Shown here piece after piece: positions 1 through 64,000 of a stretch of DNA of 64,000 nucleotides. A program made the translations under genes and the position numbers. The notes under the pieces are model-generated. The model saw nothing but the letters and a program-made list of their open reading frames with translations. It was not told where the DNA came from and searched no databases. The number at the start of each line of letters is the position of its first letter. The first letter of the stretch is position 1. This DNA is from Geosiphon pyriformis uo1 (Eukaryota; Fungi; Glomeromycota), in the NCBI GenBank assembly GCA_016748015.1, contig JAAOMT010000703.1:310001-374000 (forward strand). Reading direction: 5' to 3'.

Positions 1-1497
1 ATTTATATTTAGACAAGTTTTGAGTTAGTTAATAATAAATATTTATAACATATTTCTCTTTTCAATAGATAATTTGCTATATCTTGAAGTGAAATCATCC
101 AAATATTAAATAAAATTATTGTCTTATTATCTAATTTATGTTATTTTTTTTCTTATTTTCTTTTTTTTGTTTTGTGTTGAGTACTAATTAATAAAAAAAT
201 TAAACAATAAGATATTAATATTAAAAATAACCTGGTAAAAGACTTGGAAACAAGAATAAAAAACTTAAAAATAGCTTACCAAAAAAACATAACTGCTAGA
301 TTAAATCAATCTTTATGCTAAAGAAAAAAAATTGAAAAAACAACTATCAAGTAAATCTCTGTTTATTATACAAAAAACTTAATTTAAAATCTTTAAACCC
401 AAAAATCTTTAGAAACCATTTATAGTATTATTAATTATTAAGTACTAAGTTATGGATTTGTTATTTATTTTAATATTTTAAATAATTACTTATAACATTT
501 GGTGTTTCTTGTAAAATATAATCCAACAGAAAACAAATATTATTAACAACTATTCAGAAAAATAGCAGACCAAGAAATTATAGAAAAAAATTACTTAAAA
601 TTTGCAAAATTTTTATCCTAATATTATTAAATTTATCTTGAACTAATAAATAATTATTGGTCAATAGAATCAGTTTTTAATTTTTACATTAACAAAAAAA
701 TTAGATATTACTTAAGAAAACAAAAAAATTTTAATACAGTCATCAGATTTTTCTACAATAAACTGCTATAATACATTAGTTTTTTACAAAATTATAGCTT
801 TGTCTCAATAATTACAGATAAATTATAAAATTAAAAAATACATTAAACAGAGATTTTTTATTATTTTTGTTGACAAAAAAAAGAAAAGTTACAAATTTCA
901 GGAGAAACTTCAAAAAAAATACAACTGTCTATTTAAAAGAAACCAAAAATTGTTTTACTTATTAACCTATTAACTTATTATATACTCAAAAGTACTATCA
1001 ACATATTTTTAGAAGTTATATTATTATTAATTATAAAGATATCTATAACTCAAGACTTATTTTAAAACAATTAGAAAAAATTATAATTATTGAGAACATA
1101 TAGTTATTATTTTGAGAAACTTAAATTTTTTTTTTATTACATTTCACAAGTGAGATCTAAACACTACCTAGTATAATACATCAATTGACTAATCTAAACT
1201 AAGCATGAATCATGCATTTTCTACACACAACTAGCCATTTGGACCAATTAAAATCACACTAAACACCTATATGTATCAAGACTAAGTCTCCAACTTCTGA
1301 GAAAAACAAACAAAACTTATAAAAACCAAAACCAACACCAATTGTCTTAGCAATACTCAGCAACTTACAACACCCACAGAAAGCAATATAGACAGCTCTA
1401 AAACTGAAACTAAAGCCAAACTGTCACTAGGTATCATCTCACTCTTCTCTAAAACTTAAATTATAACAAATAATATTGTTAGGACTTTAATCACTGC
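1..1497 (+). mobile_element. Element Z: highly degenerate Ty3/Gypsy 5' part (partial 5' LTR 1-497, PBS remnant 500-516, ORF1 remnant ~563-1497); outermost element of the nest
   Basis: LTR end TATAACA at 497, then TTTGGTGTTTCTTGTAAAA (decayed TGGTGCTCCCTGTGAGG). Downstream sequence aligns by transitions to the ORF1 start of A/D/E2. Interrupted by a LINE at 1128 and by P at 1498. Confidence 0.75.
1128..1450 (-). mobile_element. 5'-truncated non-LTR retrotransposon (LINE) 3' end: ORF C-terminus, 3' UTR and poly(A)
   Basis: Poly-T run with TTTATT (AATAAA on minus) at ~1126-1138. TSD AAACTTAAATT at 1117-1127 and 1452-1462. Minus frame ends ...IGVGFGFYKFCLFFSEVGDLVLIHIGV* (stop 1259-1261). Z ORF1 resumes after the TSD. 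Assignment to ORF2 is from recognition, not a search. Confidence 0.75.
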
Positions 1498-2539
1498 TTT
1501 TATCAATAGAATTTTAATTATTAATTAACATAAAATTACTCTTATAATTTTTATTAATAATTAGAATATAATATTATCATTTTAATTATTATTTATTATT
1601 TAATTAAATTATTAAATATTACTATTTAATTAATAAACTGATTAGTATAATACACAAATTTAATAATCAAATTATGTAGTATACTAAACTCTATGACATT
1701 TAAGAATTTGCAAAAATTTGCAAAATATTTTAATAATTTACCAAAATTATTTATAGTTCATAAAAATAACTTATAATTTATCAAAATATATTCTTAGTTT
1801 GTCAAAATTATAACAAAGAAAAAGTTCAAGTTTATAGAATAGTATTATAACAAGTTGTATAAAAAAAGAACTTTTTTTTGAAAAAATATATTTTATCTCA
1901 ATTAAAATTATTTTATCTATCTTAAAATATTTTTACTTTTATCAATAAAATAAATACTTTGAAAACAAAATTATTGATTATTTGTATTTAAAATTTTCCA
2001 AAACTCAACTAATATTTTGAAATTAATTAATTACTAATTTTAGTAATCTGTTAGTGACTTCAAATTTGAACAGAAAATAATTTTTTTAATGAAATTTCTT
2101 TTTTTTTATATTTTTTATATTTTTTTTTACTTTTTTTATTATATATATTAGGATAACATACAAATAAAATTTCTGTAAAAGAGTTGACTTTTACAGCAAA
2201 GTAACTACACATTTTTAATGAGCTTCTAAATGAACAATTCTTGAAAAAAATTTGACTTTTACTGTAAAGTAACTATATAAATAACTAGCATAAAATTGGT
2301 TATTTTACTTATAAATATAGCAGTTCAAATTATAAGAATTAATTTGAAGATAAATTTAATTATTAGAAGTTTAACAACTTTCAATAATAACAAATTTACA
2401 GCAAAATAATATTAACAATAAAATTTTGATGTTTGGTCTAGTTTGGTTTAAGTTCAATTTGAAATTCATAAACATGTTCAGATTTAACTATTAAAAACAT
2501 TATATTATACTATATTATTATTTAATTTTTCTTTTAATG

Positions 2540-2740
2540 GTTTCTGCATTCATAATCAAAGACTCTGTATTGCTTTTATAGTTTTAGACACTAAGTAAAA
2601 CCTTATATTTGTAATCATATTTTTACCTACAAAAAAAATATGTTTAGAAACAACAGATGATTTTTAAATTGCCAAATAATTATAAGCCATATATACAAGA
2701 CAAAAAATTAGTGTTTAATGTGTTTAAATATCAAATTATT
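2540..2740 (-). pseudogene. hAT transposase C-terminal dimerization domain remnant
   Basis: Minus-strand translation FCLVYMAYNYLAI*KSSVVSKHIFFVGKNMITN...SKTIKAIQSL*L*MQ. Largely by transitions this reverts to the hAT pattern P.LA.MARDYLAI..SSV.SER.FS.G...IT..R..L...TI.A...L..W. Confidence 0.8.
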
Positions 2741-2931
2741 AATAAAATGTTTATTTAGATAAATATTTTTTTAATATACTTTTTATCATATTATTATATT
2801 CATTTCCTTATTTGTTATTTTTTAAAAATATAACAATCAATTTTGTTAAGTTTTTTTTTCCTTATTATTATCAAAGTCTGTTTTTAATATAAATTATGTA
2901 ATTAATACTATAGTATCATTAAAATTTCCAT

Positions 2932-3885
2932 AATTACTAAAGATTTTTGGTCTCTTTTCTAGAATGTTGTTAATACTTATTTGCTGTAAGTTATTAAATC
3001 TCTAATAACTGAATTTATTTTCAAATTATCTCTTATAATTTGAATTATTGGGCTTATAAGTGAAATAAACAATTCCATGCCAGTTATTGTATGTAATTAC
3101 TTTGTAGTAAAAATCAATTTTTTTTTAAAAATTGCTTGTCTGAAAGTTCACTAAAGATGTGTAGTTATTTTGCTTCGAAAGTCAACTTTTTTACAAAAAT
3201 CTTGTCTGTAAACTACTCTAATATTTATAATAAAAAAAATAAAAAAAAATAAAAAAAATACAAATAAAATAAAATTTCATTTAGAATTGTTTTCTGGTCC
3301 AGGCCTGAAGTCATTAATAAATTACTGAAATTAGTAGCTAATTAATTTCAAAAATTAATTGGGTTTTAAAAGTTTTCAAGTATAAATAGTTAAGAAATTT
3401 GGTTTTTAAGTATTTAATGTTTTTATTATTTTTTTGTAAAGTTAATTAATTCAAATTAAGATGATTTTAAGTAAGATAAGATATATTTTCTCAAAAAAAA
3501 AAATTTTTTTTTATACAACTTATTATAGTACTAGTCTATAAACTTGAACTTTTTTTTTTGCTATAATTTTAACAAATTAAAGATATATTTGAACAACTAT
3601 ATATTATTTTGATGAACTATTAACTATTTTAGTAACTTATTCATTATTTCAACAAATTTCTACAAATTTCAGCGACTTCTTAAATGTTATATAGTTTGGA
3701 ATATTATGTAACTTAATTATCCTAATTTCTGTTATATAAATTGGATTATTAATTAAATAGTAATATTTGATAATTTGATTAATTAATAAGTGATAATTTG
3801 AAATAATATTAATATGTGCTAATTAATAATAGAAATTATAAAAGTAATTTCATGCTAGTTAATAGCTAAAATTCTACTAATAACA
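2932..3885 (-). repeat. 3' LTR of O
   Basis: Colinear with 21960-22942; ends TAACA and is followed by the PPT complement. Confidence 0.85.
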
Positions 3886-6800
3886 TAATTTCTTCTTTAA
3901 AACTAAGCTCTATTAAAGTTTAAGTATTATCTGTAACATTAAGATAATAGTCCAAAATAATTATAGTAGTTTGGTCTGAAAATTATTGAATTTCAATTCT
4001 GTAAGTTTACCAATATATTGAATTTTTATTGGTTGGAATATTGGATTTTATAAAACATTTTCACAAATATTAAATAAGTTATAAAGTCTAAATGCTGTTC
4101 TGAGTTTATAATAAGTATTTGTAAGTTTAGCTATTGTTTTGAATTCATTGTAAATTTGTTTTTGTATAGCTTTAAAAGTAATATTTATTACTACAAGTTC
4201 TAATTTTCATTTATAAAGTGTTCTTTCAATATGAAAATATCTGTATATAAGAGTATATTTATTTTTCTGTTTATTAAAATATTACAGAAGTTTTTGTTAA
4301 ATTGTGATATTTGGTAAAATGTTAATAGAGATGAATAAAAGGTTTTCTTTTAAAGCTTGTTTTAAAAGTTCTGGTAATTAATTTTCAGAATAATTTCTTG
4401 TGTTTCTTCTATAAGAATAATAATTTTGAGTATTATTTATTATTGGTATTATAGTTTTTTTTTGGGTGTAATTAATTTGATTTTCATTAATTATTATGGA
4501 TAAGTCAAAAAATGTTTTTAAAGCTAACATTAATTTCTGGAATATTTGTTAAATATTTTATGGAATAATTATAGTGAAGTAAAATAAAGTTGTAAATGAA
4601 ATTTGAAAAAATTTAAAAAAGAAAATAAATTTCAAAAAAATTTGAAAAGAGAAAAATATGCAAATATTTTTGATATTGGGTTTTTATATTGGGTTTTTTG
4701 TAATTATTTACTATTTTTGTTTTATGTTTATGTATTTTAATGTTAAATTAAATGTTTAAGTTTGGTTGTTGTTTTATTATAACTATTAGTTCTAAGTTTT
4801 AGAAAATATTTTTGGAACTAATTAAAGAGGAATGTGTATTAATTTATGCAATTAATGGTTCAGAATTGTTTCTGGAATAATAATACTTTAATTGATCTCT
4901 ATATACAACTTTTGTTAAGACTTTGTTATTAAGTTTTAACTTATATAATCTATTGTCTAGAATTTTGTAAATATAAAATGGTTTATCTTATTTATGTTCA
5001 AATTTTCTATTCTATTGTTTTTTAGTCTTAGTTTTGTGTAAAAAAACTTTGTTTCTAAATTTAAATTTGTTGGTAATTAGTAGTAATTTATTATTATGTT
5101 ATTCTTTTTGTTGAGCTTGAAAGTATTTAATGTAGATGGCTGTTATTTGTTGTTTCCCTTCTAAAATACTAAAAAGAGTATAGGCTCTTTGTTAAAATGT
5201 TTTTTAAAAGTTTTCTTCATTAATTAATTATATGAAATATGTTTCTACAATAAAATTAATTAGTAATATTGCTGTTTTTCCATAAATTAAATCAAAAAAT
5301 GTGTATTTTATGGTATCTTGTTTTAGTGTTCTGTATGCTAATAATACTGATGAAATAAAAATATCTTATTTCTGCTCAAAATCAGTTGAGACTTTAGCTA
5401 ATGATTCACACAATGTTTGGTTGAAATGTTTCATTAATCTATTTGTTTATAGATAATATGATGATAATAAGAGTCATTTAATATTGAATTGTTTACAAAT
5501 TTTTGTATTAAGTTGTTTATAAAATGTATTTTTTGATTGAATAAAAATTCAATTGAACATTTATGTCTACAAATAATGTCTTCATAAATGAAATTTGTTA
5601 TTGATTTTGCACTTGTTCTTTAAATAGCTCTGACTTTAGACCATTTGGTAAAGTAGTTTACAGCAATTATAATATAATAATTTCTTTGAGTGGTAATAAG
5701 TAGTGGTTTAACTAAATTGATTTCTATTCTGTCAAATAGTTGTTCAACTTTGATTGAATTTAAAAGTTCAATGGATCAAATTTTTTTTTAACAATTATTA
5801 TATGATTTTATATACTGTTGAATGTTTTGGTATATATAAGACCAAAAATAATGTTTTAATGTCTTTTATACTGTTTTTTTCTAAGTGTTCTAATAAAGAA
5901 TCTGTATACATATTATATAAGATTGTTTTTATTTTATTTTATTAGACTAATCTGAATAAATTTGTTAAATTTTGGTGGTTTTTATAATAAATTTTGTTAT
6001 AATACAGAAAGTATTATTTGAATTAGTATTATAATTAGTGTTTTTTAGCTGAAAACCAATTTTCTGGTATTTTGAAAGTTTTTAAATAGTTTTTAATATT
6101 GTTGTAGTTTTTGGAATTTATTGTTTTATTTATTAATTGTTGTTGGATTGGTAATTTGTTTAATTCTAATCTTGTCTTATCTTAAAAAAACTATCTATAT
6201 TTATATATAATTTGTCTAGTTTGTGATAAACAATATATTTGTAGTTTGCTAAAAAATTAAACCATCAAGATTGTTTGGTACTAAGTTCAGAGTTTTTTTT
6301 GTTAAGCTATTTATAACTAATATTATTTATGATGATATCAAATTTTGGTCTATTTTGGAAGTATTGTTGAAAATGTTTCAAAGCCCAAATAATAGTTGCT
6401 GTTTTTAATTCAGTAAACCTATATTTGAGTTTAATTGGTTTAAGAGTTTTACTGGCATAAGTAATTACTTATTTATTGCCATTGTTATTCAATTATGATA
6501 GAATGGCACTAAAAGTTATATGTGAAGCATTGGTGGTTAACTGAAACCTTTTACTAAAATCTGGATAAGCAAAAATTGGAACTGTAATAAGTTTTTTTTT
6601 AAAGATGTTAAATATTTATTGTTAAATTTGTGTCTATTAATATTTCACATCTTTGTTAGTCAAATAGTTGAGTGGTTTAGTAATTTCAAAAAATTTTTTA
6701 ATAAACTTTTAATAATAAGAAATTAATCTTATGAATTCTTTTAATTCTGTAGTATTTTGGGAAACTTAAAAATTTTTAACAATACTAATTGTTCTTGGAT

Positions 6801-6997
6801 TAAATTGGACTCCATTTTTGCTGACAATATGTTCAAGAAAGATTAAACTTGTTTTTCCAAAATAACACTTTTCAATGTTTAATTTTAATCCTGCTTTTTG
6901 TAATTGTCAAAAAAATTTTTGTAGATAGATTAAATAGACTTTAAAACTTGAGAAGTATATATTAGTGTTATTTAAGTAAACAACTATTAATTGCCAT

Positions 6998-7867
6998 TGT
7001 TACAGGTGATTATTTCTGCAGTTGAATTAAATAACAAACCTGTAACTTGGTGCTCAAAAGCTATTTCCATTGATGATGTTCTGTAAGTGTTGTATCTGAA
7101 GGTTTTGATGGATCTGAAGGTTTTGGTTGAGTTCTTTGTATAATGGACAGAGATTCAATAGTATCAATAATAGATGTATCTTTCCAAGAGTTTTCCCAAT
7201 TTCTTTCTCAGCATGGTGGCCGGATTTAGTCTGGCAGTTGTGCCCTTCTGGTAAGCTATCTGATAATATATAAAATTCTATTCTTATTTCTGGGTTTTTT
7301 ACCAGGCTATCCTTGACATCAATAACTCAGCACTTAATCCTTTTAATCAGTTAGTATACAACAACAAATCAAAATAAAATAAAGAAAAAGAAATAAAAGA
7401 AAAATAAAAAAAGCAAGAAATAAGCCAAGGCGATTTTGCAGATTAGTATCTTGTCAATAGCCGTGATCAAGAGCTATTGTTCCAGTGTGGTTAAGTATCA
7501 ATTACTATTAACATAAAGTGTTAATAGTGGAGAGTGGGTTGAGATATGGAATAATTATTTATTTGATGATTGTGTTTTCTAGGCTAAGGATTCTGTGGTA
7601 TTGATTCTGTCTTTTCTGTTTCTAATACTACTGCTATATATACATAATTGAGATTCTTCAATTCCTCGATTCTTCACAACAGAAATTCTGGAATTCCTGG
7701 AATCCTGCAATTCCTTTGAGAGGAATTCTGGAATCCTGGAATCCTGTAATTCCTCATCGAGAATCCTGAAATTCCTGAGAGGAATCCTGGAATTCCACAT
7801 TTACTATGCTTACTTCTGATTGGCTAATAATTATGCTAATATATTTTCTATATTTCTATAAGTAACA
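6998..7867 (-). repeat. 3' LTR of A
   Basis: 870 bp, TG...CA ends, direct repeat of 16292-17178. Confidence 0.97.
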
Positions 7868-7881
7868 TTATTCTCTCCTTT
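7868..7881 (-). promoter_or_regulatory. Polypurine tract of A (AAAGGAGAGAATAA)
   Basis: Purine run abutting the 3' LTR. Equivalents at B 25163-25176, C 46445-46457 and G ~37380-37393. Confidence 0.9.
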
Positions 7882-8541
7882 TTAATATTGAGCTCCGTCA
7901 AAATCTAACTCATGTAATTCCTCTTCTTAAAGTATTTTCTGGATTTCGTTTTCGAGAATTACTTGTGTTATTTGGGTTTGTAATTTTTCAAATTGAGCAT
8001 TGGTGATTTTCCTCAGTTGATTACTGGTAACCATATCCATTGCTCTGTTGTGTAATATTTCTGGTTTATCTTGAAATGCTGTATGTATTTGGTATATGGC
8101 TCAGGCTTGTGTAAATAAGTTGTTCTTTCCCACAAAATGTTTTAATTGTTGTAGTATTCTTTTGTCAAATAATTGCTTTGTTTTATTTGTATATAGATTC
8201 TGAATATTTACGTGTTGTCCTAAGTAGATATAACAATAGTTTCGTGAGAATTGTTGTATCCACCAATTCCAAGTTTCTTTAGTCAACTCTTGATATAGTG
8301 ACTCTTTTGTCAATTTTTTTATTACTAATTTTACTTTCACCATAATTTTGTCCACGGTATTTTCAGTTTTCTTCTGTGTTCTGAGTTGAAATGTTTTTCT
8401 AGTATCTTGATATCGAATGGTTTGTTGATTAATTGTAATCTCTATTTCCTGGTGTTGGATTAATTGAAAGAGTTGTTGTGCTAGTGAGTAAATGTTGTCT
8501 GTAATTTCCATTTTTCTGATATTTTCTGTTGCGTCTATCAT
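7882..8541 (-). pseudogene. ORF3 of A: ~219-aa protein of unknown function downstream of integrase (two premature stops)
   Basis: ORF 8101-8541 continues in frame through TGA (CGA in C) to TAA at 7882-7884, adjacent to the PPT. Colinear in B and C. Confidence 0.8.
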
Positions 8542-8565
8542 GTCTTTATATATTCTTTTGATGGA

Positions 8566-9948
8566 TCAATTTAACATGTTGTTGTCGATAATAATGATTG
8601 GTTCTAGATCTCATGGAATCTCATCTGGTTAGACTAGTATTTTCTGTACTCCTAATTGTGGAATATTACTGGTAGATGGTAGTGTGATGTTGTGATATGG
8701 TTTCAGTCAATCTTTATGTACTGCTTTGATTAAAATTTTGTTATCCAATCTTAATTTGTAAGCTCCATTTCCTAGAATTTTTTCTATGTGAAATGGTCCG
8801 TCCCATTTGGGGTCAAATTTTCCACTCCATTGTTTTTCTGCTTTGGTATAATGTAGTAATACTTTGTCTCTGATCTTGAATTCAACTGGTTTGTCTAATA
8901 GTTGACTATTGTGTCTTTCTTTTTGTGTTTCTTGTAACTTTTGGATATTATCAGCTGCTCTTCTTCGTTTGTTTTCCACTGTTTCCATTAAGTCATATGT
9001 TCTTTTTAGCAATGTTTCTTGAAAATTTTCCTCTGTTATTGGTTCAGCTAGATATGTATTAATTTCTCTCTCTACTGGTAATGTTGCTATTCTCCCGTAT
9101 ACTAATTCAAATGGTGTTGCTTGTATAGTATCTTGTTTCATTGTCCAATAAGCAAATAGTACTGATGGTATGAACAAATCCCAATTGTTCTGGTTTTCTT
9201 GGCTGAGCTTGGCTATTGCTTCACATAATGTTCTGTTAAATTTTTCTACTAATCCGTTGGTTTGTGGATGGTATGGTGATGATAATGGTCTCTTGATTCC
9301 AAATCTTTGGCTCAATTCTGTTAATGTTCTGTTCACAAAATGAGTTCCTTGATCTGATAATAATTCTTTTGGACATCCATGTCGACAAATCAAATTCTGA
9401 TGAATGAATTCGGCAATAGATTCTGCATCCGCTCTTTGAATTGCTTTTGCCTCTGGCCATTTAGTGAAATAGTTCATAGCTACTGCTATATATCTGTTTC
9501 CTCTGTTGGTGATTATTAATGGTCCGACTAAATCAATTCCCATATAGTCAAATGATTGTCCCATTTTGATTGGTCTTAATGGTTCACTGGGTCTTGTTCC
9601 TCCTCTTTGCTGACAAGCATCACAATTTTGAACATATTGAATGATGTCTGGGTACATTGATGGCCAATAGTATCTTTTTCTAGTTCTTTCCATGGTTGCT
9701 TCTTTGTGAAAATGTCCTGCTGTTAGATTTGAGTGCATGTTGAATAATATTGTCTTTTTTTCTGGCTCTGTGATTACTCTGGTTGGTTGATCTGGATCTT
9801 TTCTATTTTTCCGATAAAGTATATTTTGGTAAGTAATAAAATATTTTGCTTGTTGTTTGATACTCCTTCGTTTTGTATGAAATAAATTCTCCTTGAACTG
9901 TTGAGTATTTAGATAATGTTGTAATTGTTGATATTTTTGTATGTTCAT
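8566..9948 (-). pseudogene. Integrase of A, separate ORF (HHCC zinc finger, DDE core, GPY/F motif; no chromodomain)
   Basis: H..GH...CDAC, GIDLVGP, SDQGTHF, PQTNGLVE, WDGPF. Starts MNIQKY; decay stops near the C-terminus. Confidence 0.93.
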
Positions 9949-10011
9949 CTTTTGTTGTATTTTTCCGTTGGTATTGTTCTGGTTTTATTATATTTTTGGG
10001 TTGAAATGTTC

Positions 10012-13000
10012 TTAGATTTGTCTTATTCGCGATAAACTATCAGCATTTCCGTTGTCTTTTCCTTTCTTGTAATGTATAGTATAATTGTATGGTGTGAGTG
10101 CCATTTTCCATCTTAACTGTCTTCCATCTCCAAATTCTTGTTTTTGGAGTGATGTCAATCCCTTGTGATCTGTGTATACTTCAAACTTCTGGCTCAAGTA
10201 TTCTTTCCATTTTATGACAGCCCAGTATATTGCTAAGTGTTCTTGTTCCGGTGTTCCATAGTTCTTTTTGGCTGGTGTTAAACCTCTGCTGGCATATGCT
10301 ACTGGATGTTCTCTCCTGTCCAGTCCTCTCTGAGATAATACTGCTCCCAATACTTGGCCGGATGCATCAGTGGTGATAATGAATGGTTTGCTGTAATTTG
10401 GATAGATCAGCACTAAAGCTTAGATGAGCTTTTTCCTCAGAATATCAAAAGCTTCTTGTTGACTTTCTATCCATTCATATTTTGCATTTTTGTTTTGTAG
10501 TTGATTGAGTGGCTGTACTATCTTGGAAAAGTTCTTGATAAAACGACGATAGTAGCTGGCAAATCCCAAGAATGATTTCAGTTCTGTTATATTGGTCGGT
10601 ACTGAAAAGTTCTTTACTATCTCTATTTTCACTGGATCCGTTTTGATGCTGTCTTTGCTGACTATGTGTCTCAAGAATTTGAGTTCCATCTTGCCAAAAA
10701 AGTACTTTGTCACATTTAGCTTTAGTTCTGCTCTTCTTAGTCTTTTGAACACTTATTGAAGATGATGAAGATGATCATCAAATGTCTTTGAGAATACATT
10801 GGTGTCATCTAAGTATACAACTACTGATTTCTACAATAAGCCCATATAAACAATTTCTATTAGCTGTTGGAAAGTCACTGGGGCATTGGTTAAGCCGAAT
10901 GGCATTACTTCAAATTCGAAATTCCCTTCTCTAGTAGTAAATGCTGTTTTCTCTTTGTCAGCTAGATTCATGGCTACTTGCCAGTAACCACTGTCCAAAT
11001 CTAATGTAGAGAACCATTTGTTTCTACCGAAAGCATCGAATAATTCTTGTATTTGTGGAGTTGGATAACTGTCTCCACAAGTTATACTATTGAGTTTCCT
11101 GTAGTCTACACAAAACTAGATTTTTCCATTTTTCTTATGAACAAGTACCACTGGTAACGACCATGGACTCATTGATGGTTGAATTAGCCCATTGTCAAGC
11201 ATTCTGTTTATCTCTTGATGAATAATCTTGTGGCTGGCTGGTGGCACTCTGTATGCTCTTTGTTTGATTGGCATTGCATCTCCAGTTTTAATCTGATGCT
11301 GGATGATATCAGTTCGGCCAAACTCATTTTTGCTGGCAAAGATGTTATTGAAATTGTTGAGTAACATCTTGAGCTGCATACATTGGAGTGGATCTAAGTT
11401 TCCCATGTTCATTTGTTTCAATTGTTCTGGTTGGAGCAAATAATATTCGTCTCATCCATAGATTGTTTGTGATGTGATATCAACATATCCACAAAGTTGT
11501 GGAAAGTCTGGAATGGAATTTGATGGTTGGTCCTCTACTTCTGTGGTTAAATATCTGATGGTGGTTCCTTCTGGTATGCTGATGACATTGCCAGTATTGT
11601 TGTAGATGGAAATTTTTATGCTGCTATAGCTTTTGGCTGGTATGTGGAGATTGATCAACCCAATCTCTCTCAATTCACAAAGAGTTGCTTCCATTTCAAA
11701 CATCTGTTTTTGCTCCTTTTCTTTTCTTTCTATTGCTAACATGTACTGGCTATATGATGGAATAAAAATAGCTTGACCAGTTGAGATAATTTCTCCTTGG
11801 CCAACAATTTCTTCCTCTGCCATGTTAACTGGTACATCTATTCTACCTGTGGATCCGAATCCTTGTATTCCTCTCGCTGTTATTTCTAATTCCTCCCTCT
11901 TTCCCACTAATACTAACTGAGTTATTCTAACCAGAGGCAGGAATATTGCCTGTGCTATTTTTTTATTGGGCTCTATTACATAGGCTTTTTCTGAGTCATT
12001 TTGTAGCATAACGATAATATTTCCTACATATTCCGTGTCAATTATTCCTCCTCTTATATTAATCCCTCTTTTCGCTAAACTACTCTTAGATGCTAGTTGA
12101 ACCATGGTTGTTGCTGGAATTTCTAGTGCTATTTTCAGATCAATGCAGATGCATGAATGTGATTCCAATTTGATGGCATTTTTTCCTGGATATCTCAGAT
12201 TAAACCCTGCATCAGTATCATGTGCATGTTCTGGCATAATACCTTCCCTATTATTACTATACCATTTCAACTTTTGTTCCTTAGAGAGATCTGGTAGTGC
12301 AATGTATTGTTCATAGTTTACATCGGAGTTTGTATCTGAGTTGGAATCATTGTCATTGTCATTGCCTTTTTGAATAGAGCTTGAACCATTGTTGTCATCA
12401 TCATTGTCGGAGTTTGAATCACGATTGATCGGTAATTGTAATTCTGATGTGCAGCTGCTAATTGGTTCTTCCTTTTCTGGGATCGTGTAGATCATGCGTG
12501 GTGGTAGATTGTAAATGAGGTCACACTCATTGCAATACTGGAAGTCATAGGAAATTAGGCAGTATTGACATAGTCGAGCATTCAACTGCTCTAACCATTG
12601 TTCTTGTTCTTTCTTTGTGGGTGCTAATTCTTGATAGTGTTCGTGGAATTGTTCTGGGTCCAGGAGGTTTATGATGGGTTCGGCATCCCAGTCAAGCTCT
12701 AAAGGTTCCGAGGGGTTGTCTTTGATTGTTTTTATCTCTTTTGGCATCGCTTTTTCGATTTTTGCAAGTGCCATTTGCCAAATTTTGTCGTCGTCATGTG
12801 AGCAATTGTCCAGTTGCTGTACTGCTCTTCTCCAGGCTGTTTTTATTGGGGTTCTTTTCCTTACCCAGTCACTTATTAGAATTGTGTATTGACACAATAC
12901 ATCGCACGTTCCTCCATGTCCAGGAATGTCATGCCACATTCCTTCATCCAAGAGAGTCTCTCCACAAGCTAAGCATGGCTGATTGTCCCATTTCTTTACT

Positions 13001-16000
13001 CGTTTTAGTCTTCCAAAGCATTCAAGGATGCATGGGTGGCAATAAAACCTAGTTGCCATTGAATATTCCTCATCGTTCCCACAGCATGCACCCATTGATG
13101 ACAATTTCTTGCCACAATCAATGCATATAAGCTTGGGTTGACAGTAGGTAGATTGTTGGAGTGTAGTGTAGGTGTTATAAGCGGTATTGGTTTGAGTGGT
13201 CTCTTTTTTTTTTCCCTTTCCTTTATTTTTGTTGTCTTCTTCTCATTCCCAACTTGAAGTCAGTTTGCTCTCGTCATTGTCGGTCCATGTCAGATCATCG
13301 GTTTCCCAGGTAAGTTCTTCCTTTTGTTTCCCTTTTTCCTTGTTGTTGTCATCTCAGAAGAGTATTGGCGGCAGCTCGTTGTGCTCTTCATCAGCCCATA
13401 ATACTTGGTAGGCTTCCCAGGTAGGTTTTTTTTTCTCCTCCTCCAGCTTGATCAATAGTTTCTCTCTTGGAGGAGTTTTGAATGGCCACATGTGGCTGGG
13501 ACATGTATGTGTTGGCCCTGATACATTAGCTGGAGTTCCTGGGTGTTCCAGTCTAACGTTGCATTGGCTTTGAATAGCCAGTCATTATCAACAAGAGCTT
13601 GGTATTGAGTGGCTTCTATTACTAGAACTTTAATGGGAGTCATGATGCCATTGACTTCAAACAGGAAATCATCGATTTTACTGATTGGAGTTTTGGTTGC
13701 TCCATCGGCTGTGATGATTCTGGCACTGGCAGCTCGATCAACTCGGTGACCTAATTGATTCATGAGTTGTCTAATGATTATACTGCCAGCTGATCCACTA
13801 TCTAGGATGAGTTTGATGGGGTGACCATCAACTCTGGCATCCGTGTACATGGCTGTTATGGGTTTCTCTTCGAGGGCGGCTCCACTGAATAATGGTATTG
13901 TTGTGTTTTCTTCAAGTTCGAAAGGAAAGATGACTGCTAGGGATTCATTGCTAAAGATGGTTGCCAGTGGAATGGTGTTGGTAGGTACGTGCTAATTGGA
14001 TTCTGTGTTGTTGGAGGTGGTGTTTTCTGAGATAACTAGGAGACTTAAATAATGTTGAGAATTTGGGTTTTGGATGCGACTGGTATCCAAATTCCGGGTG
14101 CGTGATCCTGATGGTGAGTTTAGTGAACTGGGGATTGGTTGGTGAACAACCATCGCTGATCTCTAGTTTTGAGTGACTCTGGATTGAGGGTTGTCTGATG
14201 TCATTTGAGCTGGGTTCTGGGTTGGTGTTTGAATTGGTTGGGGTTGATAGATAATTTGTGGCTGTGGTTGATATATTACTTGTGGCTGTGGCTGATGAAT
14301 TGGAGGTTGATATACTGGCAGGTGATAGATTGGTTGCTGGGTCATGGGCAGGTAATTATTTCGATATTGGTCTTGATTCTGATTTGGATAATGATTTGGA
14401 GTTTGGAACTGGCAATCGGGGTTTCGATATTGATTTTCTGATCATTGGTTATTTAGACGCTGGTGACAGTCAATTTGGATATGTTCTTGTTTCCCACAAT
14501 AGTGGCAGATACGCATTTCCTGTTGCCACTGTTAATTGGTTGATGAAGATAGACATGGTTGATTTTGGCCATGATTAGAGTTTCCTTGATTATTGTGTCA
14601 TTGTGGAGGCTGATAAATGGTGTGATTGTCAGCTAAGTATTCTTCCAATCTCTTATTAATTGATTCACTGAACTTCTCCAATTTGGAATCCAATTCAGAT
14701 GATCCGTTCATAACTAGATTAACGGCTTGGGCATAGTTAGCCTCTGACTCGGTGGACTCAAAATCTCTGGCGCATGTGACTGCGTCTTGAAGCGTGCCAG
14801 AATGCAATAGACATACATGTTACAAGATGCTGCTGCGCAGGCCACAGATAAACTGATTGAGTATCTGTGGTGCTGTGAAATAATTGGCGTCAATTGCTTG
14901 AATTTGGCATAGGTTTCGATGGAAGTGTCCCAGGTAAGTGGTGACTGCTTCAGTTTCTTCTTGTTTTATGGTGGTAAATGCATTAACTAGGCGATTGATG
15001 CTATTATTGTTGCTGAAGTATCTCAGAAATTCTGCTTTGAAGGCATTAAAATCTTGTGGTTTATTAATCAAGCTCTGGTACCATGAATTGGCAGTATCTT
15101 TGAGAAAGTAAGGAATGGTTTGCATTGCTCGTGCGTCATTCTATCTATTGGCTGCGATGGCTTTTTCTACATCATTCAGCCATATTTGAGCGTCATCCTC
15201 TTCGCCAGTAAAGTTGTTGAGTTTTGCGATTGGTGTGTAGGCCATTAGATCTAAGTTAGGTAGTTGTGGTGGCTGTTGAAGCAGTTGTTGTTGTCCTGGC
15301 TGTTGGGATGGTAGCTGAAGTGGCTGTTGTATGAATTCGGCTATAGGATTAATCAGTGGTTGATTGATGATGATTACTGAAAATAAGTTTTGCTAATTGA
15401 TTAATTCGGGTTCTTGATTTCTTTGATTTGGTGGCGTTTGAATATTTGGAGTTTCAATTTCCGGATTTTCTAACTGTTGCTGAGTTTGAAAGTTCGGGGT
15501 TTCAACTTCCGGGTTTTCAGTGATCGGGTGCTGGTAAGTGAATTCTTGATCCTCTGATTCTTCTTCCTCCTTTTCTGATTCTGCTGTTTCCCACAGATCA
15601 GAGATTCAGAAATCTGGTAAAGGCGGTAGTGATCAAAGTCCTAATGGGGTTGATGATCGCGAATTAAATCCCTCAAAGTACTTGCCGTATGGTTCTAACA
15701 ATTCTGTTTTCCTTTGTCTATTTTGGAATGGAAATCGTCCAAATGCTGATGTCGTAGTTGATGTAAACGCGTCTGTTGATGATATGTTGATGGCACTTCC
15801 AGGTGTATAGTGGTAGGATGGGTTGCTTGGAGATTCAACTCTGTTTTTTTTCCAAGCAGATGGCTGTATCTTTCTGGGTGTTACTGCTGGTGTTTGTAAT
15901 TTTCTCTTGCTTTTACTAGTGTATGTAGTTGGATATCTTTGTTGAGTGTGATGTTCAATTTCTTTGTTGATCTCAGTGATAATGGATGCAAAATTATGAT

Positions 16001-16229
16001 TTGTTGGCAGGTTGGTATTTTGAATTAATTCCCTATAGAAAGTTTCTCTTGCTGATTCAGTATTCACTGGTGTTCCTAATAAAGAAGAAATCTTTTCATT
16101 AACATAGAAATTGAAGGCTGATTCGGCAGATATATGATTGTGGTTTAATCTCAAGTATTGACAATAGTGTTGAAATAAGGATTTTGTGAATCCTAAATGG
16201 TTTGCTCCTATAGTTTCTGATTCTGCCAC
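10012..16229 (-). pseudogene. ORF1/polyprotein of A: unknown N-domain, gag capsid, CCHC knuckle, aspartic protease, Cys-rich region, dUTPase, RT, RNase H
   Basis: CHYCGKQEHIQIDC knuckle (~14465-14515), LILDSGS protease, YLDD at 10804-10815, TDASG...YTDH...ADSLSR RNase H. Broken by transition stops and one 1-bp deletion near 13481. Confidence 0.93.
11845..12237 (-). CDS. dut: dUTPase domain within the A polyprotein (between PR and RT)
   Basis: All five motifs: AGF(D/N)L, (R/K)SS, GIID.(G/E)YVG, IAQ, RGIQGFGSTG. Also in B (~29060-29456), C (~50419-50812) and O. Confidence 0.92.
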
Positions 16230-16272
16230 TTTTGGTTTGGTGTTGTCAGTGCTGGTTCTCTGTAGGATTATA

Positions 16273-16289
16273 CCTCACAGGGAGCACCA
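16273..16289 (-). promoter_or_regulatory. Primer binding site TGGTGCTCCCTGTGAGG
   Basis: 2 nt downstream of the 5' LTR; complementary to a tRNA 3' end CCUCACAGGGAGCACCA. Near-identical in B, C, D, E2 and G, identical in F (59642-59658). Confidence 0.92.
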
Positions 16290-16291
16290 AA

Positions 16292-17178
16292 TGTTACAGG
16301 TGATTATTTCTGCGGTTAAATTAAATAACAAACCTGTAACTTGGTGCTCAAAAACTATTTCTGTTGATGATATTCTGTAAGTGTTGTATCTGAAGGTTTT
16401 GATGGGTCTGAAGGTTTTGGTTGAGTTCTTTGTATAATGGACAGAAATTTAATAGTATCAATAATAGATGTATCTTTCCAAGAGTTTTCTCAATTTTTTT
16501 CTCAGTGTAGTGGCCGGATTTAGTCTGGCAGTTGTGCCCTTCTGGTAAGCTATCCGATAATATATAAAATTCTACTCTTATTTCTGGGTCTTTTACCAGG
16601 CTATCCTTGATGTTAATAACTCAGTGCTTAATCCTTTTAATCAGTTAGTATACAACAACAAATCAACATAAAATAAAATAAAAAAAATAAAAGAAAAATA
16701 AAAAAAGCAAGAAATAAGCCAAGACGATTTTGCAGATTAGTATTCTGTCAATAGCCATGATCAAGAGCTATTGTTCTAGCATGGTTAAGTATCAATTACT
16801 ATCAACATGAAGTATTGATAGTGGAGAGTGGATTGAGATATGGAATAATTATTTATTTGATGATTGTGTTTTCTAGGCTAAGGATTCTGTGGTATCAATT
16901 CTGTCTTTTCTGTTTCTAACACTACTGCTATATATACATAATTGAGATTCCTCAATTCCTCGATTCTTCACAACAGGAATCCTGGAATTTCTGGAATCCT
17001 ACGATTCTTTTGAGAGGAATCCTGGAATCCTGAAATCCTGCAATTCCTTGTCAGGAATCCTGAAATTCCTGGAATCCTGCAATTCCTGAGAGGAATCCTG
17101 GAATTCCATATTTACTATGCTTACTTCTGATTGGCTAATAATTATGCTAATATATTTTCTATATTTCTATGAGTAACA
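16292..17178 (-). repeat. 5' LTR of A
   Basis: 887 bp, TG...CA ends, followed by TSD CCAT. Confidence 0.97.
16929..17136 (-). promoter_or_regulatory. LTR U3 promoter: CCAAT box (AGCCAATCAG 17127-17136), 8-9 bp GGAAT(T)CCT tandem array, TATA box (16929-16936)
   Basis: Same order and spacing in the A, B, C, D, G and solo LTRs. Function is inferred. Confidence 0.65.
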
Positions 17179-20100
17179 CCATAAAAGTCTTTTATAAACA
17201 ACATTCATAAGTTTTTGAAATATTGCTGGTGCATTACAAAGTTCAAAAAGCATTATTTTAAACTTATAATTTTCTTTTTGAATAATAAATGCTGTTTTGG
17301 AATGGTCTTTGAGATCTATTTTAATTTGTCAGTATTTGCTTTCTAAGTCTAAAGTTGAAAAAAACTTGGCTTTTTTCAGAGCATTTAGCATGTTGTAGTG
17401 GGTAGGTATTTCTAATTGTGATATTATTCAGTTGTTAGTAGTTTACACAAAATTGGATTTTGCCATTTTTTTTTCATAAAGACCACTGATAAGGCCCAAA
17501 AACTTTTTGATAATTGGATAAAATGATTATTAAGCATTTATTTAACTTTTTTTCTAATAAATTGGTGGCTAGCAAGTAGAACTTGGTAGACTTATTAACA
17601 TTTTGGTGAAAAATTCTCTGTATAGATCTAATGCTGTATAATATTAGTTTTTTCAAAATTTTTATTATTTTTGGTAAATATATTGGCATATTTAATAATT
17701 AACTGTTTTAATTGTCTTTGTTGTTGGGATTTTAAGAGACCTATGTTGATTTAAGAGAGTTTTTTTTTTAAAACATGGTAGTTTTTAGTAGTGAAAGTAA
17801 TGTTTAAGTTTGAAAATAGGATATGTCTTGCAATTCCAATAAAATTAATAACAATCTGAAGAATTTCATTTTGAAAGATATTGCTATATATGATTTTAAT
17901 TTCTAATTTATTTAATAAAATAATGAAATAGTTGTTGGAGTTGTAGAATGTAACTTAAAATTTTTTTATTCTTTTTGGAACATAAACATTTAAAATTAAA
18001 ATTTTATGTTTTAAACAGATTTGTTTATTTAACTCAAAGATTTTTTGGGTGGTAATAGGCTTTGAACAAGTGTAGATTTCATGATGTTTTCCAAAAAGTG
18101 AAATGATAATTGGTTGAGGAAGTTAAAGAATCTGGTAAAATTTATTCTGTATATTGAAAGCTATATTTATTGAAACTGTAAATTGTTTTGTCAAACCAAA
18201 ATTTTGGGTTTTTCTTTTATTTTTTCTTAATTGTTCTCTGTTGTTGACTGATTGTAAATCTGAAATGTTGATTAAAAACAGGTAAATTGTTTGAGCAATT
18301 TTTTCAGCATGTTTAATTTTGAATGTTTTGTTAATTTTGTTTTGTAACAGAATTATAATGTCTTTAGTATATTTTGTATTTATGATTTTTTCTCTAACAT
18401 TAATTTTTTTGTTTGCCAATAATAATTGAAAAACAATTTGAACTATTGCTCCTAACAGAATTTCAAGAACAATTTTTAAGTTGATTTTTGTTAAAAATTT
18501 TGGTTGAAAAGCCAAAGTGTTTTTCTTTAAGTATTATAAATTATATCTGATATTTATTTTATAAGCTTTCTTTGGTTTTATTCTTTGTTCATTGTTGTTA
18601 AAATATTGGAGTTATATAACTGGCTGATTTTTAGTAAAATAGATTGGGATTATTGCAATTTTTTTTTTGGTTCAGATTTTCCAAATTTGATTTTATTTTC
18701 ATTAAACAAGAAAATGTTAATTACATAACATTTTGGACACCATTGGTCATCACAAAACATAGTACATTTTTTATATAGTTGAATGTCTATTTGCTTTAAT
18801 TATTAAATTTAAGCTTTTTTAATTGAGTAAACATAACTTGTAATTTGATAATAGGCTTCTACTTTATCTTTATAATCAAATTCAGCTAATTTTATTGTAT
18901 ATTTAATGTATTCTGCTTCTTTCATTTAATATACATCTTCTTGGATTTCTCTATTAATTAAAATTATGACCAATTTATAGATTATTTTAATATCATGTAA
19001 GTAATAATAGAGTTTATTGAGAACATTGTTATATGCTGCATCAAAAAAGATTTTTCTTTTCATTTTCTCTCTAATTGAAAGTACATATTAACAGATTTGA
19101 TTACAAACTTCTTCTCTTATTACAATATCAATCTAGTTATATTCTTTTGGTAGCATTTTTTTATATGTAAGACAAGAAATATTGTTTTATTTTTTACTTT
19201 ATTTAAGGTATTTGAATTATTCTTAATGACATGCTTTGCAAAAATAGCAGATATGTGTTTTATATTTTTCTTTTGGGAATATGTATACTTCTATTAACAA
19301 AAGCTTCTTGTTGTAGTTTCTATATTTAAGTGGAATATAAGATAGTTGTTTTTGTGATTTTGATATAGAATATTAAACAACATTTTATTCTTTGGTTCTT
19401 CAAAGATTTTTTGTTCTGTTTTTTTAACCTAAAAGCCATATATGTTTTAGTAATTGGCATTTTTTTTTCCTCTTTAAATTTAAACACCAGAGCTTTTTTG
19501 AATTGTTTGTTAAATATATTACATATAGCAAATACTTAGATATATTGTTCTTGATATAAAATTTTTAATTCTTGTGTTTTTTAGTTTAAGTTTGTATTGA
19601 ATTTAAAGAGCCAATTATTTTCGACAAGAGCTAGTATTGGGATGTATTCATAACAAAAACTTTAATTGAAATAGTGATTCTGTCAATTGTAAAAAAAAAA
19701 TTGTCAATTTTTTTTACTGAAATTTTTTTCATATTATTTACAATGACAATAATTGTTTAAACAGATCTGTCAACAGTTCATTGAAGCTGTTGTATTAATT
19801 AATAAATAATGATGTTTTTGGTAAATCTATTGTTTAAGATTAATTGAATTGGTTTTTTTTAATTTCAGCTTCTATATATATTGCTGTAATTGCTTTTTGC
19901 TTATTAACTGCTGTATTATTAAGTAGAGAGAGTAATTTATTGGCTTCAAATTTAAATGAAAATATATTTGAAAGGTTGGCATTTTGGGCAATTCTGGCTG
20001 GTGAAATTGTATTACTAGAAGGGTTTTGTCTTGATACTACAGCTTTACTTTTAAAAAATGCAATTTGTTGAAAATCCGATTTTTCTGACATTGTGAAGTA

Positions 20101-21959
20101 ACTGGGTTGAGTATAATAATAAATAGATTTTTGTTGAGCTAGATTTTGGGGAATTAATTAGTTGTTAGAATTAAATCAATTATTGTTTAAAAACCGATTT
20201 TGTGGTGTAAATTGGTTTTATTGAATCAATCCTTGAGTTGATATTTGGTATTGTTGTGTAGATAGTAATTGATATTGTTAAACCTGTGGAGATTGCTAAT
20301 ATTACTGTGTTATTGGTTGTAGAGCAGATTAATAATAGTTGTTTTAGTGTTGAAGTCTTGGTAAATAATAAGCTGGTAGTGGTAATTGGTAATGCAATTG
20401 CTGAGATTAAAAATAATGTTGATTATTTTTTTGTTGTTGGTATTATTGCATTTTTCAGCAATCTTATTTCCAATGTTTAGAAATTTCACAATAGTGATAG
20501 CTTTAAGATTGGTTGTTTGGTAATAATGTGTAATTATTTTGATTATATTATTAAGATGGTTAATATCTTTGTTGTTGCTATTGTTGTTGGTTGGTAAAGT
20601 AATTCTCAACTTTTTTGGTCAATTGATCAATCTTTTTTTCAGCTGTTAAGCTGGTTTCTTTAATTGCAAAATTTATGAGTTTGGTACAGTTAGCTTTTTT
20701 TATTGCTATTTTATAGGTTTTAGCATGTTGAATAACAGCAGCTAAATTTTTTGGAGCATATGGTTAAACTTTTTTAATGCATTTGTTTTTTAATTCTGCT
20801 ATAAACTAATCCAATATTTAAATATTGGAGTAGTAATTATTGGTTTTTAATTGTCAAATTTGTTGGAAAAGTTTGTTGAATCTCCCAATATAAGTTATAG
20901 TAGTTTCAGATGATTTTTGTTGATATTGTAAAAGTAATTTCAGAGAGTAATAAAAATGTTATTGTTAGTAAATTGTTCCAGAAAAGCATTTTTGAATGCT
21001 TACTAGTTTTTAAAAGATTTGGCCAAGTTTTCAAACCATTTTTTTGCTGTTTTTTGAAGAAAATATAAAATTGTTTTAATATTTTTGTTGTATTCTATCC
21101 ATTCATATTTTCTGTTTTCTGGACTTTGTTGAATCACTCTTGTAAACTAGTGTCAATATTTTTTCTTATGGATTCAGTAATTTTTGCAATATAAGTGGTT
21201 GTCATGTTTTCTGTATCTTTGTTTTTAGTGGGTTTTTTTTCTGTAAATTCAGAAATGTCTTCATTGTTATCAGAGTAATTACTTTGGTTTTCTGCTAGGA
21301 AATCAAAAAGATTGGTACTAATAAAAATTTGTTTAGGCTGTTGTGTTGGGCTTTTTGGTAATATAAAATCTTTTGGTTTTTAGAAACAATTGAGTAGTAA
21401 ATTTGGTGTTTGAACTTGAGCAAGTAAAGCTAAAAAAAGTGTGATTGAAAATGATAATTTAGAACTAGTTTTTTGTTTTGGTGTCTGCAGATATTAAAAG
21501 ATTGTTTTTGATGTATTAAGTATTGTGTGAATTGGTTGTATATTCTTCTGTTTGTTTTTACTGCTTGTTTTGGGTTCAAACTCAAGTTCAAGAATAAATT
21601 ATGAATTAGTAGAATACTTTTTTTTACAAAACATGATAATATTATAATCAAATTCTTTAAAATAAGTAGTATAACTCTTAACACTAATGTTTTTGGATCT
21701 CTATTTGAGTAGTAAATAATATTTTCAAAAAGATTTTGCTTGACTTCTGTAATATTGTAGCCTCTAAAAAAGTATTTATTGATTTGATTTTTGATATATT
21801 GGAAAAGTGTTTTCTTAAAAACTGTAATTTCATCTCAAATTTTAAATTATTGTTTGTAATAAGTATAAATTAACTAATAGTACTCTAGAGTTGTTATATT
21901 TAATATGATCATCACTTTGAAGTTATTATTGCTGTTTATTTTTGTGGAAAAACACCAAA

Positions 21960-22942
21960 TATTATCAGAAATTTTTGATCTTTTTTCTAAAATATTGTTA
22001 ATGTCTGTTTACTGTGAGTTTATATATATTAAAAGTTATTAAATCTCCAATAACTGAATTTATCTTCAAATTATTTCTTATAATTTAAACTGCTGAGCTT
22101 ATAAATGAAATAATCAATTCTGTACCAGTTATTATATGTAGTTACTTTGTAGTAAAAGTTAGCTCTTTTTCAGAAATTGCTTGTCTAAAAACTTACTAAA
22201 GATGTGTAGTTACTTTGCTTCAAAAGTTAACTCTTTTACAGGAATCTTGTCTGTAAACTATTTAATAAAAAAAGTAAAAAAAATAAAAAAAATACAAAAA
22301 AAATAAAAGAAATACAAAAAAAATAAAATTTTGTTAAGAAAATTGTTTTCTGGTCTAGATCTAAAATCATTAATAAATTACTAAAATTAGTAGCTAATCA
22401 ATTTCAAAAATTAGTTGGATTTTAGAAGTTTTCAAGTATAAATAATTAAAGAATTTGGTTTTTAAGTATTTGATGTTTTTATTACTTTTTTGTAAAGCTA
22501 ATTAATTCGAATTAAAATAATTCTAAGTAAAATAAGATATATTTTCTTAAAGAAAGAAGCTTTTTTTTATACAACTTATTGTAATTTTAATTTATGAATT
22601 TAAACTTTCTTCTTTGCTATAATTTTAACAAACTAAAAATACATTTTGACAAACTATATATTATTTTAATAAACTATTAACTATTTCAGTAACTTATTCA
22701 TTATTTTTACAAATTTTTACAAATTTTAGTAACTTCTTAAATATTATATAGTTCGAAATATTATGTAATTTAATCATTTTAATTTCTGTTGTATAAATTG
22801 GATTGTTAATTAAATAGTAATATTTGATAATTTGATTAACTAATAAGTGATAATTTGAAATGATATTAATATGTACTAATTAATAATAGAAATTATAAAG
22901 ATAATTCTATGCTAAATAATAACTAAAATTTTATTGGTAATA
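21960..22942 (-). repeat. 5' LTR of O
   Basis: Colinear with 2932-3885; adjacent to the PBS remnant ACACCAAA. Confidence 0.85.
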
Positions 22943-23333
22943 CTATTTAACAAAAAACTGTTATTTAATATTAGTATAAAGTTTAGTGTATATTTTATTT
23001 TAAAAAAAATACACATTCTAAAGATTTATTTATTATGTGAAAGTTGGAAAATAAAACTGTTTAAATAAATTAATAACTTATAATTCTTTTATTTTATTAG
23101 TATTGTTATCTAAAAATTTTTTCTTTGTGAAATAATAAAATTTTTTTCTTAAATCCAATACAATATAAAGCATTACAGTTGTATTTGTTTTAAAATAATA
23201 TTCAACCAACTTTTCTCTTACTGCTCTAATCATTACAACAAGTAATAAATCTAATATTAAAGATGTTAAATAAATAACTAAATAAATACAATTGAGATTA
23301 TAATGCTTTATCAGATTTATTATTATTAACTGT

Positions 23334-24172
23334 TGTTACAAGTGATTATTTGGAGTGTTAATACAAATAACAAACTTATAACTTGGTGCTTAATAGCTGA
23401 TTGCTATTGGTAATCTGAAAATTTTTGTATCTAAAAGTTTTGGTTAAGTCTTTTATATAATGAACAGAAATTCAATAATTGTTTTAGTAGTCTTTCAGAA
23501 TGAGTATTCTATCAAATTTTTTTTTTAGCATAGTGGCTGGTTTATTCTGGCAGTTGTGCTTTTCTAGTAAGCTATCCATTAATTTATAAATTCTATACTC
23601 TTATTTTTGAGTTTTTTATCAAGTTATTCTTGATGCTAATTAATCAGCACTTAATTCCTTAAATTAGTTAGTAAATAACAAACAATAAAAAAATAAATAA
23701 ATAAGAATTAATATTTCATTAATAGTCATAATCAAGAGCTATTAGTCTAAAGTAGTTAAGTATTAGATTTTATTAACATGAAGTATTAATAATGATAAAA
23801 GTAATTAATATTCTTAATCAAGTGATAATAACATGAATTCGATGATGATAGATAATTTTATTAATAGAAGAATAATTTCACTTTAAATTATAAAAAACTA
23901 TCTTTTGAAAAAAGAGTATTGTTCTAAATTAATATAAACTCTATTGAATTTTTCAGGAATTGCTTTTTCTGCTTTTAATACTCTTACTATATATATAATT
24001 TATATTATATGAAATTTCTGGAATTTTGTAATTCTTTTAGAGGAATTCTGAAATTCTGGAATTCTAGAATCCTGTAATTTTTTTAAAGAAATCCTGGAAT
24101 TTTTCTATTACTATGCCTACTTCTAATTGGCTATTTTTCTAACTATAATACTTCTAATTTCTATAATTAATA
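23334..24172 (-). mobile_element. Solo LTR of the A-type family
   Basis: TGTTACA...TAATA, homologous to the A LTR, flanked by TSD CTGT on both sides, no PBS or PPT. Confidence 0.9.
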
Positions 24173-25176
24173 CTGTATATTTGATGTAATTAAGAATAAA
24201 ATTAAAGAAAGAAATAATAAAAAAGACAGTATTATTTAAACTGATTGACATTTTGATCATAATATTTTTAAATAATTCAAAGAATTTAGCAATTTTATTA
24301 AAGACAGCCCATTGTTACAGATGATTATTTGGGGTTTTAAAGCAAATAACAAATCCGTAACTTGGTGCTCAATTGATAGATAGATGTTAATATCTGAAAG
24401 TTTGATTGTTCTGAAGGTTTTGGTGTTGAGTTCTTTGTATAATGGACAGAGATTTAATAGTTGTTTTTAGTAGTCTCTCAGAATCGCAATTCTGTCAAAT
24501 TTTTTTCTCAGCATGGTGACTGGTAATCCTCCTGGTAAGCTATCCTCAAATTTATGAGTGTTTTACCTTTGTTTTATAGGTCTTTTACCAGTCTTTATGA
24601 TGTCTGTAACTCAGTGGTTTAATTCTTAATCAATTAGTTAACCAAAAAAGAAATACAAAAGAAATAAAAAAATTTAAACAAAAGCAATTACAAGTTAGTA
24701 TTCCGTTAATAGCCATAATCAAGAGCTATTGTTTTAGTATAGTTAAGTATCAATTACTATCAACATGAAGTGTTAATAGTGGAGAGTGGATTGAAATAGT
24801 GAATAATTATTTATTAATATTTGTGAAATAGAAGATTGCTTAGATCAGATCTAAACTGGAAGGTTTTTAACTAAAGAATTCTGTCTTTTTTACTTCTAGC
24901 ACTACTACTATATATACATAATTAAGATTTCTTAATTCCTTAATTCTTCACACCAGGAACCCTGGAATTCCTGGAATCCTGCAATTTTTTTTGAGAGAAA
25001 TTCTGGAATTCTGAAATCTTGCAATTCCTTGTATAAGAATCCTAAAATTTCTGGAATCCTGCAATTCCTCTTGAGAAGAATCTTGGAATTCCATATTTAC
25101 TACAACTATTTCTAATTGGCTAATTTATATGCTAATATACTTTTTATATTTTATGAGTAATATTATTCTCTCCTTT

Positions 25177-25845
25177 TTAATATTAAGCTCTGTCAAGATC
25201 TCCCAAATCTTCTAACTCTAATTTTCTGTCTTTGAGTATTTCTTGAACTTTTTTTTCAAGAATTATTTGAGTTATTCTGTTCTGTAATTTTTCAAATTGA
25301 ATGTTGGTTATTTTTCCCATTTGGTTAACTGTAATAGAGTCCATTTTCGGATTTAGTAAGATTTCCAGTTTGTCTTAAAATCCCATATGTAGCTTATAGA
25401 TGGCTCTTGCTTGTGTAGTCAAATTGTTCTTTCCCATAAATTGTTCTAGTTGTTGCAGTATTGTTGTGTCGAATAATCATTTTGTTTTATTCATGTATAA
25501 GTTTTGAATGTTCAAGTGTCATCCCAAGTAGAAGTAACAAAAGTTTCTTGGAAATTTGTGTATCCATCATTTCCAAGTTTCTTTGATCAACTCTTGATAT
25601 ATAATGCCACTTGTTGGTTCTTCTATTGCTAATTTTATTTTCAGAATTATTTTGTTAATAGTGTTTTCTGTTTTTCTTTGACTTTTGTATTTGGGTATCT
25701 TTTTGGTATTCCAGTATCAAATGATTTGTTGATTGATAGTAATTTCTATATTTTGTTGTTGAATTAGTTGGAAGAATTGTTGTGCTAGTGAGTGGATATT
25801 GTCAGTGATTTTTATTTTTCTGAAGTCTTTTGTTATGTCTACCAT
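25177..25845 (-). pseudogene. ORF3 of B
   Basis: MVDITKDFRKIKITDNIHSLAQQ...ETWK*WIHKFPRNFCYFYLG; colinear with A ORF3; stop next to the PPT. Confidence 0.75.
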
Positions 25846-25869
25846 GTCTTTATATACTCTTTTTATTGT

Positions 25870-27199
25870 TCAATTTTATGTGTTTGGTTCAATAATTATA
25901 ATTGGTTCTAGATCTTGTGAAATCTCATCTGGTTGGACTATATGGTGATATGATTTCAGTCAATTACCATATGCTGTTTTGGCTAAGATTTTGTTGTCCT
26001 ATCTTAATTTATAAGCTCTATTTCCAAGAATTTCTTCTATGTAAAATGGTCCATCCCATTTGGAGTCAAATTTTCCACTCCATTGTTTTTTCGCTTTAGT
26101 ACAATGTAAAAATACTTTGTCTCTAATTTTGAATTCAACTGGTTTATCTAATAATTGGTTATTATGTCTTTTTTTTTGTTTCTCTTGTGACTTTTGGATG
26201 TTATCAGCTGCTTTTTGCTGTTTGTTTTTTAATGTCTCCATTAAGTTATATGTTTTTCTTAACAATGTTTTTTGGAAATTCTTTTCTGTTATTGGTTCTG
26301 TTAGATATGTTTTGACTTCTATCTCAACTAGTAATGTTGTTGTTCTATCATATACTAATTTAAATGGTATTGCTTGTGTAGTGGCTTGTTTCATTATTCA
26401 ATATGCAAATAATACTAATAGTATGATTAAATCTCATTTGTTTTGGTTTTTTTGGCTGATTTTGGCTATTGCTTTATACAGTGTTCTGTTGAACCTTTTG
26501 ACTAACTCATTTGTTTGTGGATGGTATAGTGATAATAATGGTCTTTTTATTCCAAATCTTTGGCTTAATTCTGCTAATGTTCTATTCACAAAGTGAGTTT
26601 CTTGATCAGATAATAATTTTTTTGGACATCTGTGTTAACAGATTAGATCTTGATAAATGAATTTGACAACGGATTCTGTATCTGCTCTTTGAATGGCTTT
26701 TGCTTCTGGCCATTTAATAAGATAGTCCATGGCTACTGCAATATATCTGTTGTCTCTACTGGTAATTGTTAATGGTCTGACTAAGTTAATTCCAATGTGA
26801 TCAAATGGTTGTTCCACTTTGATTGGTCTTAATGGTTCACTGGATTTTGTTTCTCTTCTTCTTTGACAAGCATCACAATTTTGAACATATTGGATGATGT
26901 CTGAATATATTAATAGCCAATAGTATCTTTTTTTAGTTCTTTCTATGGTTGCTTTTTTATGGAATGTCCTGCTATTAGATCTGAGTGCATATTGAACAAT
27001 ATTGTCTCTTTCTTTGGTTTGTAATTACTTTTGTTGACTGGTCTGGATTTCTTTTGTATTTCTGGTACAGTATATTTTGATGACTAATAAAATATTTTGA
27101 TTGTTGTTTTATGTTGTTTTGTTCTTTTTGAGATAATTTTTCCTTGAACAATTGGTTATTTATATAATATTGGAGTTGTTGATATTTTTGTATATTCAT
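25870..27199 (-). pseudogene. Integrase of B (separate ORF, decayed)
   Basis: Starts MNIQKYQQL; ORF fragments 26975-27199, 26635-26817 and 25999-26394. Confidence 0.9.
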
Positions 27200-27229
27200 T
27201 TTTTGTTATATTTTTGGGTTGAAATGTTT

Positions 27230-30200
27230 TTAGATTTGTCTTATTCATGACAAACTATTGGCATTTCCATTTTTCTTTCCCTTTTTGTAATGTACTGTAT
27301 AATTAAATGGTGAAAGTTCTATTTTTTATCTGATATGGCAGTTGTCTCCAAATTTCTGCTTTTGGATTGAAGTCAATCTTTTGTAATCAGTGTACACATC
27401 AAACTTTTAACTCAAGTATTTTTTCCACTTGATGACAGCCCAATAGATAGCTAAGTGTTCTAGTGCTGAAGTTTCATAGTTCTTTTTAGCTGGACTTAAG
27501 CTTCTACTGGTATAAGCTACTGAATGCTCTTTTTTATTCAGTCTTCTCTGTGATAGTACTACTCCCAATGCATAACCAAATGCATTGGTTGTTATTATAA
27601 ATGGCTTGTTATAATCTGGATAGATCAGTACTGGAACTTGAATAAGCTTTCTTCTCAATGTATCAAAAGCTTTTTGTTGAGTTTTAGTCCATTTGTATTT
27701 AGTGTTCTTTGTTTAAAGTTGGTGTAATAGTTAAGCTATTTTGAAAAAGTTCTTGATAAAGCAGCAGTAGTATCCAGCAAATTCCAAGAATACTCTCAAT
27801 TCTGTGAGATTATTTGGTACTGAAAAGTTCTTGACAATTTCAATTTTGTCTGGATCTATTTTGATTCCATTTTTGTTTACAACATGTCCCAAAAACTTGA
27901 GTTCAGTTTTTTTAAAGAAACATTTGGTTGTATTTAGCTTTAATCTGGCTCTTCTTAGTCTTTTGAACACTTGTTGAAGATAATGCAGATGATCATCAAA
28001 TGTTTTTAAGAACACATTAGTGTTATTTAAGTATATAACTACTGATTTTCATAGTAGTTCAGTATAAACAATTTTCATAAGTCACTGAAAAGTGGCTGAA
28101 GCATTCATCAAGCCAAATGGCATTACTTCGAATTCAAAGTTTTTTTTTTGAGTTGTGAAAGCTGTTTTCTCTTTGTTTTCTGGTTTCATGGCTATTTGCC
28201 AGTAACCACTGTCTAAGTCTAATGTTAAAAACCATTTCTTTCTTTCAAAAGCATCGAAAAGTTCTTGAATCTTTGGAGTTGGGTAGCTGTCTTCTTTTGT
28301 TACTTTATTCAGTTTCCAGTAATCCACACAAAAGCAAAATTTTCCATTTTTCTTATGAATTAGCACTACTGGTGACAACCATGGACTCATTGATGGTTGA
28401 ATTAACCTATTGTCAAGCATCCAATTGATTTCTTGATGAATAATCTCATAGCTAGCTGGTAGTACTCTGTATGTTTTCTGTTTAATTGGCATTGTATCTC
28501 CAGTTTTGATTTAATGTTAGATGATATTAGTTCTGCCAAATTTGTTTTTGCTAACAAAAATGTCATTGAAATTGTTAAGTAATATTTTGAGCTGCATATG
28601 TTATAATGGATCTAAGTTTCTTATGTTCATTTGTTCCAATTGTTTTAATTGGAGCAAATAACATTCTTTTCATCTGTATATAATTTGAGATATAATATCT
28701 ACATATTTACACAGTTGTGGAAAGTCTGGAATGATATCTGGGAATTGGTTTTCAATTTCTGTGGTCAAGTATCCAATAGTGGTTCTTTCTGGTATTTCAA
28801 TAATGTTTTCTGTATTGTTGTAAATGGGGATTTTGATGTGGCTGTGGTTTTTGGCTGGTATGTATAAATTGACTAATCCAATCTTTTCTGATTTATAAAG
28901 TGTTGCTTCTGCTTCAAAAATCTGTGCCTAATCTTTTACTTTTCTCTTTATAACTACCATGTACTGATCATATGGTGGAATGAAGATTGGTTGATGAGTG
29001 GAGATAATTTCTTCCTTGTCAATAATTTCTTCCTTTGCCATATTGACTGGTACATCTATTCTATCTGTTGATCCAAATCTCTATATCCTTCTTGCTGTAA
29101 TTCCTAATTCTTTTCTGTTTTCCAATGATACTAACTGAGCTATTTTTACCAAAGATAGGAATATTGCTTGTGTTATCTTTTCGTTTGGATCTATAATATA
29201 TGTCTTTTCCAAGTCATTTTGTAGCATAACAATGATATTTCCTACATATCCTGCATCAATTATTCCTCCTCTGATGTTGATTCCCTTTTTGGCTAAGCTA
29301 CTCCTAGATGCTAACTGAACCATTGTTGTTGTTGAGATTTCTAATGCTATTTTGAAATCAATGCATGTATACAAATATGGTTTCAATTTGATGACAACTT
29401 TTTCCAAATATTTCAGATCAAACTCTACATCAGTGTTATGTGCACATTCTGGCATAATACCTTCATTGTTATCACTGAACCATTTCAATTCCTGCTCCTT
29501 GGTGAGGTCAGAGAGTGTGATATATGTTTCTGAGTTTGAATTGGAGTTCAAATCATTATTATTTTCATTGCTATATTGAGCAGAGCTGGAACTGTTGTTT
29601 TCATCATCATCATTGTTGAAGTTTGAATTGGGATTGAAAATTGATTCCAATTCTAATGCACAGCTGTTGATTGGTCCTTTTTCCTCTGAGAATATGTAAA
29701 TCATGCATGATAGTAGATTGTAGATAAGATTACACTTATTACAATACTGAAAGTCACATAAGATTAAACAGTAGTTATATAGTCTTGTATTTATTTCTTC
29801 CAATCATTGTTTTTGTTCCTCTCTAGTGGGTGCTAATTTCTGGTAATGTTCATGGAATTGTTCTAGATCCAGAAGGTTTATGATTGGTTCTGGGTCCCAG
29901 TCCAGTTCTATGGGCTCTAAAGATTTATTGTTAATCGTCTTTATTTTTTCTGATGATGCTCCTTCAATTTTGGCAAGAGTCATTCACCAAATTTTGTCAT
30001 CATCATGTGGACATCCATCCAAGCATTTGACTGCTTGTCTCCAGGCAATGTTTATGGGCATTTCTTTTCTTACCCAGTTACTTATGAGAATTGTATATTA
30101 ACATAATTCATTGTATGTTCTTTCTCTCCCAGGAATGTTATTCTATATTCCTTTGTCAAAGAGAGTTTTTTCACAAGTCAAGCATGGCTCATTATCCCAT

Positions 30201-33200
30201 TTTCTAACTTGTTTTGGTCTTTTAAAGCATTTAATGATGCATAGACAACAATAAAATTTAGTTGCCATTAGGTATTCCTTATTGTTACCACAGCATGCAC
30301 CCATTAATGACAATTTTTTGTCACAATTAATGCATGTAAGTTTTGGTTGGCAATAGGCAGATTGTTGTGGTGTGGTGTGGATATAGCAATTATAAGTGAT
30401 GATAGTGGTTGATATTGGTTCTTCCGTCTCTTTTTTTTTTTCTTTTGTATTTTCCTCCTACTCTTAATTTATTAACTCTTCCTGGTTGGTGTTGGTTCTC
30501 CAGACTTGGTCTGAATTCCAGGTAGGTTCTTCTTTTCTCTTTTCTTTTCCCTTGTTGTCTTATGAAAGTATTAGTGGTAACTCATTGTGGTTTTCATCAG
30601 CTCAAGAGACTTGGTATGCTTCCCAGGTAAGTTTCTATTTTTTTCCTCTAATTTGAGGAGTAGTGTTGATATATTGGCGGTTTTGAAATGACCACATGTG
30701 ACTGGTATACATGTGTGTTGACCATTCTGGCTAAGTTGAAGCTCTTGCATATTCCAGTTTAGTGTTGCATTGGTCTTGGACAGCCAGTTGTTATCAACAA
30801 ACACTTGGTATTGTATTGTTTCTATTACTAGAATTTTGATGGGTACTATGATGCCATTAATTTCAATAGATAAGTCATCTATCTCACCAATTGGAGTTTT
30901 GGTCACTCCATTAGCTGTGATAATTCATGTGCTGGCAGCTCAATCAACTCAGTAATCTAATTGGTCTATAAGTTGTCTTGTGATAATACTGTCAGCTAAT
31001 CCACTGTCTAGGATCAGTTTGATGGGGTAGCCATCAACTTTGACATCTGTGTACATGGCAGTGATAGGTTTTTCTTTAAGAGTGGCTTCACTGAATAATG
31101 GTGTGACTAACAGTTCCTCGAGTTCAAATGGGAAGATGGCATTCAGTGATTCATTTTCAGTGATAGTAGCTGGTAGAATGTTGCTGATAAGAGTTGGTTG
31201 TTGGTTGGTTTTTGGATTATTGGGTTGGACATCTTCTGAGGTAATCAAAAGACTTAAATAGTGTTGGGAATTCAGGTTTTGGGCATGCCCAGTTCCTGAA
31301 TTCTGAGAATGTGATCCTGTTGATTGGTGGGAGGAGCTGGGAATCAGTTGGTAAACAATCATTACTGATCTCCAATTTTGGGTAACTCTTGATCTAGGGT
31401 TTCCTTATGTCATTTGAGCTGGGTTTGATGGTGGTGTTTGAACTGCAGGTGTCTGATAAATTATTTGTGGCTGTGGTGGTTAATATATTACTGGTGGCTG
31501 TAATTAATAAACTGGAGGTTGATATACAGGTGGTTAATATATTGGCTGTTGTATCATTGACAAGTAAGTCAGTTGATATAGTGCTAGGTTAGGTTGGTAA
31601 CTTAGAGTTGGAAACTGGTGATCAGAATTTCAATATTGATTTTCCAATTGTTGGTTATTTATCCTTAACCTATAGTCAATTCTTAAATGATCTTGTTTAC
31701 CACAGTAATAGCAAATACAAATCTCCTGCTGCCACTATTGATTGGTTGAGAATAATAGACGTGACTGATTCTAGAAATGATTTGCATTTCCTTGATTGTT
31801 GTGTTGTTGTAGAGATTGATAGATTGCTTGATTGTTAGCTAAGTATCTTTCTAATTTTTGGTTAATGGAATTACTGAATTGTTTCAACTTAGAATCTAAT
31901 TCAGATAATCTGTTTATCACTAGATTGACAGCTTGGGTGTGGTTAGCTTCAAGTTTAGCTGTTTCAAAATCTCTGGCATTTGTAATGGTGGCTTGAAGAT
32001 CTACAGGATGCATTGAACGTACATGTTGAAGAATGCTACTGTATAATCCACAAATAAACTGGTTTAAAATCTGAGATGCTGTAAAATAGTCAGCTTGAAT
32101 TGCTTGGATTTGGCACAAGTTTTTGTGGAAGCATTCCAAGTAAGTGATAACTGTTTCAGTTTCTCCTTGTTTGATTGTGGTAAAGGTGTTGGCTAGGCAA
32201 TTAATACTGTTATTATTACTGAAATATCCCAAAAATGCAATTTTAAATTCCTGGAATGTTTGAGATTTGGTGACTAAATTTTGATATCATAAGTCAGTAG
32301 TATCTTGTAAAAAATAGGAGATGACTTAGAGTGTTCTTGCATTATTCCATCTATTGGCCATGATGGCCTTTTTGATGTTATTAAGCCATACCTGGGCATT
32401 GCCTTCCTTGTCAGTGAATTTTTCAAGTTTTGCTATTGGAGTGTAGATCATTAGATCCAAGTTTGGTTGCTGAAGTTGTTGTTGTGACTGTTGAAGTGGC
32501 TGTTGTGGTTGTTGGGGTGGTTGAAGTAACTGCTACTGAATTGGTTCAATAATCAGTTCAATTGATGGTTGATCAATAATGATTACTGGAGATAAGTTTT
32601 GCTGATTAATTGTTTTGGGGTTTGTATTGTTCAGATTTTGAGGAGTTTGAAAGTTCAGAGTTTCAATTTCCAGATTTTTTAAGTTTAGATGTTGCTAAAT
32701 TTAAAGGTTCAGAGTTTCAACTTCTGGGTTTTTGGGGATTGGGTTCTGGTAAGTAAATTCTTAATTTTCAGATTCTTCTTTCTCTTCTTTCTGTTCTCCT
32801 TCCAATTTCATTATTTCTCAAAAACTCATGGTTCCGAAATCTGGTTGGGGTGACAAGGATTGAAGTCCTGATGGCATTGGTAATTGTGACTTAAATTCTT
32901 CAAAATACACGCCATATGGTTCTAGAAGGTCTTTTTTTCTTTGTTTACTCTAAAATGGGAATTGTTCAAATGTTGATGTTGTGGTTAATATAGATGCACC
33001 TGTTGATGTGATGTTAATGGTACTTCCAGGTGTATAGTAGTATAATAAGTTTGTTGGTAATTCTATTTTTGTTTTCTTCCACATTAGTAGTTGTATTTCT
33101 TTAGATGTTACTGCTAGTGTTTGTAATCTTCTTTTGCTTTTGTTTGTGTAGATAATAGGGAATTGTTGTTGGGTGTATCTCTCAATGATTTGGTTGATTT

Positions 33201-33456
33201 TTTTAATGATGGGTGCAAAACTGTAGTTTTTTGGTAGACTAGTGTGTTGAAATAATTCTGTATAGAAGTTTTTTCTTGTTGATTCAATATTAACTGTTCC
33301 TCCTAAGCAGTTTGTGATTTTATTATTGATGTAGAAGTTGAAGACTGATTCTGCTGAGAAGTGGTTATTGTTTAATCTTAATTGTTGACTATACTGTTGA
33401 AACAAAGATTTAGCAAATCCTTAATGGTTTGTTCCTATGTTTTCTGGTTTTGCCAC
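27230..33456 (-). pseudogene. gag-PR-dUTPase-RT-RNaseH polyprotein of B (decayed)
   Basis: LILDSG, GIIDAGYVG, LDLDSGYWQ, MPFGL and RNase H fragments in the ORF track. Confidence 0.9.
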
Positions 33457-34381
33457 TTTTGGATGATTGCTGTTGGTGCTGGTTCTCTGTAAGATTATAC
33501 CTCACAGAGAGCACCAAATGTTACAAATGATTATTTGGGGTCTCAAAGCAAATAACAAATCTATAACTTGGTGCTCAATTGATGAATGGATGTTGATATC
33601 TGAAGATTTGATTGTTCTAAAGGTTTTGGTGTTGAGTTTTTTGTATAATAAACAGAAATTTGATAGTTGTTTTCAATAGTCTCCTGGAATCACAATTCCA
33701 TCAAATTTTTTTCTTAGCGTGGTGGCCAGTAATCCTCTTGGTAAGTTATCTTTAAATCTATGAGTGTTCTACTCTTGTTTCATGGGTCTTTTACCAGTTC
33801 CTATGATGTCTGTAATTCAGCACTTTAATTTTTAATTAATTAGTCAACTAAAAAAGAAATACAAAAGAAATAAAAGAAAATAAAGAATTTAAACAAAAGC
33901 AATTGCAAGTTAGTATCCCATCAATGGCTGTGATCAAGAGCTATTGTTCCAGTGTGGTTAAGTATTAACTACTATCAACATGAAGTGTTAATAATGGAGA
34001 GTGAATTGAGATAGTGAATAATTATTTATTGATATTTTGTGAATGGAAGATTGTTTTGATTAGATCTAAACTGAGAGATCTCTAACTAAAAGATTTTGTC
34101 TTTTCTACTTCTAGCATTACTGCTATATATACATAATTGAGATTCCTCAATTCCTCAATTTTTTATACCAGGAATCCTAGAATTCTTGAAATTCTGCAAT
34201 TCTTTTTGAGAGAAATTTTGAAATTCTGGAATCCTGTAATTTCTTGTATGAGAATTCTGAAATTTCTGAAATCCTGCAATTTTTCTTGAGAGGAATCCTG
34301 AAATTCCATATTTACTATGGCTACTTCTGATTGGCTAATTTATATGTTAATATACTTCTTATATTTTATGAATAATACTAT

Positions 34382-34924
34382 TAATCATATAAAATAGCAT
34401 ATTGATGAAAGTCAATATAAGTGTTAGTAAAAATGTTAATGCCTATAAATTTACAGTTAGAATTTTTGTATTTAAAATATACAAAATCAAAAATAAACAA
34501 CTTGTCAATTTAAGAAATAACTTATTTTTAACTATATTATAAATAAAATTTTACCAGGTAAAACAATCCAAAATGAGTTTATAGTATTTAATTTAATATA
34601 CATTACAAACACATTCAAAAAATTCAAAATATTGAAACAAGATACAGATTGCAAAGTTAAGTTTCCTAATTTTAATTTATACAAAGTTTACATTAAGAAA
34701 ATTTTAGATAAATATATTTAGTTTGAGTTTTTAATAAATATTTTAAAAATATTATTCTTTATTTCATCTAGAATTATCTGTATTGTTAAGTTTAAAATAT
34801 AATTAAAGTATCAAAATCAAAGATCTTCTAAGTTCTATTGAATGTTTTCCTTTTCTAATTTTTTCATTAACTCTTTTATAAAAATACTATTATTTGTAGT
34901 ATTATCAAAGATAATAACAAAAAG
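34382..34924 (-). pseudogene. hAT transposase central remnant (second catalytic D, CxxH, RWNS motifs)
   Basis: LFVIIFDNTTNNSIFIKEL (TxDNAxNN-like), F*YFNYILNLTIQ (RCFNHILNL-like) and KLILDCFTW*NFIY (DCPTRWNSTY-like, ~34540-34580). AG acceptor at 34925-34926. Confidence 0.8.
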
Positions 34925-35040
34925 CTGTTAAAAAAAAATAGGTTATAACTAATAAAATTAATAATAAGCTCATATAAAAAAAAAAGTAAATGTAACTCTT
35001 TCTTAAACATCTTTCTTAATCATTTTGGCTAAAAATTTGG

Positions 35041-35257
35041 CTTAAAACAATAATAAAAACCACTTAAGCTAATATTAAGAAAATAAAGTTTTTAATGATA
35101 TGAGCACTGTGATAATTCTGAGTCTCAAATAATGCTAATGCCAAAAATTCAGCTTTAAAACAATGATAAAACCAACTTAAGCCAACATTGAAAAAATACT
35201 GATTTTTAATAATATGGGCATTATAATAACTTTAAGCTTTAAATGATACTAATATGT
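35041..35257. repeat. ~112-bp tandem duplication inside a hAT intron
   Basis: Unit (C)TTAAAACAATRATAAAA..ACTTAAGCYAAYATTRA...TTTTTAATRATATGRGCAYTRTRATAA occurs at ~35041 and ~35153. Confidence 0.65.
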
Positions 35258-38200
35258 TGTTACTCATAGAATATAAGAATTAAATATTAGTACATAAATT
35301 AGGCAATCAGAATAAACATAATAAAAAGTGAAATTCCAGAATTCCTCTCAAAAGAATTGCAGAATTCCAGAAATTTCAGGATTCTTATATAAAGAATTGC
35401 AGGATTCCAGAATTCCAGAATTTTTTTCAAAGGAATTGTAGGATTTCAGGAATTCCAAAATTTCTGGCTAAAAAATTAAGGAATTCAAAGAATCTTGTAC
35501 AATAAAATTTATATATATATAGCAGTAGTATTAGAAGCTAGAAAAAGAGACAGAAAGACTGAGAGTCAGTAGGACTCTCAGAGTCAATTAGACTTGTAAG
35601 TCATAATTATTAGAATCCTTTAGTTAGAGATCTTTCAGTTTGAATTTGATTTAAACAATCTTCTATATCACAAATATTAAATAAATAATTATTTCACTAT
35701 TTTAATTCACTCTCATTACTAACACTTCATGTTGATAGTAATTGATACTTAATACCACTAAAACAATAGCTCTTGATCACAGCTATTAACAGAATACTAA
35801 CACACAAATTGTCTTGGCTTATTTTTTTTATTTTTATTTTTATTTTCTTTTATTTTTTTTGTTATTTCTTTGAGTTTACTAATTGATTAAGAATTAAGCA
35901 CTGAATTATTGACATCAAAAATTGCCTAGTAAAAGACCTCTGTAAGTGAGTAGAGCATGTAAAGGAATTATGGATTACTTACCAGAAGAGTACTGGTCAT
36001 TAAGCTAAAGAAAAAAATTGACAAAATTGCAATTCTGAAAAGTTATGGATAAACAACTATTAATTCTCTGTCTATTATACAAAGAACTCAACAAAAAACT
36101 TTCAGATACAAAACCTTCAAATTTTACCAACTGTGTTATCAATTAAACACCAAGTTACGGATTTGTTATTTGATTTGAGACCCCAAATAATCACTTGTAA
36201 TATTTGGTGCTTTCTGTGAGATATAATTCTACAGAGAACCAGCACCAACAACAATTATCTAAAAGTGGCAGACCAAGAAAAAACAAGAAAAAATTACTTA
36301 AGATTTGCAAAATCTTTATTTTACTATTACCTTTAAAAAACTCATTAAATTGAAACTCCAATCATTCAAAACCCGATCATTAAAACCCCAAACATTTGAA
36401 AATTACTGTTAATAAACTTGTTAAAAAAAAAACTTGTTAAATTAAAACTTTATTTATTTGAAACCAAATAATTCTAACTCCACTATCATATAAAAAAACT
36501 TATCTTTGATAAAACTTGTTAAAACTCTGACCCAATAGTTTAAAATCTGAACATTCGAAATCTGATAAATTCCAACTCTGCTAGTGTAGAAAGAAAATTA
36601 TCTTTGGTAAAACTCATTAAAAGTTAAAACTTCAATTATTTAAGACTCAATCATTCAAAACCTGAATATTTAAAACTCGATAAGTCTAACTCCACTATTG
36701 GACAAGGAAACTTACTTCAAATAAAATTCATTAAACCTCTAGAAATTCAAAAACTCTGATTATTTAAAGACCCAGTGGAAAAATTCCAGAAAAAAACTAC
36801 CCAGATTCATACTTACCTGTACAAAGACTGCCTTCTTTCATGCCAAAAGTCAGCATTAGGAAAATGTCAATACAAAAAAGACTTAGAGAAGAAAAAGAAA
36901 TTTGAGAATCAGTAGTACCAAAATTAATCAACAAATCATTAAAACTTACCTGATGGCTCTAAGTCACAATTCACTTTTATGTATTATACATTTGAACTCC
37001 GAGAAAGATAAGCCAATCAGCAAGAATTGGGATTAGAACTTAATCCTGATTCAAACTCCATTGATGATGACAATGATTCAAACTTTGTTAAATGACAAAC
37101 AACAATTCAAACTCTGCTTCAAACACCAAACAATATATCATGCTTTTAGATCTTACAATAGAGCAGGAATTAACTAAATTTAGTGATAATAATGAGGGCA
37201 TTATGTCTGAACATACACATAATACAGATGCAAGATTTGAACATGGATATTTTGAACAGACCACTATAGTTAAAAACTCCAGTTACATATAAAATTAGAT
37301 TTACAAATAGCAATAGAAATTACCACAACAATATTGATACAAAAGAAAGATTTAGAAAATTTCACAGAAGCTCAATATTAAAGGAGGAAATAATGTTACT
37401 CAAAGAATATAGGAATTAAATATTAGTACATAAATTAGCCAATCAGAATAAACATAGTAAAAAGTGAAATTCCAGAATTTCTCTCAGAAGAATTGCAAGA
37501 TTCCAGAAATTTCAGGATTCTCATATAAAGAATTGCAGGATTCCAGAATTCCAGAATTCCTCTCAAAAGAATTATAGAATTCCAGGAATTTCAGAATTTT
37601 TGGTTAGAAAATTAAGGAATTCAAGGAATTTTGTACAATAAAATTTATATCTATATAGCAGTAGTATCAAAAGCTAGAAAAAAAGGCAGGAAGACTGAGA
37701 GTCAGTAGGACTCTCAAAGTCAATTAGACTCACAAGTTATAATTATTAGAATCTTTTAGTTAAAGATCTCTCAGTTTGGATTTGATCTAAACAACCTTCC
37801 ACATTACAAATATCAAATAAATAATTATTTCACTATCTTAATCCACTCTTACTATCAACACTTTATGTTAATAATAATTGATACTTAACACCACTGGAAC
37901 AATAGCTCTTGATCATGGCTATTAACAGAATACTAACATGCAAATTGCCTTGGCTTATTTCTTTTATTTTTTCATTTTCATTTTCATTTTCATTTATTTT
38001 CTTCATTATTTCTTTGGGTTTACTAATTGATTAAAAATTAAGCACTGAATTATTAACATTAAGAATTGCCTAAAGATTTTGTATCTGAAGGTTTTTTGTT
38101 GAGTCCTTTGTATAATAAACAAAGAATTAATAGTTGTTTATTCGTAGCTTCTCAGAATCACAATTTTGTCAATTTTTTTTTTTAGCTTGATGGCTGGTAC

Positions 38201-38346
38201 TTTTTTGGTAAGTAATCTGTAATTCCTTTACATGCTTTATCCATTTGCAGGGGTCTTTTACCAGATTTTACCAACTGTATTATTAATTGAGCACCAAGTT
38301 ATGGGTTTGTTATTTAATTTGAGACTCTAAATAATCACTTGTAACA
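35258..38346 (+). mobile_element. Element G: non-autonomous, internally deleted LTR element (LTRs 35258-36202 and 37394-38346; 1.19-kb interior)
   Basis: Perfect TSD ATGT; PBS 36205-36220; PPT ~37380-37393. Interior has the ORF1 start, a degenerate repeat array, a pre-dUTPase fragment (37040-37240) and the last codons of ORF3. Confidence 0.92.
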
Positions 38347-38419
38347 ATGTTACATAATATGCCAATTTTATCATTGACTATTAACTAATCTAAATTTATA
38401 TAAGAATATATATATGTAC

Positions 38420-38880
38420 ATTTAATGTAATTCTATAATTTTTTAATACTTTAAAAAATTTATTCACAATATTTATTTTACTATGTTGTCTACTTATTAA
38501 TTTAAAATTAATTATTGTTTATTAAAAGTTTCAATTATTATTAATATAATAAGTAATAATGAAAGCAAAAGCTTTGTTATTGGAAAATGTTCAAAGATCT
38601 AATATAAAAAAATTGTAAACTTAATAGTTTTTAAGTATGCCTATTATATTATAAATATAAATAAAAGAAAAAAAACATTTCATAATAAAAATAATACTTA
38701 TTTTTAATTTTTGTCTATTTAAGATATAGAGTTTTATGACTTTATTCTTAATTATATCAGCACAAACAAGTTGAGAAATAGGATTCAAATATTAGAATAT
38801 TTTAATTAATTCAGAGTTTTATATTATAAAAGTAATTGCTAGTAGTTGATAAGCCAAATAATAATCATATCATAAAGTTT
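38420..38880 (-). pseudogene. hAT transposase N-terminal part with first catalytic D and a ~61-nt intron (38641-38701)
   Basis: NSELIKIF*YLNPISQLVCADIIKNKV, then intron (A/G)TAAGT...ATAG, then FFILDL*TFSNNKAF...YINNN*N (SFTxDxWTS...YIDxxW) and RQHSKINIVNKFFKVLKNY (GxHSGxNIA). Confidence 0.8.
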
Positions 38881-40619
38881 TTTATTATTAATATCAATAG
38901 CAGTTACTATAGAAGACTAAAGTAGTTTTTTAGTTAGATTGGCCAAAAATTATAAAAAAAATTAACAATTTTTTTCATTAAAACATTTTTTCAATTGACT
39001 TGTAATTTTTCTGAATATTTTGTCTTTTCTTATAATATTCTTCTATTGTAACATATACTGTCTAGTAGAAAGCCTTTAAATAATACCATAAAAGTTTGGT
39101 AATATCCATAATTTTATAAAAAAATGATTTATATACATATTTTGAAACTATATATTTAGCTGTTTTTTTTTGTTTACTTAAACTTATCAAAATAGTTCTA
39201 TACTTTATTCTAAAAACTATGTTTACTAAATATATTAATATTTGAACTATTTGGGTTATTAAATTTTATTATTTAGAATTTTAAATTTTTAATAACATTG
39301 GATAATGTCAACAATGAATTTATTTTGGTAAATTGAAACATAAAGTTATTATATATATATAGTTTTATATATATTTTTAATTAATTATAATAATTAAACT
39401 AAATAATAATTAATAAACAAATAGTACAAGTTATATCTTTTTTTAATTTTATTAAACTTGAACAAGTTTGTAAACTTTAAACCAGACTTAAACCAAACTC
39501 AAACTTGTCAAAAAAGTTTAATACAAAACTTGAACTGAATCTATTTTGAAAAATTAGTTTGGTTTAAATTTGGTTCATAATTTGAACCGAACTTAAATAA
39601 CATCCAAAGTTTATTTCAGTTTAGTTCAATCAGAACTCTAATTAACAATATTTAAAAAAAAAAACCAAAAACCTCCAATAATATTTGGTGCTCTTTTACA
39701 GATTAACACAGCAAAAATTAAATCAAAGTGGTAATCACATTAGACATAATAACTTTAAAATACTATTAGTTAATTTATACATACTACAAACAATGATTTG
39801 AAATCTAAAACAAAATTACAGCTTTTAAGAAAACACTTTTTTAATACATTGAAAACTAAATTAACAATTATCTCTTTAGAAATTACAATATTACAGAAGT
39901 TAAGCAAAATCTTCTTAAAAATTTCATATACTACTTAAATAAAAACCCAAAAAACATTAGTGCTAATAATTGTACTACTTACTTTAAAAAACTTAATTAC
40001 AATATTATCAAGTTTTGTAAAAAAAAATACTTTACTAATTCACAATTTATTTTTAAACTTAGGTCTGAATTCAAAACAAACAAAAAAAGCAATCAAAATA
40101 ATATGCAACCAATTTATATAATACTTAACATACCAAAAACAACTTTTCAATATTTGCAAACACCAAAACAAAGAATTAGTTCCAAACTACCATTTTCAAT
40201 TATACTCTTTCCAGTTTTTTTTACATAAGCTTAAATATTAAATTCACTACTTAACTGTTTTTAAGACCAAAAGACTTTATATTACCAAAAAGCTCAATAC
40301 AACAGTCTAAACAAATTTTTATTGGCACAAATTTTCTCAATTTTTTAGCAAAAAACCAGAATAATTATTTTGATAATAATAACATTTCTGAATTTACAGA
40401 AAAAAAACTACTAAAAATGAAAATACAGAAGAAATAACAACCATTTATATTATAAAAATTACTAAATTTACCAAAAAAAATACTAATACTAGCTCTTAAA
40501 AATGGCTTAATAAAATTTCAAAAGCAGAAGATGCAAATATTTGAAACATAATAAAAATATTAAAAGCAATTTCTTATTTTTTTTAAAGAACTGTAAAAGA
40601 ATAGTTTAAAAACTTAAAT

Positions 40620-42898
40620 AAAATAAAAGTTTTACTTTTTGTCTCCTTAATTTTATAATCACAACCAGAACAAAGAGTAAAAAAGCTGCACCTGATATCT
40701 GTCCTGAGATATCTAATAAAATTTCAACCAAAGAAGCTCTCTCTGTTGTAGAAGCAACTAGACAAAACGTTTTAGAAGTCTTTCTTTTACTCAGTAATTG
40801 TAATAAGCTGTTTTTGGTAGCCACTGAAGCAACTTCCTTATCTTTGACTGGTTTTTTACCAGTCAAAGTTCCCTCAAAGAGACATACTTAGATTAGTCCC
40901 AGTGTTGCCTTTATCTCAACTAAGGGCCCAAAAGTGTTTAATAATAGACCAGTTAACAAGCTGGTCTTCTTTTTCATAACTTCTATATCTGGTGCTGCTA
41001 ACATCTTTTCTTCAAAAAAAATAGTCAAAAAGACCAAAAGTTCAGAAAAGTGAGAGCAGTTGCTTGTCTCTGCTATTGTTACACCAAACCCTTTTGTGGT
41101 TCCCAATGAGATCTTAAATGAGATCTCCATAGCATCATCCAGCATGTTGTCCAAAATGGGCTTAGATCAACCTCTGGCTATGTTGCCAAATGTGGTGTCT
41201 TCCAGTAGATTATCGCTGGTTTTAGAAGCAAAACAATTTCTTTTTGTTGGGTCACCTGTTCTTGAAAACTGGGCTGATCAAATGGAAACTGAATTATCTC
41301 CTTTTCTAGTTTTTGGTACTACTTCTGATGGTGCTTGGAAAACTATTACTGGTCATTAAAAGTTTGCTGAGTAGGTGGCCTCCACTTTGGTGTTTGATGC
41401 TTCTTTTGGCTTATGTTAAGACTGTTTTTCAATTAATACATGATTTCTTAGATGCGAAGTCAGTATTAAAAGACAATGTGAAGCTGTTTTGTATAAAGTT
41501 TGCTTCTCAAATGTCTTTGGAAGCTGTATTTTTGGTTGAGCTTACAAGCTCTGTATATTTGGCCACTCTCAAAATTGCCAAGTCTTTGGTGGTTTCTGAG
41601 TCTGGTTCCCCTTCTGCTGCTGTTGTGTTGTATAATGTGCTCTTGGGTGTGTTTGCTGCTGACATTAAGATGACTTTTGATGTGTTTGGTAGTGTTATTT
41701 AAGTTGTGTTGAAGCTTGTTGGCATTTGGCAGTATGTGGTGGTTTATTTTGAGAAGTTGGACTCTGTTGTATCTACTTTGAATCATTGGTCAGTCTTAGT
41801 GGACAAAGATAGTGTTAGGATCTTTCCCCTTGTGAATCAACAGGAAACAATTGTGTCTTATAATAAATTTAAGGCCAAATTGGTTAATCTTCTTCCTGGT
41901 TGCACTGTTTTTATGATAAGTAATATGATTTCTCAGGTTGGTGGTCAGACATGTTTTATTCCCTGTTTTTCTAAGTCTGGTTGTTGTTCTCAGTTTGCTC
42001 TGATTACATTTGGCTTTTAAGCTGATTTGGATCTTGCTGTTATTAAAACTGGTACACTAAGAAAGTGCTGTATCTGGTAGAAAACTTCTGGTTGTCAGCA
42101 TTGTTTTTGGTGTCAAAAAATAGGCCACTTGGCCATGGACTGTAATGTTGTTCCACCTTTCTCTTCTAAGGCTCCCAAGATGTTTAAATTACATTTTATT
42201 GGTTCTTTGTTTTATGTAAAAGCATTTGTTCTCCCGTTCTTTCTGAGTTTTCTCTTTTGGTGGCTGCTGCTGTTCCTGTTGCTATTGTAAATTCTTTGGT
42301 GTTTTCTCAACTGGCATTTCTGAAATCTGATTTGGCTAAGCTTTCTGTTTTGGTTGAATCTATTGTTAAGCTTGTTGGCTCTATGGTCAAAGTTTTTGAA
42401 CAATTTGTTAATAGTGATCTGGTTTCAAGTTCTGTTCTTGGCCTCAAAGTCAACAAGGTTTTGGTTCACATGAGTATCTTTAGCAGAGCTGTTGGTAAGT
42501 TGGAGCAAGAAGTAGTCACTCTGAAAACTGAGTGTGGTTTTGAAGACGTTGATATGTCTGGCCTTCATGTAAGTTTATCATCTTTTAATGATAATATGTT
42601 TTTTAATTTGATGTCTTTTTGGGAACATAAATCTGCTATTATAAAGACTGATGTCTTTAAAACAGCTGAATAGTTGGTTGGATTGGTTAATAATAGTGCT
42701 ACATTATTTGAAATTGTTCAAAGAATGTTTTCTTTGGGTAAGTTTTCTTTTGGTGTATCAATGTAGTATAGCCTGAACTAACTTAAATAGTTGGTTACAT
42801 GTAGTAAGTGTGTGAATTATATTTAGTCCTGGGTCACTTAGTTTGGTCCTAATTTCTAGATAATGGTTGGGTTACACTCGTTAAACTCTTAATAAAAA
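40620..42898 (+). mobile_element. ORF1-only polyadenylated non-LTR retroposon (HAL1-like) inserted in P gag
   Basis: TSD AAAAACTTAAA (40608-40618, 42899-42909); AATAAA merging into poly(A) at 42891. P gag is contiguous across the insertion. No endonuclease or RT sequence. Confidence 0.85.
40655..42766 (+). pseudogene. LINE ORF1-like protein (~700 aa): Ser/Pro-rich N-terminus, RRM-like domains, CCHC knuckle, coiled-coil-like C-terminus
   Basis: CFWCQKIGHLAMDC (CX2CX4HX4C) at ~42102-42143. RRM-like segments VLYNVLLG...FGSV...QYVVVYF and AKLVNLLPG...FALITF. Stop TAG 42764-42766; presumed start ATG decayed to ATA. Confidence 0.75.
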
Positions 42899-43230
42899 AA
42901 AAACTTAAACGCATCTTTTAAAAACTGGCAAGTATTTAAAGATACTTTTTTGAAACAGTTTATTAACAACAATACTTCTATTATTTTCCAAAACCAGTTT
43001 TGTAATATTAAGCAAAAGCTTTCTGAATTTATTATAATTTATTTTAAGAAGTTTAATAAACTTTTTAAAAGAATTTGACAATTAAAAACCAACAACTACT
43101 ATTTTAATACTCAAATTTTAAATTAATTTATTGTTAGATTCAAAGATAAATTAATTAAAAAAGTTTGCTTACATGTCCCAAAAGATTTAGTTATAGCCAT
43201 TTAATATGTTAAAGCCAATAAAATAGTCAT

Positions 43231-43347
43231 TGTTACTCAATAGAAATTAACAAAAATCAAAAATAATAATATTATAATATATTAATTAATTATTAAATAA
43301 TAGTATAAATAGAACAGATTAACAAATAAAATTAGAAAATATAACAT
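43231..43347 (+). repeat. Element Q: start of a degenerate LTR inserted in P gag, interrupted by D
   Basis: TGTTACTCA begins exactly where P gag homology stops. Confidence 0.55.
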
Positions 43348-46300
43348 TGTTACTCATAGAATATAGAAAAAATACTAGCATATAAATTAGCCAATCAGAA
43401 GTAGGTACAATAAATATGGAATTCTAAAATTCCTCTCAGAGGAATTGCAAGATTCCAGGAATTTCAGGATTCTTGTACAAGGAATTGCAGGATTCCAGAA
43501 TTCCAGGATTCCTCTCAAAAAAATTGCAGGATTTCAGGAATTCCAGGATTCCTGGTGTGAAGAATTGAGAAATTCAGGAATCTCAATTATGTATATATAG
43601 CAGTAGTATTAGAAGTAGAAAAGACAGAATCCTTTAGTTAGAAATTTCTCAGTTTAGATCTAATCAAAACAACCTTTCATTCACAAAATATCAATAAATA
43701 ATTATTTACTATCTCAATCCACTCTCTATTATCAACACTTCATGTTGATAGTAGTTAATACTTAACTACACTGGAACAATAGCTCTTGATCATGACTATT
43801 GATGGGATACTAACTTGTAATTGCTTTTGTTTATTTCTTTTCTTTTATCTTCTTTTATTTTCTTTGGCATTTTTTTTGGTTGACTAATTGATTAAGAATT
43901 AAAAGTGCTGAGTTATTGATCTTAAGAATAGCCTGGTAAAAGAACCCAAAAGAAGAGTATAAGATTTATATATATTAACAGATAATTTACCAGAAGAGCA
44001 TCTCTGCCAGATTACCAGCCATCATGCTGAGAAAAAAATTCAACAGAATTGCAATTCTGGGAGGCTATGGGAAAGACAACCACTAAATTTCTGTTTATTA
44101 TACAAAAAACTCCACAACAAAGCCTTCAGATTCACAAACCCTTCAGATACCAATGCCAACAAATCAATTAAGCACCAAGTTATGGATTTGTTATTTGATT
44201 TGAGACCCCAAATAATTACCTGTAACATTTGGTGCTCGCTGTGAGATATAATCTTATAGAGAACCAGCACCAACAACAATCATCCAAAAGTGGCAGAATC
44301 AGAAATTATAGAAGCAAACCATTTAAAATTTGCCAAAGTCTTGTTTTAGCAGTACAGCCAACAATTAGGATTAAACAACAACCATTATTCAGCAGAATCC
44401 ACTTTCAATTTCTACATCAATAATAAAATCATAGACTGCTTAGGAGAAACAGTTAACATTGAATCTCCAAGAAAAAATTTCTATACAGAATTATTTCAAC
44501 ATACCAGCTTATCAAGAAATTACAGTTTTACACCAATCATTAGGGAAATCAATCAAACCATTGAAAGATACACACAACAACAATTTCTAATTACCTATGC
44601 AGACAAAAAAAAAAAAAGACTACAAACCCCAACAGTGACACCAAAGGGGATTTAACCACCTACTTGAAAGAAAACTAGAATTAAATCACCAACAAACTTA
44701 TCATACCATTATATACCTGAAAGTGCCATCAACATCCCATCAACAAGCATGTTCACATTACATACGACATCAACCTTTGAACAACTCTCATTTCAAAGTA
44801 AACAAAAGAAAGCAGAATTACTAGGAACCTATGGCAATTATTTTGAAGGATTTAAATCGTGATTGCCAATGTTATCAGAATTCCAATTACTGCCATCTTA
44901 ACCAGATTTTGGAAACACAAGTCTCTGGAAGATAATGGAATCAGAAAAAGAGGAAGAAAAACAAGCCAAAGATCAAGAATTTACTTACTAAAACACAATT
45001 TTGGAAAATCCAGAAATCAAAACTTCAAATTTTCAAACTCAACAAAATAATCCAAACTCTGAGTTAATTAATTAGGAAAACTTACCTTTTGAAATCATCA
45101 TTAATCAGCAACCAATCAATCCAATTGCCAAACAACCCCAAGAACTGCTAATACCATCTCAATTACTACCCTTTCTATTACTACAGCAACCAAATATGGA
45201 TCCAATGGCTTATGCCCCAATAGCAAAACTTGAGAAGTTTACAGGAGAAGATGACACACAAATATGGCTGAATAATATGGATTACAGCCAATGGATGGAA
45301 TGACACCAGAGTACTCCAAGCTATCCCTTATTTTTTACAAGATACTGCTGACTCATGATATCAAAGTTTGGTCACCAAACCTCAAACATTTCAAGAATTT
45401 AAAGTTGTATTCTTGGGATATTTTAGTAATAATAACAGTATTAATTGTCTGGCCAACACTTTCATTACAATTAAACAAGGAAAAACAGAAGCAGTTACCA
45501 CTTATTTAGAATGCTTTTACAGGAACTTGTGCCAGATCCAAGCAATTGACACCAATTATTTTACAGTGGTCCAGATCCTAAACCAATTTATTTGTTGTTA
45601 CAGGTGATTATTTCTGCTGTTGAATTAAATAACAAACCTGTAACTTGGTGCTCAAAAACTACTTTCGTTGATGAAGTTCTGCAAGTGTTGTATCTGAAGG
45701 TTTTGGTTGAGTTCTTTATATAATGAACAGAGATTCAGTGGTGATGGTAGTAGTTTTCCTGGAGTCGTAATTATGCCCAATTTCTTTCTCAGCTTGGCGG
45801 CCAGATTTATTCTGGTAGTCATGCCCTTCTGGTAAGCTATCTGTTAATATATATAATTCTACCCTTATTTCTGGGTCTTTTACCAGACTATCCTTGACGT
45901 CAATAACTCAGCGCTTAATCTTTTAATCAATTAGTATACAACAATAAAACAACATGAAGAAAGAAAAGAAAAGAAAGAAAATAAGCCAAGGCAATTTGCA
46001 GATTAGTATTCCGTCAATAGCCGTGATCAAGAGCTATTGTTCCAGTGTAGTTAAATATCAATTATTATCAACATGAAGTATTGATAGTGAGGAGTAGATT
46101 GAGATATAAAATAATTATTTATTTGATGATTGTGTTTCTGGGCTAAAGATTCTGTTATATTGATTCTGTCTTTTCTGTTTCTAATACTACTGCTATATAT
46201 ACATAATTGAGATTTCTCAATTTCTCAATTCTTTACAACAGGAATCCTGAAATTCTTGGAATTCTGCAATTCCTATGAGAGGAATCCTGGAATTCTGGAA

Positions 46301-46457
46301 TTCTGCAATTCCTTGTTGGGAAATCCTGAAATTCTTGGAATCCTGCAATTCCTGAGAGAAATCCTGGAATTCCATATTTACTATGCCTACTTCTGATTGG
46401 CTAATAATCATGCTAATATATTTTCTATATTTCTATGAGTAACATTATTCCTTCCTT

Positions 46458-47117
46458 TTAATATTGAGCTCTTTTGAAATTCAACTTATTTAATTCCCCC
46501 TCTTGAAGTATTTCTTGGATTTCATTTTCAAGAATTACTTGTGTTATTTGGGTCTGTAATTCTTCAAATTGAGCATTGATGATCTTTTCCAATTGATTAC
46601 TGGTAACCATATCCATTGCTTTGCTAAGCAATATTTCTGGTCTATTCTGAAATGCTGTGTGTATTTGGTATATGGCTCGAGCCTGTGTGGATAAGTTGTT
46701 TTTCCCCACAAAATGTTCTAATTGTTGTAGTATTCTTTTGTCGAATAATTGCTTTGTTTTATTTGTATATAGATTCTGGATATTTACATGTTGTCCCAAG
46801 TAAAAATAACAATAGTTTCGTGGAAATTGTTGTATTCACCAATTCCAAGTTTCTTTAGTCAACTCTTGATATAGTGACTCTTTTGTCAACTCTTTTATTG
46901 CTAATTTTACTTTTGCAATGATTTTGTCCACAGTATTTTCAGTTTTCTTCTGTGTTCTGAGTTGCAATGTCTTTTTAGTATCTTGATATCGAATAGTTTG
47001 TTGATTGATTGTAATCTCCATTTCCTGGTATTGGATTAATTGAAAAAGTTGTTGTGCTAGTGAGTGAATGTTGTCTGTAATTTACATTTTTCTGATATTT
47101 CCTATTGCGTCTACCAT
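46458..47117 (-). pseudogene. ORF3 of C
   Basis: ORF fragments 46836-47021 and 46458-46799 lie in one frame and end ...RAQY* at the PPT. Confidence 0.8.
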
Positions 47118-47141
47118 GTCTTTATATATTTTTTTAATAGA

Positions 47142-48524
47142 TCAATTTTACGTGTTGTTGTCAATAATAACAATTGGTTCCAAATCTTGTGAAATCTTAT
47201 CTGGTTGGACTAGTATTCTTTGTACTTCTAATTGTGGAATATTACTGGTAGATGGTAGTGTGATGTTGTGATATAGTTTCAGTCAATCTCCATGTACTGC
47301 TTTGATTAAAATTTTGTTATCCAATCTTAATTTGTAAGCTCCATTTCCTAGAATTTCTTCTATGTAAAATGGTCTGTCCCATTTGGAGTCAAATTTTCCA
47401 CTCCATTGTTTTTCTGCTTTGGTACAATGTAGTAATACTTTGTCTCCAATCTTGAATTCAACTGGTTTGTCTGGTAGTCGACTATTGTGTCTTTCTTTCT
47501 GTTTTTCTTGTGACTTTTGAATATTATTCACTGCTCTTTTTCGTTTGTTTTTCAATGTTTCCATTAAGTCATATGTTTTTCTCAGCAATGTTTCTTGAAA
47601 ATTTTTTTCTGTTATTGGTTCAGCTGAATATGTATTAATTTCTCTCTTTACTGGTAATGTTGCTGTTCTTCCATACACTAATTCAAATGGTGTTGCTTGT
47701 GTAATATTTTGTTTCATTGTCTGATAAGCAAATAGTACTGATGGTATGAACAAATCTCAATCATTCTGGTTTTCTTGGCTGAACTTAGCTATTGCTTCAC
47801 ATAATGTTCTGTTGAATCTTTCTACTAATCCATTGGTTTGTGGATGGTATGATGATGATAATAGTCTTTTGATTCTGAATCTTTGGCTCAATTCTGTTAA
47901 TGTTCTGTTCACAAAATGAGTTCCTTGGTCTGATAATAGTTCTTTTGGACATCCATGTCGACAAATCAAATCCTGATGAATGAATTCAGCAATGGATTCT
48001 GCATCCGCTCTTTGAATTGCTTTCGCCTCTGGCCATTTAGTGAGATAGTTCATAGCTACTGCTATGTATCTGTTTCCTCTGCTGGTAATTGTTAATGGTC
48101 TGACTAAATCAATTCCAATATGGTCAAATAGTTGTTCCACTTTGATTGGTCTTAATGGTTTACTGGGTTTCGTACCTTCTCTTTGCTGACAAGCATCACA
48201 ATTTTGAACATATTAGATAATGTCTGGATACATTGATGGTCAATAATATTTTTTTCTGGTTCTTTCCATGGTTGCTTCTTTATGAAAATGTTCTGCTGTT
48301 GGATTTGAGTGTATGTTGAATAATATTGTCTCTTTTTCTGGCTCTGTAATTACTCTGGTTGGTTGATCTGGATCTTTTTTATTTTTCCGATAAAGTATAT
48401 TTTGGTGAGTAATAAAATATTTTGATTGTTGTTTGATACTCTTTCATTCCATTTGAGATAAATTCTCCTTGAACTGTTGAGTGTTTATATAATGTTGAAG
48501 TTGTTAATATTTTTGTATGTTCAT
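47142..48524 (-). pseudogene. Integrase of C (separate ORF)
   Basis: ATG AAC ATA start; GIDLV, SDQGTHF, NGLVERFN. Confidence 0.92.
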
Positions 48525-48586
48525 CTTTTGTTATATTTTTCGTTGATATTGTTCTGGTTTTGTTATATTTTTGTGTTAAAATGTTC

Positions 48587-51500
48587 TTAGATTTGTCTTA
48601 TTCATAACAAACCGTCAGCATTTCCATTGTCTTTTCTTTTTTTGTAATGTATAGTATAATTGTATGGTGCAAGTGCCATTTTCTATCTTGACTGTCTTCT
48701 ATCTCCAAATTCTTGTTTTTGGAGTGATGTTAATCCCTTGTGATCTGTGTATACTTCAAACTTCTGGCTCAAGTATTCTTTCCATTTCATGACTGACCAG
48801 TATATTGTTAAGTGTTCTTGTTCTGGTGTTCCATAGTTCTTTTTGGCTGGTATTAAACCTTTGCTGGCATATGCTACTGGATGTTTTCTGCTGTTTGGTC
48901 TCTTTTGAGATAATACTGCTCCCAATGCTTGGCCGGATGTATTGGTAGTGATGATGAATAGTTTGTTGTGATCTGGATAGATCAATACCAGAACTTGAAT
49001 GAGCTTTCTTTTCAGAATATCAAAAGCTTCTTGTTGACTTTCTGTCCATTCATATTTTGTATTCTTAGTTTGCAGATTATTGAGCAGTTGAGCTATCTTT
49101 GAAAAATTCTTTATAAAGTATCGATAATAGCTTGCAAATCCCAAGAATGATTTTAATTCAGTCACATTGGTTGGTACTGAAAAGTTCTTTACTATCTCTA
49201 TTTTTTCTGAATCCATTTTGATTCTGTCTTTGCTGATTATGTGTCCCAAGAATTTTAGTTCTGTCTTGCCAAAGAAGCATTTTGTTGCATTTAACTTTAG
49301 TCCTGCTTTTCTTAGTCTTTTGAACACTTGTTGAAGATGATGAAGATGATTATCAAATGTTTTTGAGAATACATTGGTGTCATCCAAGTATACAACTACT
49401 GATTTCTACAATAAGCCAGTATAGAAAATTTCCATTAGCTGTTGAAAAGTGGCTGGTGCATTGGTTAAACTGAATGGTATTACTTCAAATTCGAAATTTT
49501 CTTCTCTTGTGGTGAATGCCATTTTCTTTTTGTCGGCTGGATCCATGGCCACTTGCCAGTAACCACTGTCCAAGTCTAATGTTGAGAACCATTTGTTTCT
49601 GCCAAAAGCATCGAATTGTTCTTGTATCTGTGGAGTTGGATAGCTGTCTCCACGAATTACACTATTTAGTTTTCTGTAGTCCACACAAAATTGGATCTTT
49701 CCATTCTTCTTTTGAACAAGTACTACTGGTGATAACCATGGGCTCATTGATGGCTGAATTAACTCATTGTCAAGCATTTGGTTGATCTCTTGATGGATGA
49801 TTTTATGGCTGGCTGGTGGTACTCTGTATGCTCACTGTTTGATGGGCATTGCATCTATAGTATTGATTTGATGTTGGATAATGTCAGTTCTGCCAAATTT
49901 GTTTTTGCTGGCAAAGATGTCATTGAACTGGTTGAGCAATATCTTGAGTTGCATATGTTGGAGTGGATCTAAGTTTCCCATGTTCATTTGTTCCAATTGT
50001 TCTGGTTGGAGCAAATAACATTCACTTCATTTGTATATTGTTTGTAATGTAATATTGACATATCTACAAAGTTGTGGAAAGTCTGGAATGGGGTTTGGTG
50101 GTTGATCTTCTATTTCAGTGTTTAAGTATCCAATGATGATTCTGGCTGGTATTACTATGACATTTCCTGTGTTGTTGTAGATGGGAATTTTAATGTGGCT
50201 GTAATCTTTAGCTGGTATGTGGAGATTGATGAGTTCAACTTCTCCTGATTCACAAAGACTGGCTTCTGCTTCAAAAATTTGTGCTTGGTCTTTTTTCTTC
50301 CTTTCTATTGCTAACATATACTGGTTATATGGTAGAATGGAAATAGCTTGACTGGTTGAGATAATTTCTCCTTGGCCAACAATTTTTTCCTTTGCCATAT
50401 TAACTGGTACATCTATTCTACCTGTTGATCCGAATCCCTGTATTCCTCTCGCTGTTATTTCTAATTCCTCTCTTTTTCCCACTGATACTAACTGAGCTAC
50501 TCTAACCAGAAACAGGAATATTGCCTGTGCTATCTTTTTGTTGAGCTCTATTATATAGGCCTTTTCTGAGTCATTTTGTAGCATAGCAATGATATTTCCT
50601 ACATATCCTGTGTCAATTATTCCTCCTCTTATATTAATCCCTCTTTTTGCTAAACTACTCCTAGAAGCTAATTGAATCATTGTTGTTGCCGGAATTTCTA
50701 GTGTTACTTTCAAATCAATGCAGGTGCATGGATGTGGTTCCAATTTGATGGCCTCTTTTCTTGAATACCTCAGATCAAACTCTGTATCAGTATCATGTGC
50801 ATGTTCTGGCATAATCCCTTCTCCATTGTTACTATACCATTTCAACTCTTGTTCCTTGGAGAGATCTGGTAGTACAATGTATTGTTCATAGTTTAAATTG
50901 GAGTTTGAATTTGAGTTTGAATCATCTTTGTTGTCATTGCCATTTTGAATGGAGCTGGAACCAGTGTTTTTGTTGTTGTCGTCAAAGTCTGAATTGCGAT
51001 TGATCAGTGATTCTGATTCTGATGCACAGCTGCTGATTGGTTCTTCTTCTTCAGGTATCATGTAGATTATGCATGGTGGTGGATTGTAAATGAGGTCACA
51101 ATTGTCACAATATTCAAAGTCATTGGGAATTAAACAATAGCAACACAGTCTTGTATTTAACTGTGCTAGCCATTGTTCTTGCTCTTTTCTAGTGGGTGCC
51201 AAGTTTTGGTAGTGTTCATAGAACTCTTCTGGTTTCAGAAAATTTATGACTGGCTCTGTGTTCCAGTCAAGCTCGATGGGTTCTGGTGGGTTGTTTTTAA
51301 TTGTCCTGATTTCTTTTGGTGATGCGCCTTCAATTTTGGCGATTGCCATCTGCCATAATTCATTATCATTGTGTGGACAACTGTCCAATCACTGTACAGC
51401 TCTTCTCCAGGCGGCTTCTATGGGTGTTCTTTTCTTGACCCAGTCGCTGATAAGAATTGTGTATTGGCAGGACATGTCACATGTTTCTCCTCTCCCTGGA

Positions 51501-54500
51501 ATGTCATTCCACATTCCTTCATTGAGGAGAGTTTCTCCACAGGCTATATATGGTGTATTATCCCATTTTCTCACTTGTTTTGGTCTTCCAAAATGTTCAA
51601 CATGGCATGCGCAGCAATAAAACTTGGTTGCCATCTGATATTCTTCATTATTGCCACAGCATGCGCTCATTGATGACAATTTCTTGCCACAATTAACGCA
51701 TATCAGTTTGGGTCAGTAATAGGTCAATGATTGTTGTTGACCATAGGTGTATGGGATATAAGTGTTGTTGGCTTGAGTGTTTTTTTCCTCTCTCTCTTTC
51801 CCTTTTCTTCTTTCCACTTCCAACTTGATGGTTTTTCCTGTTCATTGTCAGTCCAGGTCAAATTGTCTGTTTCCCAGATCAGTTCCTCTTTTTGCTTTTT
51901 CTTAGGGTTGTTGTTTCATAAGAGTATCAGTGGTAGTTTGTTGTGGTCGGCATCACCCCAGGAGACTTGGTAAGCTTCTCAGGTAGGTTTTTTTTTCTCC
52001 TCCTCCAGTTCGATCAATAGTTTCTCTTTTGGAGGAGTCTTGAAATGGCCACACGTGGCCAGTACACGTATGTGTTGGCCCTAATATGTTAGCTGGAGTT
52101 TCTGAGTGTTCCAGTTTAACGTCGCATTGATTTTAGATAGCCAGTCATTATCAACTAAAGCTTGGTATTGAGTGGTTTCCATCACTAGAACTTTAATGGG
52201 AGTCATGATGCCATTAACTTCAAAAGAGAAGTCATTAATTTTGCCGATTAGAGTTTTGGTTGCTTCATCGGCTGTGATGATTCTGGCACTGACAGCTCAA
52301 TCAACTCAGTAACCTAATTGATCCATGAGTTGTCGTGTGATGATGCTGCCTGCTGAACCGCTGTCAAAGATCAATTTGATGGATTGTCCCTCGACTTTGG
52401 CATCAGTATACATTGCGGTAATTGGTTTGGCTTCAAGAGCAGCTTCACTAAATAATGGCATTGCAGTTGTTTTCTCAAATTCAAATGGGAATATAGCAGC
52501 CAAAGACTCATCTTCAGTAATGGTAGCAGGTGAGATATTACTGGTAAGTGGTTGTTTTTGGGCAAATGCTGGGTTATTGGTTGAGACATCTTCTGGGGTG
52601 ACCAGGAGACTTAAATAGTTCTGAGAATTCGGGTTCTGGAGTTGACCGGCACCTAAATTCCACTGGCATAATCCAGATAGTTGCTGTAAAAAACTGGGGA
52701 TTGGTTGATAGACTACCATTGTCAATCTTCAGCTCTGTTGAGTCATTCTCGGTCTTTGGGTTCTGTTGGGTGGTAAGCTTTGAGATGGTGTTTAGATTTG
52801 TTGGGGTTGATAGATTATTTGTGACTGTGGTTGTTGATAAATTACTTGTGGCTGCGGTTGATAGATTGGAGCTTGATACACCAGAGACTGATAGACTAAT
52901 GACTGCATCACTGGTAAATAAGTGGGTTGGTTTTGATTTGGGTACTGATTTGGAGTTTGGAACTGGTAATCAGGGTTTTGATATTGATTTCCCAATTGTT
53001 GGTTATTTAAATGCTAGTGATAGTCAATTTGAATATGTGTTTCCTGTTGCCACTGTTGATTGGTCGATGAAAATGGACGTGGTTGATTTTGTGCATGATT
53101 AGAGTTTCTTTGTTTATTGCGTCATTGTGGAGGCTGATAAATGGTGTGATTGTCAGCTAAATATCCTTCCAATCTCTTATTAATTGATTCACTGAACTTC
53201 TCCAATTTGGAATTCAATTCAGATGATCCATTCATTACTAGATTAACAGCTTGGACATGATTAGCCTCTGACTCAATGGATTCAAAATCTCTAGTGTGTG
53301 TGACTACATCTTGAAGAGTGCCTGGATGCAACGGATGTACATGTTGCAAGATACTGCTGCGCAGGCCACAGATAAACTGGTTGAGTATCTGTGGTGCTGT
53401 GAAATAGTTGGTGTCAATTGCTTGAATTTGGTGCAGGTTTCAATGGAAGCATCCCAGATACGTGGTGACTGCTTCAGTTTCTTCTTGTTTCATAGTGGTG
53501 AATGTATTGACTAGGCGATTGATGCTGTTATTGTTGCTAAAGTATCTTAGGAATTCTACTTTGAAGATATTGAAATCTTGTGGTTTATTAACCAAGCTCT
53601 GATACCATGAATCAGCGGTATCCTTGAGAAAGTAGGGAATGGCTTGCATTGCTTGGGCGTCATTCCATCCATTGACTGTAATGGTCTTTTCTATATCATT
53701 CAGCTATACTTGAGTGTCATTCTCTTTGCCAGTAAAGTTGTCCAGTTTTGCGATTGGTGCATAGGCCATTGGATCTAAGTTAGGTAGTTGTGGTGGCTAT
53801 TGAAGCAGTTGTTGTTGTACTGGTTGTTGGAGTGGTAGTTGAAGTGGCTGCTGTATGGGTTCGGCTATGGGATTAATTGGCAGTTGATTGATGACAATTA
53901 CTGGAGATAAGTTTTGCTGATTAATTAATTCGGGGTTTGGATTGTTCTGCCTTTGATGATTCAGAGTTTCGATTTCTGAATTTTCTAGATTTAGATTTTG
54001 CTAAGTTTGAAAATTCGGGGTTTCAACTTCTGGGTTTTCAATGATCGGGTGCTGGTAAGTAAATTCTTGATTCTCTGATTCTTCTTCCTCTTTTTTTGAT
54101 TCTGCTGCTTCCCATGGATCAGAGATTCCAAAATCTGGTGGAGACGGTGGTGATCGAAGTCCTAATAGAGTTGATGATCATGAATTAAATCCCTCAAAGT
54201 ATTCACCATATAGTCTTAATAATTCTGTTTTTCTTTGTCTACTTTGGAATGGGAATTGTCCAAATGCTGATGTCACAGTTGATGGGAATGCGTCTGTTGA
54301 TGATATGTTGATGGCACTTCCAGATGTATAGTGGTAGGATGGGTTACTTGAAGATTCAATTCTGTTTTTCTTCTAAGTAGGCGGCTGTATTTTTCTGGGT
54401 GTTATTGCTGGTGTTTGTAATTTTTCCTTGCCTTTACTAGTGTATGTAATTGGATATCTTTGTTGAATGTGATGTTCAATTTCTTTGTTGATTTCAGTGA

Positions 54501-54750
54501 TAATGGATGTGAAATTATAATTTGTTGGTAGGTTGGTGTTTTGAATTAATTCTCTATAGAAAGTTTCTCTTGCTGATTCAGTATTCACTGGTGTTCCTAA
54601 TAAAGAGGAAATCTTTTTGTTGACATAAAAATTGAAGGCTGATTTGGCAAATATATGATTGTGGTTTAATTCCAAGTATTGATAATAGTGTTAAAATAAG
54701 AATTTTGTGAATCCTAAATGGTTTGCTCCTATATTTTCTGATTCTGCCAC
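48587..54750 (-). pseudogene. gag-PR-Cys-rich-dUTPase-RT-RNaseH polyprotein of C
   Basis: FDSGS, ASRSS...GIIDTGYVG...RGIQGFGSTG, LDLDSGYWQ, YLDD and RNase H motifs. Confidence 0.92.
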
Positions 54751-56888
54751 TTTTGATTTGGTGTTGTCGGTGCTGGTTCTCTGTAGGATTATACCTCACA
54801 AGGAGCACCAAATGTTACAGATGATTATTTCTGCTATTGAATTAAATAACAAACCTATAACTTGGTGCTCAAAAGCTACTTCTGTTAATGAGGTTCTACA
54901 AGTGTTGTATTTAAAGGTTTTGGTTGAGTCCTTTATATAATGGACAGAGATTCAGCAGTAATGATAGTAGTTTTCCTGAAGTCGCAATTATGTCCAATTT
55001 CTTTCTCAGCTTGGTGGCCGGATTTATTCTAGCAGTTGTGCCCTTCTGGTAAGCTATCTGTTAATATATATAATTCTACCCTTATTTCTGGGTCTTTTAC
55101 CAGGCTATCCTTGATGTCAATAACTTAGCACTTAATCTTTTAATCAATTAGTATACAACAACAAAACAACATGAAGAAAGAAAAGAAAAGAAAGAAAGAA
55201 AATAAGCCAAGGCAATTTGTAAATTAGTATCCCATCAATAGCTGTGATCAAGAGCTATTGTTCCAGTGTGGTTAAGTATCAATTACTATCAACATGAAGT
55301 GTTGATAGTAAGGAGTAGATTGAGATATGAAATAATTATTTATTTGATGATTGTGTTTCTGGGCTAAGAATTCTGTCGTATTGATTCTGTTTTTTCTGTT
55401 TCTAATACTACTGCTATATATACATAATTAAGATTCCTCAATTCCTCGATTCTTCACAACAGGAATCCTGGAATTCCTGGAATCTTGGAATTCCTGGAAT
55501 TTCGTGATTCCTATGAGAGGAATCCTGGAATTTTGGAATCCTACAATTTCTTGTTGGGGAATCCTAAAATTCCTGGAATCCTGCAATTCCTAAGAGGAAT
55601 CTTGGAATTTCACATTTACTATGCCTACTTCTGATTGGCTAATAATCATGCTAATATATTTCCTATATTTTTATGAGTAACATTGTAAATTACACAGTAG
55701 TATTCTGCAATGCATATATCCAATGCATCCAGCTGACCTGCAAGCAGCCATCACAAATGCCAGAGATTTCGAGACAGCCAAATTAGAAGCTAACCATACC
55801 CAAGCTGTAAATCTAGTAATGAATGAATCATCTGAATTGAATTCCAAATTAAAACAATTCAGTGATTCCATTAACCAGAAGCTTGAAGGGTACTTAGCTG
55901 ACAATTGTGCAATTTATTAGCCATTCCAATGACACAATAACTTTGGAACTACAAATTACCTACAAAATCAGTTATGTCTCTTACCATTATTCAATTAACT
56001 GTGGCAACAAGAAACACATGTTTGCCACTATTGTGGTAAACAAAGCCACTTACAGTTTGAATGCCATAAACAGCTAAATAAACAAAAATCAGGCCATTAG
56101 TATCAAAACTCTAATTACTGACTATAAACTTAGAATTACATCAGTAATCAATTACCAGAACTGTATCAACTGATTTACCTACTTATGACACAACAGCCAA
56201 TCTATTAAGCACCAGTCTATCAACCAACAACACCAGTAATTTATCAACTGCAGTCACAACTTATCTATCAGTCACAGTCTCAAGTAATCTATCAACCCCA
56301 AATTCAAACACTGCCTCAAAACTTACCTCAAAACAGAACCCAAAGGCCAAGACTGACACAACAGAGCTGGAGTTTGTTAATGGTAATACATCAACTGATC
56401 CCCAGTTCTTCAAACCAGTCATTAGGATCTTGACAATGGAATTTGAGCACTGGGTACACTCAAAACCCGAATGCCCAACAGTATTTAAGTCTTCTGGTTA
56501 CCCCAGAAGATGCCTTATCCAACAACCAAGAACCCAAACAGAAGCAGCCACTTACCAGCAATATTCTACCAGCAACCATCTCCCATGACAAATCCCTAGC
56601 AGCTATTTTTTCTTTTGAACTCGAGAAAACCACACCAGTCCCATTATTCAGTAGAACTATTCTTAACACCAAACTGATCACCACTATGTACACTGATGCC
56701 AAAATTGATGGTCATTCTATCAAGCTCATCTTAAACAGTAAATTAGCTGGCAGCATTATTACAAGACAACTTATGGACCAATTAGGTTGCCAAGTTGATC
56801 AAGCTGCCAGTGCCAAAATCATAATAGCTAATGAAGCAACCAAAACTCTGATTGGTAAAATAGACAACTTACTTATTGAAATCAATAA

Positions 56889-57689
56889 TGTTACTTATAA
56901 AAAGAAAACAGATATAGAAAAATAAAAGACCAATAAGTGAATAGTATTTAGCACATGAGCATATTGTTCAGCAATGTGGAGCAATATTAGAAAACATGGC
57001 ATATTGCTCAGCAATATGGAGCAATGTTAGAAATTAGGACACATTACTCAGCAATGTGAGTATTGCTCAAGAAATCATAGCACATTGCTCGAGAATGTGA
57101 GCAATCTCATAGAACATTAATTATGTATATATAGCAGTAATATTAGAAGTAGAAAAGACAGAATCTTTTAGTTAGAGATCTCTCAGTTTAGATTTTATTT
57201 AGATAACTTTCCAAACCACAATAAATAACTATTTGCTATTTAAGAAACTCACTTCCACTATCAACACTTTATGTTGATAATAATTAATACTTAACTACAC
57301 TGAAACAATAGCTTTTGATCATGGCTATTGATAGAATACTAACTTGTAAATCACCTTGGCTTATTTCTTACATTTTTTTATTTTTTTTATTTTTTTTCTT
57401 TGATTTTTGTTGTATACTAATTGATTAAAAGATTAAAAGTGCTGAGTTATTGACATTACAAATAGTTTGGTAAAAGACCCAGAAATAAGGATAGCATTAT
57501 ATATATTATCGGATAGCTTACTAAAAGAGCATAACTGCCAGAATAAATCCAGCCACCAAGCTGAGAAAGAAATTGGGAAACAACTTACAAAAAAACTGTG
57601 AATAACATTGACAAAAAATCTCTGTTCATTATACAAAAAACTCCAAAAAAAAACTTTTTAGATACAAATCTTAAGAGTATCATCCACGC
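56889..57689 (+). repeat. E1: LTR of a sister subfamily (alternative U3), inserted in D protease and interrupted by E2
   Basis: Starts TGTTACT; R/U5 homologous to A-type LTRs; cut at 57689. Confidence 0.85.
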
Positions 57690-58955
57690 TGTTACTCATA
57701 AAAAAAGAAAACAAATATAGAAAAATAGTAGACCAATAAGAGAATAGTATTTAACTGAGCACATTGCTCAGCAATGTGAAGCAATGTCAGAAATTATGAC
57801 ATATTGCTTAAGAAATCATAGCATATTGTTCAGGAATGTGAGTGATCTCATAGATCAATTATGTATATATAGTAATAGCATTAGAAGTAGAAAGAGCAGA
57901 ATCTCTAGTTAGAAATCTTCTATCCACAAATATTAAATAAATAAATTATCTACTATCCAAATTCACTCTCCACTATCAACACTTTATGTTGATAGTAATT
58001 GATACTTAACTACACTGGAACAATAGCTTTTGATCACAGTTATTAACAAGATACTAATTTGCATATCGCCTTGGCTCATTTCTTTATTTTCTTTTATTTC
58101 TTTCTTTCTTTGATTTTTTTTGTTGAATACTAACTAATTAAAGATTAAAGCACTGAATAATTGACATTACAGATAGCCTGGTAAAAGACCCAGAAATAAA
58201 GATAAAATTATATATATATTAACGGATAGCTTACTAAAAGGGCACAAATGCCAGAATAAACCAGCCACCAAGCTGAAGACAGAAATTGGGAACACAACTC
58301 ACCAACCAACTACATTGTCATTGAATTTCTGTCTATTATACAAAGGACTCCACTCTAAAAACCTTCAGATACAACCAAAGTGCCAGTAATATCAGTCTTG
58401 TCAAGATATTGAGCACCAAGTTATGGATTTGTTATTTGATTTGAAACCCTAAATAATCATCTGTAATATTTGGTGCTCCCTGTAAGGTATAATCCTACAA
58501 AAAACCAGCACCATCAACAATCATCCAAAAGTGGCAGAATCAGAAATTATAGGAACAAACCATTTAGAATTTGCCAAAGTCTTGTTTCAGCAGTACAGCC
58601 AACAATTAGGATTAAACAATAATCATTTCCCAGTGGAATCAGCTTTCAACTTTTATGTCAACAATAAAATCACAAACTGCTTAGGAGGAACAGTTAACAT
58701 TGAATCTGCAAGAGAAAATTTCTATACAGAATTATTTCAACATACTAGCTTACCAAAAAACTACAGTTTTGCACCAATTATTAGAGAAATCAATCAAACT
58801 ATTAAAAGGTATACACAACAACAATTCCCCATCACCTATGCAGATAAAGGCAAAGGAAGATTGCAAATCCCAGCAGTAACACCAAAACAAATTCAACCAC
58901 CCAATTGAAAAAAAACCCAAGTTAAATTACCCACTCATCCATCATACTATTATAC
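57690..58955 (+). mobile_element. Element E2: 5' LTR 57690-58468, PBS 58471-58487, ORF1 start 58531-58955; interrupted by F
   Basis: TGTTACTC...TGTAATA, then TTTGGTGCTCCCTGTAAGG; ORF 58531-58908 is homologous to the A ORF1 N-domain. Confidence 0.9.
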
Positions 58956-59687
58956 TGTTATGGTTAAAACTTATATTTCTTATTAATTATCACATGTATT
59001 AGCCATTGATGTCATATAAATTAGCCACTCTATTTTTAGAAAGTGATCATTAACCTGATTATTGACCTGACCATTGATCTGATCATTGACCACTTTTGAT
59101 AGCTATATAAGTAATGAATCTTTTAGCTGTAAAAAAGTATGTAAAAATCAGATATAAGAATCAAAAGAAATAAAGAAATAAAATAACAACTTCATCTTAA
59201 TCCTTTTCTTATCACTAATTTTCCTTTTTCTACTTTCAAGTATCTGAACATCTTAAAGATAAAAGATTACTTGTTGGTTATTTTTTACCCTTTTCCTGAA
59301 ACATGTAATTGCAATATTTGGAAATTATTGAATAAAATGTGACTGAAGAGCACATCTGATATTTGATATTGAATTCTAAGAATGCCAACGTAAAGCATAA
59401 AATTATACCAAGTGTGATCATTTGTTAACAGTACAGACTATTTCTCTACCTTTAGATTCTCCAGTTACCTTTTGAAAAATATAGCGACTGAGATATTTTA
59501 TGAGACTGATTTCACATATTGAATCCATACTTATTCAATTCGTTCTTTGAAGTTGAATTCCCTTTGATTATTTTTATTACTCTACAATTCTGTTCTCTCT
59601 TGCTATCTGTTAGCTTGTTACTCCAACCCATAACATAAAAGTGGTGCTCCCTGTGAGGTTGTCAAAATCTACTTTGTTTTCTATTGT

Positions 59688-61241
59688 ATGGGTGATTATT
59701 CATATCTGTCACAACAATCAAAAGAACACTTTAAAGCACACAACAAAAATAATCTAGACTTTATTGAACTTAATCCTTTGTCCTCCTGTTTGATTTGCTT
59801 CCTTATTGAAAAACAATCCAGCAGACAATTCCAAGACTTTTGAAACTGGTTCCTGAATGAACATTCAGCTGAAATCTACACAGCTTATACAATCTATTAC
59901 TTTGACCAAGCTTATTTTGAAGACAACTTTGAAGAAAGAAACAACAGTATCAATTAGCTCTTATATTCTGCAACCTTTAAACAACAGCCCTCTGATTTCG
60001 AATATCTGAATCATCAAATCCACATTTGGATTGCTGCCCATCAAGCAACTGAAACTCTCTTTGAAACAGAAGAAAAAAACTACCAAACTGCCCCTGTTTT
60101 CGACCTTTTATCAAGTGAATCAGACTCATCTACACAAACAGTTACTCCTGAACCAATGGCTAATGACATTATGCAAGCAAACATTCTGGCCGCCCTCCAA
60201 GGTATACAAACTACTCTAAGAAGAAAAAACAATACCTTACTACCACTATTTAGAGGTGATGCATAAGATCCAATTGAATGGTTGGATGATTTTGAGAGAG
60301 CTGCCACAGCCAACCAGTATGATAAAGAATACAAGTTCCAAATTGTTGGTGGCTATCTTCAAGGCTCTCTTGCTACCTGGTTTTCACAAGAAACAGATAC
60401 CAATGCTCAACACAGAATAATCAGATGAACACCAAACAATACTGGAAAAAAAAATACTTCTTTCATCATTTGGTTTGAGGCCAAGTTCAGAATCCCAATA
60501 TTAATATTCAAATGGTACATAGAATTGGAAAAAAGAACCCAAGGCCCTGGAAAAGTAGTGACTAAATATGCCAAAGCTATCAGAAAGCTAATCAAATGTG
60601 TAGACTCTAAGAGAAACTAAACAGAAGAACAAAAAATCCATTCCTTCACAAAAGAATTAAGAACTGATCTATTATATGCTCTTTGGCCTCTCTTGGCTTT
60701 AAAAAACAATCCAACAATGGACATGGCTATTGAACTGGCACAAAGAATTGACGATAACCAAAGAATGCATTTGGGATTCACACTTCCAGTTTTTGCTTCT
60801 GCTCTTGTCATGACTCCAGCTCCACAAATAACTGCTGTCTCTTTTGCTGCCCAAACTCAAGACCCAAATAAACAGTTAATAGATAGACTCACAGCTAATT
60901 TTGCCTGATTACTGGAACCCTTAGCCCAAGCTGTCAGAGAGAATCAACAACTCCAAAGACCCAGATTTGAACTCCATTTTAATCAACCTCAACAACTCCC
61001 ATATCAAAGACAACAAAATTGTGGCTTATCTGTGTGTTACCACTGTGGATTAACTGAACATTTCTCCAGAGATTGTAACAATCCTCCTCTGTCTCCTTCA
61101 GCTCCTAGAAACAATGACAATCAAAACAACAGAACCAACAATAACAATGTTCTCAATCAAAGACCTAATCATGCTAACATCAATTTCTTTGGAAAGAATC
61201 CCCTGGTTGAAGCCACTGTTTATTAGCCTTTAAACTGGTAG
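59688..61241 (+). pseudogene. gag of F with CCHC zinc knuckle (start position uncertain)
   Basis: PLFRGDA*DPIEWLDDFERAA capsid start; CYHCGLTEHFSRDC at 61035-61076; ends ...PLNW* at 61241. Confidence 0.8.
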
Positions 61242-61290
61242 GTGCACCTCCAAAGGGTGAGAGTGCAAGCCAACCAGAAGAAAACCCTTT
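61229..61290 (+). promoter_or_regulatory. -1 programmed ribosomal frameshift signal (U UUA AAC plus H-type pseudoknot)
   Basis: In-frame heptamer 61229-61235; 7-nt spacer; stem 1 TGCAC-CTC/GAG-A-GTGCA; stem 2 AAAGGGT (61252-61258)/ACCCTTT (61284-61290); the -1 frame is open toward the protease. Confidence 0.8.
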
Positions 61291-63815
61291 TTATGCTTTT
61301 AACCTAACTAATGATGACCATGACATGGATGAATTAGCAATCAACACCTCTGAATCAACAAGAAAGAAGAAAAAAGCCAAGTTAGAACCCCCAGAAATTG
61401 TACAAAAATCTGGACCCTATTCTGTTGTCAAGGATCTTATAGAAATGTGCACATTACATTTGGCCAACTGATGACCCATCCACAGTTCAGAAAAGATCTT
61501 TGCAAATCATTGATACCAAAAAAGAAGACACTAAATACCAACAAACATTTTTGCCAAACTGGACTCACTGACAACAGCAATGTCACTCCTCTGATTTGTA
61601 AAGCCCAAATGGCTGGTTATTTTATTGACCTGATTCTAAACAGTGGATCATCTGTTAGTGTAAACACTTTCTTGAAGCAATTGGCAGAAAAATTGATGAG
61701 CCTTCCACAAGACCAATGATCAATGTACATAATGACAAGAAGAAAGACCTGGGCATAGCCAAAGCTATTCCTGTCCACATCAATGGTATTAGCATTGAAA
61801 CAGATATGAAAGTATCTGAAGCAAAAGAATATACCATCATTGTTGGTAATGAGTGACTTAAGAAAGCCAAAGCACTACTTAACTATGAACTGTGTGAGCT
61901 AACTATCAGATGTGATAAAAACCCCATTGTGGTTAAATGCTGTTATTGGACAACTTCTCCAGCAACCAAACAGAACCAAAAAGAAAAACAATCAGATGAA
62001 TCAGATAATAATGAGAGCGATGATGAAGAAGATCAAGAAGAACAAGAAGAAACTGCTGAACTCACTTATACCATCTTCACTAGCAATAGCAAGCCACTGG
62101 ACAATATTAAAGCTGACAAAGAAGGAATCATGGTAAATGGCAAGCTAATCTGCTAGCCCTATTATAATATCTTCACAAGAACCTTTGACAGAAAACCTAG
62201 CAAGAAAGCCAAATATAGTTATTGGTAGCATGGTCCTTGTACATAGTGCTGGTGCAATAAACCTTTGTATTTACCAAGTGATGAATGCAAATCTTGCCTA
62301 ATCTATTACAAAGATTGGAAACTAATTAGTTTGATACCTTGAAAAGAACTTAAAAAAGTACAAAAGTCCTTTGAAAATGAATCACCTGAAATCCAATCAC
62401 TAGTTATAGAACAAAGAAAATTTTTCCCTGAAGAAAGAAAAGTGGACATTGAAAATCTGTTGGCTAGAAATAGCCCAGTTATCTCAAAAAAAGGTGACAC
62501 TTCTGAATGAACCCATGTGATACAACACACCATCATTACCAAAGAAACTCATCCCATCCATTTGAACCCTTATCAATCCAATTGACACAATGATGAGTTT
62601 ATTAAGAAAGAGATAAACCAGATGAAAGATCTTGAATTCATACAAGAAACCAAGAGTAAATGGGCTTTTCCAGTTGTAGTGGTATCCAAGAAAGGTGGAA
62701 CTCTATGCTTCTGTGTTGACTACTGCCAATTAAATATCATCATTATAAAAGACATATACTTACTCTTCAAAATTGATACAATGCTAGATAAATTCAATGG
62801 TGCTGCTTTTTTCTCAACCATTGACTTAACTGCTGGATTCTAGCAAGTAGAGATAGATCCAAAAAGCAAAAAGAAAACTGTTTTTATTACCAAGTATGGT
62901 ATTTATGAATTCACAGTCATGCCTTTTGGTCTCATCAATGCTTTTCCCACTTTTCAATGCCTAATAGACAAAGTATTTGAATCAGTAAAAAAAAACTTTG
63001 TTTTGGTCTACTTAGATGACATAATGGTCTACTTAAAAACCTGGGATAAACACCTTAAAAATTTACAGAAGGTTTTTGACCTGTTCAGAAATGCTGGTCT
63101 TAAGATTAACCCAATCAAATCTTTCTTTGGATGCCAATTCACCCAATTTCTTGGTTATCTTGTTACAAAAGATGGAATTTTTTCTGACCCAGCTAAAGTT
63201 GAAAAAGTTCAAAACATTAGACAACCAATAAATGTTCCTGAACTATGCTCTTTTCTTGGTTTGGTCTCTTACTATCACAAATTTATCAAGGATTTCTCCA
63301 AGATTGTCTTTCTTCTCAATCAGCTACTCAAGAAAAATGTCAATTATCATTGAAATATTCATCAACAAAAAGCTTTTGAATTTCTAAAAGAAAAACTTGT
63401 TACTGAACCAATTCTCAAGCAATCTGATCTGGACCAACCTTTCATCTTCCACACTGATACATCTGGCTATGAACTTGGTGCTGTCTTTTCACAGAAAAAT
63501 GAAAATGACAGAGAACATACTATAGCATATGCCAGTAGATCTCTCACACCAGCAGAAAAGAACTATTTAGTTACTGAACAAGAATGCTTAGCAGTAGTTT
63601 GGGCTACTAACTACTGGGATCAATATTTTCTTGGTGCAAAATTCTTAGTAGTAACAGATCATCAAGTCTTGGTTTGGCTGCACAAGAAAAAGAAGCTGGA
63701 ACACAAACAAATAACTCGCTGGATACTTCACTTAAATGAATTTGACTATGATATTCAATACCGTAAAGGAGCAAATTATCAAAATGCCAACATTTTATCT
63801 AGACTTACTATCTAG
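61242..63815 (+). pseudogene. pol of F: protease, acidic/Cys linker, RT, RNase H (no dUTPase)
   Basis: LIL(D/N)SGS, IDLTAGF, MPFGL, YLDD 63009-63020, HTD.SG...VTDH...NANILSR, then TAG TAA at 63813-63818. Confidence 0.9.
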
Positions 63816-63882
63816 TAACAGTACAACCTCTTAAACCAAACCAATTTAATTATTAGTAATTTCTTCACAAACAAACACAATA

Positions 63883-64000
63883 ATAGACTTGGACAACTAC
63901 TCTGCCTTAATGGAATTTTTGGGTAAAGGACAATACCTACCAGAATACACTCGACAACAAAGAAAACATTTGTGCAAACAATCAAATTTCTATTTGATCC
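63883..64000 (+). pseudogene. Probable N-terminus of F integrase ORF (different frame from RNase H)
   Basis: (M/I)DLDNYSALMEFLGKGQYLPEYTRQQRKHLCKQSNFYLI resembles the A IN start (..YQQLQHYLNTQQF...RRSIKQQAKYFI). Catalytic motifs lie outside the window. Confidence 0.6.

What the first reader, a model, noticed from the sequence alone, without database searches (positions are those of the whole stretch)
7882..8568. Conserved orphan ORF3 (~220 aa) between integrase and PPT, possibly joined to IN by read-through
Seen: A, B (25177-25845) and C (46458-47117) keep a colinear ORF (ETWxWW..F.RN.CY.YLG; ARAIY..H..F...PEIL) whose stop touches the PPT. No signal peptide, transmembrane segment or chromodomain is visible. 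In all three it is exactly 24 nt and in frame after the IN TGA. Those 8 codons vary synonymously or conservatively (TCC/TCT/ACA, ATC/ATT/ATA, ATA/GTA), as coding sequence does. Established: some LTR lineages (Sireviruses) express a 3' ORF by stop suppression. Inference: either a stand-alone accessory protein or a novel IN C-terminal domain.
Basis: partly seen in the sequence, partly recalled or inferred. Interest (0 to 1): 0.75.

Follow-up and report, generated by a model that had tools for sequence, protein, structure and literature searches.

The report
Stand-alone third gene in fungal retrotransposons
Jumping genes, most likely of the fungus Geosiphon, carry right after integrase a third, selection-maintained gene that matches no catalogued protein family; relatives separate the two genes by up to 316 non-coding bases, so the protein is likely made on its own and not by read-through, and its job is untested.

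Summary
The ORF is real. Three decayed Ty3/gypsy copies keep a colinear 219-222-codon frame between integrase (IN) and the PPT, under purifying selection in that frame only (0-fold/4-fold transversion ratio 0.20-0.23, p 0.003 and 0.0008). The closest proteins are all Geosiphon pyriformis gene models.

Read-through is not supported. Copies B and C have a second in-frame TAA two codons before the TGA. Across genomic contigs the only listed variant at the TGA is another stop. A diverged element in the window (D) and a near-intact metagenome element (L001) carry the same ORF in another frame, after about 175-215 and 316 nt of G-poor non-coding spacer.

The protein has no transmembrane stretch and no Pfam family, and is predicted to be mostly helical. 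Unexpected extra: in 6 of 6 elements examined IN is itself cut off from RNase H by a stop and a short G-poor spacer, so these elements look tricistronic. How the downstream ORFs are translated, and what ORF3 does, remain untested.

The parts
7882..8541 (-). ORF3 of element A (ATG 8541; second Met at 8511 matches the start of distant homologs; 2 internal stops)
8542..8565 (-). 24-nt spacer between IN stop and first ORF3 ATG; holds a TATA-like A/T run
8566..8568 (-). IN stop codon TGA (TAA in about a third of contig depth)
8572..8574 (-). Codon two before the IN stop: TTA in A, TAA (second stop) in B and C
7868..7881 (-). Polypurine tract, directly after the ORF3 stop and before the 3' LTR
8566..9948 (-). 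Integrase ORF of A with its own ATG (H2C2 zinc finger, rve core, SH3_Tf2-1; no chromodomain)
9949..10014 (-). Stop after RNase H (10014-10012) and 63-nt G-poor spacer before the IN ATG
6998..17178 (-). Element A, full length: LTRs 16292-17178 and 6998-7867, 4-bp target duplication, gag-PR-dUTPase-RT-RH, IN, ORF3
25177..25845 (-). ORF3 of element B (24313-34377); 6 internal stops
46458..47117 (-). ORF3 of element C (45596-55682); 2 internal stops
3890..4566 (-). Decayed, distant ORF3 homolog of a fourth element (D), in another frame than its IN
4573..4750 (-). Element D: TAA at the position matching the IN stop (4750-4748) and a G-poor (2% G) spacer

Best explanation
ORF3 is a selection-maintained third gene of a Ty3/gypsy retrotransposon lineage that is likely translated from its own ATG as a separate, soluble protein of about 210-220 residues, predicted to be mostly helical and likely a non-enzymatic binding factor that serves the element. 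Shown: the frame, its selection, its fixed place between IN and the PPT in five elements, the true stop before it, and the same stop-spacer-ATG layout between RNase H and IN. Inferred: that it is a separate product (about 0.85). Inferred and weaker: the route. I favour re-initiation or internal initiation on the full-length RNA across the G-poor spacers, the same route that IN would need (about 0.5), over a spliced or internally started sub-genomic RNA (about 0.4). Inferred and weakest: nucleic-acid or partner binding rather than catalysis (about 0.35), from a basic middle, an acidic tail and conserved residues that hold no acid, His or Cys.
For: Selection: transversions at 0-fold vs 4-fold sites 22/391 vs 6/24 (A-B, p 0.003) and 21/390 vs 7/26 (C-B, p 0.0008); shifted frames and LTR frames give ratios of 1.4-3.4 where defined; Nei-Gojobori omega 0.18-0.23. 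True stop: of 138 variant places in 4234 contigs laid on 8330-8760, the 40 shown include 8567 C>T (TAA; 32% of depth, 51 contigs) but no change that makes the codon sense, while decayed sense codons nearby do show theirs: 8613 43%, 8631 86%, 8709 28%. Two loose-end groups (18 and 14 contigs) read TAA at this codon, one of them with the second TAA as well. Second stop in B and C. L001: IN ends in TAA at 2137-2139, then 316 nt with 4% G and stops in all three frames, then an intact 230-aa ORF3 in another frame with a TAA directly before its ATG; its pol is 52% identical to A's. D: same ORF (frameshift-aware score 86 vs shuffle maximum 42 and natural-control maximum 37; 60% identical to the N-part of P0189, which an independent profile scores 65.5 bits). 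Of 83 database proteins with the N-terminal motif 31 start at M1, 44 at M11 and 8 elsewhere; none of 5 gene models that hold the IN tail runs on into the ORF3 start. Stop after RNase H in 6 of 6 elements (A, B, C, D, E, L001), spacers 63, 30, 62 and 24 nt with 0-8% G and no ATG where measured. Model pLDDT 77.7, core mostly above 85; 12 columns conserved in at least 8 of 9 representatives are P, Y, Y, K, N, R, F, L, L, N, G, I.
Against: No expression data were obtained, so translation is not shown. The table is cut (98 of 138 places hidden, ranking rule not stated), so a minority sense codon up to roughly 13-19% of depth is not excluded; double hits CGA to TAA do occur (B at 9384). The A-C comparison has no transversion signal (3/407 vs 0/47). 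A and C share much of their history, so A-B and C-B are not independent tests. Gene models are predictions on decayed copies. Re-initiation after long ORFs is described for stop-start distances under about 20-30 nt (PMC10275272 section 13), which fits 24 nt but not 54, 175 or 316 nt; the L001 spacer holds two ATGs. One model (P0075) starts at a Met in the second spacer codon, so in some subfamily the spacer may be coding. L001 is not fully intact (one further stop inside IN), and D is heavily decayed, so its frame could have shifted by mutation.
Confidence: 0.8

Rival explanations
1. ORF3 is a separate protein, but is made from its own sub-genomic RNA (internal promoter or splicing), as for env-type ORF3s. 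This differs from the best explanation only in the route.
For: PMC5408684 (passages) states that ORF3s typically are separate transcription units expressed from spliced messages. Long A/T spacers in D and L001. A TATA-like run lies about 35 nt before the second Met in A, B and C, the Met at which distant homologs start.
Against: No AG in the last 30 nt before the L001 ORF3 ATG, nor before the IN ATG of B or L001. The 24-nt spacer leaves little room, so signals would have to overlap IN coding sequence. TATA-like runs are common in DNA of about 30% GC.
Confidence: 0.4
2. ORF3 is joined to IN by programmed read-through of the TGA, as in SIRE1.
For: In A, B and C the ORF is in frame, the spacer is 24 nt without a stop and its changes are conservative (about 4% of LTR windows do the same).
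Against: Second TAA in B and C; TGA/TAA alternation; the bases after the stop differ among copies (TCC, ACA, TCT) and lack the CAR-YYA context recalled for SIRE1-type read-through; D and L001 are out of frame behind long spacers with stops.
Confidence: 0.06
3. ORF3 is the C-terminal domain of IN, and the stop is a mutation (CpG decay of CGA or TGG) shared by these dead copies.
For: CpG is depleted (o/e 0.07-0.39), LTR pairs differ almost only by transitions, and one other codon is TGA in all three copies through such decay. The 32% at 8567 is also what a CpG site gives.
Against: A CpG origin needs a matching high A>G at 8568, and a TGG origin a high T>C at 8566; neither is among the 40 best-supported places, while the partner changes of four other CpG-type sites are. 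D has TAA at the matching position; L001 ends IN with TAA and holds ORF3 apart.
Confidence: 0.05
4. The stretch is non-coding 3' spacer, conserved for replication signals beside the PPT.
For: The last 25 or so bases are conserved as DNA while being read in different frames in A and L001, so the extreme C-terminus is a cis signal.
Against: Frame-specific selection, no frame-breaking indel among A, B and C over about 660 nt, protein-level similarity at 18-42% identity across families, an intact ORF in L001.
Confidence: 0.02

Closest known systems
Additional ORF3s of bdelloid rotifer LTR retrotransposons (Juno, Vesta, TelKA; PMC5408684, passages read)
   Same: Gypsy-type elements, several with dUTPase, carrying a separate ORF between pol and the 3' LTR; some of 210-230 aa.
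   Different: Those ORF3s are env-like, TM, GDSL esterase or DEDDy nuclease; this one has no TM stretch, no Pfam match to them and no conserved acidic residues. IN is part of pol in the passages seen.
Fungal Gypsy elements with dUTPase or an 'additional ORF with unknown function' (PMC2864245 figure legend and passages; PMC6431247 passages)
   Same: Fungal Ty3/gypsy, dUTPase between PR and RT, precedent for an extra ORF.
   Different: Most of those are chromoviruses; the passages give one or two ORFs and no separate IN. Whether their additional ORF is related could not be checked (supplement tables not held as text).
SIRE1 / Sirevirus ENV-like ORF (PMC2829016, section 20 read)
   Same: 3' ORF after pol, close to the pol stop.
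   Different: Copia, not gypsy; SIRE1 has only a stop codon between the ORFs; here there are 24-316 nt, sometimes two stops and another frame.
Termination-reinitiation systems: SART1, hypovirus CHV1, caulimovirus transactivated re-initiation (PMC10275272, passages and section 13)
   Same: Several ORFs in series on one retroelement or viral RNA, separated by stop and start codons.
   Different: No stop-start overlap here and spacers up to 316 nt; no sequence likeness to any known re-initiation factor was found; the mechanism is untested.

Membership tests
Ty3/gypsy LTR retrotransposon (Metaviridae) | Paired LTRs with TG...CA ends, target duplication and PPT | tested here: met
   LTR pairs of about 850-870 nt, 4-bp duplications, PPT
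Ty3/gypsy LTR retrotransposon (Metaviridae) | Domain order gag-PR-RT-RH-IN | tested here: met
   Pfam Ty3_capsid, Asp_protease_2, dUTPase, RVT_1, RT_RNaseH, Integrase_H2C2, rve in that order
Ty3/gypsy LTR retrotransposon (Metaviridae) | IN is part of one Pol polyprotein (typical, recalled) | tested here: not met
   Stop after RNase H in 6 of 6 elements; IN has its own ATG
Ty3/gypsy LTR retrotransposon (Metaviridae) | Placement in a named clade by RT phylogeny | not tested
   No reference RT set was at hand
Chromovirus | Chromodomain at the IN C-terminus | tested here: not met
   Only SH3_Tf2-1 after the IN core, at E up to 1 for the window and 0.01 for L001
Env-like ORF3 (errantivirus, Athila, Sirevirus) | Transmembrane segment | tested here: not met
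   Largest 19-residue hydropathy 0.27-1.29 in 9 representatives
Env-like ORF3 (errantivirus, Athila, Sirevirus) | Signal peptide | tested here: inconclusive
   Hydropathy only, no predictor run; no hydrophobic N-terminus in full-length members
SIRE1-type stop-codon suppression | ORFs in frame and separated by a single stop in all active relatives | tested here: not met
   Two stops in B and C; other frame and 316-nt spacer in L001
SIRE1-type stop-codon suppression | Measured read-through | not testable with these tools
   Needs a reporter assay
Enzymatic ORF3s (GDSL, DEDDy) | Family profile match and invariant catalytic residues | tested here: not met
   Not among the Pfam families shown for 43 members (25 of 63 listed); no conserved D, E, H or S column
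ParB/Spo0J/KorB helix-turn-helix domain | Fold or profile similarity | tested here: inconclusive
   VIA Z 3.3-4.2, in the noise; hhalign probability 0.1%, no better than shuffled profiles

The most novel reading that the evidence does not exclude
This is an undescribed tricistronic Ty3/gypsy lineage (gag-PR-dUTPase-RT-RH, IN, ORF3) in which integrase is not cut from a polyprotein but restarted on the genomic RNA, and ORF3 is the element's own trans-acting factor that makes this restart possible, a functional counterpart of the caulimovirus transactivator in a fungal retrotransposon, with a protein family not yet catalogued.
Probability: 0.12. Interest if true: 0.88.

Novelty: new variant of a known kind. 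Interest (0 to 1): 0.52.

Why it matters
Extra 3' ORFs of LTR retrotransposons are known, but this protein family has no Pfam or PHROGs home and spans at least seven diverged groups (18-42% identity). LTR sequences cover 41.2% of the G. pyriformis genome (PMC11952901, passage), so a factor kept by these elements may bear on that expansion. The split integrase breaks the usual Pol polyprotein plan and raises a testable question: how IN reaches the particle and how downstream ORFs are translated. An intact natural ORF3 (L001) is on hand for direct tests. It does not offer a new case of read-through.

Tried and rejected
No whole genome is held, so the genome-wide codon count was replaced by laying contigs. 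The second laying was insensitive: it listed 3 places and missed the known 8567 change, so it is not used. No RNA holder was listed; runs X2 and X3 laid nothing. First fold on the shallow alignment failed (pLDDT 37.9). With the better model: no Foldseek match at E 0.001 or below in PDB or BFVD; VIA best Z 4.5, none at 5 or more among 48,161 chains; this does not show a new fold, and the N-terminal 65 residues were barely tested. PDB sequence search: only importin-5 at E 0.8. Pfam and PHROGs on 43 members: scattered weak hits in at most 5 members. ParB/KorB idea from weak VIA rows: hhalign against 52 ParB and 56 KorB sequences scored 11.7 and 11.2, within block-shuffled controls; dropped. Atlas: no usable hit for P0004; for P0179 a lead only, a 98-member hypothetical cluster commonest in Mucoromycota at 0.94 with recognition below threshold, and a closterovirus coat row at 0.93. 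Viral contigs: 0 of 58. A splice donor/acceptor pair seen in D's spacer was not pursued: ORF3-like sequence lies inside the supposed intron. The middle of my frameshift-aware alignment of D used a frame that P0189 later showed to be wrong; the homology stands. The 8 longer hits are Geosiphon gene models; none aligns across the IN-ORF3 junction.

Full report
Setting. The window holds three full-length LTR elements on the minus strand, A (6998-17178), B (24313-34377) and C (45596-55682), with paired LTRs and 4-bp target duplications. Pfam gives gag (Ty3_capsid), protease, dUTPase, RT, RNase H and integrase in Ty3/gypsy order, with an SH3_Tf2-1 domain and no chromodomain after the IN core. All 109 near-length and all 8 longer homologs of ORF3 are Geosiphon pyriformis gene models (109 of 360 and 8 of 956 candidates), so the window is most likely from that fungus. 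The copies are dead: CpG o/e is 0.07-0.39 and LTR pairs differ by 55, 120 and 72 transitions against 2, 5 and 0 transversions. That decay turns CGA, CAA and TGG into stops, so every stop had to be tested. CG methylation of TEs is reported for the related Rhizophagus irregularis (10.1101/2021.03.30.436303, passages).

The observation. It is coding. Using transversions, which deamination does not make, 0-fold sites changed at 22/391 against 6/24 for 4-fold sites (A-B, p 0.003) and 21/390 against 7/26 (C-B, p 0.0008). The two shifted frames and the three LTR frames show no such deficit; IN core gives 0.10-0.12. A-C alone is uninformative, and the two informative pairs share B. Amino-acid identity is 62-64% to B and 86% between A and C.

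Is the TGA a true stop? Sharing by three copies is no proof, since codon 8707-8709 inside IN is TGA in all three and is sense in other copies. Laying 4234 contigs of run X1 on 8330-8760 gave 138 variant places, 40 shown. Decayed sense codons show their sense allele at 28% (8709), 43% (8613) and 86% (8631) of depth. At the IN end the only listed change is 8567 C>T, 32%, which gives TAA; neither change that would give CGA/CAA or TGG is listed. The lowest rows shown are about 12,500 in depth and 19% in share, so a hidden sense allele is probably below that, but the ranking rule is not stated. Two loose-end groups of 18 and 14 contigs also read TAA there. Run X1 may be the sample behind the assembly, and contig depth is no copy number. 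One search was insensitive and is not used. B and C have a further TAA two codons upstream.

Relatives settle the layout. A profile search of 1.84 billion representatives returned 92 hits; of 10 distant ones looked up, 8 are Geosiphon models and 2 (P0167, P0179) unnamed metagenome proteins. Two repetitive hits (P0181, P0183) were ignored. A second profile search gave 51 of 3243 candidates, 50 of them Geosiphon. The contig of P0179 (L001) is a near-intact relative, pol 52% identical to A: IN stops at 2137-2139, 316 nt with 4% G and stops in all frames follow, and an intact 230-aa ORF3 starts in another frame, with a TAA directly before its ATG, and runs through the PPT into the LTR. In the window, a fourth, heavily decayed element D (IN 41% identical) has TAA at the matching IN-end position, a 2%-G spacer and the same ORF in another frame; its exact start is not resolved, so the spacer is about 175-215 nt. 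Distant homologs begin at the Met that matches A's second Met (8511); of 83 database proteins with the N-terminal motif 44 start there, 31 at the first Met and 8 elsewhere, and none of 5 models holding the IN tail continues into the ORF3 start. The spacer's coding-like pattern is met by about 4% of LTR windows and 7% of true ORF3 windows; one model (P0075) starts at a Met in the spacer, so it may be a short N-terminal extension of ORF3 in some subfamily.

A second split. Right after the RNase H end motif there is a stop in A, B, C, D, L001 and a further element E (6 of 6 examined). IN then starts at its own ATG after 63, 30, 62 and 24 nt in A, B, C and L001, with 0-8% G and no ATG in between; C, D and E are out of frame and A and B have further stops in the spacer. 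I saw this before looking up earlier notes; AI notes on other genomes report a like layout, which is a lead and not support, and I could not test whether their ORF3s belong to this family (sequence look-ups empty).

The protein. Soluble by hydropathy, net charge +10 to +12 over residues 46-160 and -1 to -6 in the tail for the three copies. AlphaFold2 on 43 sequences gives pLDDT 77.7 and pTM 0.65 for P0179: a low-confidence N-terminal helix and hairpin, then a helical core at about 80-200. Twelve columns are kept in at least 8 of 9 representatives (P, Y, Y, K, N, R, F, L, L, N, G, I), with no acid, His or Cys, which argues against a metal-dependent enzyme (inference). Family and fold searches are listed under Tried and rejected. 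The extreme C-terminal motif is a DNA signal beside the PPT, read in different frames in A and L001.

How it most likely works. Shown: a selected ORF, a true stop, variable non-coding spacers, the same layout before IN. Inferred: ORF3 is a separate product. Route: re-initiation or internal initiation on the genomic RNA is slightly favoured because IN needs a route too and no splice acceptor is kept before these ATGs; against it, coupled re-initiation after long ORFs is described within about 20-30 nt (PMC10275272, section 13), and ORF3s are said typically to come from spliced messages (PMC5408684, passage). Function: a binding factor for the element's RNA, DNA or proteins is my best guess, at low odds.

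Comparison and novelty. Extra ORFs between pol and the 3' LTR are a known kind (PMC5408684, PMC6431247 and PMC2864245, passages; PMC2829016, passages and section 20), and dUTPase between PR and RT is known in fungi (PMC2864245, PMC6431247). Nine full-text searches showed no paper on this ORF or on a separate IN ORF in such elements; most hits were seen as listings only, the library lacks most subscription papers including the Geosiphon genome paper, and the DOC tables of PMC2864245, which list fungal elements with an additional ORF, were not searchable (1 file held, no occurrence). Verdict: a new variant of a known kind. The ORF is real and uncatalogued, the read-through idea fails, and the split integrase is the more surprising feature.

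Noticed in passing
window 9949-10014 (A), 27200-27232 (B), 48525-48589 (C), about 6168 (D), about 63810-63910 (E, + strand); L001:772-798: Stop codon right after the RNase H end motif in 6 of 6 elements, then a G-poor spacer and an ATG that starts integrase: IN looks like a separate ORF.
   Followed up: partly
window about 12400-13242 (- strand): Between protease and dUTPase, pol has a Cys-rich stretch of about 280 codons with several CxxC pairs and no Pfam match.
   Followed up: no
window about 11840-12240 (- strand) and the matching part of C: dUTPase domain between protease and RT.
   Followed up: yes
window 7868-7895 and L001:3090-3118: About 25 bases before and in the PPT are conserved as DNA across A, B, C, D and L001 while read in different frames; they include a short palindrome.
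   Followed up: partly
window 12784-14269: A and C fall to 70-75% identity here against about 90% elsewhere, suggesting recombination between subfamilies.
   Followed up: no
window 13300-13560: All three copies change frame just after protease, but at different single-base indels in A and B, so a programmed frameshift is not shown.
   Followed up: partly
window 16272-16290 (- strand): Primer-binding-site-like sequence after the 5' LTR, kept in A, B and C; it recalls a tRNA-Ile 3' end (from memory, not tested).
   Followed up: no
window 35253-38346, 43328-45595, 55738-58955: Several solo or partial LTRs and gag fragments of related families, many on the + strand, some directly beside C.
   Followed up: no
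P0179: Nearest Atlas cluster is a 98-member hypothetical protein group commonest in Mucoromycota; it may point to a wider family in these fungi. Lead only.
   Followed up: no
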